From contig CAYXAU010000013.1 in assembly GCA_964463045.1 (NCBI GenBank), forward strand, positions 2,188 through 66,187: a DNA stretch of 64,000 nucleotides. The letters are read 5' to 3'. The notes under the pieces were generated by a model that was given only the letters and a program-made list of their open reading frames with translations, ran no database searches and was not told the DNA's origin. The translations under genes and the position numbers were made by a program. Positions 1 through 64,000 of this stretch are shown here, in pieces (positions within the stretch are counted from its first letter, which is position 1; the number at the start of each line of letters is the position of its first letter). The stretch comes from an uncultured Candidatus Sumerlaeota bacterium (lineage in GTDB: Bacteria > Sumerlaeota > Sumerlaeia > MVZB01 > JAJFLK01).

Positions 1-1
1 C

Positions 2-370
2 GCCGAGCAGGCGTTCCCGTCGCCGGTCCTGGAGTTGCCGCTGGCGGCCGACGACGACAATCGCCCGATGCTCCACGCGACGTGGCATCGCCAGCCGATC
101 ATGAACGGCACCAACGGGTTTTTCCCCCCCGGGCATCCGCGGCTGCTGCGCGAGCTGGCGGCCTTCCCCGAAGGGGAGACGATCGAGAGATTGCGGGAGC
201 GGCGGGTCCGCTACGTCGTGATCACGCGGGCGGCGGCCGATGGCGATGGATTCGGCTGGCCGGAGGAGCGCCTGGCCCGGACACGTCAGACGCTGGGAGG
301 TCGGTTGGCGACTCGGGACTTCGGCTCGCGAGTCGTCGTGGACCTGGGCGAGGGCGCGGCGGGACGGTGA
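2..370 (+). CDS. C-terminal fragment of a membrane-associated protein, resembling the tail of YfhO-like/GT-C-associated proteins; runs off the window start
   Basis: Frame is open from position 2 (AEQAFPSPVLELPLAADD...HATWHRQPIMNGTNGFFPP...VRYVVI) to TGA at 370. The VLELP..H..P..NG..GF.P pattern is typical of such tails. Confidence 0.5.
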   Translation, partial: AEQAFPSPVLELPLAADDDNRPMLHATWHRQPIMNGTNGFFPPGHPRLLRELAAFPEGETIERLRERRVRYVVITRAAADGDGFGWPEERLARTRQTLGGRLATRDFGSRVVVDLGEGAAGR

Positions 371-400
371 GATTCGGGAGCCCGCGGCCGATCGGGCGGC

Positions 401-1138
401 CTAGCGAGCCAGGGCGGCGGATCGGACGGGGTTAGATTCGACCCATGCCGCCAGGATGAGCATCAGGTCTTCGGCGGGGACGGTGTAGCCGTATTCGGCG
501 AACAAGCGCGACATTTCGCGGGCTTCGGCCGGCGTGAGAGGCCCGATCCGAATTGGCGGCGCCGAGGCCGCCCGGGCGACGCTGGTCGCCGCCGGAGGCT
601 GCGCCTGCGGCGGCGAAACCTCGGGGCCTTCGAGAACGGACAAGGACTCAACGCCGAGAATCAACGCCGCCAGCTCGGCGTCGTACGGCGGCGCGACGGC
701 GGGCGTTGAATCCGCCGGCGCCGGTAGGGTCTCGACGCCGAGGATCAGGGCCGCCAACTCGGCGTCGAAGCCCGCCGTGGCCGCGAGCGCCGGTCCGGTG
801 GAGGTCGGTAGCGTCTCAACGCCGAGGATCAAGGCCCATAGCTCCGGATCGTCGGCGGGGGCGACGGCGGCGACCTCCGGCGCGGGCATGGCCGGGAGCT
901 TGTCGACGCCGAGGATGAGCGCCAACAGCTCTTCATCGACCGAGGAGACGGGAGCCGAAGCGAGGGTCAAGCCTTCGAGCGAGGGGACGCCGAGAATGAG
1001 GGCCAGGAGTTCGGCGTCGAACGGCGCGGCGGCCGGAGCCGAATCCTCGCCGATCGCCCGCAGGGCCGGCAGCGCCGCCAGCGCGACGATCGCCGTCAGT
1101 TTCATGAGCGGGGCCGAGAGCCGGAGGGGGAGCAGCAT
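401..1138 (-). CDS. Secreted repeat protein, 245 aa: signal peptide, five DAELxALILGV repeats in Pro/Ala linkers, small C-terminal helical domain
   Basis: 3' part of ORF 401..1564. AAGGAGG (1149-1155) lies 10 nt upstream of the ATG at 1138, followed by a hydrophobic N-terminus MLLPLRLSAPLMKLTAIVALAALPALRA. Confidence 0.75.
   Translation of the reverse strand: MLLPLRLSAPLMKLTAIVALAALPALRAIGEDSAPAAAPFDAELLALILGVPSLEGLTLASAPVSSVDEELLALILGVDKLPAMPAPEVAAVAPADDPELWALILGVETLPTSTGPALAATAGFDAELAALILGVETLPAPADSTPAVAPPYDAELAALILGVESLSVLEGPEVSPPQAQPPAATSVARAASAPPIRIGPLTPAEAREMSRLFAEYGYTVPAEDLMLILAAWVESNPVRSAALAR
650..1018 (-). repeat. Five in-frame 33-nt coding repeats (DAELAALILGV, DAELAALILGV, DPELWALILGV, DEELLALILGV, DAELLALILGV)
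   Basis: Copies at 650-682, 734-766, 818-850, 905-937 and 986-1018; spacing 84, 84, 87 and 81 nt. Confidence 0.9.
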
Positions 1139-1512
1139 GAGTCGGGGGCCTCCTTGATGGAGTCTGCGAGGACGGTGAGAGGTGATCGACGTTCCGAGCG
1201 GCGATGCCGTCACGTCCGCGGGGCGGTCAAGACGCTGAGTGGCATGAGGCAGGTCGGCCCGTGGCGAGCGATGAACGCGGTCGCGCGTCCACGCCCCCGC
1301 GGCCCATGAGCCATCCGAAGCTTGAAGGCTGAGCGAGCCCAGGCGGGAGGGACTCATCGCGTCAATGACCTGCGTCATTTGGCCCCGGCACGGGCCGTTC
1401 AGAACGTGAGTTCTCTCGAACTCAAGGCGATGATAACGCCGAGCCTTGAGCGCGCGCAAGCCCAATCTGGACGCCGCTTCCGGTCGGGGGGATGGGCCCT
1501 CACGGGGGAGGA

Positions 1513-1541
1513 TTGCATTTGGCCAGGGGGTGCGTGATAAC
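1513..1541 (+). promoter_or_regulatory. Possible sigma70 promoter, perhaps giving a leaderless transcript of the GT-C gene
   Basis: TTGCAT-N17-GATAAC, with the ATG at 1548 starting 7 nt after the -10 box. Confidence 0.3.
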
Positions 1542-1547
1542 GGCCCG

Positions 1548-3131
1548 ATGACGCCGGGCCCCACGGAGAACGAAGCCGGGGCGCGATGGCGCCGCGGACC
1601 GGCCCTGACGCTCGGGGGCGTCGGCGCGCTCTACGCGCTCTTCGTCGCGGCGCAGTGGTCGGCGGCCTACCTCGACTTTGGCGATGGGAATTATCTCTAC
1701 ATCGCCACGCGGATGGCCGAGGGGGTCGTCGTTTACCGGGACATCCTGGCGCCTCAGCCGCCGGCGCACCTTTACGTGGGGATGGCCCTCGTGAGGCTGG
1801 CGCGATGGCTTGAGTGGGATTCACCGCTCTTTCTTGTTCGCGGCTTCAGTCTTGTGTTGCGGCTGGCGACGGCGCTCACGGTGGCCGACCTGGGCCTGAG
1901 GGCGTGGGGCCGCTCCTGGACGGGCGCGCTCGCCGGGGGGCTCTATCTCGTCTTGCCGATCGGGCACTGGTGGTCGATGGGGTTCCAATCGGAGCCGCTT
2001 GAGGTTTTCTTTCTGGTCGCGATGGCGCGGGTGGCGCTGGCGGGTTCGCGCGCCCGCGACGTGCTCGTCGGCCTCCTGGGGGCGTTGGCCGCCCTCACCA
2101 ACGTCACGGCGGTGCCGTTTCTCCTCGCGCTGATCCTCTTCATGGGAACGCGGGACCGGCGGCGCGCCGGGCGGATCGCGCTCTCGGCGCTGGGGCTGGC
2201 CGCGGGCGTCTGGGCATGGTTTGAAATCCGCACGGGCCGGTTCTTCGACAACGTCGTTCTTAATCAGGCGGGCGCGTTCGGATCGCCGCAATACACGCTC
2301 GGCAAGCTCATCGCCGAGGGCGGGGATATTTTATGGCTGGAGGGGGGGGTGATCGTCCTGGCGACGCTGGGGCTCACGCGGTTCCTGCGGGAAAGTCCGC
2401 TCGCGGCTGACGCGCGCGACGGGTTGGCCCTTTTCTTTTTGGTAACACTGTTTTCGTTTGTTTACGTCGCCAAAAGTGGCACCGTCGATTACATCTACTG
2501 CCTCGCTGAGCCGGCGTTGGCCGTCCTGGGCGCCGGCGAACTTGTCGCCTTGGGCGGCCGGGCGGCCGCCGCGCGCCGGCGAGGGGGCGCGGCCGTCGCC
2601 GTCGCCGTCGGGGGGGCGGTTCTGCTCGGTCTGGTCGTTCTTGGACCCGCCGCCCTTCACTATCGGCGGCTCTGGACGCAGGCGGCCTACGAGTTACCCG
2701 ATCTCGCCCACGCGGGAAGCGACGAGGCGGGCCGGTCGCGTCCCAACGTCGAACAGGTCCGCCGCTGGATCGAGCGCCGGAGCGCCCCCGGTGATGTGAT
2801 CCTCGCTCCCCCTTTCTATGCCTTCCTCACGGGGAGAAAAATCTGGGGGGAATACAGCGAAATATTTCTCTGGACGGTGAAGAACAATCGGGACCGGGCG
2901 GCGGGCAATCCCGAAGGCGAAGGCTGGCGTAAGGCGCGCGAGCTGGCCGAGGCGATCGACCGCCGCGAGCTGCCGATTGTCATCGTCGAGCTCGATCAGA
3001 CGGGCCGATTCGCCCCGGAGGCCATGCAGGCGCTCGAAAGACATTATGAACCCTTCTATGACCCCCTCCCGGCGGAACCCTATCGCACGCTCAATACCCG
3101 GCTGGGTGTCTACGTTCCACGAGAACCGTGA
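1548..3131 (+). CDS. GT-C fold membrane glycosyltransferase (ArnT/PMT family 39/83-like)
   Basis: Many TM helices; YLDFGDGNYLY..VYRDIL.PQPP loop; QSEPL motif; soluble C-terminal domain. Start chosen at ATG 1548 (ORF track starts at 1446). Confidence 0.75.
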   Translation: MTPGPTENEAGARWRRGPALTLGGVGALYALFVAAQWSAAYLDFGDGNYLYIATRMAEGVVVYRDILAPQPPAHLYVGMALVRLARWLEWDSPLFLVRGFSLVLRLATALTVADLGLRAWGRSWTGALAGGLYLVLPIGHWWSMGFQSEPLEVFFLVAMARVALAGSRARDVLVGLLGALAALTNVTAVPFLLALILFMGTRDRRRAGRIALSALGLAAGVWAWFEIRTGRFFDNVVLNQAGAFGSPQYTLGKLIAEGGDILWLEGGVIVLATLGLTRFLRESPLAADARDGLALFFLVTLFSFVYVAKSGTVDYIYCLAEPALAVLGAGELVALGGRAAAARRRGGAAVAVAVGGAVLLGLVVLGPAALHYRRLWTQAAYELPDLAHAGSDEAGRSRPNVEQVRRWIERRSAPGDVILAPPFYAFLTGRKIWGEYSEIFLWTVKNNRDRAAGNPEGEGWRKARELAEAIDRRELPIVIVELDQTGRFAPEAMQALERHYEPFYDPLPAEPYRTLNTRLGVYVPREP

Positions 3132-3230
3132 CCGGAGCGTGTGTTACAATTTAATGTGTGCTAACCTTTGAACTTGGGCTAGGAAGCCGTCGTCGGGGGG
3201 ATATTCGCGCCGTTTCGGAGGAATCATTGT

Positions 3231-3249
3231 CAAACCCCTTCGGAGTTCG
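3231..3249. repeat. REP-like hairpin (family B), between convergent genes
   Basis: CAAACCCCTTCGGAGTTCG; its reverse complement CGAACTCCGAAGGGGTTTG matches the hairpins at 51513 and 51601. Confidence 0.55.
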
Positions 3250-3363
3250 AGGGAGCTCCAACTCTCACGGTAAGAGGAGGACCGGGTCAAGGGGGCCGCG
3301 CAACGGGGGGATCCGACGGGACCGACGGCAATGGGGCATCGCGCGCAAAGGTCCGCCGGGACG

Positions 3364-4671
3364 CTATTTCGGCTCAAGCGAGAGAATGAACTGTAGCAGT
3401 CGTCCGCGATTGGCCGAGAGCGTCCGGTCCGGCCCTGTGGCTTTGATGAAGACGTTGCCGCGGGGAGTCTCGACGATGGCCGCGAGCATCCGCCAGCCGG
3501 GCCGTCGCGGCGTCGAGCCGCCGCCCGGCATCGCGCTGGGTTCTATCGTCCCGGCCAGATCGACGAACGTTACCGGCAGATCGCCGGCGCGCAAGGTCTC
3601 GGTCACGGCGGCCTCGCGTGAGGGGCGCCCGTCGGGTTGGCTGAACTGTGCGTACCACCGTTCGAGATTGGCCTCTACCTCGCCCCCCTGGCCTGGGCCG
3701 AAGTAGAAAACAACCAGCTCGGCGTCTTCGGGGTCGCCTTCGGCGCGCGGCAGGCGGATCTGGGCCTTTCGCATGGTTGAAGCGGGCGGCTCGACGATCC
3801 AGCCGGGCGGCGCGACACCGACCACGACGTCCATATCCAGCGGCTGGGGCTGGTCCCCGGGCGGCGGCGCGGCGGGCCGGGCGGAGTAACCGGCGCGCGG
3901 CGCGCTGGCGGGAGCGGCGGCGACGGCGGCTTCCTCGCCCGGCCCGCCCAGGCTCTCGATAAAGGCCCGCAGCGCCTGGCGATGGGCCGCGAGCGTCCGC
4001 TCGGGACCGATGGCCTTAAAGAAGACCAGCCCGCGCGAGCTGTCGACGATCGCGCCGGCGAGGGCCCAGTTCGGCTGCGGGGGCTGGCGCGGTCCGCCCG
4101 GCATCGAGACGTCGACGGCGCCGGTGGCCTCGACCCACGTCGCCGTAAGCCCGCCGCTGGTTCGCACCGTTTCGACGCGGGCGGTCTCGCGCGTGGGGCG
4201 TCCGTCGGGTTGGGTAACCTGGCCGAACCAGCGTTCCAAGTTGTCCTCGACCGAGCCGGCGGCCTGAATGACCGTCAACACACCGTCGGCGGCGTCCCCG
4301 GGCGCGCGGGGGAGCCGCATCTGTGCCCGGCGCATGGGGGAATCCGGCTGCTCCACAACCCAGTCATCGGGGACGTCCCCTTTGAGGAAGCCGAGGTCGA
4401 AGCCGCCGGCGTGGGCTTCGGGGAATCCGGCGCTGGGGATCGGGGGATGATCGGGGGGGAGTTCGCCGGACCGACGCGGCTGGCGGAGACCTTCGGCGAT
4501 ATCGCGGGCTTCCTGCTCGCTGAGGACTTGGCGGACGGCCTCAAGGTCCTCCGGCGTGACGGCCAAAGCCGGGTCGTCGGGGCCGGTCGTGTACTTGCCG
4601 GTCTCCTGCGGACCGCACGCCAGGATCACGCACGCCCACCCCGCCAGAAGGCATAAGCGCAGGCGCGCCAT
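3364..4671 (-). CDS. Lipoprotein with two tandem homologous domains (P..W...P.S.MR.AQ...N.ERW..Q..QPDGRP) and an LPPDHPPI motif
   Basis: Lipobox VILAC after the ATG at 4671; clear internal duplication of about 150 aa. Confidence 0.75.
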   Translation of the reverse strand: MARLRLCLLAGWACVILACGPQETGKYTTGPDDPALAVTPEDLEAVRQVLSEQEARDIAEGLRQPRRSGELPPDHPPIPSAGFPEAHAGGFDLGFLKGDVPDDWVVEQPDSPMRRAQMRLPRAPGDAADGVLTVIQAAGSVEDNLERWFGQVTQPDGRPTRETARVETVRTSGGLTATWVEATGAVDVSMPGGPRQPPQPNWALAGAIVDSSRGLVFFKAIGPERTLAAHRQALRAFIESLGGPGEEAAVAAAPASAPRAGYSARPAAPPPGDQPQPLDMDVVVGVAPPGWIVEPPASTMRKAQIRLPRAEGDPEDAELVVFYFGPGQGGEVEANLERWYAQFSQPDGRPSREAAVTETLRAGDLPVTFVDLAGTIEPSAMPGGGSTPRRPGWRMLAAIVETPRGNVFIKATGPDRTLSANRGRLLQFILSLEPK

Positions 4672-4769
4672 GATCGCAGGCCCCGCCGTTCTCCATACCT
4701 GACGTTCCAACCAACGCCGTCCTTCTGGCGAATGCGGAGGAAGCGGAGTCACCCGACGCACCCGGCTCT

Positions 4770-5039
4770 TTAAGAACCCGAACCCGGAGGCGGGGGAAGC
4801 TTCTCGATGGGCAACTCAATCATTACAGGATGATACAAAAGGTGAATAGAAATCCCGAATTTGCGGGCGAAATAGTGGACCATTCGACGTGAAATCTCCG
4901 CCCCAAGAACGTGAGCCTCCTGAATTTCCCCCCTTGCTAGGATGTACATTCGTTCGCCGGAACCCATGGAAACTGACACGCCGGGCGCCCGAAGGACCGC
5001 GATCGCGCTCGTCGTCGGGACTGCCCCCGAGCCGGGCAT
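4770..5039 (-). CDS. Small hypothetical protein (89 aa) with predicted HicA-like alpha-beta-beta-beta-alpha pattern
   Basis: Protein-like composition in a low-GC stretch; ATG 3 nt after the upstream stop (TGA-TTT-ATG). Confidence 0.6.
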   Translation of the reverse strand: MPGSGAVPTTSAIAVLRAPGVSVSMGSGERMYILARGEIQEAHVLGAEISRRMVHYFARKFGISIHLLYHPVMIELPIEKLPPPPGSGS

Positions 5040-5042
5040 AAA

Positions 5043-5219
5043 TCAAGCGGCCCTCAGCTCGACGTAGTCGATCCCCTCGAACGGGAGCGCCGCCTTGACG
5101 GCATGACCGGTGATTTGAGAGTACCGGCGGCGGATGCCCGTTGCCCGAAGCCAAAAATCCCTCCAAACCTCCAGCGGGGCGACAACGAGTAGCCTTCGAA
5201 TGTCGCCGTGATGTCCCAC
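5043..5219 (-). CDS. Small hypothetical protein (about 58 aa), coupled to the downstream ORF
   Basis: GHHGDIRRLLVVAPLEVWRDFWLRATGIRRRYSQITGHAVKAALPFEGIDYVELRAA; start uncertain (GTG 5219 or 5291). Confidence 0.45.
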   Translation of the reverse strand: MGHHGDIRRLLVVAPLEVWRDFWLRATGIRRRYSQITGHAVKAALPFEGIDYVELRAA

Positions 5220-5376
5220 GCCCGGACGCCCCCCGCGCGTCCATCTCTCTCTACCGCCCCCCCCTCTCCAACCATTTAACGTACCGCGCACGCCGACAAA
5301 AGATCAAGCAAATTAAGTCGCCGCTGCGCGAATTTGGATCGGCTCTTTTCCCGAAGCGGCTTGACGCAGCGGCCTT

Positions 5377-5405
5377 TTGACACGATGGAACGGGCGGAGA
5401 ATAAT
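5377..5405 (+). promoter_or_regulatory. sigma70 promoter of ychF-like/hisC
   Basis: TTGACA-N17-AATAAT. Confidence 0.7.
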
Positions 5406-5493
5406 CGCGGCGGGCGGGGAACGGAAGGCCGGGAGTCTCGCCCCGCGGGGTCATCGCCCCCGAGCCGTTTCTCGATTCGACGAGGGCTCATTG

Positions 5494-6579
5494 ATGGAAG
5501 TCGGCCTGCTCGGCCTCCCCCGCAGCGGCAAGACGACGCTCTTTGAGGCGCTGACGGGGGCGGGGGCGCCGCACGGCTCCGGCGCCGCCGGCGATCGCCG
5601 TCTGGCGGTCGTCAAAGCCGGAGACCCTCGGCTGGAACGGCTGGCGCTCCTTTATCAGCCGAAGAAAGTCGTCCCGGCGGCCCTGACGTTCGTCGACGTG
5701 GCGGGCGCGGCGACGCTCGGCGCCCCCGCCTCGCAGGCTCTCGCTGAGAAAGTTCTCCTGGCCCTGGGCGAGGCCGACGCGTTGACGCTCGTGATTCGAG
5801 CGTTTCCTGAAGAGGGCCGCGCGCCCGAGGCCGAAGCCGACCTGGCGACGCTTCGCCAGGAACTGATCCTCGCCGACCTCGTTCGCGTGACGACGCGGCT
5901 GGATCGCATCGAGAAATCCATCCACAGACAGGGGGGGGAGGATCGCCAACGGTTGGAGCGGGAACGTCAAACGTTGGAGCGTTGCCGGAGGCGATTGGAA
6001 GGGGGGGGGCCCCTGCGAGGGCTGGGTTTTGATCCCGTCGAGCTCAAGCTGCTCGGGGCCTTTCAAATGATGTCACTTAAACCGGCCGTGATCGTCGCCA
6101 ACGTCGCCGAAGGGGAAATCGCCGAGGCTGAGCGTTGGGAGGATCATCTGGCGCACGCGGCGGCTCCGACCGGCGAGCCGGTGCTGGCCGTCTGCGCGCA
6201 AGTGGAAAAGGAGATCGCCGCGCTGGCCGATCCGGCCGAGCGGCGGGCCTTTCTGAGTTCCTACGGCCTCGCCGAGCCCGTCGTCGACCGGCTGATCCGC
6301 GCCGTTTATCGCGCGGCGGGGCTGATCACTTTTTTCACCGCCAACGCCAGGGAAGCTCACGCCTGGACGACGCCGGCGGGCACGCCGGTCGCCGCGGCCG
6401 CCGGAAGGATTCACACCGACATGGAGCGGGGGTTTATCCGCGCGGAAGTTATCGGGTGGGAAGAATTGGCGCGGGCGGGCTCGATGACCCAGGCCCGGCG
6501 TGAAGGTCGAGCGCGAACCGAGGGCCGCGACTACGTCGTTCAGGACGGGGACGTGATCGAGATTCGTTTCTCGGTATGA
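5494..6579 (+). CDS. ychF: YchF/Obg-like P-loop NTPase (DUF933 and TGS domain)
   Basis: GLLGLPRSGKTTLF, FVDVAG, LITFFT, AAGRIHTDMERGFIRAEV, EGRDYVVQDGDVI. P-loop is not the classic NVGKS, so possibly a paralog. Confidence 0.85.
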   Translation: MEVGLLGLPRSGKTTLFEALTGAGAPHGSGAAGDRRLAVVKAGDPRLERLALLYQPKKVVPAALTFVDVAGAATLGAPASQALAEKVLLALGEADALTLVIRAFPEEGRAPEAEADLATLRQELILADLVRVTTRLDRIEKSIHRQGGEDRQRLERERQTLERCRRRLEGGGPLRGLGFDPVELKLLGAFQMMSLKPAVIVANVAEGEIAEAERWEDHLAHAAAPTGEPVLAVCAQVEKEIAALADPAERRAFLSSYGLAEPVVDRLIRAVYRAAGLITFFTANAREAHAWTTPAGTPVAAAAGRIHTDMERGFIRAEVIGWEELARAGSMTQARREGRARTEGRDYVVQDGDVIEIRFSV

Positions 6580-6618
6580 CGGCCCCAGCCGGATGTTGCC
6601 ATCCAGGGAGACGAATTA

Positions 6619-7764
6619 ATGAACCAGACCATCCGCCGAGCGCGCGCGTCGGCGCCGCCGCCCCTTAGACCGCATCTGAAATCCCTGGCCCCGTATCTGC
6701 CGGGGAAGCCGATCGAGGAAGTCGAGCGCGAACTGGGGCTCGCCGGTGTCATCAAGCTCGCCAGCAACGAAAACCCGCTCGGGCCCTCGCCCAAGGCCGT
6801 GCGCGCCATGGCCGACGTTCTCAGCGAGATGAATCTCTACCCCGACGGCGGCGGTTACAATCTCAAGCGGGAACTGGCCCGACGGCTCAACGTCCGGCCC
6901 GAAGAGATCATCCTCGGCAATGGTTCCGATGAAGTAACACTCTTTCTCGCGCTCTGTTATCTCGGGCCGGGCCGTTCGATGGTGACCTCTCAGTATGCAT
7001 TCCTCCGCTACGAAATGGCGGGCCGATTGGCCGAAGCCGAGACGAGGCTCGTCCCGATGAAGGACCTGCGGCATGACACGCGCGCGCTGGCCGCCGCCGT
7101 CGACGCCTCGACGACGCTGCTCTTCATCGATAACCCTTGCAATCCGACCGGGACGATCCTCCGGCGGAGCGAACTCGCCCGGCTCGCGCGCGATCTGCCG
7201 TCGAGCCTGCTGATTGTTCTCGACGAGGCCTATCACGAGTTCGCCGCGAACGACCCCGACTATCCCGACGGGCTCGCGCTGCGCCGTCGTCATCCCAACC
7301 TGATCGTGACCCGGACGTTTTCAAAGGCGTATGGCCTGGCCGGGCTGCGGATCGGTTACGGCGTGGCCGATCCGACGGTGGTGGCCGATCTCGAGCGGGT
7401 GCGCCCCCCGTTCAATGTAAATCGGATAGCCCAGGCGGCGGCGCTGGCCGCGCTCGGGGATCGCGCCCATCTGCGGCGAAGCGTCCTCAATAATGAACGC
7501 GGCAAGCGTTATTTAGGCGTCGCCTTCGGTCGCCTGGGGCTCGCGTTCACTCCGACGCACGCCAATTTCTTCCTCGTGGATTTCGGCTCCCGAGGCCTCT
7601 CGGGCGCGACGGTCTATGAACGCCTGCTTCGGCGGGGCGTCGTCGTCCGGCCCATGGGGGGATATGGTCTTAAGAGCCACGTGAGGGTCTCGATCGGCGC
7701 GCCGGAGGAGAATCGGCGCCTCGTTGCGGAGCTCAAGGCCTTGCTCGGAAGCTCATCGTTGTGA
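6619..7764 (+). CDS. hisC: Histidinol-phosphate aminotransferase
   Basis: IKLASNENP, GNGSDE, NPCNPTG, VLDEAY, RTFSKAYGLAGLRIGY. Confidence 0.92.
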   Translation: MNQTIRRARASAPPPLRPHLKSLAPYLPGKPIEEVERELGLAGVIKLASNENPLGPSPKAVRAMADVLSEMNLYPDGGGYNLKRELARRLNVRPEEIILGNGSDEVTLFLALCYLGPGRSMVTSQYAFLRYEMAGRLAEAETRLVPMKDLRHDTRALAAAVDASTTLLFIDNPCNPTGTILRRSELARLARDLPSSLLIVLDEAYHEFAANDPDYPDGLALRRRHPNLIVTRTFSKAYGLAGLRIGYGVADPTVVADLERVRPPFNVNRIAQAAALAALGDRAHLRRSVLNNERGKRYLGVAFGRLGLAFTPTHANFFLVDFGSRGLSGATVYERLLRRGVVVRPMGGYGLKSHVRVSIGAPEENRRLVAELKALLGSSSL

Positions 7765-8760
7765 CTCCCCCGCCGCCCCGGGACGTTCATCGGCCGCGGC
7801 CGAGCGCGTCAGGGTCAGGTAATAATGGAGGAAGGGGAGACCTCCGATCGCCGGGACGATGTAACGAAGGCTCACGTAAAATCCGACCCCCGCCATGACC
7901 TCGGCCGGTTGATAAGGGGTAAAGAGAAAGATAAGTGCGGCGTCGCGCGTCCCGACGCCGAACAGGGATATCGGGATGAGCCCGACGAAGATGGCCAGCG
8001 GGGTGAGACTGGCGAACGCGAGCCACGGCGTCTCGGCGTTCAGGCTCCCGAAGAAACAGCGGATTTGTAACAGGTGCAAGCCCCAGAGAATAATCGAAAG
8101 TGTAACAAGGCTCCCCCGGCGCGCCTCGGCTCGCTGAAGGGTCTGCATCACCTCCCGCCCCGAGGCGAGCAGGCGAGCGAGCCGATGAGGGCCGCCCGAC
8201 GGCGCCGCCGCGCCACGGCGCAAGCTTGAAAGGCGCCCCGGCGGCAGGAAGTAAAGCACGGCCACGAGAGCGATCACGGCCAGGCCGATGGTCGCCGTCA
8301 GGAGGGCGAGCGCGGCGAGGCGGGGAGCGTCGGGCCGCCCCGGCGCGAACTTGAAAAGGCCGGCGGCGCCCAGAACCGCCCAGAGACACAGCGCCGCCAG
8401 GTCGAGCGCCTTTTCGAAGATGACAAGGCTGCCGGCGCGGCTCAAATCCAGCGCCCCGGAGCGGGCCAGGAAGACCGCCTTCGTCAGGTCCCCCATTTTC
8501 GAGGGGAGGATGATATTCAGCGATTGACTGCCGAGGATCATGCCGACGGCGTCCCGCCAGCCGATCGTGATAAACCGCCCGGCCATCATTTTCCAGCGCA
8601 GCGCGGAGATGAAATTCTGAGGTACAAACAAAACCAGCGCCCAGGCGAAGGGGGCCGGGCGCGTGGCTTTCAGGTTGGCCCAGAGGGCGGCTCGATCCAC
8701 GCGCGCCAGAATGACGCCCAACACGGCCACCGTGACGGCCAGGGGGAGCAGCCGTCTCAT
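7753..8760 (-). CDS. Lysylphosphatidylglycerol synthase TM-domain / flippase-like membrane protein
   Basis: ALRWK, LNIILPSKMGDLTKA, FEKALD, PISLFGVGTRDAAL. Confidence 0.8.
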   Translation of the reverse strand: MRRLLPLAVTVAVLGVILARVDRAALWANLKATRPAPFAWALVLFVPQNFISALRWKMMAGRFITIGWRDAVGMILGSQSLNIILPSKMGDLTKAVFLARSGALDLSRAGSLVIFEKALDLAALCLWAVLGAAGLFKFAPGRPDAPRLAALALLTATIGLAVIALVAVLYFLPPGRLSSLRRGAAAPSGGPHRLARLLASGREVMQTLQRAEARRGSLVTLSIILWGLHLLQIRCFFGSLNAETPWLAFASLTPLAIFVGLIPISLFGVGTRDAALIFLFTPYQPAEVMAGVGFYVSLRYIVPAIGGLPFLHYYLTLTRSAAADERPGAAGESQR

Positions 8761-10493
8761 CGCCGCCGGCTTTCCGGTTCCTCCCCCGGCCGCGGCAAGG
8801 CCATCCGCCGCACGGAAGCCCGCCCTCGCGCGTTCAACTCCGGCAGAGCCGACCCCAGATCCTGCCAGGGGAGGAGAACGCTCCGCTGGTAGACGTTGCT
8901 GTTGGCGACGTAGATGGAGGTGGCGTCGGAGGCGGCGTGAAGGCTCACGAGATTGGCGGAGCTGCCGGCTCCGCCCCGGGGCAAGCCGATTTCATCAAGG
9001 ATTTCGATGTTATCATCCGTGAAGGCGAATTGGCGGGAGAAAGTGTAATCCGTGCGCGGCTTGCCGGTGATGAGCAACTTTTGCAACCAACGTCTCAATA
9101 GGTCGGAGGCGAAGCGCCCCAGCGTCAGATTGATCGCTCGGAACACGATCTGGCGGGCCGGGGTGGGCAGGCGAACGCGTCGCTCGCACATCCGGCCGGC
9201 GGCCGAGGCGATCCAGCCTCCCTCGCGTCGCCGCTCGGCCCTGATGTGATAATCATCGATCAGGTGGGTCACAAGAACGCGGCCGGTCCCCGTGCGGCCG
9301 ATGAGGCCCGCGTCGCTGAACAAGGGACCGGTGGCGTCGAAAACCTTGAGGACCCCCCCCTTGGCGAGCGAGAGGACGGCGTAATAGCGATCGGTTTTTC
9401 TGACGAGCAGGCGGGCCTCGGGAAAGTAACGGTTGAAATTCGGCCGGTCGTTGATCGGCTCGGGTCGTTGCGGGTGAAAGTCGAGATAGGCCTGCAACCA
9501 ATCGTAGATATAGTGGGCGCACATGCGGTCGTCGTCGTTGAAGGAGCGCGTCATCCGAGGCAGGCCGAGCGACAGAAACTGATCCGCGATCTGACCGGCG
9601 CGGGCGTCGAACGGGGCGAGCAATTCAAATCCATGCGGATAGAAGTGGTAAGTGTTGCGGCTGCCGTACTCGCCGCCGTAACTGCCGTCCGGGTGCATGA
9701 AATGCCAGGCGAAGCCGACGGCGGGCCGGAGCAGCCCGCGCAGGCGCTCGGCGAGCGGCGTCCCTTCGGTCTTGCGCATGAGTTTGGCCAGAAAATCGAT
9801 GGTGCAGGTGTGATAACCGGGGTCGGCCCCTTCGTATTCCTGAAACCAACCCTCTTCGGATTGCCATGAGGCGACGATCTCCAGATACCGGTCGCGGGCG
9901 CGCTCGAAGGCGCAATCCCCCGTGAGCAGCCAGGCGTTGTGGAGAGCGAGGGCGGCGAGGGCCTGATGATTGGCCAGACGGCCGGATTCGTTGTGGTGCG
10001 TCAACCAGCGGGCCCGGCGGGCGAGGAAGGCGATCTCTTCCGAAGGGCGTTCTCCCAGGACGAGACAGGTCTCGCTCAAGGCGTAAAGCGAGAACACGGC
10101 GGCCCCGAGGGCGCGTTCGTAGGGGAAATAATCGTCGCAACTGCCGTCAGCATGGGCCGAGCGGCGGGCGAAGCCGATCGCCGCCAGCGCCAACTCCCGC
10201 AGCCGCTCCTGTTGATAATAGGGGTTGTCGGGAAAGGGATAGTGATGCGCGAGCGCCAGCGGCAGGGCGAACTCCTGAGCCATCCCGCAGGGGAAGTCCA
10301 TCGTGCGATAGTGCCAGTAGGCGCGATCGAAGGAGCCATAGGTGGGACTGTAACGATTGCGATCGACCAGTTGCAGCAGGCGGGGGAGGGCCCGCAACGC
10401 CTCGTCGCTGTAGCGGCGCCGCAGCGCCTCCAGTTCCGGCCTCAAGGGAGAGGCGCCGGCCGGCGGCGGGTCCAAGGAAAAAGTCGCTCCCAT
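8757..10493 (-). CDS. Conserved hypothetical protein, probable alpha/alpha-toroid (lyase/heparinase-like) fold with beta-rich C-terminus
   Basis: 578-aa ORF; motifs DRAYWHYR, NHQALAALAL, EGWFQEYEGADPGY, HPDGSYGGEYGSRNT; stop overlaps the next start (ATGA). Confidence 0.65.
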   Translation of the reverse strand: MGATFSLDPPPAGASPLRPELEALRRRYSDEALRALPRLLQLVDRNRYSPTYGSFDRAYWHYRTMDFPCGMAQEFALPLALAHHYPFPDNPYYQQERLRELALAAIGFARRSAHADGSCDDYFPYERALGAAVFSLYALSETCLVLGERPSEEIAFLARRARWLTHHNESGRLANHQALAALALHNAWLLTGDCAFERARDRYLEIVASWQSEEGWFQEYEGADPGYHTCTIDFLAKLMRKTEGTPLAERLRGLLRPAVGFAWHFMHPDGSYGGEYGSRNTYHFYPHGFELLAPFDARAGQIADQFLSLGLPRMTRSFNDDDRMCAHYIYDWLQAYLDFHPQRPEPINDRPNFNRYFPEARLLVRKTDRYYAVLSLAKGGVLKVFDATGPLFSDAGLIGRTGTGRVLVTHLIDDYHIRAERRREGGWIASAAGRMCERRVRLPTPARQIVFRAINLTLGRFASDLLRRWLQKLLITGKPRTDYTFSRQFAFTDDNIEILDEIGLPRGGAGSSANLVSLHAASDATSIYVANSNVYQRSVLLPWQDLGSALPELNARGRASVRRMALPRPGEEPESRRR

Positions 10494-10655
10494 CGTGGCG
10501 CGTCGCGCTCCGGCCGTCGCCCGGAGCCCGGCTCATGGTGGCTCAGGGGGTGAGCGGCTTCCAGGGATTTGAGGATCGAACCGTCGGGCGGGTGTCGCCC
10601 CCGAGCGGGTCTGTGCTAGGATGCCCGGGCCGTCGCCCCTTGGCCGACGGGACTG

Positions 10656-11324
10656 ATGATGAGCGCATCCACGCCCATCTCCCCCCCGGCCGCGCCCCCC
10701 TGGGAGCCGGAGCTTCGTCTGACATCGCCGGGCGAGCGACTGGCGCCGGAGGTCGTCTTCGGCCGTCGCGCTCGGCTCCTGATCGAGGTGGGGTGCGGCA
10801 ATGGGACCTTTCTGGCGCAAGAAGCGGCGGCGCATTCGGAGGTCAACCACCTGGGGATCGAGCGCTCGGGGGAGTTTTTCGCCAAGACGCGCAAGCGGAT
10901 GCTTCGCCACGGGTTGGCCAACGTTCGCCTGGTCCAGGCCGAGGCGGGCGAGTTCTTCGCTGAGCGCCTGCCGGCGGCCTGCGCCACGCGGATCGTCATC
11001 AACTTCAGCGACCCCTGGCCGAAGCGTCGCCATCGCCGGCGGCGGCTGTTTCGTCCCCCGTTCGTCGAGCACGTCGAGCGCGCGCTGGTCCCCGGCGGCG
11101 AGTTGATCTTTCGCACCGACGTCGGCTGGTATTTCAATTTCGCCGTCGGGCTGCTCCGGCGGCGAGCCGGTTGGACGTTCCTGCGGATCGGGCCCGAGGC
11201 TCCGCTCGCGGACGAGGCCGTCACCAACTACGAGCGCAAGGCTCGCCAGAGCGGCAGCCGCGTCTGGGGGTTCGTCGCCGCCTGGAGCGTCGGGTCGCCG
11301 GCGGCGGACGAGGTAAGGCGATGA
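10656..11324 (+). CDS. trmB: tRNA (guanine-N7)-methyltransferase
   Basis: LIEVGCGNG, LGIE, NFSDPWPKRRHRRRRL, FRTD, TNYERK. Confidence 0.9.
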   Translation: MMSASTPISPPAAPPWEPELRLTSPGERLAPEVVFGRRARLLIEVGCGNGTFLAQEAAAHSEVNHLGIERSGEFFAKTRKRMLRHGLANVRLVQAEAGEFFAERLPAACATRIVINFSDPWPKRRHRRRRLFRPPFVEHVERALVPGGELIFRTDVGWYFNFAVGLLRRRAGWTFLRIGPEAPLADEAVTNYERKARQSGSRVWGFVAAWSVGSPAADEVRR

Positions 11325-12430
11325 GCGCCTCGGCGGTGCCGCGTCCGACGGTCTCGGTCATCTTTGGCGGTCAATCGCCGGAGCACGAGGTCTCGATCCG
11401 TTCGGCCGCGCGCGTGGCCGCCGGGATTGAGGCCACGGGTCAATACGCGCCGGTCCCGATCTATATCACGCCTCAGGGCCGATGGCGCTGGTCGCGGCCG
11501 ACCGACGCGCTCCCGGCCGAGGCGCTCGTTCGCGCCGTCGAGGACCCCGACCTTCTGCGGCGTCATTATCAACCGGGAGAGCTGGATTTCCCGCAGGCGC
11601 TGCTGCACCTCCTTGTTGATGAATACGCGACCCATTTCATCATCCTCCATGGCGTCAATGGGGAGGATGGACGCCTGCAAGGGGCCCTTGAGCTGGCCGG
11701 GCTTCCCTACACGGGATCGGGCTCGGCGGCTTCGGCCCTGGCTCTGGACAAGCCGCGTTGCCAGGCTTATCTGGCCGCCCGGGGGTTGCCGATTCCGCGT
11801 TTCGTCGCGCTGGACCGCCGATCGGCCGCCAGCGGGGACTTTCAGGCGGTGCTCGAACGGGGGTTTTCCTTCCCCTACGTCGTCAAGCCGGCGCTCGGCG
11901 GCTCCAGCGTCGGCGTGCGGATCGCCCGAACGCACGCCGAACTCGTTGAGGGGTTGCATGAAGCCTGGGAGATGGGCCCGGTCGTTCACGTTGAGGAGTA
12001 CGTGGGCGGGCGGGAGTTTACGTGCGGCGTGCTGGAGGGCTCCGAGCCGCAGGCGCTGCCGGTCGTCGAGATTATTCCGCCGGAAGGGCGCTTCTTCGAT
12101 TACGAAGCCAAGTACGTCCCGGGCCTCAGCCGGGAGATCGTTCCGGCCGAGATCGAGCCCGCGCTCGAGGGGCGCTTGCGCGAGCTCGCCGTCGAGGTCC
12201 ATCGGGCCGTCGGCGTCGAAGGCTTTTCGCGGGTCGATTTCATCTGCGGCGCCGCCGGTCCAAAAATCCTGGAGATCAACACGATCCCCGGCATGACCGA
12301 GACGAGCCTGCTGCCGCAGGCCGCCGCCGCCGCCGGGCTCAGCTTCCCCGAGCTTGTGGGGCGGATCATCGAGCACTCGGTCCGCCGGGCCGGCTCCAAG
12401 CCGATGCCGGAGGGCGGGGCTCGGGGCTGA
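11321..12430 (+). CDS. ddl: D-alanine--D-alanine ligase
   Basis: GGQSPEHEVS, LHGVNGEDG, KP..GGSSVG, FDYEAKY, SRVDF, LEINTIPGMT; ATGA overlap with the trmB stop. Confidence 0.92.
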   Translation: MSASAVPRPTVSVIFGGQSPEHEVSIRSAARVAAGIEATGQYAPVPIYITPQGRWRWSRPTDALPAEALVRAVEDPDLLRRHYQPGELDFPQALLHLLVDEYATHFIILHGVNGEDGRLQGALELAGLPYTGSGSAASALALDKPRCQAYLAARGLPIPRFVALDRRSAASGDFQAVLERGFSFPYVVKPALGGSSVGVRIARTHAELVEGLHEAWEMGPVVHVEEYVGGREFTCGVLEGSEPQALPVVEIIPPEGRFFDYEAKYVPGLSREIVPAEIEPALEGRLRELAVEVHRAVGVEGFSRVDFICGAAGPKILEINTIPGMTETSLLPQAAAAAGLSFPELVGRIIEHSVRRAGSKPMPEGGARG

Positions 12431-12453
12431 GGCTCGAAGGGGGCCGGCTTGAC

Positions 12454-12481
12454 TTGCCCGCTGGCCGCCGGCGGTTATAAT
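12454..12481 (+). promoter_or_regulatory. sigma70 promoter upstream of mntR
   Basis: TTGCCC-N16-TATAAT. Confidence 0.55.
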
Positions 12482-12562
12482 GAGCCGGTCAGCGTTCGAC
12501 CCGCATCGCGCCGGTTGAAATCCGTCCCGCGGCGCCGCCCGCGGGGCCCGGGAGTTGCGTTC

Positions 12563-13063
12563 GTGCCGCCGCCGAAAACCAAACGCGGCCCGCGAGGCTC
12601 GTCGGGGACGGGCCCTTCGCTGCGCGCGCGGCCCATCCCTTCGCGGCGCGAGGCGGACGCGCCCGGTTTCAGCCGCACGCGCCGCGACCATCAACGGGAA
12701 CTGGCCGAGGATTACGTCGAACTGATCGACGCGCTGATCGAGGAGAAAGGGGAGGCGCGCGCCGTGGACCTGGCCCGCTGCCTCGGGGTCTCTCATGTCA
12801 CCGTGGTCCGCACGTTGGAGCGTCTCCAGCGCGACGGCTGGATCACGACCGAGCCCTACCGGGCCGTTTTCCTGACCGACGCCGGTCGCGAGCTGGCCGG
12901 TCGCACCCGCGCTCGACACGAAACCGTGCTCCGGTTCCTCCTCGCCGTCGGGGTTCCCCCCACGACGGCGCTTCTGGACGCCGAAGGGATCGAACATCAC
13001 GTCTCGCCTCAGACGCTGGAGGCGCTGCGTCGCTTGACGGAGAAATTGTCCCCTGGCCGATAG
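12563..13063 (+). CDS. mntR: Manganese-responsive transcriptional regulator MntR (DtxR family, short E. coli type)
   Basis: EDYVELI..LIEE.GEAR.VDLA..LGVS..TV, VFLT..G, RHE.V..FL, DAEGIEHHVS. GTG start at 12563 follows GGAG. Confidence 0.88.
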   Translation: MPPPKTKRGPRGSSGTGPSLRARPIPSRREADAPGFSRTRRDHQRELAEDYVELIDALIEEKGEARAVDLARCLGVSHVTVVRTLERLQRDGWITTEPYRAVFLTDAGRELAGRTRARHETVLRFLLAVGVPPTTALLDAEGIEHHVSPQTLEALRRLTEKLSPGR

Positions 13064-13092
13064 GCCCGGGCCGCGCCTCAAGGTTCTTTCCG

Positions 13093-13770
13093 ATGCCGCC
13101 GCCAGCCCCCACGCCGCAGACGCCCGTGGAGGATCCCCAACCCCGCGCCGCCGTCCCGCGCCGAAGTTCGCCCTGGACCTCCCGATGGCTCGTCCTCGTC
13201 ATCTTCGGATGGATCGCGGCTTTCGGGGCCGCCGCCTATTTTCGTTCGTTGCGGCCCCTCTCGGCCAAGGTGATCGAATCCCCCCTCAAGCCGTTCGACG
13301 GCCGCTGGGCGGGCGAGGAGCGGCGCTATCGCTGGGACGGGACGGACCCGACGCGCCGGGAGGTTCGCCTGACCTTTCGCCACGTGGCCGAGCGGGAACA
13401 CTTCCGCCAGGAAGGGCGCATCGAGATCGCCGAACCGGGCGAAGGCGCGCCGGGGGTGGAGCAGGTGATTCAACTGGCGGACTTTGAGCGGCGCGGGCTG
13501 ATTCGACGCCGCCTGCCGGACGCCGGCCGCAAGGTCATCGAATACGAGGGGCGCCTGGAGGCCGGCGCCGTCATCTGGTTCCGTTCCGGTCCCGACGGCC
13601 TGGAAAGCCTGCGCGAATGGGTCGAAGGGGACACGTACGCCCGCGAGGGGGTGATCATCCCGGCCGATCGCGCGGCTCCGCCGTGGATCATCACGGGCCG
13701 GTTCCGTCGCGTCCTGGAGGACGAGCCGGCGCCCCAAGCCGACGGAGCCGCCGGAGCGGCTCGGCCATGA
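13093..13770 (+). CDS. Hypothetical single-TM protein with beta-rich (lipocalin-like barrel) soluble domain
   Basis: TM segment WLVLVIFGWIAAFGAAAYF; PFDGRWAG motif; stop overlaps the next ATG. Confidence 0.6.
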   Translation: MPPPAPTPQTPVEDPQPRAAVPRRSSPWTSRWLVLVIFGWIAAFGAAAYFRSLRPLSAKVIESPLKPFDGRWAGEERRYRWDGTDPTRREVRLTFRHVAEREHFRQEGRIEIAEPGEGAPGVEQVIQLADFERRGLIRRRLPDAGRKVIEYEGRLEAGAVIWFRSGPDGLESLREWVEGDTYAREGVIIPADRAAPPWIITGRFRRVLEDEPAPQADGAAGAARP

Positions 13771-14723
13771 GGCGGTGGACGCGCGGGCTCGCCTTGACCT
13801 TGGCGCTCGGGTGCGGTCTCGAAGCCGGGGCGCAGACGATCGCCGTCGTCCCCAAGGGGACGACGCACGAGTTCTGGCGGACGGTGCAGGCCGGGGCGCT
13901 CAAGGCTGGGCGCGAACTGGGGGTTGAGATCATCTGGAAAGGGCCCCAGCGCGAGGATGACCGCGAGCAGCAGATCCAGCTCGTCGAGGATTTCGTGAGC
14001 CGCAAGGTGGACGGCATCGTTCTGGCCCCGCTGGACGAACGGGCGCTCGCCCGGCCCGTCCGGGAGGCCCGCGACGCCGGCATCCCGACGGTCGTCTTTG
14101 ATTCCGATCTGGAGGGGACCGATCACGTCAGTTTCGTCGCCACGGACAACGACCGGGGCGGCGCGCTGGCGGCTGAGCATCTGGGGGGGCTGCTGGGCGG
14201 TCGCGGCCGTGTCGCGCTGCTGCGGTATCTGCAAGGTTCGGCCAGCAATACCCGCCGCGAGGAGGGCTTCCTGAGGACGCTCCGGGAGCGGTTCCCCGAA
14301 ATCGAGCTGATCTCGTCGAATCTGTACGCCGGGGCGACGGTCGAGGGGGCTTACCAGCAGGCCGAGGGGCTGCTCAATCGGTTCCCGGCCCTGGACGGGG
14401 TTTTCTGCCCGAACGCGCCGGTGACGATCGGAATGCTGCGGGCGCTGGAGGACGCCGGCCGAGCCGGGCGGGTCCGATTCGTGGGCTTCGACGCCACGAC
14501 GCGGCTGATCGAGGCGCTCGTCGAGGAAAAAATCGACGCCCTCGTGGTTCAGGACCCGATGGCGATCGGCGAGATCGGCGTGCGGACGCTCGTGGCGCAC
14601 CTGCGGGGCGAGGCCGTCCCGACGCGGATCGCGACGCCGCTGGCGCTCGTGAGCCGGGAGAACCTCGCTACGCCGGCCGTCCGCCGGTTGCTTGACCCCG
14701 ATTTCCCCCCGCCCGGGGACTAG
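13767..14723 (+). CDS. Sugar ABC transporter substrate-binding protein (RbsB/periplasmic binding type 1)
   Basis: IAVVPKGTTHEFW, DGIVLAPLD, FVATDN..GG, VGFD, LVVQDP..IG; signal peptide. Confidence 0.85.
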   Translation: MRRWTRGLALTLALGCGLEAGAQTIAVVPKGTTHEFWRTVQAGALKAGRELGVEIIWKGPQREDDREQQIQLVEDFVSRKVDGIVLAPLDERALARPVREARDAGIPTVVFDSDLEGTDHVSFVATDNDRGGALAAEHLGGLLGGRGRVALLRYLQGSASNTRREEGFLRTLRERFPEIELISSNLYAGATVEGAYQQAEGLLNRFPALDGVFCPNAPVTIGMLRALEDAGRAGRVRFVGFDATTRLIEALVEEKIDALVVQDPMAIGEIGVRTLVAHLRGEAVPTRIATPLALVSRENLATPAVRRLLDPDFPPPGD

Positions 14724-15009
14724 GGGACCCTTCCGCCCCGGAGCGATGCCATCCCACCCACCCTCTCCCCGCCGTCGACGAATTATTGACGTCGTTGTGC
14801 CGAGACCCCCGGGATAAGGACGATCTCCTCGACGGGGGCCACCTGCGGTCCCCGGCGCAGGGGGAGCGGACAGGGACGCGTATTCACGTTGAAGTTCCGG
14901 CCATTTTCGAGAAACGCTGCGTTGCTCGGAGGCTACTTCTCCCGAGGGATTGCGCGGGGGGTCTGGGCGCCGGTTCCTGTAAGGCGAGTCACGTATGCGC
15001 GTCTATCCC

Positions 15010-15403
15010 ATGGATCAGATTCCGTCCAGCTCCTTCGGGCTCACCGAGATCGGCCAGATCGCCGTGCCGGTGAAGGATCTGGGGCGGGCGGTGGCGTTTT
15101 ACCGGGACGTTCTCGGGATGCGGTTTTTGTTTCAGCCCCCCAGGGCTCGCCTTCTTCGATTGCGGCGGCGTTCGGCTGATGCTCGATGAGCCCGCCGCGG
15201 CTCAGGGCGACGCTCAGAACTCCCTCATCTATTATAAAGTCTCCGACCTGCGGGTCGCCGTCGCCACCTTGACCACCCGCGGCGTCACTTTTGAGGTTGA
15301 ACCCCATCTCATCGCCCGGCTGCCCGATTACGAACTCTGGATGGCGTTCTCCCGCGACCCCGACGGCAACCTTCTGGCGCTCATGAACGAGGTGCGGAGC
15401 TGA
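15010..15403 (+). pseudogene. VOC/glyoxalase-family gene split by a frameshift in a C6 run
   Basis: Frame 1 IGQIAVPVKDL.RAVAFYRDVLG..FLFQPP continues in a shifted frame as GLAFFDCGGVRLML...FSRDPDGNLLALM; the shift is at CCCCCC 15136-15141. Confidence 0.8.
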
Positions 15404-15540
15404 ATCCCGCCCCTGTTCGCCCGAAGTTTGAGCCCTCCGCCCCCCCGGGGGGGATCGCCGCGCGGAGCCAAGCGCGACCCGCCCCGGCCGCCGCCAGGCG
15501 TTGTTGAGGGCGCCGCAGGGGGCCCTGGGCGGTCGAGGGG

Positions 15541-16722
15541 TCAATCGCTGGTGATTTTCGGCTGATGGTCGCGGGGGTAGGAGCCGAGGACGCGCAGATA
15601 GGTGCAGTGGCGGCGGAGTTTTTCGATCACCTTGGCGACGGTCGGGTTGGAGATGTGGCCCTCGATATCGACGAAGAAGATGTAATCCCAGGCGCGCATG
15701 CGCGTCGGGCGGGATTCGATCTTGGTCATGTTGATCTTCCGGTCGGCGAACGGCTTCAGCAGATGATACAGCGCCCCCGGTTCGTCCTTGATCGAGAACA
15801 TGATCGAGGTCCGATCCTGCCCCGAGGGCCGCGAGCGCTGCCGGCCGATGATCAGGAACCGCGTCACGTTGTCCTTTTTATCCTCGATCCCCTCCTCCAG
15901 GATCGTCAGGTGGTAAATTTCGGCGGCCATCGCCGAGCCGATCGTGGCCACCGTCGGGTCGGCCTGGGCCAGCTTGGCCCCTTCGGCCGACGTGGCCGTC
16001 TCGACTTGCTCGACCCCCGGCAGGTTCTCGCGCAGCCAGACGCGGCACTGGCTCAGAATCTGCGGGTGGGTGCAGACGCGGCGGATCGCCGAGCGCGGCC
16101 CGGCGGCGAGCAGGTGGTGACGGATCGGGATATAGACCTCGGCGCAGATCGAAAGTTCATAGTTCATCAGTTCGTCGAGCGTGGCGTGGATGACCCCCCC
16201 CGTGGAGTTCTCGATCGGGACGACGCCATAGTGCGCCCAGCCCTTCTCGACGGCCAGAAAGATGTCCGGAATCGTCTCGTAGTCGACGAATTGCGGGCTG
16301 CGGCCGAACGCGCGGCGGGCGGCGATGTGCGTGAAGGTCGCCTCCGGGCCGAGGAAGGCGATCGTCTGCGGGGCCTGAAGATTGAGACAGACCGAGAGAA
16401 TCTCGCCGAAGACGTTGCGAAGCCCCTCGGAGGGGAAATCCCCCCGGCCGCGCCGCGCGATCCCGTTGAGGAGTTGCAGGTGTCGCCCGGCGTCGAAGAC
16501 GTCCTTGCCCTGAACGGTCTTGAGCTGACCGACGCGGCGGGCGACCTCGGCCCGCCGGTCCAGCAGCGCGATGATGGCCTCGTCCAGCCGGTCGATCTCG
16601 CGGCGGCATTGGGCCAGCGTCCGCGGCGGCGGCAGGTCCTGAGCCGAGCGGGCGGCTTCGGCCACCGCTTCGGCGGCGGCCCGCCGGGCTCGGCCGGTCG
16701 ATCTGGGCTTGGCGGGGGTCAT
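15541..16722 (-). CDS. pheA: Bifunctional chorismate mutase / prephenate dehydratase (P-protein)
   Basis: RREIDRLD, IAFLGPEATF, VVPIENST, HPQILSQC, DNVTRF, MTKIESRP, YIFFVD. Confidence 0.93.
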   Translation of the reverse strand: MTPAKPRSTGRARRAAAEAVAEAARSAQDLPPPRTLAQCRREIDRLDEAIIALLDRRAEVARRVGQLKTVQGKDVFDAGRHLQLLNGIARRGRGDFPSEGLRNVFGEILSVCLNLQAPQTIAFLGPEATFTHIAARRAFGRSPQFVDYETIPDIFLAVEKGWAHYGVVPIENSTGGVIHATLDELMNYELSICAEVYIPIRHHLLAAGPRSAIRRVCTHPQILSQCRVWLRENLPGVEQVETATSAEGAKLAQADPTVATIGSAMAAEIYHLTILEEGIEDKKDNVTRFLIIGRQRSRPSGQDRTSIMFSIKDEPGALYHLLKPFADRKINMTKIESRPTRMRAWDYIFFVDIEGHISNPTVAKVIEKLRRHCTYLRVLGSYPRDHQPKITSD

Positions 16723-16798
16723 CGGCGAGCGCCCCCGGCCAGCGGGGGCCGGATCAGTATGCACACGGTCGGCGCGCTTGCCAAAGGGGGAAAGGGCT

Positions 16799-17749
16799 TC
16801 ATTCGGCCAGCGAAAGGGGCCCGACCGCCATCGATTGTATGATCCGACCGCAGCGGCGCTCGAGTTGGGGGGCGTCGACCCCCTCCAGGCGGCGCGTGGA
16901 AAAATCCTCGACGACGAAGGAGGCCAGAGCGGTGCCCAGGACGACGGCCTGGCGCAGCGTGGCCTCGTCCACGGTCCTCCGCCGCGCCAGATAGCCGGCG
17001 ACTCCGCCGGCGAACGTGTCGCCCGCCCCCGTCGGGTCCAGAACGGATTCGAGCGGCACGGCCGGGGTGGCGAAGAAGCCGTCGGGGGAGAACATGAGGA
17101 CGCCGTGCTCCCCCTTTTTGATGACGGCGCGTTTGAGGCCGAGACGGACCAGCTCGACGCCAGCCTTCGGCAGGGATTCGGTCTCGAACAACTGGCGCGC
17201 TTCGGAGGCGTTCATCAGGGCGACGTCGACGCGCTGGAGGACCTCCAGCAGCAGCTCCCGCTCCTGCTGGATCCAATAATTCATCGTGTCGCAGAGGACG
17301 AGCCGCGGCCGCCGGACCTGGCGGAGCACCTCAAGCTGGAGGGCCGGATGGATGTTGGCCAGAAAGACCACCTCGTCGTCCCGGTAGGAATCCGGGATGA
17401 CGGGGTGGAAGCCTTCAAAGACGTTGAGGGCCGTGAAGTGGGTGATCGCCTCCTCCATGTCCCCCTGGTAGCGCCCGCCCCAACGGAAGGTGCGGCCGCC
17501 GCGGACGATCTCGACGCCGCGCGTGTCGACGCCGTGGGCGCGCAGGCGTTCGAGATGGGCCTCGGGGAAATCCTCGCCGACGACGCCGACGACGTCGACC
17601 GGCGCACAGAGGCTCGCCGCGAAGGCGCTATAGACGGCCGCTCCGCCCAGGGCCTCGGTGACCTCGCCGAAGGGGGTGCTCACGTCGTCGAGGGCGATCG
17701 AGCCGACGATGAGCACGCGCCCGGCGGGGCGGGAAGTTCCTTGCGGCAT
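16799..17749 (-). CDS. PfkB-family carbohydrate/nucleoside kinase
   Basis: VGSIALD, LGGAAVY, CDTMNYWI, IKKGEHG, DPTGAGDTFAGG. Confidence 0.88.
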   Translation of the reverse strand: MPQGTSRPAGRVLIVGSIALDDVSTPFGEVTEALGGAAVYSAFAASLCAPVDVVGVVGEDFPEAHLERLRAHGVDTRGVEIVRGGRTFRWGGRYQGDMEEAITHFTALNVFEGFHPVIPDSYRDDEVVFLANIHPALQLEVLRQVRRPRLVLCDTMNYWIQQERELLLEVLQRVDVALMNASEARQLFETESLPKAGVELVRLGLKRAVIKKGEHGVLMFSPDGFFATPAVPLESVLDPTGAGDTFAGGVAGYLARRRTVDEATLRQAVVLGTALASFVVEDFSTRRLEGVDAPQLERRCGRIIQSMAVGPLSLAE

Positions 17750-17882
17750 GACGGTCCGGTCCCTCCAGCGCTGCGGAGGATCGGCTCGGGGGCGTCGTTA
17801 AATCAAGCGTTGGCGCGCCGGAAGCTCAATGGGAATCTCCAATCCGGCGGGCGTTCCCGCTCTGGTAAGATGGCCCCCGCCG

Positions 17883-18767
17883 ATGAGTTTTACCCCGCGA
17901 TCCCCGCGCCCGCCCTCGCCCGACGTCGTCAACGTGGCCAGCGTGCCGCAGCGCAGCCCGTTCCGCTATCCCGGCGGCAAGAGCTGGCTGATTCCCCGGT
18001 TCCGGGCCTGGATCCGCTCGCTCGCGAGCCGTCCGGCGCTGCTCGTCGAGCCCTTCGCCGGCGGTGGTGCGATCGGCCTGACGGCGGCCATGGAAGGGCT
18101 CGCCGAGAGGGTCCTCCTGGGCGAACTCGATCCGGACGTGGCCGCCGTCTGGCGGACGCTGCTGGAGGGAGATTTTAACGCCCTCATCGACCGGATCATG
18201 CGATTTGAAATGAGCCGATCGGAGGTGATCAAGGCGGTCGATCGCCCCACGCGGGACGATCTCGACCTCGCCTTCCGCACGCTCCTGCGCAATCGCGTCC
18301 AGCGCGGAGGCATTCTGGCCCCGGGGGCGAGTCTGATCCGCACCGGCGAGAACGGCCGGGGGATAGCCTGCCGCTGGTATCCACAGACGCTGGCCCGGCG
18401 CATCCGGGCGATCGCTCAGGTCCGGGACCGCCTTCGGTTCATCGAGGGGGACGGGTTGGAACTGATCGCGCGGTTCGAGACCGACCCCGGCGCGGCTTTT
18501 TTTATCGACCCGCCCTACACGGCCGGCGGCAAACGGGCGGGCCGGCGGCTCTACGCGTTCAACGCGTTGGATCATGAGCGGCTTTTCGCCCTCCTGGCCG
18601 CGGCCCGGGGCCCCGCTCTCATCACCTATGACGACGCTCCGGAGCCGCGCGCGCTCGCCCGCCGTCACGGGTTCGCCGTCCGGCGCGTCCCCATGGCCAA
18701 CACGCACCACTCGCGACTGGTCGAGCTGCTGATCATGAAAGCGGAGCCTCGGGCGGATCGCCCCTAA
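17883..18767 (+). CDS. Orphan DNA N6-adenine methyltransferase (Dam/D12 class)
   Basis: SPFRYPGGK, VEPFAGGG (motif I), FFIDPPY (motif IV); alternative start at 17829. Confidence 0.85.
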   Translation: MSFTPRSPRPPSPDVVNVASVPQRSPFRYPGGKSWLIPRFRAWIRSLASRPALLVEPFAGGGAIGLTAAMEGLAERVLLGELDPDVAAVWRTLLEGDFNALIDRIMRFEMSRSEVIKAVDRPTRDDLDLAFRTLLRNRVQRGGILAPGASLIRTGENGRGIACRWYPQTLARRIRAIAQVRDRLRFIEGDGLELIARFETDPGAAFFIDPPYTAGGKRAGRRLYAFNALDHERLFALLAAARGPALITYDDAPEPRALARRHGFAVRRVPMANTHHSRLVELLIMKAEPRADRP

Positions 18768-18798
18768 GGCTTGGCTCAGGTTTGCTTTCCTGCACGGC

Positions 18799-18819
18799 CA
18801 AACCCCGCGGGGGAGTTCG
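18799..18819. repeat. Degenerate REP-like hairpin (family B), between convergent genes
   Basis: CAAACCCCGCGGGGGAGTTCG resembles the copy at 3231-3249. Confidence 0.35.
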
Positions 18820-18854
18820 CTCCGGGGCCAGGGTCGGACCGCGCCCGAACGCGT

Positions 18855-19406
18855 TCAGGGTTCCGAACGCAGCGGAGGCAAAGGAGGCGGCGTCGGCGAG
18901 GGCGTCGGCAAAGGGAGGAGTTCCTCCTGGCTCGGTAGCGTAAAGCCGCGCCCCTCGGCCACGGCCCCCGGCAAGCTGGTTTCGTAGACGATCGCCGTCC
19001 CGCGCATGAAATAAAGGGGATAGCGGCCCTGCTTGAGCGCCGGGAAGGGGGTCCTTTCGTCGATCGTGTAGCCTCGGACGCGCTTGGTCATCAAGCGCAC
19101 GTCCTGGACGGCGTCGGCCCCCAATCCCCGCGCCCGTTGGCGGAGCTCTTCAAGCTGCCGCACGCGCGTGGCGTCGTCGTCGTCGGGGTAGCCGGAGCTG
19201 TCGATGACGGCGATTTCGCGGTGGGGGAGCTCGACTTGGCCGACGTAGATTTCGACGGGATAGATCGACGGGCGGCGCTTATAGGCCGTCGGGTCGAGCC
19301 GCTTCATCCGTGGCCCGCTGCAGGCCGCCAGCGCGACGGCGATGAGCCAAGCTCCGCCGGACCGCGCAACCCGATTCGGATAAAACCATGGGGACCGGGT
19401 GATCAT
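18855..19406 (-). CDS. Lipoprotein with YbjQ/RcsF-like domain
   Basis: Lipobox ALAAC; LEELRQRARGLGADAV..V..GTAIVY pattern. Confidence 0.65.
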   Translation of the reverse strand: MITRSPWFYPNRVARSGGAWLIAVALAACSGPRMKRLDPTAYKRRPSIYPVEIYVGQVELPHREIAVIDSSGYPDDDDATRVRQLEELRQRARGLGADAVQDVRLMTKRVRGYTIDERTPFPALKQGRYPLYFMRGTAIVYETSLPGAVAEGRGFTLPSQEELLPLPTPSPTPPPLPPLRSEP

Positions 19407-19503
19407 CCGTTCGCCTCGCCCTTCCAACGCCGGCTCCACGATTAACAGTCGCCCGCTCAATCGGCAACGGGGAACTGCGGCGGGCGACGGCTCCGGCGAC
19501 GGG

Positions 19504-19532
19504 CTGACAGGACCTCCCGCCTCGTCTAAGCT
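19504..19532 (+). promoter_or_regulatory. sigma70 promoter of the ABC transporter pair
   Basis: CTGACA-N17-TAAGCT, ending 12 nt before the ATG at 19545. Confidence 0.5.
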
Positions 19533-19544
19533 GGTCCGAGAAAG

Positions 19545-20399
19545 ATGGCCTCACCGGAAGCCAACGTCCCTCCTTTCCTTGAAGCGCGCGACCTGGGGTT
19601 TCGGTACCCGACGGGGCCGGACGTTCTGGAGGGGGTGAACCTGCGGATTCAGCCCGGCGACTGCGTCGGCCTGATCGGGCCCAACGGGGCGGGCAAATCG
19701 ACGCTCCTGCACTTGCTGGCGGGGCTGCTCCCGCCGACGCGCGGGACGGCCTGCCTCGAAGGCCGGCCGGCGGCCCGCCTCGATCCGCGACGGCGCGCCC
19801 GCCGGCTGGCGTTGGTCCCCCAGGCCTCGCGCGTGTTGTTTCCCTACCGTTCGGGCCAGATCGTCGCGATGGGGCGCCACCCCTGGCGGAGCGTCTTCGG
19901 CGAGCCCACCCCCGCCGACCGGCAGCAGATCCGCTGGGCCATGGAGGTGACCGGCACGGCGGGTTTCGCCGATCGGCTTTTCAGTCGGCTCTCCGGCGGC
20001 GAGGCTCAACGCGTCCTCCTGGCCCGAGCCCTGGCGCAGGGGACGCCGGGGCTTCTTCTGGACGAGCCGACCGCCTCCCTCGACCTCTATTATCAGGCGG
20101 CGCTGTATGGCCTGTTGGAGCGCCTCACGGCCGAGCACGGCCTGACGGTGCTCGTTGTGACCCATGACGTGAATCTGGCGGCGGAGTATTGTCCGCGGCT
20201 GGTGGGTCTCCGGGCCGGACGCGTCCTGATGGACGGCCCGCCGGAGGCCCTCCTGCGTCCGGAGCGGATCGAGGCGCTCTACGGCGTGGCCGCTGACGTG
20301 ATCGAAAGCGCGGGGGTCCGGTTCGTTCGGGTCCGGCATACGCCCGCGGCCCGCGATTCCCTCAAGAGGCGGGCGGACGATGGCGACGCCCGGCACTGA
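19545..20399 (+). CDS. ABC transporter ATP-binding protein, iron-siderophore/heme/cobalamin type
   Basis: GPNGAGKST, LSGGEAQR, LLDEPT, VTHDVNLA. Confidence 0.9.
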   Translation: MASPEANVPPFLEARDLGFRYPTGPDVLEGVNLRIQPGDCVGLIGPNGAGKSTLLHLLAGLLPPTRGTACLEGRPAARLDPRRRARRLALVPQASRVLFPYRSGQIVAMGRHPWRSVFGEPTPADRQQIRWAMEVTGTAGFADRLFSRLSGGEAQRVLLARALAQGTPGLLLDEPTASLDLYYQAALYGLLERLTAEHGLTVLVVTHDVNLAAEYCPRLVGLRAGRVLMDGPPEALLRPERIEALYGVAADVIESAGVRFVRVRHTPAARDSLKRRADDGDARH

Positions 20400-21465
20400 G
20401 GTCGGGTCGAGCCCCGGGACGGCCTTCCCCCGCCGGAGCGTCCTCGGCTGGGCCGTCGGCCTGGCCGCCCTGGCCGGCGGCATTCTTTTTGCCCTTCGGA
20501 TCGGCGGCGGGGCGATCGAGATCACCTGGGCGGAGGTTTTCCGTTGGGCGCTCGGCGGGGAGATCGATCCCACGCGGGCGCAGGCGTTGGCGACGTTGCG
20601 GCTGCCGCGGGCGCTGATGGCGGCCGTGAGCGGAGCGACGCTGGCCACGGCCGGCGCCGTCTATCAGGCGCTGCTGCGCAATCCGCTGGCCGAGCCTTAT
20701 ACGCTGGGGGTTTCCGGCGGGGCGACGTTCGGGGCGGTCGTGGCGATCGCGCTGGCGGGGCGACTGGGGCCGGCCGGCGCCGCCTGGCTCTCCTTGCCGG
20801 TGGTCTCGGCGGCGGCGCTGGCCGGGGCCGGGACGGCGATCGTCCTCGTTTACATCCTGGCGCGCTCGGCGGGGCGGTTTTCATCCTCGACGATCATTCT
20901 GGCGGGCATAACGCTCAATCTGGTCTTTGCCTCGCTGATCCTGCTCGTCGAATACCTGGCCGATTACACGCAGGTCTACGAGATGATCCGCTGGATGATG
21001 GGGGGGTTGGATATCGTCGGTTATCGGGACTTTCAAATCGTGGGCCCGGTGGCGGCGATCGGGCTGGCGACGATTTTTCTGGCCGTTGGCGAGCTCGATC
21101 TCCTGGCGGTGGATCCGCTGGCGGCGGCGACCCTCGGGGTGCGCGTGGAGCGCGCCCGGTGGCGGCTCTTGCTGGCGGCCTCGCTGATGACCGGCTGCGT
21201 GGTGGCCTTTGCCGGGCCGATCGGCTTCGTGGGGCTGATCGTGCCGCACTGCGTCCGGATGGCGCTCGGAGCGCCGCACGGGCGCGTGATGCCAGCCTGC
21301 GTCGTCGCCGGGGCGCTCTTCCTGATCGCTTGCGACACCTTGGCGCAGAACGTCCTGGGGGACGAGGAGCTCCCCGTCGGCGTGATCACGGCCATGCTCG
21401 GGGGGCCGTTCTTTGTGTTTCTGCTCTTCCGGCACGCCCGCGCCGGCCCCGGCTGGGGGGATTAA
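20380..21465 (+). CDS. FecCD/BtuC-family ABC permease
   Basis: LRLPRAL, RNPLAEPYTLGVSGGA, AATLGV, GPIGFVGLIVPH, ELPVGVITA.LGGPFF. Confidence 0.9.
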   Translation: MATPGTEVGSSPGTAFPRRSVLGWAVGLAALAGGILFALRIGGGAIEITWAEVFRWALGGEIDPTRAQALATLRLPRALMAAVSGATLATAGAVYQALLRNPLAEPYTLGVSGGATFGAVVAIALAGRLGPAGAAWLSLPVVSAAALAGAGTAIVLVYILARSAGRFSSSTIILAGITLNLVFASLILLVEYLADYTQVYEMIRWMMGGLDIVGYRDFQIVGPVAAIGLATIFLAVGELDLLAVDPLAAATLGVRVERARWRLLLAASLMTGCVVAFAGPIGFVGLIVPHCVRMALGAPHGRVMPACVVAGALFLIACDTLAQNVLGDEELPVGVITAMLGGPFFVFLLFRHARAGPGWGD

Positions 21466-21525
21466 TGGCCGGCCTCGGAGCGGCCGAGCCTTTGGGCCTT
21501 TCCCGTTGGTCGGGCGGCCGGGAAA

Positions 21526-22611
21526 TCAGACTTCGGTTCCGTTGTAGAGCGAGGCGACGGCGTCGCCATAGCCGTTATAGAGGAGCGTCGGGCGGCGGTC
21601 GCTCTTATCGGGGATCATCCACTCGAAGGCCTGGCTCCAGCGCGGGTGCGGGACGTTGGGGTTCACGTTGGAGTAAAAGCCGTATTCGGTCGGTTGAAGG
21701 TCGTTCCAGAACGTTCGGGGCTGGGTCTCCGTCAGCTCGATCCGGACGATCGACTTGGCCGACTTGTAACCGTACTTCCAGGGGACGATCACTCGCACCG
21801 GCGCGCCGTGCTGCGGGGCGAGCGCGTGACCATAGATGCCCGTGCAGAGGAGCGTCAGCTCGTTCATCGCTTCATCCATCCGCAGCCCCTCGTAATAGGG
21901 CCACGGATACCAGGGGGCGGACTTGACGCCCAGGAGCTGACGGTCGAGCCAGCTCACGAAGCGGACGTAGCGGGCCTCCGGTTTGGGCTGGACGGCCTCC
22001 AGCAGTCGAGCCAGCCGATAGCCGGTCCAGGGCACCGCCATCGCCCAGGCTTCGACGCAGCGGAAGCGATACAGGCGCTCTTCCAGCGGAGCGAGCTTCT
22101 CGATCTCGTCGATCGAGAGCGTCTGCGGCTTCTCGCACAATCCGGCGATCTCAACCTGCCACGGGCGGAAGGGGTAACCCTTGGCGAGGTCAGCGACCGT
22201 GCGCTGAAAGCCGGGCCCCTGCTGGCCGTTGGCGAATTCGTAGAAATTGTTGTGTGTGCCGGCAACGGCCTCGGCCGTCAGCGGTCGATCCAATTGATTG
22301 AATCGGGAGCTGCGCTCGGCGGGATAAAGACCGGGCGCGGGCTCCGGCGGAGCCGGCCGCGCCGCCGAGTCCGACGCCTGCGGCGCCCCCGACGAACGCG
22401 GCTGAGCCTCGGCCTGCGGACCGCCGCAGCCGAGAAAGCCCCCTCCGGCCAGGGCGGCGGCGGCCGAGCCGGCCTTGCGCATGAAGGCCCGACGCGATTC
22501 GCTGTCCTCGGTGCGGGTTCGTCGCCGCGCGTGGTAATTCTGGTAAAGGCTCTCCGGCGTGGCCAGCCGCTCGGGGATCCACCAGCCGGGGCGTATAATC
22601 AGGTTGGCCAT
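21526..22611 (-). CDS. msrP: Protein-methionine-sulfoxide reductase catalytic subunit MsrP (YedY), Tat substrate
   Basis: RRAFMR Tat motif, HNNFYEF, RFRCVEAW, YYEGLRMDEAMNEL, QHGAPVR..VPWKYGYKS.KSIV, EYGFYSNVNP.V.HPRWSQA. Confidence 0.92.
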   Translation of the reverse strand: MANLIIRPGWWIPERLATPESLYQNYHARRRTRTEDSESRRAFMRKAGSAAAALAGGGFLGCGGPQAEAQPRSSGAPQASDSAARPAPPEPAPGLYPAERSSRFNQLDRPLTAEAVAGTHNNFYEFANGQQGPGFQRTVADLAKGYPFRPWQVEIAGLCEKPQTLSIDEIEKLAPLEERLYRFRCVEAWAMAVPWTGYRLARLLEAVQPKPEARYVRFVSWLDRQLLGVKSAPWYPWPYYEGLRMDEAMNELTLLCTGIYGHALAPQHGAPVRVIVPWKYGYKSAKSIVRIELTETQPRTFWNDLQPTEYGFYSNVNPNVPHPRWSQAFEWMIPDKSDRRPTLLYNGYGDAVASLYNGTEV

Positions 22612-22671
22612 GGCTTGAAGCGACTCCCTTCCCGGCGACGGGCCGTCGCCGCCGATTGACGCGCAGGCTTC

Positions 22672-22700
22672 AGTCTACGCCGGGCTCCGGCCGTTGGCAA
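22672..22700 (-). promoter_or_regulatory. sigma70 promoter of msrP
   Basis: Minus strand TTGCCA-N17-TAGACT. Confidence 0.6.
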
Positions 22701-22839
22701 TGACGACCGGAAGCTTTGAAAGCGTTCGAAGTGCGCGGCGCGAAGGGAGCTAAGGCCCCGAAATCGGTCGCGAAAGGGGCGCGACCGGAAAGGACCAAGG
22801 GCTTTGCATTCGCCGTCGGCTGGGGCAGGATTCAGGGTC

Positions 22840-23418
22840 ATGAGGTGGCCCGCGCTCGCGCTTCTTGCAACCGGCTTGCGATGGGCCGGAGGGCTGCTGG
22901 CGGCCGGCGGGCTGGTCGCCCGCGGCTTTTCCGATGCCGACGCGCCGGCGAGCCAAGGCGTCCGCCAGCGGGGGGCCACGTCGGACCGGATCGAGACCAT
23001 CGAGCGGGAGCTGAGCCGATGGGAGGAACAGGAGCGAATCCTGCGCGGTGAAGTCGAAGCTCGGCTGCAAGAGATGGGGGCCGCCCGGCGGCGGCTGGCC
23101 GAGGAGGTGGCGGCGCTCCGGAGCGGGCTGTCGGGAGCGGAACCAGCCCCGAACGAGGAATCGACCGACCCGGCGTCGGCCGTCGGACCTGAACGCGCGC
23201 TTCAGTCGAGTCTGCCGGGCCGGGTCGCGCTGGCGGCGGTCGCTCTGGGGGCGATCGTGGCGCTGGCGGCGTTGGCCTGGCGCCGCTGGACATCGGCCGG
23301 GGCGCCGGCGGGCACTCCACCCGGCGGCACGACTCGCCTCACGGGTCCGCGGCAGGCGGAGCCAGAACGCACCGAGGCCGGCCTCCCTGCGCAAGAGGCT
23401 GAGCAATCCCCTGAATGA
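22840..23418 (+). CDS. Hypothetical membrane protein with coiled coil between two hydrophobic segments
   Basis: N-terminal hydrophobic stretch, IETIERELSRWEEQERILRGEVEARL coiled coil, C-terminal TM. Confidence 0.5.
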   Translation: MRWPALALLATGLRWAGGLLAAGGLVARGFSDADAPASQGVRQRGATSDRIETIERELSRWEEQERILRGEVEARLQEMGAARRRLAEEVAALRSGLSGAEPAPNEESTDPASAVGPERALQSSLPGRVALAAVALGAIVALAALAWRRWTSAGAPAGTPPGGTTRLTGPRQAEPERTEAGLPAQEAEQSPE

Positions 23419-23493
23419 AACTCTGCTCTTGGGTGTTAGCCCTGAGGCCCGGCGCCCCGCTGCGGGCCTCACGATGAGGGAGAGCCTCCGCCG

Positions 23494-24201
23494 ATGCCAT
23501 CGGAGAATCCGCCGCGCGCGTCCGAGGAGCTGGAGACGCCGCCGGGCGTGGTCGTGCTGATGAGCGGGGGGTTGGATTCGGCGGTGATGGCGGGTTTGGC
23601 GGTCGAGGCCGGCGAGGTCGTTTGGCCGCTCTACGTGCGGCAGGGCTACCTCTGGGAAGCCGAGGAGCTGACGGCGGCGCGGAGCTTTCTGGCGGCGCTG
23701 CGCCCGCGCGATGGACGGCTGCATCCGATCGTGACGGGCGAGCTTACGTTCCCGCAGGCCGCCCGACCGGATTGGGCCGTCAGCGATCAGGCGGAAGCCC
23801 CCGGCCCGGATTCAGCCGATTCGGCCGTTTATCTGCCGGGCCGAAACCTCGCTCTGCTGGCGCAAGCGGCGCTGCTGGCGCGCGCCCACGGGTTGAGGCG
23901 CATCCAATTGGGGATTCTCAAGGCGAACCCTTTCCCGGACGCGACGGAGAGCTTCCGGCGAGCCTTCGAAGCCGCCGCCGGCCTCGCCATCGGGTCGCAG
24001 GTGCGGGTGGAAACGCCGCTGGCGGCCTGGGACAAGGCCGAGGTCATCCGCCGGGGGGCCGGTTTGCCGCTGGCGGCGACGCTTTCCTGCCTGCGGCCGC
24101 GCGGCGGGGCCCATTGCGGGCGGTGCAATAAGTGCGCCGAAAGGCGGCGGGCGTTCGCGCGGGCGGGCGTGCCCGACCCGACAAGCTATGCCGGGCCCTG
24201 A
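23494..24201 (+). CDS. queC: 7-cyano-7-deazaguanine synthase (QueC family)
   Basis: LMSGGLDS PP-loop, YLPGRN, SCL...HCGRCNKC zinc site. Confidence 0.8.
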   Translation: MPSENPPRASEELETPPGVVVLMSGGLDSAVMAGLAVEAGEVVWPLYVRQGYLWEAEELTAARSFLAALRPRDGRLHPIVTGELTFPQAARPDWAVSDQAEAPGPDSADSAVYLPGRNLALLAQAALLARAHGLRRIQLGILKANPFPDATESFRRAFEAAAGLAIGSQVRVETPLAAWDKAEVIRRGAGLPLAATLSCLRPRGGAHCGRCNKCAERRRAFARAGVPDPTSYAGP

Positions 24202-24288
24202 AGGGAGGACCGCCGCTCCCTTCCCCCGGCCGTCGTCCGCGTTTCGAACGCCGGCGGCGGCGGGGAGACTCCCCCAAGGGGCGGGAGC

Positions 24289-24999
24289 GTGATGGACGCC
24301 CCAGACCGCGGGGAGAAGTATGCCGCGATTTTTTTCGACGTGGGGGGGACGTTGCTGCGGGCGAACCCGTCGATCGGCGCCGTTTACGCCGAGGTCGCCG
24401 CGCGCTATCAGATCGACGTCCAGGCCGAGGCGGTGGAACGGGCGGCGCGGCGGTGGTTCCACAAAATGCGGGAGGAGGAACTCGCCGAAGGGACGCAACA
24501 CACGACGTCGCTCGAGCGGGCGCGGCGGTGGTGGCGGCGGCTGGTGCGGCTGAGTTTCGGCGCGGCGGCCGATACGCCCCGGTTTGATGACTTCTTCGAG
24601 GCCGTGTTCGATGAGTTCGCCCGGCCGGAGCGGTATCGGACGTTTCCGGAAGTGCCGGCGACGCTCGCCGGGCTCCGGGCCGCGGGGTATCGGCTGGGGA
24701 TCATCTCCAACTGGGACGCGCGATTGCGCCCGATCCTGGAAGGGCTCGGGCTCGCCGAGGCGTTCGATCCGATTCTGATCTCGGGCGAGGTGGGGGTGGA
24801 GAAGCCCGATCGAGCGATTTACGAGCTGGCGCGCCAGCGTCTCGGGGCGCGCGACGGGGCGCCGCTGCTGCAAGTGGGGGATCATCCGCGTGACGACGTG
24901 GCGGCGGCCCGAGCGGCGGGGTTCGAAGGCCGTCTCGTCAATCGATCCGCCGGCCAGACGCTGGCGACGACGCTGGCCGACCTGCTCCCGCCGGTGTAA
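24289..24999 (+). CDS. HAD-IA family hydrolase (REG-2-like)
   Basis: FFDVGGTL, ISNWD, VEKPD, VGD...D. Confidence 0.88.
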   Translation: MMDAPDRGEKYAAIFFDVGGTLLRANPSIGAVYAEVAARYQIDVQAEAVERAARRWFHKMREEELAEGTQHTTSLERARRWWRRLVRLSFGAAADTPRFDDFFEAVFDEFARPERYRTFPEVPATLAGLRAAGYRLGIISNWDARLRPILEGLGLAEAFDPILISGEVGVEKPDRAIYELARQRLGARDGAPLLQVGDHPRDDVAAARAAGFEGRLVNRSAGQTLATTLADLLPPV

Positions 25000-25100
25000 C
25001 TTTTTGGCGGGGGGGGCGCGGAAACTCAACGGCGTCAGCCGCGCCGACCCGAGGTGACCGCCGGTGCCCCACGGTGGGGCCGATCAACTCTGGAGGGAGA

Positions 25101-25201
25101 ATTAACCGCCGAAACACAAAGACTTGAGGAAGTCTGCATCTCCATAATCTTCAACCTGATTTCCCACGTCGATCTTCCTTGTGTCTTTGCCTCGTGCTGG
25201 T
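25101..25201. repeat. Palindromic intergenic element, family A
   Basis: Left arm ATTAACCGCCGAAACACAAAGACTTGAGGAAG; right arm CTTCCTTGTGTCTTTGCCTCGTGCTGGT; low-GC core. Confidence 0.6.
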
Positions 25202-25210
25202 CGTCTTCCG

Positions 25211-28200
25211 ATGCCGTCGCCCAAGATCGAGTTCTGGCTAGGTCGGGCCGGCTCCGGCAAGACGCAGGCCTGCGTCGAAGCGATCGCCGGGGAGCTGCGC
25301 CGCGCGCCGCGCGGGACGCCGTTGATTCTTCTCGTCCCCGAGCAGGCCTCAGCGCAGATGGAATACGCGCTGGCTACGCCGCCGGGCGTGGCCGGCTTCA
25401 CGCGCGCCCGCGTGATGTCGTTCAGGCTCCTTCAGGCCGAAGTCTTTCGCCGCGTCGGGGGCCGTCCCGCGCGTTGCCTGGACGAGCGGGGGCGGGTGAT
25501 GCTGTTGCGCCAGGCGATCGCCCGCTGCCGGAGCCGCCTGTGGCTGCTGGGGGGGCGGTCGGCCGGGCCGGGGCTCGCCGAAGCCGTCAGCCGGACGCTT
25601 CGGGAGCTCCAAGAGAGCGGGTGGGGGCTGAGGGAGTTTCGGGCCCGGCTTGAGGCGCAGGCCGGCGGCGACGATCCGGGCGGGGGCGGCTTCGCGAAAC
25701 TCTCGGACCTCCTTACGATCTGGGCGGCTTACGACGACCTCTTGGGGGAAAAGGGGCTGGCCGAGGCGATCGAGTTGCCCTCCGTCGCGGCCGAGCGTCT
25801 GGCCGAGTGGGGTGGCGTCGCCGACGCTCAAGTCTGGGTGGATGGCTTTGCCTCCTTCACCGCGGCCGAATTCAAACTGTTGATGGCGCTCCTCGGGGGG
25901 GCCCGGTCAGCGGCCCTTACGCTCTGCCTCGACCCTGAGGATCAGACCTTCAGGCGGCGACAATCGGGAGCGGCGACACCGGCCGAGGGGCTCGTGCGGG
26001 TCGGGCCGGAGCGGGTTTTTGAGGAAATCGAGAATCATTACTTTCACCTCAAAGCCCGAATTCAGCAGGCCGGGTGGCCGACCGTGGACATCAGCTTTCC
26101 CCGGCGGAGTCATCCGACTCGCGCGGCCCACGTCACGCCGTTGAGCTTCCTGGAGGCGGAGGTCCTCACGCGCCTCAACCCCAGCCGCTTTCCCGATGCG
26201 GATCGGCCGGAGGGGGCCGCGCCGGTCTGGCCCGTCGGACCGATCGAGCTCGTCGAGGCCGCGGACCGTCGGGCCGAGGTCGAAGCGATCGCCCGGCGGA
26301 TCGCCGCCCTGGTGGCGGCGTCGGCTGAGCCGGGGTCGCGCCCGTTGCGTTGGTCGGATATGGCCGTCGTCGCTCGGGACCTGACGGAGTACGGGCCGCT
26401 GGTCCGAGAGGTCTTCCCTCGGTTCGGGATTCCTTTCTTCCTCGATCAGGGGCGTTCGCTGGCCTCGCATCCGATCACCCGCCTGCTCACGGCGGCTCTG
26501 GCCCTCGTCGAGGGGCCGACGCGGACGGAAACGGTGAGCCGATATCTCAAGAGTGGGCTCGTCCCGCTGGCGGACCCCGAAGACGCCGCCCGGCTGGAGC
26601 GGCTGGCGCGACGGCGACGGCTGACCGGGTCCGACTGGGGGAACCTCCGGCGGTGGGTCGGGCCGCGCCATGGACAGCCGGGGCCATCCACCAAGGAGGA
26701 GGTCGAGGCCGAATGGCTCTTCCAAGTCTGGGCCGAGGCCTGGGCCCCGGTTGAGGCGCTGGGCGCGGCGCTCGCGGCGCTGGAGGCGGGCGACGGGCCG
26801 ACACAAGCCGACGGAGCCCCCGGAGGCGCGGCCGAGGCGGGCTCATCGCCGGCGCGGGCGCTCTGGGCGTTCCTGGAGCGGCTGGGGGCGCGCCAGAAGC
26901 TGGAGCAATGGGTCGACGAAGCCCTCCAGGCCGGCGAACCCGAGGCGGCGCTCCTTCATCAGGAGGCCTGGGCCGAGCTGGTCGCCTTCCTGGAGCGATT
27001 GGAGGAACTCGGTCTGCCGGGGCCGGTGCCCGCCGCTGGGGCTGGGTCCGATTCAACCGGGGCGGTCCCCTCGGCCGAGGGCCTCGTCGCGACGTTGACG
27101 GAGGCGCTCGCCGGGGCGCTTTCGGCGGCGCGGGCGCGCTTGATCCCGCCGGCCGTGGAGCAGGTGATCGTGGCCTCGGTGGAGCGCTCGCGGCTGCCCA
27201 ACGTGCGCGTGGCGTTCGTGCTCGGGCTCGCCGAAGGGGAGTTTCCGCGAACCCAGGAAGAGGATCCGCTTCTGAGCGACACGGAGCGGGAGGCGCTCGG
27301 GACGGCGCAGCAGACGCTGGGGCGACATCGGACGGCGCGGCTGAATCACGAACGTTATCTGGCTTATATCGCGCTCACGCGACCGTCGGAGCGGCTCGTG
27401 CTGACTCGGCCCATGGCGGATAGCGGGGGGCGCCTGAACCCCCCGTCGCCGGTCTTCCGCGCCGTCGCCGAGGCGTTCCCCATGGCCCCCCGCGGGACGC
27501 CGCTCCCCTCGGCAGCGAATCTCGCGCCCGTGCTTCCGGAGGAATGGGGCCGGATGGTTGTTGAAGCCTCTCATCGGGCCCGGGCCGGGATGAGCCCGGC
27601 GGTCATCGGCCAAGCCCTCGCCGGGCCGCATCCGCTCTGCGCGGCGCTTGAGGGGCCGGCGGCCGATGCGGCACGGCGCCGGATCGAGCGCACGATCGCG
27701 GCGCTGGATTGGCCGCCCAGGGGGAACCTCGAGCGAGAACTGGCGCGGGCGTTCTGGAGCGAGCGGCCCCGGCTGGCGGTGACGGCGCTGGAGACGCACG
27801 CGGCCTGTCCTTTCAAGTTCTTCGCCTCGAACATGCTGCGGCTGGAGGAACCGGCGGAGCCGCTGCCGGGTCCGCTGGAGATGGGGCAGGTGCGGCATCG
27901 GTTGCTCGCGGCGTTGTTTGCGAAGCTCAAAGGGGCGGAGGGGCTCGATTGGGGAGGCGTCGACCTCGCCGAGGCCGACAAGGCGATCGACGAGGCGGCG
28001 GCGGAAATTCGGGCCGACCTCCTGGGCGGCAGCCTGGGGGCCGACGCCCTGACCCAAAAACTCGTCGAATTCGTCATCGCGGAGATGAGGGTGTTGCTGC
28101 CGGCGCTCAAGGAGGTCGGGCGGCGCAGCCGGCTGCGGCAGGTGGAGGCTGAGGGCCCTCTGGCCGGAAGTCTCGTTTTGGACGCCGGCGAGGGACTCGC

Positions 28201-28879
28201 TTTCACAGTGACGGGCAAGATCGACCGCAAGGACGCGATGGCGGAGGCGGGCGCGGCGCCGGGGGCGCTCGTTCTTTACGATTACAAATCCGGCGGGCGC
28301 GATCTCTCCGCGACCGATTTGTATTACGGGATCGATCTGCAATTGGCCGCCTACGCCTTGGCCGAGACGCGGCGCGTCTCGAGGCCGGTGCTCGGCGTCT
28401 TCTATTGGCCCGTGGGCGTCAGGCTGATCCGCGCCGACGGGTCGAGCTGGCCGGAGCCGGGGACTCGCCCATGGTTTGACAATTATAAGCTCAAGGGCTT
28501 GTTCGACGTGACGATCGCCCGGGACCTGGACACTGAGATTCTCCCAAACGGCGAGAATGCCCTGGCCTTCAGCTTCAGGCTCAAAAAGGATGGCGGGGTC
28601 GATTTCCGGAGTTTCGGACCCTTGCCCGAGGGGAGCTTCGGGCGCTATCTGAGCCACGTCGAACAGTTGATGCGGGAGCGCGCGCGCCGGATCGCCGACG
28701 GCGAGATCAACTTGCATCCATGGCGGCGCGGCGGCGGGACGGCGTGCGATCAGTGCGCTTATGAGGCGCTCTGCCGGAAGTCGACGTTCGAAGGGGACGT
28801 GTTCCATACCGAAGCCGGACTCGATCGCAGTGAGTTCCGCCGGCGATTCGCCGCCGGGGGAGGCTCCGATGACCAGTAA
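25211..28879 (+). CDS. addB: ATP-dependent helicase/nuclease subunit B (AddB/RexB)
   Basis: N-terminal GRAGSGKT, LILLVPEQ, WVDGF..F; C-terminal ACPFKFF...GKIDRKD..YDYKSG...CDQCAYEALC nuclease with four Cys. Confidence 0.88.
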   Translation: MPSPKIEFWLGRAGSGKTQACVEAIAGELRRAPRGTPLILLVPEQASAQMEYALATPPGVAGFTRARVMSFRLLQAEVFRRVGGRPARCLDERGRVMLLRQAIARCRSRLWLLGGRSAGPGLAEAVSRTLRELQESGWGLREFRARLEAQAGGDDPGGGGFAKLSDLLTIWAAYDDLLGEKGLAEAIELPSVAAERLAEWGGVADAQVWVDGFASFTAAEFKLLMALLGGARSAALTLCLDPEDQTFRRRQSGAATPAEGLVRVGPERVFEEIENHYFHLKARIQQAGWPTVDISFPRRSHPTRAAHVTPLSFLEAEVLTRLNPSRFPDADRPEGAAPVWPVGPIELVEAADRRAEVEAIARRIAALVAASAEPGSRPLRWSDMAVVARDLTEYGPLVREVFPRFGIPFFLDQGRSLASHPITRLLTAALALVEGPTRTETVSRYLKSGLVPLADPEDAARLERLARRRRLTGSDWGNLRRWVGPRHGQPGPSTKEEVEAEWLFQVWAEAWAPVEALGAALAALEAGDGPTQADGAPGGAAEAGSSPARALWAFLERLGARQKLEQWVDEALQAGEPEAALLHQEAWAELVAFLERLEELGLPGPVPAAGAGSDSTGAVPSAEGLVATLTEALAGALSAARARLIPPAVEQVIVASVERSRLPNVRVAFVLGLAEGEFPRTQEEDPLLSDTEREALGTAQQTLGRHRTARLNHERYLAYIALTRPSERLVLTRPMADSGGRLNPPSPVFRAVAEAFPMAPRGTPLPSAANLAPVLPEEWGRMVVEASHRARAGMSPAVIGQALAGPHPLCAALEGPAADAARRRIERTIAALDWPPRGNLERELARAFWSERPRLAVTALETHAACPFKFFASNMLRLEEPAEPLPGPLEMGQVRHRLLAALFAKLKGAEGLDWGGVDLAEADKAIDEAAAEIRADLLGGSLGADALTQKLVEFVIAEMRVLLPALKEVGRRSRLRQVEAEGPLAGSLVLDAGEGLAFTVTGKIDRKDAMAEAGAAPGALVLYDYKSGGRDLSATDLYYGIDLQLAAYALAETRRVSRPVLGVFYWPVGVRLIRADGSSWPEPGTRPWFDNYKLKGLFDVTIARDLDTEILPNGENALAFSFRLKKDGGVDFRSFGPLPEGSFGRYLSHVEQLMRERARRIADGEINLHPWRRGGGTACDQCAYEALCRKSTFEGDVFHTEAGLDRSEFRRRFAAGGGSDDQ

Positions 28880-31800
28880 CGTAGAGACGGTCGCTCCCGC
28901 CGCGGGCTCGGATTGGATCTGGACCGTGGAACAGCGTCAGGCCATCGAGGACTGGGCCAACGCGCTGATCGTCACGGCCGGGGCGGGCTCCGGCAAAACG
29001 GCCGTCCTGACCGAGCGGGTTTTCGAGCTCATCACGAAGCCCGATCCCTCGACCGGAGCGCCGGTCGGCCTGGAGCGGCTCCTGGTCGTCACGTTCACCC
29101 GCAAGGCCGCCGGGGAGATGCGCGATCGGATCGAGCGGCGGCTGCTCAAGGCCCTGGCGGCCGATCCGACCGATCGGGCCGCGCGCGCCGCGCTCGAGGC
29201 CCTTCCGGAGGCTTGCATCCTGACGTTGGACGCCTTCTGCGACCGTTTCGTCCGGCGCCATTTTCATGAGGCGGAGGTTTCCCCCGCCGCGCGTGTGGCC
29301 GAAGCGGACGAAGAAGCCGAACTGGTCGGTCAGACCCTCGATCGCCTTTTCGAGGAGCTGGCTGCGCGGGCCGACGATGACGGCCGCGCCATGGCGTTGC
29401 TGATAGCGACCACCTCCCCCTCACGTGGAGGCGCGTTGCAAACCCTGCGTGAACGGATCCAGACGATCCGCGGCTTTATGCAGTCGCTGGAAACTCCGGA
29501 GAACTGGCTGGCGAGCGTCCGCGACCGGTTCGCCGGGACGCTCCACGATCCGGGCCGCCTCCAATCGGAGTCCGCTAAACGTTTTCGCCGTTCATTCCAT
29601 CAGGCCACCGGGGAGCTACGGGATTTGTTCCAGGTCGTGCTGGCCGAGGCGCGGCTTCGTCGGGCGGACGGCGGGACGCTTGAGCAATGGGCGAGCGCGG
29701 GCGACTGGTTGGACCGGCTGATCGCGCGACTGAGCGGCGACGAGCCCATCGAGGCTATCGTTAAGGACGGGATCGGCGAGGTCGAGCGGCAGCCGGCCGC
29801 CACGCTGGAATCGCTGGGCGACAAGAAAACCTGTGGACCCGCCCTCGCTCAAGACGAGAGCTTCCGCAAGCATACGTTGGAGGCGTTTTCGAAACGGTTC
29901 ACCGCGTGGAGGGGGCGCTGGTTCGCGCTCAATCCGGACCACTGGGGAGAAATTTCAGCCCTGGCCGCCGACCAGGCCCTTGCCCTTTTGCGTCTGGTGG
30001 AATTGGCCGATGAGCGGGTCGAGGCGCTCAAACGGCGGCGGGGCCTCCTCACATTCGCCGATCTGGAACGGGGTACGCTTCGGGCGCTGACGGACCCGGC
30101 GACGTCCGGCCCTTCGGCGCTGGCGCGGGAGTATCAGAGGCGTTTCCACAGCGTGCTGGTGGACGAATACCAGGACATTTCGCCCTTGCAGGACGCCCTC
30201 ATCCGGCGCCTTTCACGCTCCGAGGGCCGCCCCCCCGAAACACCGCGCAACCTGTTCGTCGTCGGGGACCTCAAGCAGAGCATCTATCGGTTCCGCCGGG
30301 CTGAGCCGCGACGGTTCCTCAAAGCGCTTGAGGCGGCCGCGCCCGAGCCGAGCCCGCCGGACGGACGTCGCCGGGTCAGCCTGACGGCTAATTTCCGCTC
30401 GCGCCCCGGCCTGATCGATTTCGTCAACGCCGTCTTCGAGACGCTCATGGACCAGACGCTCGGCGGCTTGAGCTACGACGCCGAAGCGCGGCTCGTCGCG
30501 ACCCGGACCGATTCGCCCGATGACGATCCGATCTGCGTCGAGCTCGTGCCCCTTCCAACCGCCGCTCAAGGCGGGACAAAACGGAAAGAGAGGGCCGCCG
30601 AATCCGACGAGGACGACACGAACCCGGGAATGCAATCCGAAGCGCTCAGCGGGCTTGAGCGAGAGGCCCGATGGATCGCCCGTCGGATCGTCGAGCTGAC
30701 CTCGGCCGAGGGAGGCCTCTGGCTCCCGGACGAAGGCAAGGGCCGGCGACGCGCTCGGCCGGGCGATTGCGCGATCCTGGTCCGCAAAATGGCCGGCGAC
30801 GCGCCGACGTGGATCGCCGAACTCGAGCGCGCCGGCCTGGCCGTCCAGACGCCGGATCAGCCGTCGTTTCTGGCCGAGCCGGAAGTGGTCGATGTCCTCA
30901 ACGCCCTCCGCGTCGCCGATCAGCCGTTCGATGATTTGACGCTCGCCGGCGTCCTCCGGTCGCCGATGGCGGGTCTAAGCGACGATGACCTGCTGCGCCT
31001 CCGGAGGCTCCGGCGGGAAGGGCCGTTCCATGAGGCCGTTTGGGCCGCGCGGCCGGGCGAGCCCGGGGCGGCCTGCCTCCCCCCTGCCCTTGAGACGAAG
31101 CTCAAGGCGTTCTTCACGAATCTGGCCTTCTGGCGACGGGAGGCTGAACGGGGGGGACCTGAGGCGGCTTTGGAGGCGATCCTCAGCTCGACGGAGTATG
31201 AAGCCCACGTGGCGGGGACGCGACAGGCGAGCGAGCGGCTCGGTCATCTGGCGCAGCTCCGGCAGTTAGTCCGCCGCTTCGCCGCCCAGGGGCTGGGCGA
31301 GGACGTGGCGGCGTCTCTGCGCGGAATCGAGGCCCTGGAGGCGGGTTCGCTCCAGGGGAGCGTGGAGGGCTTGGCCGACCGGGCGGACGCCGTGCACCTG
31401 CTGACGATCCACAAAAGCAAAGGGCTTGAATTCCCGATCGTCTTCCTTCCCCGATTGGGCTCTCCGCTGGAGGCCGGCGAGTACCGCAATCCCGATCTGA
31501 TCCTGGAGGCGGAGGGGGGCATGGCCCTGGTGGCCGGGGATCCCTCCCGACGGCTGGTGTTCGTCGGGCCGGAGCTGACGGCCGCTCGCGAGCGGGAACA
31601 CCGCGCCCGCCGTGAAGAGCACATCCGATTGCTCTACGTCGGGATGACGCGCGCCCGGGAGCGTCTGATCCTGAGCGGCCTCGATCCGCCGCGGAGCCAT
31701 CGGCCGAGTTCCGGGCCCTCCACCGCCGCCGAAGACAAGCCCACGTTGCCGCTCGAGCGACTGGCCGCGGGGAGTTATGTCGAACTGCTCCGGCCGGCGC

Positions 31801-32810
31801 TCGTTCGCCTAGCGACCTCGACCCCGCCGCCGTGGCTTCACGTTCACCCTCCGCCGGCCGCCCTCCCCTCCCCGGCGGCCGCGGACGTGGGATGGTATCA
31901 GCGGGCGCTACGGGTTTCGGCCGATGAAGCTCAGGCGGCTTGGGAAGCCGCGCGGGTCGAGTTGGGCCGTCTTGAGGGGTCGGCGGTCTCGGAGGCGCCG
32001 CCGCCGGTCATTCTCCCGATCGCCGAGCCCGGGGTTCTGGCGCGGCTCCCGCTCAAGCTTACCGTGACGCAATTGACCCGAATGCGGACCGAAGGGGATC
32101 GGGACGTTCCGGGCGAAGGGGACCCGGACGAGGCGGCGCGCTTCGACGAGGAAGGGATGGCCCCAAGCGGCGCCCTCGCGCGGCTCCTCCAGGGAGGTCC
32201 CGCTTTTGCGCGGCCGGCGGGCGGGCCGGCGGTCGATGGCCGCCGGCGCGGGCGTCTGACGCATCAGCTTCTGGAGCATCTCGATCTGAGTCGGGCGCTG
32301 GACGAAGCCGATCTGCGGCTCCAGGCTGAGGAGCTGCGCCGTCGCGGCCTGCTTGAAGCCGAGGGGATCGGGGAGCTGGACAGTCTGCCTTACGGCGCGA
32401 TCGCCCGGTTTTTCGATCGCCCGCTCGGGCGGCGGCTGCGCCGGCGGCCCGGCTCGGTCCTGCGGGAGCTGCCGTTTACGCGGTGGGTCCCCGCCTCGCA
32501 ATTGCCGCGGGGGATGGTCGGGCCGGCTGACGATCTCGGCCCGGAGATGACGACCCCCATCCTGTTGCAAGGGACCATCGATTGCGTGCTGGACGAAGGC
32601 GAGCGGGTGCTGGTGCTGGACTATAAGACGGACCCCGTAAGCGGGCCCGAGGCGGTGACTCGGTTGACGCAACGCTATGGGCCGCAGATCACGGCCTATC
32701 AGCGGGCGCTGCAGACGGTCTGGCGCGTGCCCGAACCGGAGGCTTATCTGGTCTTTCTCGATTCGGGCGATGAGGTCCGGATCGGCGTGACGGACTCCTC
32801 GGCGAGCTGA
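28869..32810 (+). CDS. addA: ATP-dependent helicase/nuclease subunit A (AddA/RexA)
   Basis: AGAGSGKT, VTFTRKAA.EM, VDEYQD, VGD.KQSIYRFR, NFRSR, TIHKSKGLEF, YVGMTRA, C-terminal QGTIDC..DYKTD. Confidence 0.92.
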   Translation: MTSNVETVAPAAGSDWIWTVEQRQAIEDWANALIVTAGAGSGKTAVLTERVFELITKPDPSTGAPVGLERLLVVTFTRKAAGEMRDRIERRLLKALAADPTDRAARAALEALPEACILTLDAFCDRFVRRHFHEAEVSPAARVAEADEEAELVGQTLDRLFEELAARADDDGRAMALLIATTSPSRGGALQTLRERIQTIRGFMQSLETPENWLASVRDRFAGTLHDPGRLQSESAKRFRRSFHQATGELRDLFQVVLAEARLRRADGGTLEQWASAGDWLDRLIARLSGDEPIEAIVKDGIGEVERQPAATLESLGDKKTCGPALAQDESFRKHTLEAFSKRFTAWRGRWFALNPDHWGEISALAADQALALLRLVELADERVEALKRRRGLLTFADLERGTLRALTDPATSGPSALAREYQRRFHSVLVDEYQDISPLQDALIRRLSRSEGRPPETPRNLFVVGDLKQSIYRFRRAEPRRFLKALEAAAPEPSPPDGRRRVSLTANFRSRPGLIDFVNAVFETLMDQTLGGLSYDAEARLVATRTDSPDDDPICVELVPLPTAAQGGTKRKERAAESDEDDTNPGMQSEALSGLEREARWIARRIVELTSAEGGLWLPDEGKGRRRARPGDCAILVRKMAGDAPTWIAELERAGLAVQTPDQPSFLAEPEVVDVLNALRVADQPFDDLTLAGVLRSPMAGLSDDDLLRLRRLRREGPFHEAVWAARPGEPGAACLPPALETKLKAFFTNLAFWRREAERGGPEAALEAILSSTEYEAHVAGTRQASERLGHLAQLRQLVRRFAAQGLGEDVAASLRGIEALEAGSLQGSVEGLADRADAVHLLTIHKSKGLEFPIVFLPRLGSPLEAGEYRNPDLILEAEGGMALVAGDPSRRLVFVGPELTAAREREHRARREEHIRLLYVGMTRARERLILSGLDPPRSHRPSSGPSTAAEDKPTLPLERLAAGSYVELLRPALVRLATSTPPPWLHVHPPPAALPSPAAADVGWYQRALRVSADEAQAAWEAARVELGRLEGSAVSEAPPPVILPIAEPGVLARLPLKLTVTQLTRMRTEGDRDVPGEGDPDEAARFDEEGMAPSGALARLLQGGPAFARPAGGPAVDGRRRGRLTHQLLEHLDLSRALDEADLRLQAEELRRRGLLEAEGIGELDSLPYGAIARFFDRPLGRRLRRRPGSVLRELPFTRWVPASQLPRGMVGPADDLGPEMTTPILLQGTIDCVLDEGERVLVLDYKTDPVSGPEAVTRLTQRYGPQITAYQRALQTVWRVPEPEAYLVFLDSGDEVRIGVTDSSAS

Positions 32811-32829
32811 AGGGTTCCGAGAAAGTTGG

Positions 32830-32975
32830 AAGTTATAATTTGAACCACCAAGAGACGAAGACACCAAGATGATTCAGGGCTGAGCGGCGAAGAGCGTACA
32901 TCTCAAATGCTCAAAGGCTTATAGACCAAGCCGGCGGCTTCCGCGCGTTCGTGCCCTGGGGGTGAATTATAACTT
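32830..32975. repeat. Palindromic intergenic element, family A, with perfect 11-bp terminal inverted repeat
   Basis: AAGTTATAATT (32830-32840) and AATTATAACTT (32965-32975); inner arms AACCACCAAGAGACGAA / TTCGTGCCCTGGGGGTG. Confidence 0.75.
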
Positions 32976-33003
32976 TTGTAACTTCACAAGGTATCGCCCG
33001 ATT

Positions 33004-34560
33004 TCACGGCGTCGGCCGCGCGGGAAGGCCGGCCAGAAAAGCCTCGGCGACGGGACGACCGGCCTCGACCATCGCGCTCAATTCACGCCCCAGCGGGGCC
33101 ACCGCGTCCAGATAGGGGCGGGGGTAGAGGCCGATCCAGAAGGCCAAGGCGACCAGGACGCCGAGGGCGAACGTCTCGCGCGGGTTGAGATCGCGCAGGC
33201 CGGCGTTCTCGGCCGTCTCCAGCGGGCCGAAGAAGACCTGTTGCGCCAGACGCAGGAGATAAACGGCGGCCAGAATCACGCCGACGGCGCCGATGGCCGC
33301 CCGCCAGGGGGCGCTCTTGAAGGTCCCGACGAGAATCAGGAACTCCCCCACAAAGCCGTTGAGCCCCGGCAGGCCGATCGAGGAGAGAATCAGGATCAAC
33401 GTCAGCGTGGCGTAAAGCTTCATGTTGCGGGCGAGGCCGCCGAAATCGCTCATCCGGCGCGTGTGGCGCCGCTCATACAACACGCCGACGCAGAAAAAAA
33501 GCCCTCCCGTCGAAAGCCCGTGATTGACCATCTGAAGGGCCGCCCCGGCCACGGCCTCCTCCCGGAAGGCGAAAAGCCCCAGGACGACGAAACCCATGTG
33601 ACTGACCGAAGAGTAAGCAACCAGGCGTTTGACATCCTCTTGAGCCAGCGCCGTGAGGGCGCCGTAGATGATCGCGGCGGCCCCGACGGTCATCATCCAC
33701 GGGGCGGCTTCGGCGGCCACCGACGGGAAGAAGGGAATGGCGAAACGCATCAGGCCGTAGACGCCGGTTTTGAGGAGGACGCCGGCCAGCAGGATCGACC
33801 CGGCGGTGGGGGCCTCCGTGTGCGCGTCGGGCAGCCAGGTGTGGAACGGGACGAGCGGGATCTTGATGGCGAAGGCGATCAGGAAGGCGGCGAAGATGAG
33901 CCGTTGAACCTCCGCCGGCAGCCGATCGCTCACGGCGGCCAGCTCCGGCAGCGCGAAGGAGCCGCCGACCATCAACGGCCGGGCGTGAAAGTAAAGCGCC
34001 AGGATGCCGATCAGCATCAGGACGGAACCGGCCATCGTGTAGAGGAAAAACTTAAGCGTGGCGTAGACGCGCCGACCGGAGCCGAAAATGCCGATCAGGA
34101 AATAAAGGGGGACGAGCATCAGCTCCCAGAAGATGTAAAAGAGGAAAAGATCGAGGGCGAGAAACGTCCCGACCATGCCGGTCTGAAGGAGCATCAGAAG
34201 GGCGTAGAACTCGCGCCGCCGTTCGACGACGGCGCTCCAGGAGGCCAGCACGCCCAGGATCGTCAGCAGATTCGTCAACGTCACCAGGAGCCCCGACAGG
34301 CCGTCCATCGCGAGGAAAAAGCGGATTCCCCAGCCGGGAATCCAGACGCGGCTCAACCCGGCCGTGAATTCCCCGGGCGCGGCCAACGCCCGGGGCAACA
34401 GGCCCACGGCGACGACGAACGTCGCCACCGAGCCGGCGAGCGCATACCAGCGGGAAAGCCCGCCCGTCCGCGGGGGCTGAACCCAGGCGATCAGCATCGC
34501 CGTCGCCAGCGGCAGGAAGACGAGCAGCAGCAATTCAGCGGCGTGAGCTTCGGTCACCAT
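33004..34560 (-). CDS. nuoM: NADH-quinone oxidoreductase subunit M
   Basis: FYIFWELMLVP, FAIKIPLVPFHTWLPDAHTEAPT, AYSSVSHMG, LPGLNGFVGEF. Confidence 0.95.
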   Translation of the reverse strand: MVTEAHAAELLLLVFLPLATAMLIAWVQPPRTGGLSRWYALAGSVATFVVAVGLLPRALAAPGEFTAGLSRVWIPGWGIRFFLAMDGLSGLLVTLTNLLTILGVLASWSAVVERRREFYALLMLLQTGMVGTFLALDLFLFYIFWELMLVPLYFLIGIFGSGRRVYATLKFFLYTMAGSVLMLIGILALYFHARPLMVGGSFALPELAAVSDRLPAEVQRLIFAAFLIAFAIKIPLVPFHTWLPDAHTEAPTAGSILLAGVLLKTGVYGLMRFAIPFFPSVAAEAAPWMMTVGAAAIIYGALTALAQEDVKRLVAYSSVSHMGFVVLGLFAFREEAVAGAALQMVNHGLSTGGLFFCVGVLYERRHTRRMSDFGGLARNMKLYATLTLILILSSIGLPGLNGFVGEFLILVGTFKSAPWRAAIGAVGVILAAVYLLRLAQQVFFGPLETAENAGLRDLNPRETFALGVLVALAFWIGLYPRPYLDAVAPLGRELSAMVEAGRPVAEAFLAGLPARPTP

Positions 34561-36530
34561 AGCCAGACGGCCAGCAGCAGAAGATTGACGCCGATCAGCG
34601 TCAGGAGGGCATAGGCCTGAACCTGGCCCATCTGAACGTGACGCACGGCGCGCGAGGCCTCGCGGGTCAGCCGCGAGATGAGATGGAGCGTCCCGTCGAT
34701 CAACGCCGCGTCGATCCAGACGGCCAGGCGGGCGATCTGGCGCGTTCCGGCGCCGATCAGCGCGTTATAAGCGTCGTCCCACCACCACCCGGCGCGGCTG
34801 ATCTGAGAAAAAAGGGACCAACGCGTGGCTAGACGGTCGGCCGCGTCGGGCCAGCCCCGCAACGCGTACCGATAGGCCAGGAAAAGGCCGAGCAGGGCCA
34901 GCAGCACCGACAGGGCCGTCAAGGCGAGCTCGGCGGTCTCGCCGAAGACGGGCGCCGGGCCGACGGTCTCGGCCCGCAGGCGTTCGGCTTCTTCGAGGAC
35001 GGGCCGGAGAAAATGCTCAAATTGCGCCCCTTCGCCGAGGCCCAGCCGATGAGCCAGCGCGCGCGGGACGTTGAGCAGGCCCGCCGTCAGCGAACCGACC
35101 GCCAGGGCCGTCATCGCCACGGACATCGTCCAGTGAGGGGCGTGCAGATGTTCACGGCGCGGAGGAGGCAGACGGGTCGCGCCATGAAAGGCGAGGAACA
35201 GCGCCCGAAAGCCATAGGCCGCCGTCATCACGGCCGTGGCGGCCCCCAGCAGATAGAGGATCGGGACCCCGAGGGGGCGCAGCGCCGCCGGACTCTCGGC
35301 GAAACTGCGCCAGAGGATTTCGTCCTTGGAGAAGAACCCGGCCGCCGGCGGCAGGCCGGCCAACGCCAACGTCGCCAGGCCGAAGGCCACCCAGGTCAGC
35401 CTCAGGCGCCGCCGCAGGCCGCCCAAGAGAAACAGGTCCTGGAGGCCGCCGGCGGCGTGGATGACGGCGCCGGCGGCCAGAAACAGACAGGCCTTGAAGA
35501 AGGCGTGGGTGAGGACGTGGAAAACGCCGGCGGCGAAGGCGCCGACTCCACAGGCCAGGAACATGTAGCCCAGTTGGCTGATCGTCGAGTAGGCCAGCAC
35601 CTTCTTGATGTCGCGCTGCGTGAGGGCGATCGTGGCGGCCACGAAGGCCGTGGCGGCGCCCAGGAGCGCGATGACGAGCATGGCCCCGGGCGCCAGCGCC
35701 AACAACGGCGCCAGCCGAGCCAACAGATAGACGCCCGCGGTGACCATCGTGGCGGCGTGGATGAGGGCGCTGACGGGGGTGGGGCCGGCCATGGCGTCCG
35801 GCAGCCAGACGAAGAGCGGAATCTGGGCGGACTTGCCCGCGCAGCCGAGCATGAGGGCCAGGGCGATCAGCGTGGCCGACGTCGCGTCCTCCCCCAGCCG
35901 GCCCGGGGCTCGGTCCAGAATTTCGGGGATCGCCAGCGTCCCCAGGCGTTCATGCAGGAGGAACATGGCCACCAGGAAGCCAAAGTCCCCCACCCGGTTG
36001 ACCACGAAGGCTTTCTTGCCGGCCGAGGCCGAGCCCGGCAGATCCAGGTAATAACCGATGAGGAGATAAGAGCACAGACCGACGGCTTCCCAACCGACGA
36101 ACAGAAGCGGCAGGCTGTCGGCCAGGACTAGGATCAGCATCGAGAAAACGAACAAGGAGAGGAAGGCGAAGAAGCGCGAGAAGCCGGGATCGCCGCGCAT
36201 GTAACCGATCGAGTAAAGGAAGATGAGCGAGCCGACCAGCGTGATGACGAGCGTCATCACGGCCGTCAGGCGGTCGAACTGAAACCCCAGGCTCACCCGC
36301 AGGGAGCCGACCCGAACCCATTCCCACAGGGGGACGGCCACGGGTTCGTCAAGGCCGGCGCGGCCCGTCCAGGCGGCGACGAAAAGAATGAGGGCGAGCG
36401 CGGCGGCGATCCCCAGGGCGAAGACGGCGAGCCACCCGCCGATTTCCTTCAGCCATCGCCCGAACAGACCGTTGGCCAGAAAAGCCGCCAGAGGCAGCAC
36501 GGGGAGAGTCCAGACGAGCAGTTCGATCAT
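34554..36530 (-). CDS. nuoL: NADH-quinone oxidoreductase subunit L
   Basis: FVGWEAVG, NRVGDFG, GKSAQIPL.VWLPDAMAGPTPVSALIHAATMV, AYSTISQLG. Confidence 0.95.
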   Translation of the reverse strand: MIELLVWTLPVLPLAAFLANGLFGRWLKEIGGWLAVFALGIAAALALILFVAAWTGRAGLDEPVAVPLWEWVRVGSLRVSLGFQFDRLTAVMTLVITLVGSLIFLYSIGYMRGDPGFSRFFAFLSLFVFSMLILVLADSLPLLFVGWEAVGLCSYLLIGYYLDLPGSASAGKKAFVVNRVGDFGFLVAMFLLHERLGTLAIPEILDRAPGRLGEDATSATLIALALMLGCAGKSAQIPLFVWLPDAMAGPTPVSALIHAATMVTAGVYLLARLAPLLALAPGAMLVIALLGAATAFVAATIALTQRDIKKVLAYSTISQLGYMFLACGVGAFAAGVFHVLTHAFFKACLFLAAGAVIHAAGGLQDLFLLGGLRRRLRLTWVAFGLATLALAGLPPAAGFFSKDEILWRSFAESPAALRPLGVPILYLLGAATAVMTAAYGFRALFLAFHGATRLPPPRREHLHAPHWTMSVAMTALAVGSLTAGLLNVPRALAHRLGLGEGAQFEHFLRPVLEEAERLRAETVGPAPVFGETAELALTALSVLLALLGLFLAYRYALRGWPDAADRLATRWSLFSQISRAGWWWDDAYNALIGAGTRQIARLAVWIDAALIDGTLHLISRLTREASRAVRHVQMGQVQAYALLTLIGVNLLLLAVWLW

Positions 36531-36552
36531 GGCGTTCGGCGCCCGGGGGCGC

Positions 36553-38034
36553 TCAGAGCACGATCATCATCGGGAAGAGCGCAAAGGCGAGGACCCCGGC
36601 CGAGCAGAGGATCAGGGCCACGGCGTTGCCCCCCTCCAAGGCCACGGGCTCGGCGCGAACCGCCGGCGCTTCCTCCATGTACATTTTGACGATCACCTTC
36701 AGGTAGTAGTAGGCCGAGGCCACCGAGGCCAGCACGCCGAAACAGGCCAGCGCGTAAAGCTCGGCGTCGACGGCGACCGAGAACAGGTAAAACTTCCCCA
36801 CGAAGCCGACCGTCGGAGGAACGCCGGTCAGCGACAAGAGCGCCAGGGCGAGGGCCGCGGCCAGGGCCGGCGAGCGGCGGGCCAGCCCGGCGTAGCGGTC
36901 CAGATGGCTCTCCCCCTGCGGGCCGAGCGTGGCGGCGACGCCGAAGGCCAGCGCCGTCATCAACCCATAGGCCAGGACGTAATAGGTGACGGCGCGTTCG
37001 GCCGCCACCCAGTGCGCCGGTTCCCGCGCCGCCGCCCAGAGCGGGATCAGGACGTAGCCGCCGTGAGCGACGCCGGAGTAAGCCAGCAGGCGCTTGACGT
37101 GCGTCTGGACGACGGCGCCGACGTTGCCGACGACGATGCTGGCGACGGTCAGAAGGCCGATGGCGACGACGAAGCCGTCGGGCAGATCGGCCCAGGCCAC
37201 CAGCGGGCGGAAGAGATTCAGAAGGGCGGCCAGCGTCGCCACCTTGGAGCCGGTGGCCAGGAAGCCGACGACGGTCGTCGGGGCTCCGGCGTAGACGTCG
37301 GGGGCGTACATGTGGAACGGGGCGAGCGTCAGCTTGAAGCCGAAGCCGACGAGCATGAGGCTCAAACCGGCGCCCAGAAAAAAGCCGTGACGCAAGAGGC
37401 CGGGCAGCGCGCCCGCCTCCAGGTGGGCGTGGATCTCGCTCAGGCGGGTGGTGCCGAGCGCCCCATAGACCATGCTGATCCCGAACAGGAGAAACGCCGA
37501 GGCGTAGGCGCCGGTGAGGAAGTATTTGAAGGCGGCCTCGGTCGAGCGGAGGTTATCCCGCTCGAGGCCGGCCAGGACGTAAAAGCAGATGGCGACGAAC
37601 TCGAGGTTCAAGAACAGGGTCAGCAGCTCGTGGGAAGCCGCCAGGAGCATCATGGCCGCCGCGGCCAGGGTCATGAGGGCGTAATACTCGGCCGGCGGCA
37701 GCGCCCGCCCTTCCAGATACGACGGCGAGATGAGAATGAAGAACAAGGCCAGCCCCAGAATCACGTTCTGACCCAGGAAGACGACGCCGTCCCAGCGGAG
37801 GCACCCGTAGAGAATCAATCGCGGCGTCTCGCCGGGGGCGCCGACCCCGTAAAGGAGCGTCCCCCAGGCCAGCGTCAGGCCGAAGGCCGCCACGCCCCGC
37901 GAGGCCGGCCCCGCCCGCCCGGGCCGGATCAGCTCGATGACCAGGAGCGCGAGCGCCGTCGCCAGAACCAGCCCCGCCGGGCCGAGCGGCCGAAAGTCCT
38001 CGGGAAGGGGGAGAGCCAGAGGGGCATCAGGCAT
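36553..38034 (-). CDS. nuoN: NADH-quinone oxidoreductase subunit N
   Basis: TEAAFKYF, GFGFKL..APFHMYAPDVY.GAP, KRLLAYSGVAHGG, GFVGKFY. Confidence 0.93.
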   Translation of the reverse strand: MPDAPLALPLPEDFRPLGPAGLVLATALALLVIELIRPGRAGPASRGVAAFGLTLAWGTLLYGVGAPGETPRLILYGCLRWDGVVFLGQNVILGLALFFILISPSYLEGRALPPAEYYALMTLAAAAMMLLAASHELLTLFLNLEFVAICFYVLAGLERDNLRSTEAAFKYFLTGAYASAFLLFGISMVYGALGTTRLSEIHAHLEAGALPGLLRHGFFLGAGLSLMLVGFGFKLTLAPFHMYAPDVYAGAPTTVVGFLATGSKVATLAALLNLFRPLVAWADLPDGFVVAIGLLTVASIVVGNVGAVVQTHVKRLLAYSGVAHGGYVLIPLWAAAREPAHWVAAERAVTYYVLAYGLMTALAFGVAATLGPQGESHLDRYAGLARRSPALAAALALALLSLTGVPPTVGFVGKFYLFSVAVDAELYALACFGVLASVASAYYYLKVIVKMYMEEAPAVRAEPVALEGGNAVALILCSAGVLAFALFPMMIVL

Positions 38035-38062
38035 CAGGGGGATCCGTCGCCGACGGCGCGGC

Positions 38063-38368
38063 TCAATCGCGCAGCATGATCATCCGGTCGGCGTCGATGT
38101 GTTCTCTTTCGTGAAAAACCTTGATGAAGAGGGCCAGGCCGATGCCGGCTTCGGCGGCCGCCACGGTGACGACGAAGATGAAGATGGCGAACCCGTCGGG
38201 GTGGCCCTGGGCCTGAGCGAGCGTGACGAAGGCCAGGTTGCAGGCGTTGAGCATCAGTTCGAGACAGAGGAAGACGGCGATGGCGTTCTGCTTCCAGAGG
38301 ACGCCGAAGGCCCCCAGAGCGAAGATCATGGCGGCCAGCAGCAAATTGCCCTGGTAGAAGAAACTCAC
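38063..38368 (-). CDS. nuoK: NADH-quinone oxidoreductase subunit K
   Basis: LCLELMLNACNL, VAAAEAGIGLAL; GTG overlaps the nuoJ stop. Confidence 0.93.
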   Translation of the reverse strand: MSFFYQGNLLLAAMIFALGAFGVLWKQNAIAVFLCLELMLNACNLAFVTLAQAQGHPDGFAIFIFVVTVAAAEAGIGLALFIKVFHEREHIDADRMIMLRD

Positions 38369-38907
38369 GGCCGGCCTCCGGGAGGTTGCGGCTCCGGCGG
38401 CCCATCGGCCGACGAACGGCGGCCGGCCAGGGCGAGGGCGCCGATCACGGCCACGAGGAGCATGACCGAGGTGAGCTCGAAGGCGTAGAGATAGCGGGTC
38501 AAGAGGGCGAGCGCGATCCGGCCGATGGGGATGAGCGGAGGGGGGGTCTCGGGGAAGGCGGCTTCGGCGCCGAAGCGGGCCATGAGCGCGGCGGCCTGAA
38601 CGGCCAGCGCCAGGCCGAAGACGACGCCCGCCCGGCGGATCGAACGGGTGCTCACGGGCAGCTCGCCCGCCCGGCCGATGTTCAAGAGCATGATCACGAA
38701 GAGGAAGAGGACCATGATGGCCCCGGCATAGACGAGAATCTGGAAGACGGCCGCCCATTGAGCGTTGATCAGGATGAAAAGGCCGGCGAGCGCGACCATC
38801 GTGAGGATCAGGAACAGGGCCCCATGAACGGGGTGCCGCGAGAAGACGACGAGGACGGCGCTCACGAGCGCGAGGACGAAAAAGAGGCTGTAGGTCAACT
38901 CGGCCAT
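38365..38907 (-). CDS. nuoJ: NADH-quinone oxidoreductase subunit J
   Basis: HPVHGALFL, QILVYAGAIMVLFLFVIMLL, FELTSVMLLVA. Confidence 0.93.
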   Translation of the reverse strand: MAELTYSLFFVLALVSAVLVVFSRHPVHGALFLILTMVALAGLFILINAQWAAVFQILVYAGAIMVLFLFVIMLLNIGRAGELPVSTRSIRRAGVVFGLALAVQAAALMARFGAEAAFPETPPPLIPIGRIALALLTRYLYAFELTSVMLLVAVIGALALAGRRSSADGPPEPQPPGGRP

Positions 38908-38938
38908 CGGCGTTCTGGGGCGGGCCGGCGCGCGGCCT

Positions 38939-39406
38939 TTACAGAGGAAAGTTCGGTCGCAAATCCGGCGGGCGGCCGAAGCCCCACTCGGGGGGATCGA
39001 GCATGTCCTCCTTGTCGGCGACGAGCCCCTGACGCGAGTAATCGGCCATCTCGAAGTCCGGGCCCATGACGATGGCGTCTTCCGGGCAGGCTTCCTCGCA
39101 ATAGCCGCACCAGATGCAGCGCAACAGGTGAATCTGATAAACGGCGGCGTAGCGCTCGCCGGCCGAAACCGGGGCCGCCGGGTCGTTCTCCTTGGCTTCG
39201 AGGTAAATCGCCTCCGACGGGCAGGCCGCCGCGCACAAAGCGCAGCCGACGCACCGCTCCAGGCCGTTCTCGTAACGCTGGAGGCGGTGCCGCCCCCGGA
39301 AATTGGGCGGCTGAGGGCGCCGGACCTCCGGGTATTCGATCGTGATCGGCCGGCCGAAGGCCCGCTTCAAGGTGACGGCGAATCCGCGGGCCAGATCAAG
39401 CAACAT
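38939..39406 (-). CDS. nuoI: NADH-quinone oxidoreductase subunit I
   Basis: FRGRH, CVGCALCAAACP, CIWCGYCEEACP. Confidence 0.95.
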   Translation of the reverse strand: MLLDLARGFAVTLKRAFGRPITIEYPEVRRPQPPNFRGRHRLQRYENGLERCVGCALCAAACPSEAIYLEAKENDPAAPVSAGERYAAVYQIHLLRCIWCGYCEEACPEDAIVMGPDFEMADYSRQGLVADKEDMLDPPEWGFGRPPDLRPNFPL

Positions 39407-40613
39407 GACCGAGCGCCCGCCTTTTCATGGCATTGGCCAACGCATCGACGACGACGATCAGGGCCAGACCCGAAACGAAAAGCAGGAGGCCCCGCCCGGG
39501 CACGTCGGCCGCCAACACGGCCGCCGTCAGCATCAGGTTGGCCATCGCCACCGGAAACATCCACTTCCAGCCCAGGTTCATGAGCTGATCGTAGCGCAGC
39601 CGGGGAAGCGTCCCGCGGACCAGGACGAAGAAGAAGAAGATGAGCCCAAGCTTCAAGGAGAACCAGAAAAGCCCCGACAAGGCCGCGATCGGCCAGGGGA
39701 GGCCCGGCAGCCCGATCGGGCCGTGATAGCCGCCGAGAAAAACGGTGGCCAGGATGGCCGAGAAAGTCAGCACGTTCATGTATTCGGCCATCATGAACAT
39801 CGCCCAGCGCAGCGAACTGTATTCGGTGTGGAAGCCCGCCCCCAGTTCGGATTCCCCTTCGGGCAGGTCGAAGGGGAGCCGATTGGTCTCGGCGAAACCG
39901 GCCACCAGGAACAGGAGAAACCCCACGGGCTGCCGCCAGAGATGCCAGGCCCAGAGGCCGTCGGCCTGGGAAGCCAGAATCTCGCGCATGTTGAAGGAGC
40001 CGACAATCAGCAGCACGCCCACCAGCGAAAGCCCGAGCGTCAACTCGTAACTGACCAGTTGCGCCGAGGAGCGCAGGCCCCCCAGCAGGGCGTACTTGCT
40101 GTTGGAGGCCCACCCGGCAAGCACGATGCCATAGACGCCGATCGAGGTCATCGCCATGTAAAACAACAGGCCGACGGGAAGATCGGTCAGGCCGAGGGCG
40201 ATCGTTCGGGTCTGCCCGCCGAGCGTGACCTCGATCTCGGGGCCAAACGGGATGATGGTGAACGTCAGGGCCGCCGGCAGGAGCCCCACGGCGGGGGCCA
40301 GAAGGAAGATCAGGCGATCGGCCTTGGGGGGAATGAAATCCTCCTTGAGCAACAACTTGATGCCGTCGATCAGCGTCTGCAGCTCGCCGTTGCGGAACCA
40401 GCGCTGGGGAAGCCGCGGGACGGGGCCCTCGCGTCCGGCGCCGGTCAGGTCCCGGAACAACGCATAAAGCCCCACCCGATTCGGGCCCGGCCGTTCTTGG
40501 ATGCGCCCGATCCACTTGCGCTCGAGCAGCACCATGATGGGCGTGGAAAGGATGAGGGCCACGAAGACGACCAGCACCTTGAGGACGAGGAGCGTCCAGT
40601 CGATCGCGTCCAT
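39396..40613 (-). CDS. nuoH: NADH-quinone oxidoreductase subunit H
   Basis: ERK..GRIQ.R.GPNRVG, GWASNSKY..LGGLRS.AQ..SYE, AETNRLPFDLPEGESEL.AGF.TEYS; TGATG overlap with nuoG. Confidence 0.95.
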   Translation of the reverse strand: MDAIDWTLLVLKVLVVFVALILSTPIMVLLERKWIGRIQERPGPNRVGLYALFRDLTGAGREGPVPRLPQRWFRNGELQTLIDGIKLLLKEDFIPPKADRLIFLLAPAVGLLPAALTFTIIPFGPEIEVTLGGQTRTIALGLTDLPVGLLFYMAMTSIGVYGIVLAGWASNSKYALLGGLRSSAQLVSYELTLGLSLVGVLLIVGSFNMREILASQADGLWAWHLWRQPVGFLLFLVAGFAETNRLPFDLPEGESELGAGFHTEYSSLRWAMFMMAEYMNVLTFSAILATVFLGGYHGPIGLPGLPWPIAALSGLFWFSLKLGLIFFFFVLVRGTLPRLRYDQLMNLGWKWMFPVAMANLMLTAAVLAADVPGRGLLLFVSGLALIVVVDALANAMKRRALGHVA

Positions 40614-43174
40614 CAGGCTTGTGCCTCGATCCGTTGGAGGCTGATCGGCGGCAGGCCGCGCACGTCGTCCTCCAGCCGAAGGCCTAGGAGATTGGCCGCG
40701 CCGAAGGCCACGCCGGCCGGAAGGCTCGGGTTGATCGTCAGCGTGGCCTCGGGGGCCTCGGCGGCCAGGCGGACGGCGTCGCCCGGCTGGAGCGCGAGAC
40801 GCTCGACGTCCTCGACGTTGAGTTCGATCGTCGGCCGGGCTCTCAGCTCGACGAACCCTTCGGCCCGCGAGGTCAAATGATCGCGGCCTTCGATCGAGGA
40901 AATCCAGCAGAGACGCAGCGGATCGCCCCGCGGGGGCTCGACGGGCGGAACGGGGCCCAGGTCGGGCCGCTCCTCGCTTTGAAGCTTGAAATCGGGGCGC
41001 GTCGCGCGCCGCAGCCCGCTGAGCGGGCGTTGCGGCGCCTCGGGTCCGGGGCCGGGCAGCCGCAAATCCTCGATCGTGAAGCGTTGAGGGGGATTCCAGA
41101 AAGCCAGGAGCTCGGCAAAGACCTGACCCGCCGATTCGTAGCGCGGGCCGCCGCCAAGCCGATCGATCAGCTCGGCCACGAGCCGCCAATCCTCCTGCGC
41201 ATCGCCTGGAGCCGGGAAACCGCAACTCATGGCCTGAAGCGTTCCGTCGATCGAGGCCATCGTCCCTTCGGTCTCGAAGAAATCGGCCCCCGGAAGCACG
41301 ACGCCGGCCCGCTCCGTGATCCACGACGGGAAAAGATCGATCGCCACGACGCGGGGCGTGGCCGCAAGCGCCCGTTCGACCAGCTCCCGCTGGGGATGAT
41401 GAACGAGTTCATCGGCCCGATGCAGCAGCAGCGTCCGAATCTCGCCCCGGGCGGCCCGCCGGAGCAAATCCGGCCCGGTAACGCCCGCTGCGGGGAGCTC
41501 CTGGGTCGCTCCCCACAAGGCCGAGAGGCGCTGACGGCCCGCCGCCGAATCGGCCGGGCCGCCGGGCATGCGGTCGCTCTGGGCCCCGGCCGCGAAGGCG
41601 CCGCGGACGTTGCGCCCCTGGGCGATGGGCAGGAACCGCCAGCTCGGTCCGAGCCGACGCAGGAGGCGGAGCGCGGCCGGGACGAGCGCCGCGTTGAGCG
41701 CCCCGCCGGCAATTTCCAGGTCCAGGACGATCAGGCCCCCGGCGGCTGACGCCAGATGCTCGGCCACCGGGCCCGCCCCGTCGGAGCCGGGGGCTCGCCC
41801 GAGTTCGTTGAGCGTGGCCGCCAGCGCTTCAGGCGCAACGACGGCCGTCGTGGCGGCGACCCGGCTGAGCCACCCGTCGAGACGCGGCCCCAGAACAGCC
41901 AGACGGGTCCGGCCCAGGCGCGCCGCTTCCTTGAGCCTGAGCGCGACGATCGGAACGAGCGATTTGAGCTCCCCGCCGATCACGAACGTCGCCTCGTAGG
42001 CGCCCTCTTCCAGGAGAGCGAGATCGCCGTCGGCGGCTCGGAAGGCCTCCCCCGCCCAGCGAGCCGCGGCGGGAGCGACGAAGGCGTGCCGCCAATCGAC
42101 GTGAGGCGAGCCGAGGACCCCCCGGAACAGACGGGCCAGCAAATAGTAAGTTTCGTTCGTCAGGCGGGCCCCGGCGAGGCAGGCGACGGCCTCAGGGCCG
42201 ACGGCGGCGGCTTCGGCCAGCGCTTCGGCGGCGAGGTCAAGGGCGCGATCCAACGCCGCCGGCCGGCCCTGGCCGTCTTCACGCGCAAAGGCAGTCCTCA
42301 GCCGGTCCGGGCTGTTGATGTAATAGGCCCCAAAGCGGCCTTCGTTGCAGAGGAACTCCGTCGTGTCCTCGTCGATCGTATAGCCGCCGAGGTGGCGGCG
42401 GACGGGAGGCGTCAGGCGGTGCAGCACGCCGGCGCGAACCCAGGCCGTCGTGGGGCATCCCGCCGAGCACAACGGGCAGGTGGTCAAGACCGGCTTCAGC
42501 TCCCAGGGGCGGGATTTGAATCGCCAGGGCTTGCTCGTCAGGCACCCCACGGGGCAGATGTCGATGATGTTGCCGGAGAAGATGTCGGCGAGGGGCCCGT
42601 CGTCGAAGGTGCCGATGTAGTTGCGGTTGCCGCGGCCGAGAACGGCCAGGCGAGGCTGGCCGGCCACCTCGTCCATGAAACGGACGCAGCGGGTGCACAT
42701 GATGCACCGATTGCGCTCGATGTCGATCAGGGGGTCGAACTGGGGTTTGGGGAATCGGCGACGTTCTTCGACGGTTCGGGCGTGGCCGTCGCCGTATTCC
42801 ATGCTGTAGCGTTGGAGCATGCACTCGCCGCCGCGATCGCAGATGGGGCAATCCAGCGGATGATTGACCAGGAGGAACTCCATCATCCCTCGCCGGCAAT
42901 CCTCCACGAGCGGCCCCTCGGTGCGGATACGGAGCCCCTCGGCGCAGGTCATGTTGCAGGCGATCGCCGGGCGGGGCTGACCTTCGACCTCGACCAGGCA
43001 GAGCCGACAATTGCCGTCGACCGAGAGCGCCGGATGCCAGCAGTAATGCGGGACCGGGACGCCGTCGTCGAGCAGGGCCGCCAGCAGGTTCTTGCCGCGC
43101 GGGAATTTCCGTTCCTGACCGTTGACGGTGACGGCGACCATCTCAATCGGGCGGTGAGGGGTGGGCGGCGTCAT
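40613..43174 (-). CDS. nuoG: NADH-quinone oxidoreductase subunit G
   Basis: YCWHP.LS..GNCRLC, NHPLDCPICD.GGEC.LQ, CIMCTRCVRF, DICPVG, CPLCSAGC...LCNEGR (N7-type site). Confidence 0.93.
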   Translation of the reverse strand: MTPPTPHRPIEMVAVTVNGQERKFPRGKNLLAALLDDGVPVPHYCWHPALSVDGNCRLCLVEVEGQPRPAIACNMTCAEGLRIRTEGPLVEDCRRGMMEFLLVNHPLDCPICDRGGECMLQRYSMEYGDGHARTVEERRRFPKPQFDPLIDIERNRCIMCTRCVRFMDEVAGQPRLAVLGRGNRNYIGTFDDGPLADIFSGNIIDICPVGCLTSKPWRFKSRPWELKPVLTTCPLCSAGCPTTAWVRAGVLHRLTPPVRRHLGGYTIDEDTTEFLCNEGRFGAYYINSPDRLRTAFAREDGQGRPAALDRALDLAAEALAEAAAVGPEAVACLAGARLTNETYYLLARLFRGVLGSPHVDWRHAFVAPAAARWAGEAFRAADGDLALLEEGAYEATFVIGGELKSLVPIVALRLKEAARLGRTRLAVLGPRLDGWLSRVAATTAVVAPEALAATLNELGRAPGSDGAGPVAEHLASAAGGLIVLDLEIAGGALNAALVPAALRLLRRLGPSWRFLPIAQGRNVRGAFAAGAQSDRMPGGPADSAAGRQRLSALWGATQELPAAGVTGPDLLRRAARGEIRTLLLHRADELVHHPQRELVERALAATPRVVAIDLFPSWITERAGVVLPGADFFETEGTMASIDGTLQAMSCGFPAPGDAQEDWRLVAELIDRLGGGPRYESAGQVFAELLAFWNPPQRFTIEDLRLPGPGPEAPQRPLSGLRRATRPDFKLQSEERPDLGPVPPVEPPRGDPLRLCWISSIEGRDHLTSRAEGFVELRARPTIELNVEDVERLALQPGDAVRLAAEAPEATLTINPSLPAGVAFGAANLLGLRLEDDVRGLPPISLQRIEAQA

Positions 43175-43187
43175 CGGGGCGGGGGGA

Positions 43188-44495
43188 TCACTCCAGCTTG
43201 AGGTACGGCTTTTCGAAAGGGCAGCCGCCGTGGTCGGCGTGGGCCAGGAATTCGTCCCGAAAGCGGGGGATCGTGCGGACAAGGCTCGCCGTGGCGAATT
43301 CCCCCAGGGCGCAGATGGACCGGCCGGCGATCTTGCCGCAGATGTCCAGAAGCAGATCGACGTCTTCGCGCCGCCCGCCGCCGTGCTCCAGCCGGCGCAG
43401 AATCCGATGCATCCAGCCCGTCCCTTCGCGGCAGGGGGTGCACTGGCCGCAGGATTCATCCCAGTAAAAGTGCATCAGGTTGAGCGCCGCCCAGACCATG
43501 CAGACGGTCTCGTCCATGACGATCACCCCGGGGGCGCCCAGGAAGGTTCCATGTTCGCGCGGGGCCTCGTAGTCCATGGTCACGTCGAGTTCATCCTCGA
43601 AGAGCATCGGGACGGAGCTGCCGCCGGGGAAGGCCGCCTTGAAGCGACGGCCGTCCCGGATGCCGCCGGCCATGTCATAGATCAGCGTGCGAAGGGGGAT
43701 CCCCAGCGGCGCCTCGTAATTGCCCGGCCGCGCGACGTGGCCGCTGATGGAAAACAGCTTCGGCCCCGGCGATTTCGGCGTCCCGATCGAGCGGAACCAT
43801 TCCACCCCTCTCTGAAAGATGAGCGCCGCCAGCGCCAGCGTCTCGACGTTGTTGACGACCGTCGGGCGGCCGTAAAGCCCCTCCACGGCCGGAAACGGCG
43901 GTCGCAGACGCGGATAGCCCCGTTTGCCCTCGATCGATTCCAGCAGGGCCGTCTCTTCGCCGCAGATATAGGCTCCCGCCCCGACGTGGACGTAAACGTC
44001 GAGGCTGAACGTGGAACCGAGGATGTTGCGCCCCAGGAGACCCGCCGCATAGGCCTCGGCGATCGCCCGCTCCACCTGCCGGACGGCCTCATGATACTCG
44101 CCGCGAATGTAGACGTAGGCGGTCTCAGCGCCGACGGCGTAAGCGCAGATGGACGTCCCTTCGAGAAGGAGATGCGGCCGCTGTTCGAGGATCGGGCGGT
44201 TGTTGAACGTGCCGGGCTCGCTTTCGTCGGCGTTGACGCAGACGTAGTGCGGGCCGCGCTTCTCCTTGGGGACGAAGTCCCACTTGACGCCGGCGGGGAA
44301 GCCCGCCCCGCCCCGGCCTCGCAGGCCCGAGGCCTTGACGAGCGCGATCACTTGCGCCGGCGCGTGCTCCCGGAGGACCTTTTCCAGCCCAGCATAGCCG
44401 CCGTCGGCCCGGTATTCGGCGAGGGCCTCCGTCCAGCCGTCCCGACAGACGCCCGTCATGCCGCGGCTGAGAAGGGGCTCGTAGGCCGGGGTCAC
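43188..44495 (-). CDS. nuoF: NADH-quinone oxidoreductase subunit F
   Basis: SGLRGRGGAGF, NADESEPG, GAGAYICGEET, ESCGQCTPCREG, ICALG. Confidence 0.95.
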   Translation of the reverse strand: MTPAYEPLLSRGMTGVCRDGWTEALAEYRADGGYAGLEKVLREHAPAQVIALVKASGLRGRGGAGFPAGVKWDFVPKEKRGPHYVCVNADESEPGTFNNRPILEQRPHLLLEGTSICAYAVGAETAYVYIRGEYHEAVRQVERAIAEAYAAGLLGRNILGSTFSLDVYVHVGAGAYICGEETALLESIEGKRGYPRLRPPFPAVEGLYGRPTVVNNVETLALAALIFQRGVEWFRSIGTPKSPGPKLFSISGHVARPGNYEAPLGIPLRTLIYDMAGGIRDGRRFKAAFPGGSSVPMLFEDELDVTMDYEAPREHGTFLGAPGVIVMDETVCMVWAALNLMHFYWDESCGQCTPCREGTGWMHRILRRLEHGGGRREDVDLLLDICGKIAGRSICALGEFATASLVRTIPRFRDEFLAHADHGGCPFEKPYLKLE

Positions 44496-44626
44496 GGCGT
44501 GAGGCTCCCAGAAGGCCGGAGGTCCAAGAGCGCCCCCGAAGACGCCCCTACGCGAAGACGGGCGGGCTCTTGCCGTTCCACGCCCAAACCTCGCTTTGGT
44601 GTCTTCGCGACCTGGGGGTTGATCAT
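44492..44626 (-). CDS. Small ORF (44 aa) between nuoE and nuoF, derived from a family A repeat
   Basis: GGAG RBS before the ATG at 44626; stop overlaps the nuoF GTG (GTGA); MINPQVAKTPKRGLG... Confidence 0.45.
   Translation of the reverse strand: MINPQVAKTPKRGLGVERQEPARLRVGASSGALLDLRPSGSLTP
44524..44626. repeat. Palindromic element, family A, inside the nuo operon
   Basis: Minus strand ATCAACCCCCAGGTCGCGAAGACACCAAAG closely matches TTGAACCACCAAGAGACGAAGACACCAAG at 32840; opposite arm CCCCCGAAGACGCCCCTACGCGAAGAC. Confidence 0.65.
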
Positions 44627-44639
44627 TCTCCTGCCTTCT

Positions 44640-45149
44640 TCATGTGCCGCGGCGGCAACGCTCGATCCACTCATCGACGCGTTGGCGCGTCAAACGGCAG
44701 GCGAGCGTCCGATTGACCAGCATGAGCGGGGCCTCGCTGCAAGCGCCCAGGCATTCGACCCGTTTGATCGTGAAAAGGCCGTCCGGGGTGATTTCATCGA
44801 TGCCGACGCCGAGGCGCTCTTGAAGATAGGCCAGCAGGCCGGCGGCGCCGCAGAGCGCGCAAGGCAGCGTGCCACAGACGGCGAGCACGTGGCGCCCGAC
44901 CGGCCGGCGATGATACATCGTGTAAAACGTGACCATCTCCTCGACCTGGCTCGGGAGCATGTGACAAATCTCGGCCACTTCCTCCATGGCCGCCGGCGAG
45001 ACCCATCCGTCGTCCTCCTGCACCATGTACAGGATGTCCATGACGGCCGACCGGCGCGTGGGATATTTGCGCAACGCCGCGTCGATGTCGGCCGCGCGGC
45101 GGATTTTGAGGGGGGGGCGCGCGCCCGTCGTCGAGGTCGGGCCGCTCAT
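44640..45149 (-). CDS. nuoE: NADH-quinone oxidoreductase subunit E
   Basis: TFYTMY, VCGTLPC.LCG, VECLGACSEAP. Confidence 0.93.
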   Translation of the reverse strand: MSGPTSTTGARPPLKIRRAADIDAALRKYPTRRSAVMDILYMVQEDDGWVSPAAMEEVAEICHMLPSQVEEMVTFYTMYHRRPVGRHVLAVCGTLPCALCGAAGLLAYLQERLGVGIDEITPDGLFTIKRVECLGACSEAPLMLVNRTLACRLTRQRVDEWIERCRRGT

Positions 45150-46372
45150 CGGTCAATTTCTCCCAGCACGAGATCGAGCGAGCCGATCACGGCCACCACG
45201 TCGGCGATGAGCGCCCCTTCGCACATTTTGGAGAGCGACTGAAGGTTGACGAAAGAGGGGCTTCGGATGTGAAGCCGGTAAGGCCGGGGGCCGCCGTCGG
45301 TGTAGATGTAAAAGGCCAATTCACCCTTGGAGCCTTCGATGGGCCGATAAACCTCGCCGGGAGGCGTTCGGAGGCCTTCGGAGGCGAGCAGGAAGTGATG
45401 GATCAGGTCCTCCATGCTCTCCTTGACGCGCTCACGCGCGGGAAAAAGAACCTTGGGGTTGTCGAGGTTGATGGGACCGTCCTTGGGCATTTGGTCCAGA
45501 CATTGCCGGACGATCCGGGCGCTTTCGAGCATTTCTTCCATCCGTACCTGAAAGCGCGCGTAGCAATCCCCCCCCTCGGCGGTAACGACGCGCCAATCCA
45601 GGCGGTCGTAAACCAGATACGGATCGGCGCGGCGGACGTCCAGGCCGACGCCGCTGGCCCGCAGCGAAGGGCCGGTCAGACACAAATCGAGGGCGTCCCG
45701 GGCGCTGATCTTCCCGACGCCGCGCGTGCGGTAAACGAAGATGTCGTTGGTCGTCAGCAGGTCGGCGTATTCCCGATGGCGGGCGGGGAATTCGTCGATA
45801 AAGGCCCGGACCCGATCCAGCCACCCTTCGGGATAATCCCGCTGGACGCCGCCGACGCGCATGTAGCTGACGGTGAACCGCGCCCCGCAGATTTCCTCAA
45901 AGAGGTCGTAGAGAGCCTCCCGCTCGCGGAACGTGTAAAGGAAAACCGTCACGGCGCCCAGTTCGAGGCCGTGGGTGCCGAGCCAGAGAAGGTGGCTGGA
46001 GATGCGGGCCAGCTCGCAGAGGATCGTCCGCACGTACTTGCAGCGCTCGGTTTCTTCAATGCCGAGAAGTTTCTCCACGGCCGCGACAAAGGCGTAGTTG
46101 TTGGCCATGGGGGAGAGATAGTCCAGCCGGTCCGTATAGGGGATGAACTGGTGGTAGGTCTTGACCTCGGCAATTTTTTCCTTGCCGCTGTGGAGATAAC
46201 CGATGTGCGGCTTGATCGAGAGGACTTTCTCGCCTTCCAGCTCCAGAACGAGCCGCAGGACGCCGTGCGTGGACGGATGCTGCGGGCCCATGTTCAGCGT
46301 CAAAATCTCGCCCGTCGGGTACTCGCGCACGACGGCCCGTCGCCCCGGAGATGTTTCGGCGGGGGAGCTCAC
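45146..46372 (-). CDS. nuoD: NADH-quinone oxidoreductase subunit D
   Basis: LNMGPQHPSTHGVLRL, DRLDYL, ELARISSHL, GSLDLVLGEIDR. Confidence 0.95.
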   Translation of the reverse strand: MSSPAETSPGRRAVVREYPTGEILTLNMGPQHPSTHGVLRLVLELEGEKVLSIKPHIGYLHSGKEKIAEVKTYHQFIPYTDRLDYLSPMANNYAFVAAVEKLLGIEETERCKYVRTILCELARISSHLLWLGTHGLELGAVTVFLYTFREREALYDLFEEICGARFTVSYMRVGGVQRDYPEGWLDRVRAFIDEFPARHREYADLLTTNDIFVYRTRGVGKISARDALDLCLTGPSLRASGVGLDVRRADPYLVYDRLDWRVVTAEGGDCYARFQVRMEEMLESARIVRQCLDQMPKDGPINLDNPKVLFPARERVKESMEDLIHHFLLASEGLRTPPGEVYRPIEGSKGELAFYIYTDGGPRPYRLHIRSPSFVNLQSLSKMCEGALIADVVAVIGSLDLVLGEIDR

Positions 46373-46560
46373 GCTGCCGTTTTCACCCTCCTGAGGGCCG
46401 CCCTCGGGTTGGCGGCGTCGAGCGGGGTGGGTGTCCGTTGATTGGCCACGCCGGGGTTAGGTTGTGGCGTGAGGAGGCTCGCGCCAGCGGCATAGGCACG
46501 TCGTGGCGGAGGCTCCGTCGGGTCGGCTCAGATCGAGGCGGAGGGTCGGGGGATCGAGCT

Positions 46561-47133
46561 TCAGATGTCGCCCTCCTGGACGCGGATGCGCGGGACGAGG
46601 TCGTCGGGTTCGCCGGTGTATTCGCCCGTGGCGTGCTTGTAATAGAAGCTGGGGCTGCCGCCGATGGGGAAGTCCTTCCGAAGGGGGTGACCCTGCCAGT
46701 TCTCGGGCATGAGGATGCGTTCGAGGTTCGGATGCCCCGGGAACTCGATCCCGAACATGTCATAGACTTCCCGTTCCATGAAATTGGCCCCCGACCACAG
46801 CTCGCAGACCGAATCGATCGCCGGCTCATCGGCCTCGACGGGGGCCTTCAGCCGCAGCCGGTGGCCGTGCTCCAGCGAGTAAAGTTGGTAAACGACGTCG
46901 AACCGGGGCCGCCGGGCCAGAAGCAGATGGTCAATGGCCGTGATCGTCGAGAGCATGTTCAGGCTCAGCGCGGGCTCGGCGGCGAGCGCCCGCAAGGCGG
47001 CGACGATCCCCCGCTTATCGACCGTGAACATGACTTCGTCGGCGGAGATTTCCTCCGCCAGGATCAGCGTCGGGTCGATCGCCCGGAGCGTCCGGCGGAC
47101 GGCGGCCTTAAGCTCGGGTGCCGGTAACCGCAT
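46561..47133 (-). CDS. nuoC: NADH-quinone oxidoreductase subunit C
   Basis: ANFMEREVYDMFGIEF.GHPNL.RILMPE.W.GHPLRKDFP. Confidence 0.95.
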   Translation of the reverse strand: MRLPAPELKAAVRRTLRAIDPTLILAEEISADEVMFTVDKRGIVAALRALAAEPALSLNMLSTITAIDHLLLARRPRFDVVYQLYSLEHGHRLRLKAPVEADEPAIDSVCELWSGANFMEREVYDMFGIEFPGHPNLERILMPENWQGHPLRKDFPIGGSPSFYYKHATGEYTGEPDDLVPRIRVQEGDI

Positions 47134-47164
47134 CAGCCGCGCCTTTCGGGGAGCGCCGCCGGCC

Positions 47165-47704
47165 TCATCGCCACGCCTGGCGCGAGTGCTCGATCTTGCG
47201 CTGGAGTTTCAGCAGGCCGTAGAGGAGGGCTTCGGGCCGCGGCGGGCAGCCGGGCACGTAGACGTCGACGGGGACGATCTGATCGACCCCTTGCAGCACC
47301 GAGTAGATATTGTGCATCCCTCCGCAGGAGGCGCAGGCGCCCATGGCGATCACCCATTTGGGCTCGGTCATCTGGTCATAGACGCGCCGGACCACCGGGG
47401 CCATCTTCTTTGACACCCACCCGGCGACGATCAGCAGATCGGCCTGGCGCGGCGAGGCGCGGAACACTTCGGCCCCGAACCGAGCCAGGTCGTAACGCGC
47501 GGCCGCCGTGGCCATCATCTCGATCGCGCAGCAAGCCAGCCCCATCGTCACCGGCCAGAGCGCGTTCTGCCGGCACCAGCCGATGACTTCATCCAACGTC
47601 CGCGCCAAGGCCCCGTCGTATTCGGCCGGGCGCAGTTTATCGGCGCCGGCCAGCTCGGCTTCGACGCGCCACGGCGGACGGCTCGCCTTCTCGCTCAGGA
47701 CCAC
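47165..47704 (-). CDS. nuoB: NADH-quinone oxidoreductase subunit B
   Basis: [39 protein letters not shown]; GTG overlaps the nuoA end. Confidence 0.95.
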
Positions 47705-48105
47705 TGGAGCCCTCCCTTCCGCCAAGCGTAGAGGTAGCCGATCATGAGAATGGCGATGAAGACGAACATCTCCAGGAAGGCGAACCGTTGGAAGGCTTCG
47801 GCCGAGAAGGCCACCTCCCCGGAGGCGAACTCCAGAGAGCGCCCGCCGAAGATGACGGCCCAAACCAGGATATAGACGCTTTCGACGTCGAACAGAAGGA
47901 ACAAAAGCGCGACGCGATAAAACCGGATCGGGGCCCGCACGCTGGCTTCCCCCGTCGGGATGATGCCGGACTCATACGGGAGGTCCTTGCTCGGGTTGGG
48001 ACGCAACGGGCCGATGACGTGACCCAACCAGAGGCTCGCCAACGCGAAAACGAGGGCCGCCGTCACCATCAGGGCCAGCGGGAGGTAGGCTTGAAGATGG
48101 CCCAT
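47695..48105 (-). CDS. nuoA: NADH-quinone oxidoreductase subunit A
   Basis: [31 protein letters not shown]. Confidence 0.95.
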
Positions 48106-48273
48106 GGGGCAAGGGGGGCCGAAGGGGCGGCGAAGGCGTTGAACCCACTGGATTTAGCGTGGGCTTGGGGGAAGCCGACGCCGCTGGGCCTGTCAGGCGC
48201 CCTCCGTTCGGGTCCGTCGGGGCGAGGGCATCATCATCGGGCCACCGTGACGCCAAAGCGTTGGACTTTGCGA

Positions 48274-48302
48274 ATTTTTTCACAAGCTCGCCCCCCTGTC
48301 AA
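48274..48302 (-). promoter_or_regulatory. sigma70 promoter of the nuo operon
   Basis: Minus strand TTGACA-N17-AAAAAT with TG at the extended -10 position. Confidence 0.65.
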
Positions 48303-48430
48303 GCCGCTTGCCCGGGCCGCCGTAGCGCGGGGCCCGAAGCCGCGCTACGATCCGCGGCCCGGGGCGCGCCCGGCGCGGGCCGCGGCAGGCGGACCGGCCC
48401 CCGGAACACCCGACGGCGGTGGAGGACGCA

Positions 48431-50272
48431 ATGGACGACATTGACCCCATCGGCGGCTTCGACGGCCCGGCTGACGTGAAGCGGCAGGCGAGGGCGCCCG
48501 CCGGCGGCGTGACGAACCGCTCCGGCGAGGCGGGCGCCGCGGAAAAGCAACCCCTGGGGCCAGCGGCTGAAGCCGGCGGGGGTTTCGTCCGGCTGGATCG
48601 TCGCGCCTTCGGCAAGCTGATCGCCGGTCTGGCGGCCCTCCGTCTTGCCCGCTGCGAGACCCCGCTGGCGGCTCAGGAGGTCCAACTCGCGGAGATCACC
48701 GAGGCGACCGTGGCCGAAGCCGAGCGGTTGGCCGGGCTCGCCTTCACCCCCGAAGAGCGCCGCCTGACGCTGACGGGCCTCCAGCGGTACCTTCGCGGCT
48801 ATGACCAAGTCCGGGCCCTGCGTCTCGGCAACGACGTCCCCCCGGCGATGATGTTTCACGCCGAACCGTGGGCCGAGCCTCGGCCGGAGTTGCCGCCGTC
48901 GAGGCCCATCCCGATCGAGCCCTGGCGCGGCGAACCTCCCGCCGACCCCGAGTCCCTCGCCTACTTGCCCGTCGTCGACTTGGGCCGCCTGATCCGCGCC
49001 GGGAAGATCGGCCCTGTCGAATTGACGGAGCTTTACCTGGCGCGACTGCGCGAGATTGGCCCCAAACTCAATTGCCTCGTGACGCTCCTGGAGGATTCGG
49101 CCAGGACGGCGGCGGCCCAGGCGGAGGCCGAACTCCGCCGCGGGTACGATCGTGGCCCCCTGCACGGCATCCCCTGGGGCGCGAAGGATTTGTTCGCCGT
49201 CCCCGGCGCGCCGACCACCTGGGGCGCCGCCCCGTATAAAGATCAGGTCCTGGAGGCGACGGCGACCGTCGTCCGCCGGTTGACCGAGGCGGGGGCGATC
49301 CTCCTCGCCAAGCTCTCGCTGGGGGAGCTGGCTCAAGGCGATCTCTGGTACAACGGCCGGACGCTCAACCCCTGGAAGTTGTCCGTCGGCTCAAGCGGTT
49401 CCTCGGCCGGGCCCGGGGCGGCCACCGCGGCCGGGCTCGTCGGGTTCGCTCTGGGGACGGAGACGCTCGGCTCGATCGTTTCCCCCTCGACCGTCTGCGG
49501 GGTGACGGGCCTGCGGCCGACGTTCGGTCGCGTCAGCCGCCATGGAGCGATGGCCCTGAGCTGGACGATGGACAAGATCGGCCCCATGGCCCGTTCGGCC
49601 GAGGATTGCGCCCTCGCCCTGGCTGCGATCCACGGCCCCGACGGGCTGGATCCGACGGTCGTGGCGCGCCCCTTCCTCTGGCCGACGAAGGTTGATCTGA
49701 GCCGGTTGCGGTTCGGCTACGCCGTCCGCGAGTTCGAGGCCGTTTCGGCCGATTGGGCCCGCGAGCTGAACGCGGCGGCGCTTGATCAGTTGCGTGCCCT
49801 GGGGGCGCGGCTTGAACCCGTCGAACTGCCTGAATTCCCCCTGGGGGCGATCCGGATGGTCCTGACGGTCGAGGCGGCGGCGGCCTTCGACGACCTGACG
49901 CGGAGCGACCGCGACGACCTGATGGCGGCCCAGGCGCCGGTCTCCTGGCCCAACGCCTTCCGGACGGCTCGCCTGGTGCCCGCCGTGGAGTATCTTCAAG
50001 CGCAGCGCGCCCGCTGGCTGCTGATGCGGGCGATGGCGCGGTTGATGGAGGATTGGGACGTGCTGGTGGTCCCATCGCGCGGGGGGGCTTCGCTTACGCT
50101 GACGAACCTGACCGGGCATCCGCAACTGGCCTTCCCTCATGGCTTCCATGAGGGTTTGCCGCAGGGCATCTCGCTCCTGGGGCGGCCATTCGAGGAATCG
50201 ACGATTCTGGCCGTGGGCCGCGCCTATCAGCGGGCGACCGATTTTCACGCCCGTCGGCCGCCGATCGCCTGA
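48431..50272 (+). CDS. Amidase signature family enzyme (GatA-like fold) with N-terminal extension
   Basis: HGIPWGAKD, GSSGSSAG, GTETLGSIVSPS; GGAGG RBS; possible Tat motif DRRAFGKL. Confidence 0.88.
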   Translation: MDDIDPIGGFDGPADVKRQARAPAGGVTNRSGEAGAAEKQPLGPAAEAGGGFVRLDRRAFGKLIAGLAALRLARCETPLAAQEVQLAEITEATVAEAERLAGLAFTPEERRLTLTGLQRYLRGYDQVRALRLGNDVPPAMMFHAEPWAEPRPELPPSRPIPIEPWRGEPPADPESLAYLPVVDLGRLIRAGKIGPVELTELYLARLREIGPKLNCLVTLLEDSARTAAAQAEAELRRGYDRGPLHGIPWGAKDLFAVPGAPTTWGAAPYKDQVLEATATVVRRLTEAGAILLAKLSLGELAQGDLWYNGRTLNPWKLSVGSSGSSAGPGAATAAGLVGFALGTETLGSIVSPSTVCGVTGLRPTFGRVSRHGAMALSWTMDKIGPMARSAEDCALALAAIHGPDGLDPTVVARPFLWPTKVDLSRLRFGYAVREFEAVSADWARELNAAALDQLRALGARLEPVELPEFPLGAIRMVLTVEAAAAFDDLTRSDRDDLMAAQAPVSWPNAFRTARLVPAVEYLQAQRARWLLMRAMARLMEDWDVLVVPSRGGASLTLTNLTGHPQLAFPHGFHEGLPQGISLLGRPFEESTILAVGRAYQRATDFHARRPPIA

Positions 50273-50295
50273 GGACGGAACGTGAGGCAGAACGG

Positions 50296-50422
50296 ATGAA
50301 CCCCCAAGCGGCGAAGAGAGGAGGAAATCGGGGAAACCGGAAGGGAGCTTCTTCGTCCGCGGCGTGGCGCCCGCTATCGTCTCCGTCGCGCTTACCAGGG
50401 GCCGGGGTTCCTGGGCGGTTCA
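50296..50422. repeat. Palindromic element, family A, at the 5' end of the sialidase ORF
   Basis: ATGAACCCCCAAGCGGCGAAG ... CTGGGCGGTTCA. Confidence 0.55.
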
Positions 50423-51492
50423 GTTTGCCGTCTCGAAGGCTCATCAGGTTCTTCACGCTCGGCCTCGGAGGCCGTTGGCTGGTCGTTCTGAGCGTTTTGG
50501 CCGCCTGGCCGGTGGCGGCCCAGGAGGCATCCATGCGCGTCCTCGCCCGCGATTTTCTTTTCGCCGAGCCTCCATTTCCCTTTGCGCACACGCCGACGCT
50601 GTTCGAGGTCGCCCCGGGCCGCCTGATCGCCGGCGCGATCGGCGGGCCCGCCGCGCGCGATCCCGCCAATGCGGTCTGGATCGTCCATCATGACGGGAGG
50701 CGATGGGGGCGACCGGTCAAGGTCACCGATTGGCCGGTGGCCTGCTGGAATCCGGTCCTGACGCGGAATCCGCGCGACGGTGAACTCCTGTTGTTTTACA
50801 AAGTCGGGCTCTCGCCTCAGGTGTGGACGGGGGCGCTCGCGCGATCGACCGACGAGGGCCGAAGCTGGAGCCCGCCGGAAATCCTGCCGGCGGGGTTGAC
50901 CGGCCCCGTCCGGTCGAAGCCCCTGGCGCTGGAGGACGGGGCGCTCCTCTGCGGCGACTCGGTGGAAAGCTGGGAAGCCTGGAGCTGTTGGGTCAACCTG
51001 ACGCCCGACGGCGGGCGCACGTGGAGCCGTTTCGGGCCGATCGTCTACCCGGGCCAGCCCCACGGTCTGATCCAGCCGACGCTGTTCTGGTCGGACGCCG
51101 CTCGGACGATGCTCCGGATGCTCATGCGGCCGACGGAGAAGATCGGGCGCGTCTGCCAGAGCCAATCGACTGACCTGGGGCGCACGTGGAGCCCCGCCCG
51201 GGCGACCGAGTTGCCCAACCCCAATTCGGCGATCGACGCCGTCCGGCTGCGCGACGGGCGGATCGCCCTGGTCCACAACGACACGACCTCCGGGCGGGAG
51301 CGCCTGGCGCTCAGCCTTTCCGCCGACGGCGGGCTTTCCTGGGCGCGGGCGCTGGTTCTGGAAGAGGAGCCGGGCGAGGAGTTCTCTTACCCGGCGGTGA
51401 TCGAAGACGCCGCCGGGCGGCTCCAGGTGCTCTATACCTGGAAGAAACGCAACATCGGCCACGTCACGGTCGCCGCCGGCGACCCACGTTGA
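50296..51492 (+). CDS. Sialidase-family (BNR/Asp-box) beta-propeller protein
   Basis: Asp-boxes STDEGRSW, TPDGGRTW, STDLGRTW, SADGGLSW; IQPTL, PNPNS, FSYP. True start may be TTG at 50425. Confidence 0.85.
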   Translation: MNPQAAKRGGNRGNRKGASSSAAWRPLSSPSRLPGAGVPGRFSLPSRRLIRFFTLGLGGRWLVVLSVLAAWPVAAQEASMRVLARDFLFAEPPFPFAHTPTLFEVAPGRLIAGAIGGPAARDPANAVWIVHHDGRRWGRPVKVTDWPVACWNPVLTRNPRDGELLLFYKVGLSPQVWTGALARSTDEGRSWSPPEILPAGLTGPVRSKPLALEDGALLCGDSVESWEAWSCWVNLTPDGGRTWSRFGPIVYPGQPHGLIQPTLFWSDAARTMLRMLMRPTEKIGRVCQSQSTDLGRTWSPARATELPNPNSAIDAVRLRDGRIALVHNDTTSGRERLALSLSADGGLSWARALVLEEEPGEEFSYPAVIEDAAGRLQVLYTWKKRNIGHVTVAAGDPR

Positions 51493-51507
51493 GCCCCTTG
51501 GGCCGTC

Positions 51508-51619
51508 ACGGACGAACCCCGAGGGGGTTCGATCCGTCAGCCCAGGGTCAGCGCCAAGCGCGCCACCCGGGGTAGCGTCCCCGCGCGGCGGCGGTTTGCC
51601 CGAACCCTGAAAGGGTTCG
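51508..51619. repeat. Composite REP/BIME-like module (family B) between convergent genes
   Basis: Hairpins CGAACCCC-GAG-GGGGTTCG (51513-51531) and CGAACCCT-GAA-AGGGTTCG (51601-51619) flank CCCAGGGT...ACCCGGGG. Confidence 0.75.
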
Positions 51620-51658
51620 ACCGAGCGATCCATCCGCGCTCAGAGCGAAGCCGTGAGG

Positions 51659-52573
51659 CTATCTCAACAGGGGGATCGGGTCGACCGGCGCGGCGTCCTT
51701 GCGGATTTGAAAAAAGAGCCCGCCGCGGCCATTGTCGGACGGGCGGCCGACGGTGGCGATCGTCTGGCCGCTCTCAACGTCCTCGTCCGGCCGCACAAGC
51801 AGCCGCTCATTATAGCCGTAAACGGTCGTGAATCGGTCCCCGTGATCGACGATAACCGTCCGGCCGTAGCCGCGCAGCGCGCCGGCATAAATGACGCGCC
51901 CGGCGCGGGCGGCCCGCACCGGCGTTTCGATCTCGGCGTCGATGAGGACGCCGTTAAAGGGCGCGCGTCGTTCGGCGCTGAAGGCGCGGCTCACCCGGCC
52001 TTCTACCGGCCACCGAAACCGGCCCGGCGCGGCCTCGGCCGCGGGTCCGGCGCGGGCGGCTTCCGACAGCGTCGGCGTCCTTTCGGGGGTGTCCGTCTCC
52101 GGCCGCGCCAGCGCGGTCAGCGCCGCACCGCGCCGCTCGCCGGTTTCATCGAGCGCCACGTTGGGGTGCGCCGGTCGCGGCGCGCGGAAAACGGGCAGGC
52201 CGTCGAAGAACTCCGGCGAAGGGGCGACCTGCGGGACGCTCGCGGGGTCCCGATTGATCTGTTCCAGGATGCGGCGCAACTCGGCCCGGTCGTGGACGGG
52301 CGGGATGTAGATCGGCTTGCCCTGGGGGGGGCGCTCGCCAACGCCGAACCGGTTGAGCTGGCCCACCAGCTCCGGGTCCCGTCGATACGTGTCCGCGATT
52401 TGCTGGATCGTCTGCCGCCCGTCGGCGAAATGATACCACCCGTTGCGATAATCCTGGTTCGGCAGGGGGATCGGGGGGGGGATAGACGTTGAGGGGCCGC
52501 CGCCGACGCAGGCGGCGACGAGGACGGCCGCGCCGGCCAAGGCCGGCAGCTTCATCCGACAACGACGCTTCAT
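51659..52573 (-). CDS. NlpD-like lipoprotein: LysM-like region plus degenerate M23/LytM domain
   Basis: Lipobox VAAC; RFRWPVEG, GYG..VIVDH, V..G..IA.VG; Zn ligands replaced (FNGVLI, GLFFQIR). Confidence 0.8.
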   Translation of the reverse strand: MKRRCRMKLPALAGAAVLVAACVGGGPSTSIPPPIPLPNQDYRNGWYHFADGRQTIQQIADTYRRDPELVGQLNRFGVGERPPQGKPIYIPPVHDRAELRRILEQINRDPASVPQVAPSPEFFDGLPVFRAPRPAHPNVALDETGERRGAALTALARPETDTPERTPTLSEAARAGPAAEAAPGRFRWPVEGRVSRAFSAERRAPFNGVLIDAEIETPVRAARAGRVIYAGALRGYGRTVIVDHGDRFTTVYGYNERLLVRPDEDVESGQTIATVGRPSDNGRGGLFFQIRKDAAPVDPIPLLR

Positions 52574-52775
52574 CACCTGCGGCACCACCTTTCAGCGCGA
52601 ACTGCCAACCAGATGTATCGGCCGCGGGAACGGGGAAGTTAAGCGTTTTGAGCCGTCGCGAGGCGTTGAAGCGGAAAGCCTCTCCCTTCGGGAGCCCGAT
52701 CGGGAGGCCGCAGGGCCCGAGCCAAGCTAGCCCAACCCGGCCGGCCGATAAAGCCCGAACGGCCGGGAGGCCGGG

Positions 52776-52781
52776 TATAAT
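52776..52781 (+). promoter_or_regulatory. -10 box upstream of uvrA
   Basis: Perfect TATAAT ending 40 nt before the ATG; no clear -35. Confidence 0.4.
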
Positions 52782-52821
52782 GGAAGGCCGGGCTGCCGGC
52801 GGCGGCCCGGCCCCATAGACC

Positions 52822-55578
52822 ATGTTGGACCGGATCGAGCTTCGAGGGGCGCGCACTCACAACCTCAAAGGGGTTTCGTGTGTCTTCCCGCATGGGGGTC
52901 TGACCGTGGTGACGGGGGTTTCCGGATCGGGGAAATCCTCGCTGGCCTTCGACACGCTTTACGCCGAAGGGCAGCGGCGCTACGTGGAGTCGCTCTCGAC
53001 TTACGCCCGTCAGTTCCTTGAGCGGATGGAGCGCCCGGCGATCGAGAGCCTGACGGGGCTTCAGCCGGCGATCGCGCTCGAACAACGCAACGCCGTGCGC
53101 AGCGCCCGCTCCACGGTCGGGACGGCCACGGAAATCCACGACTACCTTCGGCTCCTGTTCGCGCGGCTGGGGCGGACCGAATGCCCAACCTGCCGCCGGG
53201 AGGTCCGGCCCGAGACGCCGGAGTCGGCCCTCGCCACGCTGATGAGCCTGCCGCAGGGGACGCGGCTCATCGTCGTGGCGCCGACGGGGATCACGGCGGC
53301 GCGGCTGACGCCGACGCTTCGAGCCGAGTTGATCCGGGCCGGCTACCACCGCCTGTGGGATGGGTCGGCCCTCGTGGACCTCGAAGCCGAAGCGACGCCG
53401 TCGGACCCGCACGTCCCCCTGGCGATTGTGGTCGACCGGTTGGCGGTGGCCGAGGCCGATCGAACGCGACTCCACGCGGCGCTTCAGACGGCCTTTCAGG
53501 CGGGCCAGGGTCGCGCCGTCGCCGAAGTCCCCGATCGGGGGGAGCGCTTTCCATTCTCGGCGGGGATGATGTGCGACGGTTGCGGCGAGCGTTTTCCGGC
53601 GCCGGAGCCGCGGCTGTTTTCCTTTGATAACCCGCTCGGGGCCTGCCCGGCGTGCCAGGGGTTCGGCCGGATTATGGAATTGGACCTGGAGAAGGTCATT
53701 CCGGACCCGGAGCGCTGCATCGAGGACGGCGCGATCGCCCCCTGGAACTCCGAAGGCAGCATCGAGATGTACGACCTGCTGCGACGGCGGACGACGCCTC
53801 AGCAGATTCCCCGGCTCAAGCCCATCGCCGCTTTCACGCCCGCGCAGCGGGAAAACCTGATCGAAGGCGTGGGTCGGTTCCCCGGCGTCCGCGGCTTCTT
53901 CCAGTGGTTGGAATCCAAGAAATACAAGGTCCAGGCCCGCGTGATGCTGGCGCGCTATCGCGCTTACCGCACCTGCCCCGTCTGCGGCGGGGCGCGCCTT
54001 CGGCCCGAGGCGCTGAACGTCCGGCTGGCCGGGCGGACGATCGCCGAGCTGGCGAGCGAGCCGATCGGCCCGCTGGCGGATTTTTTCGGTCGGCTCGCCT
54101 TGACCGCTCGCGAACGGCAAATCGCCGGCGGGCTCATCGAGATGCTCGGCCTCCGGTTGAGTTACCTCCAGGAAATCGGGTTAAGTTACTTGAGCCTGGA
54201 TCGGCCGACGCGGACGCTCTCCGGCGGCGAGGCCCAACGGATCAATCTGGCCGCCTCGCTGGGTTCGGGGCTCACGCAGACGCTTTACGTCCTGGACGAG
54301 CCGACGGTCGGGCTTCACGCGCGCGACACCGAACGGCTCATCCGGACGCTCCAGGGGCTGCGCGATCTCGGCAACACCGTCGTCGTGGTCGAACACGATC
54401 TGGACGTGATCCGCGCGGCCGATCGGCTGATCGATCTCGGCCCCGGCGCCGGCGAGGCCGGCGGCGAGCTTCTCTTCGAGGGTCGGCTCGATGAAATCAA
54501 CGGCCTCACGACGCCGACGGCCCGCCACCTGGCGGGCTATCCCGTCCCGCCGGTCCCCACCCGCGGCCGGCCGGCCAAGGGATGGATTCGAATCCTGGGC
54601 GCCCGCGGGAACAATCTCAAGGGGCTGGACGTGGCCATCCCGCTGGGGGGGATCGTCGGCGTCACGGGCGTTTCGGGGTCGGGCAAGACCACACTGGTCC
54701 GGGACACGCTGACGGCGGCCTGGCGCCGGCGGCGCGAGCTGGCCCCGGTGGAGGCGGCCCCTTGCCGGGCGATCGAGGGGCTCGAAGCGCTCGAAGAGTT
54801 GATCTGGGTGGATCAGACGCCGCTGGCCCGCTCCAGCCGCTCCAACCCGGTGACCTACGTCAAAGCGATGGACCCGATCCGAGACACCCTGGCGTCGACG
54901 CGCGAGGCGCGGGCGCTTGGCCTCAAGCCAGCGGATTTTTCCTTTAACGTCGAGGGGGGCCGATGCCCCACCTGCAAGGGCACCGGCTATCAGACGATCG
55001 ACATGAGGTTCATGGCCGACGTGGAGGTGTTGTGCGAGAGCTGCGACGGCCGACGCTTCCGCGATCGTGTGTTGGTTTATCGCTATCAAGCCAAAACCAT
55101 CACCGATATCCTGGACCTGACGGTCGACGAAGCGGCTCGATTTTTCGCCGGGGAGCCGCGCGTCGTCCGAGCGCTCCGCCCGCTGCGCGAGGTCGGGCTC
55201 GGTTACCTTCGGCTCGGTCAGAGCACCGCCACGCTCTCCGGCGGCGAGGCCCAGCGGCTCAAGCTCGCCGGGCGCCTGGCGCGGATGCGGGACGGCCGCG
55301 GATTGTTGCTCGTCTTCGACGAACCGACGACGGGCCTTCACGCGGCCGACGTGGAACGGCTCCTGCGCGTTCTGCACGATCTGGTCGAGCGCGGCTGCTC
55401 GATCCTCGTCGTGGAACACAACCTCGATCTGATCGCTTCGGCCGATTGGATCATCGACCTGGGGCCCGAAGGCGGCGAGGGGGGCGGCCGCATCGTCGCC
55501 GAGGGACCGCCGGCGCAGATCGCGCGCTGCGAAACCTCCTGGACGGGCCGGCATCTCCGGCGTCGGTTCGGATTCTGA
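52822..55578 (+). CDS. uvrA: Excinuclease ABC subunit A (possibly a paralog)
   Basis: GARTHNLK, GVSGSGKSSLAFDTLYAEGQRRY, two LSGGEAQR signatures, zinc fingers CPTC/CDGC, DEPTVGLH and DEPTTGLH. Confidence 0.92.
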   Translation: MLDRIELRGARTHNLKGVSCVFPHGGLTVVTGVSGSGKSSLAFDTLYAEGQRRYVESLSTYARQFLERMERPAIESLTGLQPAIALEQRNAVRSARSTVGTATEIHDYLRLLFARLGRTECPTCRREVRPETPESALATLMSLPQGTRLIVVAPTGITAARLTPTLRAELIRAGYHRLWDGSALVDLEAEATPSDPHVPLAIVVDRLAVAEADRTRLHAALQTAFQAGQGRAVAEVPDRGERFPFSAGMMCDGCGERFPAPEPRLFSFDNPLGACPACQGFGRIMELDLEKVIPDPERCIEDGAIAPWNSEGSIEMYDLLRRRTTPQQIPRLKPIAAFTPAQRENLIEGVGRFPGVRGFFQWLESKKYKVQARVMLARYRAYRTCPVCGGARLRPEALNVRLAGRTIAELASEPIGPLADFFGRLALTARERQIAGGLIEMLGLRLSYLQEIGLSYLSLDRPTRTLSGGEAQRINLAASLGSGLTQTLYVLDEPTVGLHARDTERLIRTLQGLRDLGNTVVVVEHDLDVIRAADRLIDLGPGAGEAGGELLFEGRLDEINGLTTPTARHLAGYPVPPVPTRGRPAKGWIRILGARGNNLKGLDVAIPLGGIVGVTGVSGSGKTTLVRDTLTAAWRRRRELAPVEAAPCRAIEGLEALEELIWVDQTPLARSSRSNPVTYVKAMDPIRDTLASTREARALGLKPADFSFNVEGGRCPTCKGTGYQTIDMRFMADVEVLCESCDGRRFRDRVLVYRYQAKTITDILDLTVDEAARFFAGEPRVVRALRPLREVGLGYLRLGQSTATLSGGEAQRLKLAGRLARMRDGRGLLLVFDEPTTGLHAADVERLLRVLHDLVERGCSILVVEHNLDLIASADWIIDLGPEGGEGGGRIVAEGPPAQIARCETSWTGRHLRRRFGF

Positions 55579-55579
55579 G

Positions 55580-55696
55580 ATGAAGCGCCGCTGCCAAGAC
55601 GCCGGGACGCCGGTAGAGGCGACGGAACCCGCGCCGCGACCCGCCTCTTTTCTTCGTCCGTTTGTGTCTTCGTGGTACCACTCTTCGCCGTGGTTA
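55580..55696. repeat. Palindromic element, family A, forming the 5' end of the amidase ORF
   Basis: Right-arm motifs TTTGTGTCTTCGTGGT (55661-55676) and CTCTTCGCCGTGGTTA (55681-55696); left GCCAAGACGCC. Confidence 0.5.
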
Positions 55697-57538
55697 GCGT
55701 TGCTGATTGTTACTTTCCCGGCGACCGCCGCCCACGCGGCCGCGCCGCCGGAATTGTTTGAACGCCTGTGGCGCGCCCCCGGCCCTCATCAAGACGGCCC
55801 GGGAGCCCCCCGATTGCTCGTCGTCTATCCCCAGCCGGAGACTATCGTCGGCTACGATCACGATCGGACCCGATATGCGGCCCGCGTGGAGCCCCCCGAA
55901 GCCTCGGTCTTCATGGATGGGACGCCGCTGCGCGTCTGGGAAGGGGGCGTCGTGACGGGACTCGTCGAGCTCCCCGTCGGCGCGCGCGAGATCGTGCTGA
56001 CCGCCACGCACGAGGGGCGCTCGACGACCGTCCGCAGGCGCGTCATCCGCCAGGAGCGGCTCCTGGGCCCGGCGGCCTGGCCGCTCGCGTTTCATCCGGC
56101 CCGACCCGTCGAGCCGACGGGCGAGTTCTGGCTTCGCCCCGGCAGCTCGCTCGCGCTGACGCTGCGGGCCAGCCCCGGGGCGGAAGCTACTTATCGCCTG
56201 GGGGAAACCGGCCCGTGGTTGCCGATGAACCCGATCTCATCGAGCCCGCTCGACGGCGGCCGCTACGCTGCCACGCTCACGGTCCAGGGCGTCGACGCCC
56301 CCCCCGGCCCGGTCGAGCCCATCCGATTCAGAATTGAAGGTCGGCCGCCGGAGGGAGGGGCCGCTCAGCGCCGGGAGTTGACATCGGCCCTTCGCGTGCG
56401 CCGGTTGCCCTCGGATTATTCGCTCACCGGCATCGTCGGGACTTACCGGGCGACTTTCCTCAAAAACCGCAGCGATTGGCAGCGGTGGGGGAATTGGACG
56501 AGCGGGACGGTGTTCCCCGTGGGCGAGCTTCTGGGCGATCGCGTGAGCGCGCTCCTGCCCGTGGGCGCAAGCGGTTACCTCGAAAGCGCCTCCGTGCGTG
56601 TGATCGAAGCCGGCCATGCCGCGCCGCATCTGGGAGCGCCGCATGTAACTTTTTCGGATTACAAAGGGGAACCCCAAAGGGTGAGTGTTACCTGGGAGGT
56701 GCCGCATCCGCTGGCCTGCGTGTTTCATCCGGGGGAAACGGGGGGGGAGCTGATCATTTCGCTTCTGGGGGCGGCCTCGGCCGTGCCGGGCCGGTTTGAG
56801 CGTCCCGGGGGGGCGGGGCTTTTCTCGGTCGAAGTTCGCCCGGCGGGCCTCGGCCAGCCGCCGAGCCTCGCCGTGGCGATCGGGGACCGGCCGCTATGGG
56901 GTTACGATTTCGGCCCGACGGCGGCCGGAACGTTCAGCCTGAAGGCGCGGACGCGGCCGCGGCTCGGCCGGCCCTCTCAGCCGCTGGCCGGCTTCAGAAT
57001 CGCCGTCGACGCCGGTCATGGCGGCGCCGACCTCGGGGCGTTGGGGCCTTCGGGGCTGGCCGAGGCCGACGCCAATCGCGTGCTGGCCTATTGGGTCGCC
57101 GAAGAGCTGCGCGGAGGCGGAGCCGAGGTCCTCGAGATTCGCCCCGGAGAAGCCGGGGTGGAGCTGGACGATCGCGTGCTCGTCGGCCTCCGAGACGATC
57201 CGGACCTGTTTCTCAGTCTGCATCACAACTCCGTAAGCCCGACGACGGACCCGCTGCGGGACACGGGGCCTATCGTCTTTTATCACTATGATCATGCGCT
57301 CGGGCTGGCGCGCCGCATCGCCGAGGAACTGGCCGCGGCCTGGGGCGCCGGGACCCCCCCGCGCGTCGTGCGGGAGAATTTCCGGGTCAACCGCAACTTG
57401 AGCTTCTGCCCGTCGATCCTCATCGAGGGGGGGTTTGTGTGTAACCCGAACGATGAGCTGCGCCTGCGCTCGGTCGAGACGTATCAGACGGTGGCGCGGG
57501 CGATCGTCCGGGGCCTGCTTCGCGAGCTGACGGACTGA
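55580..57538 (+). CDS. N-acetylmuramoyl-L-alanine amidase (Amidase_3) with long N-terminal beta-rich region
   Basis: IAVDAGHGG, EADAN, FLSLHHNS, SILIEGGF (Zn ligands intact). Confidence 0.85.
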   Translation: MKRRCQDAGTPVEATEPAPRPASFLRPFVSSWYHSSPWLALLIVTFPATAAHAAAPPELFERLWRAPGPHQDGPGAPRLLVVYPQPETIVGYDHDRTRYAARVEPPEASVFMDGTPLRVWEGGVVTGLVELPVGAREIVLTATHEGRSTTVRRRVIRQERLLGPAAWPLAFHPARPVEPTGEFWLRPGSSLALTLRASPGAEATYRLGETGPWLPMNPISSSPLDGGRYAATLTVQGVDAPPGPVEPIRFRIEGRPPEGGAAQRRELTSALRVRRLPSDYSLTGIVGTYRATFLKNRSDWQRWGNWTSGTVFPVGELLGDRVSALLPVGASGYLESASVRVIEAGHAAPHLGAPHVTFSDYKGEPQRVSVTWEVPHPLACVFHPGETGGELIISLLGAASAVPGRFERPGGAGLFSVEVRPAGLGQPPSLAVAIGDRPLWGYDFGPTAAGTFSLKARTRPRLGRPSQPLAGFRIAVDAGHGGADLGALGPSGLAEADANRVLAYWVAEELRGGGAEVLEIRPGEAGVELDDRVLVGLRDDPDLFLSLHHNSVSPTTDPLRDTGPIVFYHYDHALGLARRIAEELAAAWGAGTPPRVVRENFRVNRNLSFCPSILIEGGFVCNPNDELRLRSVETYQTVARAIVRGLLRELTD

Positions 57539-57567
57539 GCTCGCCCCAGGCTCCGCGCCGCCCGAGT

Positions 57568-57700
57568 ATCGGGAGCGGCGATTTGCCGCTCGGTCGCGGC
57601 ACTTTCCCTGACAGGACATGAGCACAGGGGGCGTCGGGAACGGCAAGTCGGCGGACGGCTACACCCAAGCTCAGCGGAGGGGTTATTGGTATAAGCGGGC
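57568..57700 (-). CRISPR. Putative degenerate CRISPR array remnant: two repeats and two spacers
   Basis: R1 57568-57603 (36 nt) and R2 57633-57665 (33 nt) match at 21 of 33 aligned positions with one 3-nt gap; 29-nt spacer between them; about 26-35 nt of non-cas sequence between R2 and the cas fragment. Confidence 0.45.
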
Positions 57701-58264
57701 GTTGGCCCGCTCCCAGGCCTGCTTCTCATCCTGCCAGGCGCGGTGATGGCGATCCCAGTTTTCGCGGGCGCGCCGGTAGTGGGCCCGGACCCATTCGGAG
57801 GCGGCCTTAACGAGGATCATGACGTGGGGATCGCTGAGCGAGCGCAGGCGGTCGAGGAGCGCCGCAGCGGTCCGACTGCGCGGCAGGCCGGCGCAGGCAA
57901 CGGCGGCGTCGCGGACCGGTGACTCGATGTTTGAACCCAAGAGCGCTTCCGGACCCGACCAACCGGCGGCGACCTTGAAGACCTCGAGGCGACCCCGATC
58001 CGCGGGCGCTTCATCCTCCTCAAGGCCGCAGGGGGCCGGGCCGGTGAAGAAATCCCAAAGAGGGCCAAGCGAAGGATTCTGAGGCTCGCCCCTGGGCCGC
58101 AGCGCCATGAGCCACTGGCAAATCTCCGAGACGTCGCGATTGAACCGTTGGAAGTGTTCTCTCAAGCGGCGCACGTCGCCCTTGAAGGCTTGCTTTGTCT
58201 GTCCCGCTCGACGGCGTAGGGGTCGGACGAGCGTCCGGGATTGGGCATATGGCTGTTTCGGCAT
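57683..58264 (-). pseudogene. cas12g: Truncated type V-G CRISPR effector Cas12g: N-terminal ~190 aa only, no RuvC
   Basis: Collinear motifs versus Cas12g1 as recalled: RTLVRPL/RTLVRKL, GQTKQAF/GQSKQEF, FNRDVSEICQW/FNADVSGVCQW, LWDFF/FWKFF, HVMILVKAASEW/HRMILAKVAAEW, YRRARENWDRHHRAWQDEKQAWE/YRRAHQNWERNYEEWKKEKQEWE. Confidence 0.8.
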
Positions 58265-58373
58265 CGCTTCGTGACCCAGCCGATGGAGAGGTCGAAGTGC
58301 CGGGCGATCCGGGCCCGCCCGGCTGCCTGGGCCGGTCCGCCAGCCCACCGCGCCGGGCATCCTCGAGCGGAAC

Positions 58374-59210
58374 TTACGGCCTGGAGCGGATCCGCTTGGC
58401 CAGCCAGAGGTCGGGTTTACCGAAACCATGGGCGTCGGGGATGACGCCGACGAGGGCGAACCCCACGCGCCGGTAAAAGGCAAGCTGGTGAGTGCCCTCG
58501 GCCGGCGGGCGGAGTTCGGACGCCGTCGGCAACGGATGGGCGCGGGCGCCGTCCGTCGAGGTCGCCGTCGGGGACGGGTGGGCGCGCGTTCCGCCCGGCG
58601 AGGCCGGCGTCGGACTAGCCCGGGGGCCGTCGGTCGCGCCCGAAGCCGGAGCCGCTGCGGGTCCACTAGCCGGGCGCAAGAGCGACGGCGACGGGGCCGG
58701 CGCGGGGCCGGGAGCGGCTTCATCGGGCCCGGGGCCACCCGCCGCGAGCGCGGCGAGATGGGCCAGCGGGTCGGGGTAGAGGTCTTTGCCGCCCAGCGGC
58801 GTCGCGCCGGTCTCGTCGTCGGCCCCGACGAGGAGCGTGTGATATCCGGCGGCGATCGCGGCGGCTTCCAGCCCCTGGAGGAGCTTCCGCCCGATCCCGC
58901 GGCGCTGATGATCCGGATCGACGGCCAGCGGGTGAATCTCCAGCACGTGGCCCGGATAGCGCGGCTCGCCGCCGATGATCCCCGTCACCTCGCCGACGAT
59001 GTCGAGCGCCACCAGCAGAATCGTCTCCCGCCGCCGGGCCAGATCGATCAGCTCGCCGAGGGCGGCCTCCAGCGTCGGCCAGGCGTCGGTGATCGGCTCC
59101 ATCGCGCGGTAAAGAACGCGAGCGGCCTGGGCAAGCTGGACTTCGTCAGTGGCGGAAAAGGGAACAATCTCAACCGGCATCGGACTCTTGAGCGAGCGTG
59201 GGGAGGACAT
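58374..59210 (-). CDS. GNAT acetyltransferase, AAC(6')-Ia-like family, with ~80-aa low-complexity insertion
   Basis: LEIHPLAVDPDHQRRGIGRKLL, LLVGADDE, FYRRVGF.LVGVIPDAHGFGKPDLWLAK; GGAG RBS. Confidence 0.82.
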   Translation of the reverse strand: MSSPRSLKSPMPVEIVPFSATDEVQLAQAARVLYRAMEPITDAWPTLEAALGELIDLARRRETILLVALDIVGEVTGIIGGEPRYPGHVLEIHPLAVDPDHQRRGIGRKLLQGLEAAAIAAGYHTLLVGADDETGATPLGGKDLYPDPLAHLAALAAGGPGPDEAAPGPAPAPSPSLLRPASGPAAAPASGATDGPRASPTPASPGGTRAHPSPTATSTDGARAHPLPTASELRPPAEGTHQLAFYRRVGFALVGVIPDAHGFGKPDLWLAKRIRSRP

Positions 59211-59232
59211 GGGGGGTCTCCGGGGCGGGGGC

Positions 59233-59844
59233 TCAGGCGGCGTATCGGCGCATCAGGCCAACAACAACCCCCTGGATTTTAACCGACCCCGCCGGGTAAC
59301 GCATCGGTTTCATCGCCGCGTTGGCCGGCTCCAGCCGGACCCGCCGCCTCCCTTCGGGGTAGAAACGTTTGACGGTGGCCTCGTGGCCCTCGATCAGCGC
59401 GACGACCATCTGGCCCGCCTCGGCCCGGTCTCGCCGCTCGACGACGATCAGGTCCCCATCGTGGATGCCTTCGTCGATCATCGAATCCCCCCGGACCCGG
59501 AGGACGAAGGACTCCCGCGAGCCGACGAGCTGCCGCGGCACGTCGATCGTCTCCGGCGTCTCCACGGCTTCGATGGGCGCCCCGGCGGCGACAAGGCCGT
59601 GCAACGGGACGCGCCGGGCCGGGCGCAATTCGGCCTCTCCCGTCAGTTCCACCGACCGGCTGTGGTTCCAATTGCGTCGGATCAGCCCCTTGGCTTCCAG
59701 GTTCTGCAAATGTTTATGAACCGTGGCCACCGACGAAAGCCCCATCTTCCGGCCGATCTCCTCCAGCGTCGGGGAGTAACCGTTCTCCTCGATGAATCGG
59801 CCGACGCAATCCAACATCTGGCGCTGCCGACGGGTCAGGTACAT
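59233..59844 (-). CDS. lexA: SOS repressor LexA
   Basis: LTRRQ..L..V..FI...GYSPT..EI, VAAG cleavage site, GDSM Ser, ATVKR Lys; AAGGAG RBS before the ATG at 59844. Confidence 0.93.
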   Translation of the reverse strand: MYLTRRQRQMLDCVGRFIEENGYSPTLEEIGRKMGLSSVATVHKHLQNLEAKGLIRRNWNHSRSVELTGEAELRPARRVPLHGLVAAGAPIEAVETPETIDVPRQLVGSRESFVLRVRGDSMIDEGIHDGDLIVVERRDRAEAGQMVVALIEGHEATVKRFYPEGRRRVRLEPANAAMKPMRYPAGSVKIQGVVVGLMRRYAA

Positions 59845-59888
59845 AAGTAGCTCTCCTTGGGAGGAACGCGCCCCCCGATCCTGAAGCG

Positions 59889-59917
59889 AAATTAACACGA
59901 TGGATTGACGAAAGCAA
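59889..59917 (-). promoter_or_regulatory. sigma70 promoter of lexA
   Basis: Minus strand TTGCTT-N17-TAATTT. Confidence 0.55.
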
Positions 59918-60062
59918 GACGAATCCCCCTGGGGCGAGGACGACGCGGCCAACCTCCGACCGAGAAGCCGGAGGCGGGAAGGCCGCGGGGCGCCCAGGGG
60001 GCTGAGCCGAGGACAAAAGGGGTGACGCCCGCCGCCGTTCGGGGCTATCCTCCCCGGGGTCG

Positions 60063-60875
60063 ATGCAGCGTCACGCTTTATTCTCGCGGTTGTGCGTATC
60101 CAGCGGGCTTTGGCGCGGGCAGGGGATCGAGGCGGTCGCCCGCTCGATGATGCGCCTCGGGCTGAGCCGGATCGAGCTGGCCGGCGGCCACTTCCATCCG
60201 GATCGGGACAACGCCCGGGCCTTCAATTACCTGGCCGAGGCCGGCGTCGCCGTGGCCGTCCTGCGCCTGACGGGGCTCGAACGGGGGCAAAAGCTCCGGG
60301 CGATCGAAGAGGCGGGCCGACGCGGCGTCCCGGCGGTGATCGACCGGGCCGAAGAACTCCTTTTCCCGGACTTGATCGACCGGACGCGCGAGTACGTCCT
60401 CTGCGCGGGCTACAACGGGGTTTACCTTATCCTCGACAACGATACGGCTTCGGACTGCGATCACGCCACGGCCCAACTGGCCTTATCGCGCGTCGTCCGC
60501 CATCCGGCCCTGCGGCTGGGGTTCTCGCCTTCGCACGCCGTCGCCGGCCGGCGCGAGCCCGCCGACGAAGTCCGCGCCTTGGGTCGCCATCTCATGATCG
60601 CCTACCTCGCCGACGCGCCGGAGGACGTCGTGGCGCGGTCCCGGCGTGAGGTCTTCGGCGAGGCGCCGCCGGTCTCGCGGCGGCCCGGCGCGGCGCCCGG
60701 GCGTCTTGATTGGGTCGCTTACTTCCAGGCCCTGGCCTCGATCCGGTTTCAAGGGCTGCTGAACCTGGGCTGGACGGCCTCGCCGGAGCCGGGTTCAGCC
60801 CGGACCGAGTGGGAAATCGCCGAGGCCATCGGCTTCTGCGCCGCCGCGGCTCGCCAGGCGGGGCTCCACCCCTGA
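60063..60875 (+). CDS. Xylose-isomerase-like/AP-endonuclease-2 TIM barrel protein with degenerate metal site
   Basis: LG...IEL N-terminus, LRLGF.P.H, G.LDW..YF.AL..I.F.G.L pattern. Confidence 0.65.
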   Translation: MQRHALFSRLCVSSGLWRGQGIEAVARSMMRLGLSRIELAGGHFHPDRDNARAFNYLAEAGVAVAVLRLTGLERGQKLRAIEEAGRRGVPAVIDRAEELLFPDLIDRTREYVLCAGYNGVYLILDNDTASDCDHATAQLALSRVVRHPALRLGFSPSHAVAGRREPADEVRALGRHLMIAYLADAPEDVVARSRREVFGEAPPVSRRPGAAPGRLDWVAYFQALASIRFQGLLNLGWTASPEPGSARTEWEIAEAIGFCAAAARQAGLHP

Positions 60876-60995
60876 GGGGGCCGCCCCCCGCGCCGATGTC
60901 AGGGGCGGGGTCGTCGTCCATCGGAGGCGAGAGCGGCTTGCCCTCGGCCCGGGGTTGCGTTTGAATCGTGGGGGGCCGTCGCCGGCGGCGCAGCC

Positions 60996-62444
60996 TTGAA
61001 GCCGATGATCCCGAAAGCGTCAGGCGCCTACTCCCGGGCCGTCCGCGGGCTGGCCCTGGCTTGGACGATCGCCTGGGTTCACCCGTCCGTGGCCCAGACT
61101 CAGCCCGGCCCCGGGCTTCCCGTCGCCGAGCCCCTCGGCGCGCCGCCAACGGTCGGCCAGGAGCCCCCGTCGCTGGAGGCGCTGGCCGAATGGGTTCGGA
61201 GGCCGCTCATAAAGAACGCCCCCGCGACCCCCACGCCCCTTCCGCAGCCCGCTCGGCGCATCCTGAGGCCGGAGCCGTGGCTTTCGCCCGCGGGCGAGCC
61301 GCTGGCCGCCGTCGTCGAGGACCGAACGCTGACGATAACGGAACTGGAGCGCCGGATCGACCTGCGACTTTCAACGCTCCCCCCCGCCCGCCATCGCGAC
61401 CCGCGCCGGCAGGAAGCGATCGAGGAAGAGCGTCGGCTTTCCCACGGGGCCGAGATCGCCGAGGAATGGGCCAAAATGACGACGCTGGCGACGGCGGGCC
61501 GCCGCCGCGGATTCTCCGTCACGGAGGAAGACGTCCGGCGGGCCTGGGCCGAGCTGACGGGCCCGCCGAGCCAGGCGGCCGCCCCGGCCGGCTCCGTCGT
61601 CGAGCGCCGCCGGTTCCTGACCGGCATCCCCGAGGAGATGTTGCTGGCTGAGATCCGGGACGCCCTCCTCGTCGAACGTTACGTTCTGGCCACGCTGCGC
61701 AATTCCTACACGCGCGCCGATTACGAGGAGCTTTACCGTCGCGTCCCTTCGGCCTTCTATGTCCCGCCGCGCGCCCGCGCCTTCCGCGCCTATTGGCTGC
61801 CGTTGCCGACGCTGGACACGGATGAACAGAAGGACCTCCGGAAGGAACTCGACCGCGTCCGCGCCGAGCTCCGCAAGCGCCAGCCCGATTACGCCCGTCT
61901 GGTTGAGAAGAACGACCCGGCGCGAGGGCTAGCCGTCGGCGAGACCGGCTGGGTTTCCGGCGCCGTCGAGATCCTCGAGGCCCCCAGTTTCGGCGGGCCC
62001 AGCGCCTCGGGCCTGGCCCCGGAGTTCGTCCAGACGCTCTTCTCGCTCGCCGTCGGTCAGACCAGCTCCGTCTTCCGGGATCGCTGGGGGGCCTACCACG
62101 TCATGCGGGTCCTCGAGCGCGAGGAGGGTTCGGATCGGAACTTCGAGGCCGCGATCCCGTTGATCGAGAACGTCCTCTTCGATCACGTCAAGGCCTTCCT
62201 CTGGGAATTCGATCGCGAGACTATGCAGGTCGCCTGGAATCCGCGCGGGCTTCAACGCTACGGGCCCCCGACCGAGACCGCCGCCGGCCAGGCCGACGGC
62301 GCGGCCGCCACTCCCGCCCCGGAGCCGGCCGACGCCCCCGATGTCCGGCAACTCCTGGGGCCCGAGCCTCGGCCGCCCGCCGTCAACCTGGAAATCCTGC
62401 GGCCGCCGTCCGATCGTTCGGCCTCCGGTTCGCCGATCCCTTGA
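60996..62444 (+). CDS. SurA/PrsA-like exported chaperone with parvulin (PpiC) domain
   Basis: Signal peptide; AVVEDRTLT..EL, VTEEDV; GETGWV, F.QTLFSL.VGQTS.VF...GAYHVMRV. Confidence 0.72.
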   Translation: MKPMIPKASGAYSRAVRGLALAWTIAWVHPSVAQTQPGPGLPVAEPLGAPPTVGQEPPSLEALAEWVRRPLIKNAPATPTPLPQPARRILRPEPWLSPAGEPLAAVVEDRTLTITELERRIDLRLSTLPPARHRDPRRQEAIEEERRLSHGAEIAEEWAKMTTLATAGRRRGFSVTEEDVRRAWAELTGPPSQAAAPAGSVVERRRFLTGIPEEMLLAEIRDALLVERYVLATLRNSYTRADYEELYRRVPSAFYVPPRARAFRAYWLPLPTLDTDEQKDLRKELDRVRAELRKRQPDYARLVEKNDPARGLAVGETGWVSGAVEILEAPSFGGPSASGLAPEFVQTLFSLAVGQTSSVFRDRWGAYHVMRVLEREEGSDRNFEAAIPLIENVLFDHVKAFLWEFDRETMQVAWNPRGLQRYGPPTETAAGQADGAAATPAPEPADAPDVRQLLGPEPRPPAVNLEILRPPSDRSASGSPIP

Positions 62445-62525
62445 GCGACGGCGGCGGCGCCGACCGGAAAAACCGCCTCTCGGCGGACGCCCTCCGAATA
62501 TGTTAGAGTTTGGTTTTAGGTCCGC

Positions 62526-62553
62526 TTGACGGCGGCGAGAGCGCGGGCACAAT
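62526..62553 (+). promoter_or_regulatory. sigma70 promoter of the LTA-synthase-family gene
   Basis: TTGACG-N16-CACAAT. Confidence 0.5.
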
Positions 62554-62613
62554 GCTGAAGCTCCCTCGCCGAGGCGCGGGCCCTTCACGTCGGCGGAGGC
62601 GTTGGGTAATTCG

Positions 62614-64000
62614 ATGACCTGGGTGGACTGGCACCGGCTGACGCTCTTGATCGTCGTCGAGAGCTCGTTGCTCGTGGCTTTCGGCCTTTCACGCCTGGCC
62701 GTCTATTGGGGTCACCGGGCCCGGTTCGCCGGCGTGGAGCCGCAGCTCCTCAAGCGGGCCTTCCTCATCGGATCGCGCATGGACCTGGTGGCCTCGGGTC
62801 TGCTGCTGGCCCCGCTGATCGTGGTGGTTTGCCTCCCGACGGATGAGCTTTACGACAGCCTCGGCTATCAGCGCTTCGTTCAGGCCACGCTGGCCGCGAT
62901 CTATTTCCTCGTCCTGTTGTCCGTCGGCGTGGAGTTCTTTTACTTCCAGGAGTACGGCGCAAAGTTCAACCAGATCCTCCTGGAATACGCGCGGCCGAAC
63001 CGCGAGGTCGTCGCCATGCTCTGGAAGGATTACCCGATCCTCAGCGGCGGCCTCGCCGTCGTGGCCCTGTCGGCCCTGGCCGTCTGGGCCTTGCGCCCCA
63101 TGCTCGCCTGGACGACGTTGGCCGAGGCTTCCTCGCTGGCCTCGGTGGCGCAGTTTGTGATCGCCGCCGCCTGGGTGTTCGTCGGCTGCCGAGGCCTGCG
63201 GGGCCGACCGATCGGCGTCGGGGCTTATGAGTTCTCCAATTCTCATCTGGTCAACCAACTCGCCGCCAATGGGATCTACCAGGCCCTCCGGATCAGTTAC
63301 GACGAACACCGTCACGGCGGGCGGGTTGCCGACCTCGTGCCGGAGGCCCCGCCGGAGACGGCCTTCGCGCGGCTGCGCGAGCTGATCAAGTGCGACGGGG
63401 CCACCTTCGTCGAAGGCGGCGTCAATCCCCTGGACCGCCGGCTCCGATCCGCGCTGCCGGCCCGGCGCCCCAACGTCGTCGTCGTCATCCTGGAGAGCCA
63501 CGCCGCCAGCTACGTGGGGGCGCTGGGGGCGGGCCGCGCCGTGACGCCCCACTTCGATCGGCTGGCGGCCGAGGGGCTGCTCTTCACCCGGATTTACGCC
63601 AACGGGGACCGCACGGCCCGCGGCGTCGAATCCATCCTTTGTTCGTTTCCGCCGTTGCCGGGCATGAGCACGCTTAAGCGCAGCGGGGCCCACGGCCGGC
63701 TGTTCAACGCCGGGGGGTTCTTCCGCGCGCGCGATTACGAGACCGGCTTCTACTACGGCGGGGACGCCGCCTACGATAACCTCCGCGGCTTCATCCTCTC
63801 CAACGGCTTCGATCACGTTTTTGAATGGCGCGACATTCGGGAGCCCGTGTGGGAGACGACCTGGGGCGCCTCCGACGAAAACGTCTATGCCCGCATCATC
63901 GAGGATCTCGTGGCCCGGCCCGACGGCCGCCCCCTCTTCGCGCTCGCCCTCACCATCTCCAACCATCGGCCTTACACCTGGCCCCCGGGGCGGATCGACC
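62614..64000 (+). CDS. LTA synthase / phosphoglycerol transferase (sulfatase superfamily) membrane protein; truncated by the window end
   Basis: Translated from ATG 62614: TM N-terminus, RPNVVVVILES, TPHFDRLAAEGLLF, GDRTARG (catalytic Thr), WGASDE, LTISNHRPY. Absent from the ORF track because there is no stop in the window. Confidence 0.85.
   Translation, partial: MTWVDWHRLTLLIVVESSLLVAFGLSRLAVYWGHRARFAGVEPQLLKRAFLIGSRMDLVASGLLLAPLIVVVCLPTDELYDSLGYQRFVQATLAAIYFLVLLSVGVEFFYFQEYGAKFNQILLEYARPNREVVAMLWKDYPILSGGLAVVALSALAVWALRPMLAWTTLAEASSLASVAQFVIAAAWVFVGCRGLRGRPIGVGAYEFSNSHLVNQLAANGIYQALRISYDEHRHGGRVADLVPEAPPETAFARLRELIKCDGATFVEGGVNPLDRRLRSALPARRPNVVVVILESHAASYVGALGAGRAVTPHFDRLAAEGLLFTRIYANGDRTARGVESILCSFPPLPGMSTLKRSGAHGRLFNAGGFFRARDYETGFYYGGDAAYDNLRGFILSNGFDHVFEWRDIREPVWETTWGASDENVYARIIEDLVARPDGRPLFALALTISNHRPYTWPPGRID

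What the first reader, a model, noticed from the sequence alone, without database searches (positions are those of the whole stretch)
401..1138. Secreted protein with five DAELxALILGV hydrophobic repeats on Pro/Ala linkers
Seen: signal peptide, then five near-identical 11-aa motifs spaced 27-29 aa apart by acidic Pro/Ala/Ser/Thr-rich linkers, then a ~50-aa helical domain (LTPAEAREMSRLFAEYGYTVPAEDLMLILAAW). Synonymous codons differ between copies while the peptide is conserved, which indicates selection at protein level. I do not recognise this motif from any family. Inference: a multivalent scaffold (short sticker helices on disordered spacers) acting outside the cytoplasm, for example binding a repeating surface lattice or membrane.
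Basis: partly seen in the sequence, partly recalled or inferred. Interest (0 to 1): 0.65.

Follow-up and report, generated by a model that had tools for sequence, protein, structure and literature searches.

The report
Orphan secreted protein with hydrophobic repeats
This is a real gene from an uncultured hot-spring bacterium for an exported, acidic, mostly disordered protein carrying five copies of a short hydrophobic helix motif; the motif belongs to no described family and was found in only three other proteins, and what it binds is unknown.

Summary
Window 401-1138 (minus strand) encodes a 245-aa protein. It has a signal peptide, five D-x-E-L-L-A-L-I-L-G-V copies 27-29 aa apart, acidic Pro/Ala-rich linkers and a confidently predicted three-helix C-terminal domain. 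Between copies the motif codons differ mostly synonymously (46 synonymous, 15 non-synonymous). The linker codons differ mostly non-synonymously (8 versus 93).

The motif matches nothing in Pfam, NCBIfam or PDB. An exhaustive profile search of 1.84 billion representative proteins, plus genome, metagenome and viral scans, found only three relatives. Two are in Candidatus Sumerlaeota MAGs and one is on a short metagenome contig. All three have a signal peptide, 6 to at least 7 copies and an acidic mature protein. They show that the full motif is about 17-19 aa: D/N-x-E-L-L-A-[LA]-I-L-G-V-[EN]-[ST]-L-[ED]-G-L.

No neighbouring gene is shared between the loci. The motif core is uniformly hydrophobic, not amphipathic, and reads as a capped two-turn helix ending at an invariant Gly.

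My best reading is an exported multivalent "sticker on spacer" protein whose helices act by being buried in a partner, in each other or in lipid. The target is untested. This is a new orphan family of an ordinary kind, of moderate-low interest.

The parts
401..1138 (-). CDS of the 245-aa repeat protein (stop codon 401-403)
   Evidence: Translation. Coding GC signature 0.75/0.54/0.85. The identical protein was called on JGI contig Ga0114945_10002689 from the second Met (P0001, 234 aa).
1149..1155 (-). Shine-Dalgarno AAGGAGG, 10 nt upstream of the ATG at 1138
   Evidence: Read directly from the sequence. The alternative ATG at 1105 used by the JGI gene call has no such site.
1055..1138 (-). Signal peptide, residues 1-28 (MLLPLRLSAPLMKLTAIVALAALPALRA | IGED)
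   Evidence: Judged by eye: basic n-region, 13-residue hydrophobic core, and A at -1 with L at -3. The homologues end similarly (GLRA|E, LARA|E, VQA|T). No predictor was run.
986..1018 (-). Motif copy 1, DAELLALILGV (residues 41-51). It continues as PSLEGLTL, the only full-length copy in this protein.
   Evidence: 33.8 bits against the family motif HMM.
905..937 (-). Motif copy 2, DEELLALILGV (residues 68-78)
818..850 (-). Motif copy 3, DPELWALILGV (residues 97-107)
734..766 (-). Motif copy 4, DAELAALILGV (residues 125-135)
650..682 (-). Motif copy 5, DAELAALILGV (residues 153-163)
404..538 (-). C-terminal three-helix domain (residues 201-245), found only in the window protein
   Evidence: AF2 on residues 190-245: mean pLDDT 83.9, with helices at residues 203-215, 222-235 and 237-244. 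No fold match in PDB. No sequence relative.
443..475 (-). Possible degenerate sixth motif copy, AEDLMLILAAW (residues 222-232), forming helix 2 of the C-terminal domain
   Evidence: DNA repeat pair D3 (453-476 versus 993-1016, 75% identity). Weak: it is a two-copy match and the motif HMM does not score it.

Best explanation
The gene encodes an exported, strongly acidic (pI about 4), cysteine-free and largely disordered protein. It may be released into the periplasm or outside the cell, or it may stay tethered by its signal sequence. It belongs to a tiny, undescribed family.

The functional unit is a short linear motif, D/N-x-E-L-L-A-[LA]-I-L-G-V-[EN]-[ST]-L-[ED]-G-L. I read it as a capped two-turn alpha-helix: an Asp/Asn/Ser N-cap, Pro/Ala at N1, Glu, six aliphatic residues, and an invariant Gly as helix stop.

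The eight-residue core is hydrophobic on all sides, so it cannot stay exposed. It must work by being buried in a groove of a partner protein, against copies of itself (the invariant A-x-x-x-G spacing is typical of close helix-helix packing), or in the interface of a lipid layer.

Five to at least seven such helices sit on acidic Pro/Ala-rich spacers of free length and sequence. That makes the protein a multivalent binder or cross-linker: avidity comes from copy number, and reach and solubility come from the spacers. In the window protein a small three-helix C-terminal domain adds one further, different contact.

Shown: the anatomy, the selection on the motif, the family and its rarity, and the lack of any known family match. 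Inferred: export, fold-on-binding helices and multivalent binding. Unknown: the target.
For: - Real gene: coding GC signature and SD site.
- Selection on the motif: 46 synonymous versus 15 non-synonymous differences in the core, against 8 versus 93 in the linkers.
- Independent conservation: the same motif occurs 6 to at least 7 times in three other proteins from genomes of 53-60% GC. P0003 was not in the query profile and scored E=5.6e-20 in the exhaustive search. The L005 protein was found by pattern plus tblastn at E=2e-9. P0002 scored E=9e-10.
- Column counts over the 19 copies of the first three proteins: L 19/19, G 19/19, A 16/19, I/V 19/19. The six L005 copies fit the same pattern.
- All four proteins start with a signal peptide and have an acidic mature part, pI 4.05-4.83.
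- Linkers vary in sequence and length, with periods of 27-52 aa.
- AF2 puts helices exactly on A42-L49, 69-76, 98-104, 126-133 and 154-160, each ending before the Gly. The chain before the C-terminal domain is essentially all below pLDDT 50.
- The core has mean Eisenberg hydrophobicity 0.92 with a low helical moment of 0.27, so it is not amphipathic.
Against: - No partner, no conserved neighbour gene, no expression data and no experimental data exist.
- The AF2 helices on the motifs have low confidence and come from a single sequence.
- The signal peptide and its cleavage were judged by eye.
- With only four family members, conservation statistics are thin.
- A beta-strand reading of the motif (strand addition or amyloid-like stacking) is not excluded.
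Confidence: 0.45

Rival explanations
1. Polyprotein precursor. The exported protein is cut between repeats to release several copies of a small, anionic, hydrophobic peptide (surfactant, signal or antimicrobial). This would resemble repeat-containing peptide precursors such as the Ustilago Rep1 repellents or animal neuropeptide precursors (comparison from my own knowledge).
For: The conserved peptide units are separated by spacers that look disposable. All members have a signal peptide. The conserved V-[EN]-[ST] just after the hydrophobic core fits the small -3/-1 rule of type I signal peptidase. That fit is my reading of the column counts.
Against: The units have no conserved cleavage-type flank on both sides. 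No protease, maturation enzyme or exporter is shared among the loci. The acidic residues before each core are the opposite of a signal-peptide n-region. An 8-residue core is too short to sit in the membrane for signal peptidase.
Confidence: 0.1
2. Self-assembling matrix or functional-amyloid-like protein. The LLALILGV segments are aggregation-prone strands kept soluble by acidic and proline 'gatekeepers'. They stack between molecules to build a biofilm or envelope matrix, possibly strengthened by heat.
For: The core is uniformly hydrophobic with no helical or strand amphipathicity. It is flanked by D/E and Pro. Copy number varies between homologues, as in matrix and surface proteins. The habitat is a hot spring.
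Against: There is no match to curli, Fap or chaplin families in Pfam or NCBIfam. No amyloid secretion genes lie nearby. The helix N-cap and Gly C-cap signature and the AF2 helices favour a helix.
Confidence: 0.12
3. Envelope glycoprotein. In the window organism the Pro/Ala/Ser/Thr-rich linkers are O-glycosylated by the two flanking polytopic membrane proteins, if these are GT-C type glycosyltransferases. This would resemble the Ala/Pro-rich Apa glycoprotein and the Pmt enzyme of mycobacteria (from my own knowledge). It could hold together with the main explanation.
For: The gene lies between two large polytopic membrane protein genes (window 2-370 and 1548-3131; L002 genes of 571 and 527 aa). 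The 527-aa one has a weak GT87 match, E=0.0077 and 16.4 bits against a cutoff of 25. The mature protein is 12% Pro, 21% Ala and 11.5% Ser+Thr.
Against: The GT87 hit is below threshold. The 571-aa protein matches nothing. The two neighbours are unrelated to each other. The target gene is on the opposite strand. None of the homologous loci has such neighbours.
Confidence: 0.08
4. Degenerate leucine-rich-repeat-like solenoid. L-L-A-L-I-L-G-V-N-S-L fits the LRR core pattern LxxLxLxxNxL, and the 27-29 aa period is LRR-like, so the protein would fold into one compact curved domain.
For: 12 of 25 units across the family fit L..L.L..[NCST].L, mostly the Sumerlaeota copies with Asn (my count on the units). 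The window period of 27-29 aa is within the LRR range.
Against: None of the 5 window copies has Asn/Cys/Ser/Thr at the ladder position; they carry P, D, E, E, E. No Pfam LRR model matches any of the four proteins even at E<=10. Unit length varies from 27 to 52 aa with Pro/Ala-rich low-complexity spacers. AF2 gives no solenoid. Positions that are variable in LRRs are conserved and hydrophobic here.
Confidence: 0.04
5. Spurious or decaying ORF: a repetitive GC-rich stretch that happens to be open.
For: No expression data could be found. One homologue carries an in-frame stop.
Against: The coding GC3 signature and a strong SD site. Synonymous-dominated divergence in the motif. Peptide-level conservation in genomes of very different GC content.
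Confidence: 0.02

Closest known systems
Dehydrin / LEA-type proteins with K-segments (plants). Analogy from my own knowledge, not a tested relationship.
   Same: An intrinsically disordered chain in which only a ~15-aa segment is conserved. The segment is repeated a variable number of times on free-evolving spacers and is thought to form a helix only when bound.
   Different: K-segments are Lys-rich and amphipathic, and the proteins are cytosolic. Here the segment is acidic-flanked and uniformly hydrophobic, and the protein carries a signal peptide. There is no sequence similarity.
Tandem disordered binding repeats of bacterial surface adhesins, for example the fibronectin-binding repeats of FnBPA/SfbI (from my own knowledge)
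   Same: An exported bacterial protein whose disordered tandem repeats each fold onto a site of a target, giving avidity through copy number. Copy number varies between relatives.
   Different: Those repeats are longer, bind by beta-strand addition, and sit in wall-anchored multidomain proteins of Gram-positive pathogens. Here there is no anchor, no other domain except a 45-aa helical tail, and the target is unknown. No Pfam match.
Leucine-rich repeat core LxxLxLxxNxL
   Same: About half of the family's units fit the pattern letter by letter. The window's repeat period is LRR-like.
   Different: The window copies lack the Asn. The spacers are Pro/Ala-rich and of variable length. No LRR model matches and no solenoid is predicted.
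Dockerin second-half helix (D-L-x-x-L-L-x-x-W-G)
   Same: A short acidic-capped Leu-rich helix ending in Gly. The C-terminal copy AEDLMLILAAW looks most like it.
   Different: There is no Ca-binding loop, the Asp/Glu-to-Gly spacing differs, and the Pfam Dockerin models do not match at E<=10.
Ala/Pro-rich secreted glycoproteins of actinobacteria (Apa, 45/47 kDa; from my own knowledge)
   Same: Sec-exported, acidic, Ala/Pro-rich and low-complexity. Possible glycosyltransferase-like membrane proteins lie nearby.
   Different: Apa has no hydrophobic repeat motif. The link to the neighbours is weak and is not conserved.

Membership tests
Any Pfam / NCBIfam repeat or domain family | Match to a curated profile at or near its gathering score | tested here: not met
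   Zero families at E<=10 for the window protein in Pfam-A and NCBIfam. The three homologues and the isolated C-terminal domain give only noise hits, E>=0.016 and far below the cutoffs.
Proteins with a solved structure | Sequence or fold similarity to a PDB chain | tested here: not met
   phmmer with the protein and hmmsearch with the motif profile both gave 0 hits at E<=10. Foldseek with the whole model and with the C-terminal domain model gave a best E above 2.
Leucine-rich repeat proteins | Tandem 20-30 aa units with LxxLxLxxN/CxL, regular unit length and a solenoid fold | tested here: not met
   Pattern fits 0/5 window units and 12/25 family units. Unit length is 27-52 aa. No Pfam LRR hit and no solenoid in AF2.
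Dockerin | Paired Ca-binding loop (DxNxDGxV) plus helix segments; Pfam Dockerin_1 | tested here: not met
   No D-x-N-x-D-G loop appears in the sequence. No Pfam hit at E<=10.
Multi-core RiPP precursor | Repeated core peptides with conserved recognition flanks, next to maturation enzymes, a protease or a transporter; usually no Sec signal peptide | tested here: not met
   No such genes lie next to any of the four loci, and no neighbour is shared between them. A Sec-type signal peptide is present.
Functional amyloids (curli CsgA, FapC, chaplins) | Family-specific repeat profile, a dedicated secretion/nucleator operon, and amyloid formation | tested here: inconclusive
   Profile match and operon are not met. 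Amyloid formation itself cannot be tested with these tools.
Sec-exported protein | N-terminal signal peptide with n-, h- and c-regions and a cleavage site | tested here: inconclusive
   All four family members have a basic n-region, a hydrophobic core of 12-16 residues and a small -1 residue, judged by eye. No SignalP-type predictor or experiment was available, so cleavage versus signal-anchor is open.
Lipoprotein | Lipobox ending in Cys after the signal peptide | tested here: not met
   The window protein has no Cys at all.

The most novel reading that the evidence does not exclude
The family is a bacterial extracellular 'sticker-spacer' network former. Fully hydrophobic, capped two-turn helices carrying an invariant A-x-x-x-G packing face associate between molecules, and more strongly at high temperature. 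The acidic Pro/Ala spacers keep the assembly hydrated. The protein would then form a heat-induced coacervate or gel in the envelope or matrix of hot-spring bacteria, a prokaryotic functional analogue of elastin-like assembly built on an unrelated motif.
Probability: 0.1. Interest if true: 0.65.

Novelty: new variant of a known kind. Interest (0 to 1): 0.33.

Why it matters
If the reading is right, this is a clean, minimal example of a bacterial exported protein built only from a short fold-on-binding hydrophobic motif and disordered spacers. The motif has not been catalogued anywhere. It is so rare that only four proteins among about 15 billion searched carry it in multiple copies, two of them in the uncultured phylum Sumerlaeota.

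It would give a handle on envelope or matrix organisation in organisms that cannot be grown. A 17-residue peptide like this is also easy to synthesise and test.

On present evidence, however, it answers no standing question. It is best treated as a well-defined orphan family.

Tried and rejected
1. Word-index homologue search with the whole protein found only itself and P0002. With a 40-column repeat alignment it scored nothing, although the same profile scores both proteins strongly when run locally. With the C-terminal 52 aa it found no candidates. One call failed because the query was too short.
2. The exhaustive profile search gave only P0001 (self), P0002 and P0003, plus a spurious P0004 with KRGVESLQDL repeats. 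Limitation: one motif copy scores only 25-34 bits, so proteins with a single copy could not have been seen.
3. The GTDB genome scan found two Sumerlaeota MAG loci. The JGI metagenome scan found only the source contig. The viral contig scan found nothing.
4. Conserved gene neighbourhood: none between the window, L001 and L005.
5. Expression: no RNA runs are available. The DNA runs are hot-spring metagenomes with the identical sequence and show no informative variants.
6. Structure: the whole-protein AF2 model has pLDDT 46. The Foldseek searches were uninformative.
7. Rfam on the window, and promoter/terminator scans around the gene, found nothing.
8. A literature search for the motif strings gave no papers.
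9. Dockerin, LRR, RiPP, lipoprotein and curli-type assignments were considered and rejected, as set out in the membership table.
10. The phylum of the window organism could not be established. Sumerlaeota genomes listed in PMC8092238 are 54-65% GC, against 69% here.

Full report
**The gene.** The finding sits on the minus strand. Window 401-1138 translates to a 245-aa protein. The ATG at 1138 is preceded by AAGGAGG at 1149-1155, 10 nt upstream. GC content by codon position is 0.75/0.54/0.85, the same signature as the clearly coding ORFs of this 69% GC window. The open frame continues upstream to 1564, but that part has no coding signature (0.70/0.63/0.69). The JGI gene call on the source contig starts at the second Met (P0001, 234 aa), which has no ribosome-binding site. 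I therefore take 1138 as the start.

**The repeats.** Five copies of D-x-E-L-[LAW]-A-L-I-L-G-V lie at residues 41-51, 68-78, 97-107, 125-135 and 153-163, with a period of 27-29 aa. At the DNA level they form a five-member direct-repeat family spaced 81-87 nt with 63-77% identity. Tandem Repeats Finder does not report it because the units are too diverged. I compared codons between all ten pairs of copies. The 11-codon core gives 49 identical, 46 synonymous and 15 non-synonymous comparisons. Eleven linker codons in the same register give 9, 8 and 93. The best hexapeptide occurs five times; in 2000 shuffles of the mature sequence no hexapeptide exceeded three.

**Rest of the protein.**
- Residues 1-28 look like a Sec signal peptide (MLLPLRLSAPLMK / LTAIVALAALPAL / RA|IG). 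This was judged by eye.
- The mature part has pI 4.05, with 29 Asp+Glu against 7 Lys+Arg. It is 21% Ala, 12% Pro and 11.5% Ser+Thr, and has no Cys.
- AF2 on the whole protein, from a single sequence, gives mean pLDDT 46. Short helices fall exactly on the motif cores (42-49, 69-76, 98-104, 126-133, 154-160), and essentially everything before the C-terminal domain is below 50.
- The C-terminal 56 residues modelled alone give pLDDT 84 and three helices, at residues 203-215, 222-235 and 237-244.
- Helix 2, AEDLMLILAAW, may be a degenerate sixth copy. It has 75% DNA identity over 24 nt to copy 1, but the motif HMM does not score it.

**Known families.**
- Pfam-A and NCBIfam give no match at E<=10 for the protein. 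The three homologues and the isolated C-terminal domain give none either.
- PDB sequences give nothing with the protein or with the motif profile.
- Foldseek against PDB gives nothing with either model.
- The motif strings occur in no paper of the library.

**Relatives.**
- The word-index search found one relative, P0002 (313 aa, E=9e-10).
- A profile of 12 repeat units (A1) was searched exhaustively against 1.84 billion cluster representatives. It returned only the window protein, P0002, P0003 (174 aa, four copies, E=5.6e-20, not part of the profile) and one spurious low-complexity protein.
- A scan of one genome per GTDB species found P0002's contig and one more locus, L005. Both are titled uncultured Candidatus Sumerlaeota MAGs.
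- The L005 ORF 6338-7453 encodes 371 aa with a signal peptide and six copies, for example NPELLALVLGVNTLDGLHL.
- The JGI metagenome scan returned only the source contig, and the viral scan nothing.
- P0003's 1.2-kb contig shows an in-frame TAG, after which the same frame carries three more copies. That protein therefore has at least seven copies, or is broken.
- One copy scores only 25-34 bits, so single-copy carriers would have been invisible in the exhaustive search.

**What the family shows.**
- Over the 19 copies of the first three proteins the columns read D(10)/S/N/Q - A/P/D - E(14) - L(18) - L(15) - A(16) - L/A - I(16)/V - L(19) - G(19) - V(15)/I - E/N/S - S(11)/T(5) - L(16) - E/D - G(11) - L(12). 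The six copies in L005 fit the same pattern.
- The conserved unit is therefore about 17-19 aa. The window protein has kept the second half only in copy 1 (PSLEGLTL) and loosely in copy 5.
- All four proteins have a signal peptide and an acidic mature part, pI 4.05-4.83.
- Periods range from 27 to 52 aa and the linker sequences are unrelated.
- The host genomes differ widely in GC: 69%, 56%, 53% and roughly 58-60% (L003 estimated by eye). The shared peptide is therefore not a compositional artefact.

**Context.**
- In the window the gene is convergent with a 571-aa polytopic membrane protein gene (C-terminus at 2-370). It is divergent, across 409 nt, from a 527-aa one (1548-3131).
- Neither reaches any family threshold. 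The 527-aa protein has a sub-threshold GT87 hit, E=0.0077 and 16.4 bits against a cutoff of 25. The two are unrelated to each other.
- The Sumerlaeota loci have entirely different neighbours, and no ORF other than the repeat protein is shared between loci.
- The rest of the window is ordinary chromosome: YchF, TrmB, MntR, AddAB, a complex I operon, UvrA and amidases.
- The DNA comes from hot-spring metagenomes, at about 35x depth in one run and with the identical sequence at low depth in two others. No RNA run is available.
- Sumerlaeota are known from hot springs (PMC8092238). The phylum of the window organism was not established.

**Mechanism.**
- The eight-residue core LLALILGV has mean Eisenberg hydrophobicity 0.92. 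Its hydrophobic moment is low both as a helix (0.27) and as a strand (0.15). It is hydrophobic all round, not amphipathic.
- It is too short to span a membrane and is bracketed by acidic residues, so it should pass through Sec without arresting. This is an inference.
- The flanks read as helix caps: Asp/Asn/Ser at the N-cap, Pro/Ala at N1, then Glu, and an invariant Gly directly after the last Leu. The AF2 helices end precisely there.
- Ala and Gly are conserved four residues apart. This small-xxx-small spacing is commonly used for tight helix-helix packing (from my own knowledge).
- A two-turn, all-aliphatic helix cannot be stable alone in water. Its conservation therefore implies that it acts by being buried in a partner's groove, against other copies, or in a lipid interface. 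The spacers would supply solubility and reach, and the copy number would supply avidity.
The evidence does not say what is bound. I put 0.45 on this multivalent-binder reading as a whole.

**Rivals.**
- Precursor of released hydrophobic peptides (0.10). There are no conserved cleavage flanks and no shared processing genes.
- Self-assembling amyloid-like matrix protein (0.12). There is no family or operon match, and the cap signature favours a helix.
- O-glycosylated envelope protein served by the flanking membrane proteins (0.08). The link is weak and not conserved; this could hold together with the main model.
- Degenerate LRR solenoid (0.04). The pattern LxxLxLxxNxL fits 12 of 25 units but none in the window, no LRR profile matches, unit length is irregular and no solenoid is predicted.
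- Spurious ORF (0.02).

**Verdict.** The kind of protein, an exported disordered tandem-repeat protein with a short linear motif, is familiar. The family itself is new and extremely rare, and nothing yet ties it to a process. Interest is moderate-low.

Noticed in passing
L003 854-856 and 857-1212 (JGI 3300045950, Ga0484001_0222741): The homologue P0003 ends at an in-frame TAG, but the same frame continues with three more full motif copies (ELLAAILGVSSLD..) to the contig end. This could be a nonsense mutation, a sequencing error or a read-through stop. The true protein has at least 7 repeats.
   Followed up: partly
window 2-370 (+) and 1548-3131 (+); L002 4443-6158 and 1682-3265: The repeat gene is sandwiched, on the opposite strand, between two large polytopic membrane protein genes (571 and 527 aa) that match no family. 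The 527-aa one has a sub-threshold GT87 (GT-C mannosyltransferase) hit and an LDFGDGNYLY loop after its first hydrophobic segment. The two are unrelated to each other.
   Followed up: partly
L001 4889-8297 (Ca. Sumerlaeota MAG CAZPIK010000021): Directly upstream of P0002, on the same strand, lie three tandem paralogues (388, 381 and 335 aa). Each has a signal peptide, a conserved 'DD.APRRGGGG' stretch, a Cys-rich block ACC(T/N)(F/Y)ATCGANS.G.CNCG.ACPGK and a long Lys/Glu coiled-coil tail. None has a Pfam family.
   Followed up: no
window 3364-4761 (-): A 465-aa protein with no family match that appears to be an internal duplication. Two similar halves each contain ...P.GW.VE.P.S.MR.AQ.RLPRA.GD..D..L.V......G.VE.NLERW..Q..QPDGRP.RE...
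   Followed up: no
P0002 C-terminus and L005 7340-7450: The two Sumerlaeota proteins share a C-terminal tail motif, L-Q-[DN]-L-A-Y-[AG], after the last repeat. It is absent from the window protein, which instead has its own three-helix domain.
   Followed up: no
L002 7249-9062 (beyond the window's left end): About 3 kb from the repeat gene on the source contig there is an HTH_3 + Peptidase_M78 (ImmA/IrrE-like) gene next to a DUF3368 gene. The pair looks like a toxin-antitoxin or regulator module.
   Followed up: no
window 33004-45152 (-): A complex I (nuo) operon, with three Proton_antipo_M subunits, NuoG-like and NuoF-like genes. AddAB-type helicase-nuclease genes lie at 25181-32810. This is ordinary chromosomal context and shows the window is not a mobile element.
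   Followed up: partly

Follow-up and report, generated by a model that had tools for sequence, protein, structure and literature searches.

A truncated cas12g gene beside degenerate repeats, probably the relic of a type V-G CRISPR–Cas locus

Degraded and orphan CRISPR–Cas loci take the form of a truncated effector gene beside a few degenerate repeats in a housekeeping chromosomal context. The locus described here, from a 64,000-nt stretch of DNA of an uncultured Candidatus Sumerlaeota bacterium (hereafter the window), differs from such loci in nothing but its uncommon subtype, V-G. Its effector gene encodes a new, divergent and truncated member of the Cas12g family; of Cas12g only the N-terminal WED strand and subdomain I of Helical 1 remain, up to the boundary between subdomains I and II. 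In Cas12g, subdomain I of Helical 1 spans aa 34–200 and subdomain II, which carries CCHC and HCCC zinc fingers, spans aa 201–382; deletion of aa 232–355 alone abolishes Cas12g activity (PMC10511118).

A preliminary description of this DNA had called Cas12g known from few loci. Our searches contradict this and indicate a family larger than is usually stated. An exhaustive phmmer search over 1.84 billion representative proteins (clusters at 50% identity) returned 40–41 Cas12g homologs, all with the match at their N-terminus; about 20 of these clusters are full-length (724–933 aa), the others being shorter and for the most part truncated or frameshifted. Scanning JGI metagenome contigs with an alignment of the N-terminal region, we found 42 Cas12g loci, most of which encode the whole protein and carry a conserved tracrRNA and 36-nt repeats. 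In most of the intact loci, cas12g is followed by ~200 nt and then by the repeats at a period of 65–67 nt. Between the cas12g stop codon and the array, on the same strand, lies a conserved RNA of ~135 nt that contains an anti-repeat and a run of T, presumably the tracrRNA (examples are the gaps at 4734–4936 in locus L019 and at 12449–12650 in L016); its place agrees with the reported position of the V-G tracrRNA (PMC10707612).

The nearest homologs of the window's fragment, in loci L015, L018/L019, L024, L037 and L046, are 43–45% identical to it and come from DNA with a GC content of 0.61–0.70. Unlike the window, these loci carry full-length cas12g (frameshifted at family-profile position 208/209 in L018/L019) and, where the contig reaches, a tracrRNA and an array of at least 5–8 repeats, none of which is intact in the window. 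Their 36-nt repeats, of the form GGTG...CGACACC, are the type most similar to the two repeats that we describe below. In all databases searched, nothing closer than 43–45% was found outside the population's own contigs, and a word-index search of 5.8 billion protein clusters returned only the window's own protein. Intact V-G systems, which the preliminary description had expected in relatives, were found at 43–45% identity; no close relative with an intact allele was found.

Broken copies also occur elsewhere in the family. N-terminal-only or frameshifted cas12g genes are present in L001, L022, L047, L004, L018/L019, L026 and L046, as judged from a family HMM of 785 positions that we built and ran on six-frame translations of the loci and of the window. 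In L001 (= L041, JACXTT010203096.1; 540–1049), L022 (881–2077) and L047 (3611–3892), as in the window, the 5′ part of cas12g runs into unrelated DNA with no tracrRNA. These three genes break at HMM positions 210, 400 and 98, respectively, and, unlike the window, keep no recognisable repeats; L001 also lacks the first 30 residues. Given these other N-terminal-only remnants, the case is less remarkable than the preliminary description implied. The frameshift that splits cas12g at HMM 208/209 is the same in two metagenomes (L018, 10627–10650; L019, 2950–2973). Breaks and splits cluster at HMM 158–256, with the window at 193, L001 at 210, L002 at 208, L004 at 169, L026 at 158 and L032 at 256.

An N-terminal fragment of Cas12g

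The truncated cas12g ORF occupies 57683..58264 on the minus strand (193 aa plus stop; WED-I N-terminal strand region and Helical 1 subdomain I), with its ATG at 58264–58262 and its TAA at 57685–57683. Codons 1–189 (57698..58264, minus strand) are derived from cas12g, as delimited by the end of the HMM alignment, at profile position 192–193, and by a fork in the assemblies. As the preliminary description had recognized, with coordinates and a quoted sequence that agree with ours, the frame is nested in a longer, GTG-started ORF (57683..58738); it stays open for 433 codons in the six-frame translation of the window. The GC content of the 193-aa frame by codon position (0.71/0.52/0.76) is coding-like, with a third-position value slightly below that of the neighbouring genes (0.80–0.85). 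In alignments, the start codons of Cas12g family members coincide with the ATG at 58264, the homologous, native start. Public gene calls (P0001/P0051) begin at GTG 58174 and give 163 aa, and so miss 30 family-homologous N-terminal residues (YxxxRTLVRxL...). In exact look-ups, no record was found of the GNAT, LexA or 193-aa protein of the window.

The homology of this fragment to Cas12g is real and far beyond chance. First, a phmmer search against all PDB chains matched Cas12g only (6xmf, 8i3q and 8i16; E=4.9e-40), with query residues 2–189 aligned to Cas12g residues 14–201 and the next match at E ~1. Identity to Cas12g1 (6XMF, 6XMG, 8I16, 8I3Q) is ~40% over residues 14–201, collinear and with a single 1-residue gap, and all of the Cas12g1 motifs that had been listed in the preliminary description are present in the HMMER alignment. 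Second, comparison with Cas12 profiles gave a significant match to the PADLOC Cas12g model PDLC01702 (E=1.6e-55, residues 2–191 against profile positions 2–191 of 754), and our family HMM, run on the six-frame window, matched over profile positions 1–192 (E=6e-57). Pfam and NCBIfam gave no matches to the 193-aa fragment; models for this Cas12g region are absent from both. Third, an AlphaFold2 model of the fragment, computed from a 21-sequence alignment, reached a pLDDT of 84.9, and its predicted fold matched Cas12g chains alone in the PDB (Foldseek, TM 0.69–0.72 normalised to the query). The predicted helical subdomain resembles that of Cas12g1 with a TM of 0.72 and an rmsd of 3.6 Å, so that structure comparison also bears out the earlier assignment.

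Within the fragment, 39 of the 51 family-conserved positions (76%) are kept, and full-length members keep 68–98%. The 23 other family N-termini in the alignment all carry an arginine that is valine here (R148V), and several further polar residues conserved in the family also differ. Losses are equal at polar and hydrophobic conserved positions (6/24 versus 6/27) and give no signal.

The remainder of the protein is missing. Homology to Cas12g, of which the preliminary description had noticed the abrupt end, stops at the stop codon of the ORF, and nothing beyond family-HMM position 192 was found in six frames of the 64 kb, in which other matches had E>0.5. With stops masked, no downstream frame continues the Cas12g match through the 144 bp that follow the ORF, and tblastn of a Cas12g1 sequence against the window aligned residues 18–203 only. 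Faint by-eye resemblances to cas12g after the stop (PLR*AW, RRPLCS) were rejected, as they had no HMM support. Compared with Cas12g1, only the first ~190 of 767 residues exist in the window. Absent from it are Helical 1 subdomain II (aa 201–382) with its two zinc fingers (CCHC and HCCC), WED-II, Helical 2, RuvC with the catalytic residues D513/E655/D745 and the Nuc zinc finger; none of these was detected in six frames of the 64 kb. Full-length relatives match PF07282 (Cas12f1-like_TNB, the C-terminal Nuc/TNB zinc finger).

Nor is there space for these parts, as had been pointed out before, in the 144-bp gap between the ORF and the gene on its low-coordinate side. This gene, at 55580..57538 on the plus strand and convergent with the fragment, encodes a complete N-acetylmuramoyl-L-alanine amidase (Pfam Amidase_3, profile positions 1–173 of 174). 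It follows uvrA (52822–55578, plus strand), the stop codon of which ends at 55578, 1 nt before the amidase start. On the other side, a GNAT acetyltransferase gene (58374..59210, minus strand) has the same orientation as the fragment and lies 109 bp upstream of its ATG, preceded by lexA (59850–59233, minus strand). No terminator-like site was found between the GNAT gene and the fragment.

The guide RNA component is missing as well. A tracrRNA covariance model built from 14 family loci recovers the held-out loci L030, L024, L004, L021 and L031 with E values of 1e-7 to 1e-21. Run on the window with filters off, it gave a best match of E=8 at 26259, an unrelated place, and Rfam found nothing in the window. 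Because the zinc-finger subdomain, Helical 2, RuvC, Nuc and guide RNAs are all absent, it would be impossible in principle, on the evidence of the sequence, for the fragment to act as an RNA-guided nuclease.

Vestigial repeats and the junction

Two degenerate repeats, which the preliminary description had not seen, lie within the 144-bp gap after the ORF, on the cas12g strand. We scanned the whole window on both strands with a position weight matrix (PWM) from 15 family repeats. The best match in the window, R1 (GGTGTAGCCGTCCGCCGACTTGCCGTTCCCGACGCC; 57630..57665, minus strand), begins 17 nt after the stop codon and scores 13.1 bits, compared with 6.8 bits for the next. The fifth-best match, R2 (GCCGCGACCGAGCGGCAAATCGCCGCTCCCGATACT; 57565..57600, minus strand), scores 4.3 bits and follows R1 across a spacer-length gap of 29 nt (CCCTGTGCTCATGTCCTGTCAGGGAAAGT; 57601..57629, minus strand), with a start-to-start distance of 65 nt that equals the family period. 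Working family repeats score 18–45 bits. Together, R1 and R2 score 17.5 bits; no other pair in the window exceeds −4.8, and the highest pair score among 150 simulated windows is 10.1.

Identity counts point the same way. R1 shares 24 of 36 positions with the family repeat nearest to it, close to the family's own median of 23, and R2 agrees with the L024 repeat at 23 of 36; the two agree with each other at 21 of 36. Among 127,930 window positions, 4 and 8 reach 24 and 23 identities, respectively, from which the joint chance of R1 and R2 is, as a rough figure, ~1e-6. A search with nhmmer and a repeat HMM did not rank R1 (E=74), and repeat finders saw no array in the window. With this caveat we retain the repeat call, on which the ungapped PWM, the counts of identities and a spacing of exactly 65 nt concur.

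We read R1 and R2 as the probable last two units of a former array, a vestige and not a functional array. Of these, R2 would have decayed further, being the terminal repeat. The stretch of 31 nt that separates R1 from the breakpoint (57666..57696, minus strand) shows no Cas12g homology and supplies the last codons of the ORF (LYQ) and its TAA at 57685–57683; its length is that of one spacer of the family arrays, and it is therefore probably a former spacer. Neither of the two spacer-length stretches had an exact match in viral contigs. The position of two vestigial V-G repeats directly after the stop codon indicates that the locus was once complete in place.

The junction between cas12g and the repeats is carried, at ≥99.9% identity, by contigs of three to four other assemblies from at least two samples. 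Locus L006 (9,323 bp, JGI 3300009444) corresponds to positions 48497–57819 of the window with 7 SNPs; the amidase stop, R2, R1, the stop codon of the ORF and 135 nt of the ORF all lie within it. The junction is likewise spanned by contigs of ENA ERZ27245685 and JGI 3300022563. On this recurrence in several assemblies we take the junction to be real and not a misassembly, a worry raised in the preliminary description. Moreover, the junction haplotypes differ at 57637 and 57655, both in R1, so that the junction predates the divergence of these strains. The informative contigs were reached through P0053, a 99% identical GNAT variant.

Origin and fate of the fragment

The window thus holds an effector gene cut short, its remainder absent from the vicinity, together with adjoining degenerate repeats and a recurrent junction, and these features characterize a relic locus. 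We consider it likely that this is a decayed type V-G CRISPR–Cas locus in a housekeeping context. In the ancestor, cas12g, a tracrRNA and a CRISPR array would have lain between lexA–GNAT and the 3′ end of uvrA–amidase. One or a few deletions in place would then have removed cas12g from codon ~190 to its end (~1.8 kb), together with ~200 nt of tracrRNA and leader and all but the last one or two repeat–spacer units, for a total loss of ~2 kb or more. The break, which homology and the assembly fork both place at about 57697/57696, would have fused codon 190 to a former spacer, adding three more codons and a TAA, and what remains would be a 193-aa ORF, presumably functionless, and two degenerate repeats. 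The sequence before the break, CAACGCC/C, resembles the 3′ end of R1, CGACGCC/C, a likeness that would make a microhomology-mediated deletion possible. The preliminary description had likewise proposed a new Cas12g ortholog that lost its RuvC-containing part by deletion, and the absence of the remainder from HMM searches, the recurrent junction and R1 and R2 support it.

A first further reading, compatible with the relic reading of the window itself, is that the deletion is polymorphic, with a longer and possibly intact cas12g allele on the same backbone; we regard this as a possibility of limited likelihood. It is suggested by the way in which the assemblies break. Three contigs with LexA, GNAT and the ORF (L049–L051, from three assemblers) end exactly at 57697, where the ORF-side sequence ends in ...GCCAACGCCC, and the amidase-side contigs (L006, L052 and L053) overrun this point by 141, 99 or 123 nt. 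The overrun varies by assembly; where it is 141, the contigs have ‘k141’ in their names. Because one end is fixed while the other shifts from assembly to assembly, we take this to be a de Bruijn fork, with a second continuation after 57697. On the low side of the junction, no matching fork was found of the kind that a simple insertion or deletion bubble would give, and the other path thus fails to rejoin at 57696. In addition, neither the search of 5.8 billion clusters nor the exhaustive search found a protein that shares the last 40–47 residues and then continues as Cas12g past 57697, and a strain SNP at 57696 in a complex bubble, with the SNPs at 57637 and 57655 nearby, could give the same breaks. 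Candidates for the second branch are thus a longer allele, a different rearrangement and a mere SNP haplotype.

If the relic reading has a weakness, it is that the ORF is not visibly decayed: the 193-codon frame is intact, the start is native, 39 of 51 conserved positions are kept and the GC pattern is coding-like. These features, together with an end at a subdomain boundary and a confident predicted fold, also suit a retained module. On this second reading, which we judge improbable, the fragment is kept as a small standalone protein (RNA-binding, regulatory or a dominant-negative decoy), expressed by read-through from lexA–GNAT. The shared orientation and the lack of a terminator-like site in between would allow this, and the proportion of conserved columns (76%) is in the range of working orthologs. 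Near-identical strains have no SNPs in the 582-bp ORF, compared with two in R1, and breaks occur nearby in other loci (L001 at 210, L002 at 208, L018/L019 at 208/209).

Several points speak against this reading. Long open frames are common at 69% GC, and this one is open well beyond the fragment itself, for 433 codons. At the background rate of ~0.7 SNPs per kb, none would be expected in 582 bp. The other truncated loci look like ordinary decay, and L001 lacks its N-terminus too. Within the fragment itself, R148V and the other changed conserved polar residues speak against constraint, and the WED strand would be orphaned from the rest of its sheet. As no homolog above 43–45% exists outside the population's own contigs, conservation as a standalone protein cannot be shown. 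The argument that the ORF is too well preserved for neutral drift, based on a neutral clock from the divergence of R1 and R2 that gave a probability of 2–7% for no stop at d=0.2 in simulations, was rejected, because a terminal R2 is dispensable even in a live array and the ancestral sequence of R1 is unknown. A retained function of the fragment is possible but unsupported.

A wider version of retention is slightly less likely still: WED-I and Helical 1 subdomain I would be a separable module that bacteria repeatedly keep after loss of the nuclease, here as a 193-aa protein made from the lexA–GNAT transcript that, for example, binds structured RNA or interferes with a related effector. If it were true, the clustering of breaks at HMM 193–210 (the window, L001, L002 and L018/L019) would reflect selection and not chance.

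That the locus is an assembly artefact, a chimeric join with an intact gene elsewhere in the genome, is very improbable. A 96,575-bp JGI/IMG contig does equal 36,645 + 60,029 − 99, that is, two shorter contigs joined at the junction point over a 99-nt overlap. However, the junction also lies inside single amidase-side contigs, in three assemblies and at least two samples, flanked by up to 141 nt of the ORF and, in the other direction, by 60 kb, and its haplotypes differ within R1. Finally, capture by Cas12g of an ancestral standalone helical protein, suggested by nothing more than the self-contained nature of the helical subdomain, can be dismissed almost with certainty: all 40 homologs among the 1.84 billion representatives carry the match at a Cas12g N-terminus, the first 20 residues are the WED strand of a sheet completed by downstream Cas12g residues, and V-G repeats adjoin the ORF.

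We therefore return to the relic reading and regard the locus as a dead defence locus, an ordinary relic of a rare system and neither a working system nor a new kind of system. It documents the decay of the rare RNA-targeting type V-G in a chromosome and adds one divergent, unusable sequence to the Cas12g family; its interest is low unless the fragment proves retained or the deletion proves polymorphic. On the latter point, the fork at the junction suggests that a single aquifer population may contain the locus in both states; if confirmed, this would show CRISPR loss under way in nature. One source metagenome, 3300009444, is listed in a study that covers Nevada groundwater among other samples (bioRxiv 10.1101/176263).

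Position of the locus beside uvrA

In the three loci closest to the window, a convergent uvrA comes after the array, an arrangement that the window shows too, and uvrA is the only gene shared (L015, 3853–4068; L018, 13122–14420; L019, 5424–8396). The window differs from L015, L018 and L019 in that an amidase gene sits between the array remnant and uvrA, and its UvrA is only 52–58% identical to theirs. The common uvrA neighbour is compatible with an old, inherited position of the cassette. The amidase itself has its best genome match, at 42% identity, in a BRC1 (Sumerlaeota) MAG, with which the window shares no gene order around this gene; other amidase homologs are at most 50% identical. On the opposite flank, the GNAT protein is AAC(6′)-I-like and carries a Pro/Ala-rich insert of ~100 aa (58470–58760, GC 0.80) compared with relatives of 181–201 aa; the insert holds a 42-bp tandem repeat at 58521–58613 and the strain SNPs at 58603 and 58615.

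Follow-up and report, generated by a model that had tools for sequence, protein, structure and literature searches.

A 64-kb window of DNA from an uncultured Candidatus Sumerlaeota bacterium (positions 2,188–66,187 of contig CAYXAU010000013.1, assembly GCA_964463045.1) contains what is most probably a type V-G (Cas12g) CRISPR-Cas locus that no longer functions, reduced by deletion to a stub of the trailer end of its array. Type V-G systems are rare and are known almost only from metagenomes. On the minus strand, the 5′ part of a cas12g gene is followed in the same direction by two degenerate 36-nt repeats, R2 and R1, which enclose a single spacer, and the other parts of such a locus are absent from the window. 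The features of the site are, in window coordinates:

55580–57538, plus strand: N-acetylmuramoyl-L-alanine amidase gene, convergent with the cas12g fragment
57539–57564, no strand assigned: GC-rich flank from R1 to the amidase stop codon, 26 nt, GC 0.88
57565–57600, minus strand: R1, terminal degenerate 36-nt repeat GCCGCGACCGAGCGGCAAATCGCCGCTCCCGATACT, matrix rank 2
57601–57629, minus strand: spacer CCCTGTGCTCATGTCCTGTCAGGGAAAGT between R2 and R1, 29 nt, GC 0.55
57630–57665, minus strand: R2, degenerate 36-nt type V-G CRISPR repeat GGTGTAGCCGTCCGCCGACTTGCCGTTCCCGACGCC, matrix rank 1
57666–57694, minus strand: junction segment TTATACCAATAACCCCTCCGCTGAGCTTG, 26–29 nt, or up to 37 nt if the cas12g homology ends at WERA
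57683–58264, minus strand: truncated cas12g open reading frame (ORF), 193 codons from the ATG at 58264 to the TAA stop codon at 57685–57683

The minus-strand ORF from 58264 to 57683 is an N-terminal fragment of Cas12g of about 190 residues. In a phmmer search against the PDB, it matched the Cas12g chains 6xmf/6xmg, 8i3q and 8i16 (E = 5e-40), with ORF residues 2–189 aligned to residues 14–201 of the 767 residues of the chain. The homology begins at codon 1 and ends at about codon 187–191 (about 57703–57692), the last 2–6 codons being unrelated sequence, which agrees with the preliminary description of the ORF as a broken cas12g ending at codon ~185–190. In the family alignment, the homology continues through ...EKQAWERA and possibly also through NARL, which aligns with NPEL/NRAL of the family. 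When 20 full-length relatives were compared with the window by tblastn, only their residues ~1–190 found a match, at 58264–57692, and nothing significant was detected in the 64 kb for the rest of Cas12g (~580 residues); about 75% of the effector is gone, RuvC included, and there is no zinc-finger region either. The ~190 codons of the fragment are free of frameshifts and keep 34 of 42 family-conserved residues (81%; 77–100% in intact members).

When 1.84 billion representative proteins were searched exhaustively, 41 relatives of the ORF were found, of which the full-length ones measure 724–933 aa. Even the closest Cas12g relatives stay below 50% identity (43% within the representative library, 49% at the best genome locus and 42% in the metagenome scan). 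Word-index protein searches returned nothing but the protein of the window itself and a single homologue, which is frameshifted, and a first genome scan returned nothing. A closely related genome carrying either an intact locus or an empty site was found in none of the protein, genome and metagenome searches, and the best relative of the amidase is 50% identical and shows no synteny. Because no close relative was found, we infer the ancestral state and the exact breakpoints from distant loci. As a separate observation, a frameshift of one base breaks a cas12g homologue on a Logan contig of SRR21705952 (L001:1081–1130) into gene calls of 192 aa and 502 aa; it falls in an A-rich stretch (GAGAAAGAAAGG) at about codon 184, and the homologue shares 49% identity with Cas12g1 over the N-terminus. 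This frameshift lies at most ~8 codons from the point corresponding to the end of the cas12g homology in the window, and may be a coincidence, a sequencing error or a real pseudogene.

Reference loci were collected from GTDB genomes by alignment of five Cas12g relatives, which gave 23 loci, and a metagenome scan added eight more. Most of the GTDB loci belong to Planctomycetota/Phycisphaerae MAGs and the others to Anaerolineales, Hydrogenedentota, Ignavibacteria, Caldithrix and Elusimicrobiales. Repeats and intergenic segments were compared across 21 independent cas12g loci (18 for the first matrix). Wherever downstream DNA is present the layout is uniform, cas12g being followed on the same strand by a segment with the tracrRNA and leader and then by the array, with 197–235 nt from the cas12g stop codon to the array (longer in three loci). 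This intervening segment can be aligned across the 21 loci and is strongly conserved across phyla (L002–L029). It comprises a promoter-like TTGAC...TAnAnT, a tracrRNA beginning CTTTGAGTC, a conserved scaffold, an anti-repeat, a T-run and a leader of ~55 nt, in which a motif AAG...AAGnnGTTAC stands about 10 nt ahead of the first repeat in the 21 loci; this motif may be a promoter of the array. The arrays are built of 36-nt repeats and ~30-nt spacers with a period of 65–67 nt, mostly 66, and the repeats follow the pattern GGTGCG/GCTGCG....CCG..GAATTG.CGG.TTTCGACACC, with a near-invariant 3′ handle GACACC (20 of 21 end in ACACC). Orientation and handle agree with the crRNA used experimentally with the hot-spring (Karmadon) Cas12g, which is given in the supplement of PMC10707612 as ...TTTACCGGCTCCGACACC followed by the spacer; the tracrRNA given there begins AGTGCTTTCTGAGTCG.... 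No correlation was observed between repeat similarity and Cas12g protein similarity across loci, since all relatives lie at much the same distance. The comparison of the 21 loci also yields, as a side product, a profile of repeat, tracrRNA and leader that can be used for type V-G loci.

In the intact arrays, the repeats proximal to cas12g are perfect (36/36), whereas the last one to four repeats at the far end are often degenerate. The last repeat matches the consensus at only 21–32 of 36 positions in ten loci (L003, L004, L006, L008, L009, L011, L013, L015, L027 and L029), and two to four final repeats are degenerate in L004, L006, L011 and L015. Progressive decay of the trailer can be followed at L006:5096–5340, where the period becomes 69 nt, at L004:10506–10607 and at L015:13830–13997, which suggests that old trailer units are no longer homogenised. 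Short arrays were also found: in a Caldithrix MAG an intact cas12g is followed by just two repeats (36 and 35 of 36) and one spacer (L018:6492–6593), and in an Ignavibacteria MAG by three repeats (L017:2672–2839), so that mini-arrays occur naturally in type V-G loci.

The two repeats of the window lie on the strand of the cas12g fragment, R2 starting 18 nt and R1 83 nt past its stop codon, in the 144-nt intergenic region (57539–57682) that separates the fragment from the amidase gene. They align without gaps at a period of 65 nt, inside the family range of 65–67, and share 21 of 36 positions (58%). Two repeat sequences 65 nt apart had been proposed at this place as elements of 33 and 36 nt aligned with a 3-nt gap; the sequences and their distance stand, and the bounds and the gap give way to two ungapped 36-mers. 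The 29-nt segment that had been described between them remains a spacer of the same length (57629–57601). R2 keeps 12 and R1 10 of the 15 positions that are conserved in at least 80% of family repeats, and the best identity to the repeat of a single locus is up to 24/36 for R2 (with L008) and 23/36 for R1 (with L021). The 3′ handle is altered in both, to GACGCC in R2 and GATACT in R1 versus GACACC in the family. No third repeat-like 36-mer was found in phase on either side or within ±200 nt.

A position weight matrix built from 18, later 21, repeat consensuses was run over both strands of the window, so that each of the 127,930 possible 36-mers received a score. R2 ranked first and R1 second, and these ranks were stable over six settings (window or uniform background, each with three pseudocounts), with scores of 15–16 bits for R2, 12–14 bits for R1 and 3–6 bits less for the next best site (for instance, 15.0, 12.1 and 9.0 bits, the last being the next site anywhere, with the window background and pseudocount 2); true family repeats scored 11–39 bits when left out of the matrix one at a time. 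The per-position probability, estimated from 20 Mb of first-order Markov sequence, was 1e-6 for R2 and 3.9e-6 for R1, so a window of this size is expected to contain by chance 0.13 matches at the level of R2 and 0.5 at the level of R1. R2, however, falls among the ~110 positions that come immediately after the cas12g fragment on its strand, and R1 exactly one 65-nt period further on, and the joint chance of both scores, strand and position is of the order of 1e-9; it is this geometry that makes chance negligible. At the level of sequence, the resemblance of R1 and R2 to type V-G repeats is confirmed as lying far beyond chance, and the likeness to Cas12g repeats that the preliminary description had pointed out reappears in the two best window matches to the 21-repeat profile, with the right strand, length and period. 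The objection noted there, that the pair might show no similarity to type V repeats and resemble one another no better than shuffled controls, is answered by these two ranks.

Other measures of repeat likeness were less discriminating. An nhmmer search with the repeat profile (local and bias-corrected) reported R2 at E = 86 and did not list R1, so that neither was singled out; the case for significance is therefore carried by the ranks in the full-length matrix scan, combined with position, strand and phase. Within the 144-nt intergenic region, the highest score for an ungapped direct repeat was 11 (25 nt, 72%, spacing 65), a value reached by 12.7% of the 144-nt tiles of the window and by 3.9% of dinucleotide shuffles, and the mutual similarity of R1 and R2, which lies within the window background, was rejected as sole evidence. 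Most of their mismatches had been noted to be transitions, and indeed 10 of 15 are, against a background of 31% (P = 0.005), an excess that fits two copies diverging by point mutation. Elsewhere in the window, at 4770–4890, weak nhmmer matches to the repeat profile (E = 1.2) and to the tracrRNA/leader profile (E = 6–9) fall in the same ~120 nt; the covariance model gave no support to this site, and it is regarded as chance.

R1 contains a hairpin, GAGCGGC-AAATC-GCCGCTC, of 7 bp (57573–57591; −14.2 kcal/mol, z = −2.55), which is stronger than in 197 of 200 shuffles and has no T-tract after it. Since RNAalifold on the family repeats gave no consensus pairs, this hairpin is not a family feature; one may speculate that it is an incidental 3′-end structure between convergent genes. 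A scan of the intergenic region for promoters and terminators yielded no promoter-like site, no terminator-like site and no canonical intrinsic terminator, and an Rfam scan of 55000–60500 gave sub-threshold chance matches only. The worry that R1 might be only a terminator hairpin was well founded as to the strength of the hairpin, yet R1 is a full-length repeat match in register with R2. Chance likeness in GC-rich intergenic DNA, with R1 merely a terminator-type hairpin between the convergent genes, would accommodate the background-level mutual similarity, the nhmmer result and the hairpin, but we regard it as extremely improbable in view of the ranks of the two sites immediately behind a cas12g fragment, one period apart on its strand, the excess of transitions, and a hairpin that comes without a called T-tract terminator and is compatible with a repeat origin.

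Neither spacer-like segment led to a protospacer, which is uninformative for a single old spacer. The 29-nt spacer is unique in the window and had no exact match in IMG/VR contigs and no overlapping match among GenBank phages or PLSDB plasmids; the junction segment is likewise unique in the window, with no exact match in viral contigs and no overlapping blastn match among phages or plasmids. Two chance matches in the plasmid search lie over repeat sequence and are free of spacer.

The segment that joins the cas12g homology to R2 bears on how the stub arose. As the preliminary description had stated, it is richer in AT than its surroundings (GC 0.57 over 57702–57666, compared with 0.69 for the window), and the premature stop codon of the cas12g ORF lies in it. 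Its length is about that of one spacer, and it is probably the remainder of the spacer that preceded R2. Nothing of the conserved intervening segment was detected: the 21-locus intergenic profile gave its best nhmmer match in the window elsewhere, at E = 6.2; a 98-position covariance model for the tracrRNA core, run with filters off, gave its best at E = 2.7, far from the locus; and the leader motif AAG..AAGnnGTTAC is missing from the 26–37 nt ahead of R2. These results are in keeping with the earlier proposal that the gene had been joined directly to a spacer of its own array, and the degenerate far-end repeats of intact arrays (21–32/36, as against perfect proximal ones) support the trailer end as the part that was left. 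That one deletion was responsible and that it ended in the penultimate spacer, as also proposed there, are conjectural details.

An alternative is that R2 and R1 are a complete mini-array of two repeats and one spacer, one or more deletions having ended in the leader, so that the sequence ahead of R2 is a remnant of that leader. The Caldithrix locus, with an intact cas12g and exactly two repeats and one spacer, and the Ignavibacteria locus with three provide natural counterparts, and without an ancestor the breakpoint cannot be placed. Such a reading would, however, require a leader remnant of 26–37 nt without the motif that is present in 21 loci, and 26–29 nt happens to be about the length of one spacer. 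In addition, the first repeats are perfect in every intact array, including that of Caldithrix (36 and 35 of 36), whereas R2 and R1 agree at 21 of 36 positions. We therefore consider a complete mini-array unlikely, although the array of the ancestor may never have been long, since intact cas12g genes with two or three repeats exist.

According to the deletion reading that we prefer, the ancestral locus would have comprised a cas12g of ~750–900 codons, 197–235 nt with promoter, tracrRNA, terminator and leader, and an array transcribed in the direction of cas12g. A deletion of at least ~2 kb, possibly a single event, would then most simply have begun at about codon 187–191 of cas12g and ended near the far end of the array, at the edge of a spacer or slightly within it. 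It would have removed at least ~565 codons of cas12g (REC, RuvC and zinc-finger), the ~205–235 nt that held tracrRNA and leader, and one or more repeats together with any additional units, and would have left, in this order, the 193-codon ORF, a 26–29-nt spacer remainder, R2, the 29-nt spacer, R1 and the 26-nt flank. R2 and R1 were probably already degenerate trailer-end copies when the deletion occurred, as in many intact arrays, because the 42% by which R1 and R2 differ, had it accumulated after the break, would imply far more decay of the gene fragment than it shows. No interference activity would be expected from what is left, to judge from its sequence, because nuclease domain and tracrRNA are both missing and neither repeat has an unaltered GACACC handle.

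An assembly artefact, in which the 5′ part of cas12g was chimerically joined to the far end of the array while the real genome keeps an intact locus, deserves consideration in that every related locus derives from a MAG or a metagenome and the assembly of CRISPR arrays is difficult. Collapse of repeats, however, would join repeat to repeat rather than a coding position to a spacer; both repeats are strongly degenerate, the 3′ handle included, which assembly errors do not produce; and the genes on either side are ordinary and single-copy, within one unbroken 64-kb window. We accordingly give such an artefact a very low probability.

Just as improbable, in our judgement, is that the stub still functions, either as an orphan mini-array served in trans by an intact Cas12g and tracrRNA encoded elsewhere in the genome or through a co-opted Cas12g fragment and the R1 hairpin. 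The ORF is intact over its 193 codons, with 81% of the family-conserved residues retained, the hairpin is unusually stable, and, as the analysis covers the 64-kb window, a second V-G locus may lie elsewhere in the genome. The repeats, on the other hand, are only 58% identical to one another and both are altered in the GACACC handle, there is no leader or promoter motif, the window holds no tracrRNA, and no other genome was found with the same truncated form. If selection nevertheless kept the stub, for which we see very little likelihood, it might represent a domesticated piece of a type V effector, such as a small guide-RNA-binding or regulatory protein, or a transcript-end element between the convergent amidase and the truncated cas12g.

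Compared with type V-G CRISPR-Cas as known from Cas12g with its tracrRNA (PDB 6xmf/6xmg, 8i3q and 8i16), the stub retains homology over the N-terminal ~190 residues, 36-nt repeats with the pattern GGTG/GC.G...CCG..AA.T...CG..T.CGA., a 65-nt period and a same-strand array downstream of cas12g; it differs in lacking ~75% of the effector and the tracrRNA/leader, in having only two repeats left and in its mutated handle. The 3′ end of the repeat adjoins the spacer, as it does in the Karmadon Cas12g crRNA given in the PMC10707612 supplement (...CCGGCTCCGACACC, then the spacer). The two repeats resemble the degenerate trailer repeats at the array far end of intact loci (L004, L006, L008, L009, L011, L013, L015 and L029), with the difference that degeneracy there usually affects the 3′ half of the last repeat, whereas here the differences are spread along both R1 and R2. 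R1 and R2 (21/36) also do not show the near-identity within one array that is seen in intact arrays, and unlike in those arrays no consensus copy of the repeat survives for comparison. Like known array remnants without a working effector, the stub sits amid housekeeping genes (uvrA, amidase, GNAT and lexA); unlike them it still has the truncated effector gene attached, and for this reason its origin can be traced.

The site documents the decay of a type V-G locus among housekeeping genes of a high-GC chromosome, in which a trailer stub would have survived the loss of nuclease part, tracrRNA and proximal array. What is seen here is real yet commonplace: deletion has worn down a defence locus that belongs to a known system, and as a relic it opens no new biological question. 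Its value is practical and concerns annotation. The 193-aa ORF deserves the label of a cas12g pseudogene, and the intergenic region that of a CRISPR remnant, which standard array finders miss because only two divergent repeats are present.

The wider neighbours of the cas12g fragment are uvrA, a GNAT acetyltransferase gene and lexA. The uvrA-like ORF (52822–55578) stops one base ahead of the amidase ATG (55580), and this tight packing makes it probable that the two are co-transcribed. Of the 652 residues of the amidase, only 474–647 are covered by the Pfam domain match, and no family matches the N-terminal ~470. In the GNAT ORF (58374–59210, minus strand), the Pfam match is limited to residues 41–131, and a Pro/Ala/Ser-rich low-complexity insertion of ~80–100 aa, at window 58521–58613, includes a 42-nt tandem repeat (2.2 copies, TRF score 116), with a local GC of up to 0.81.
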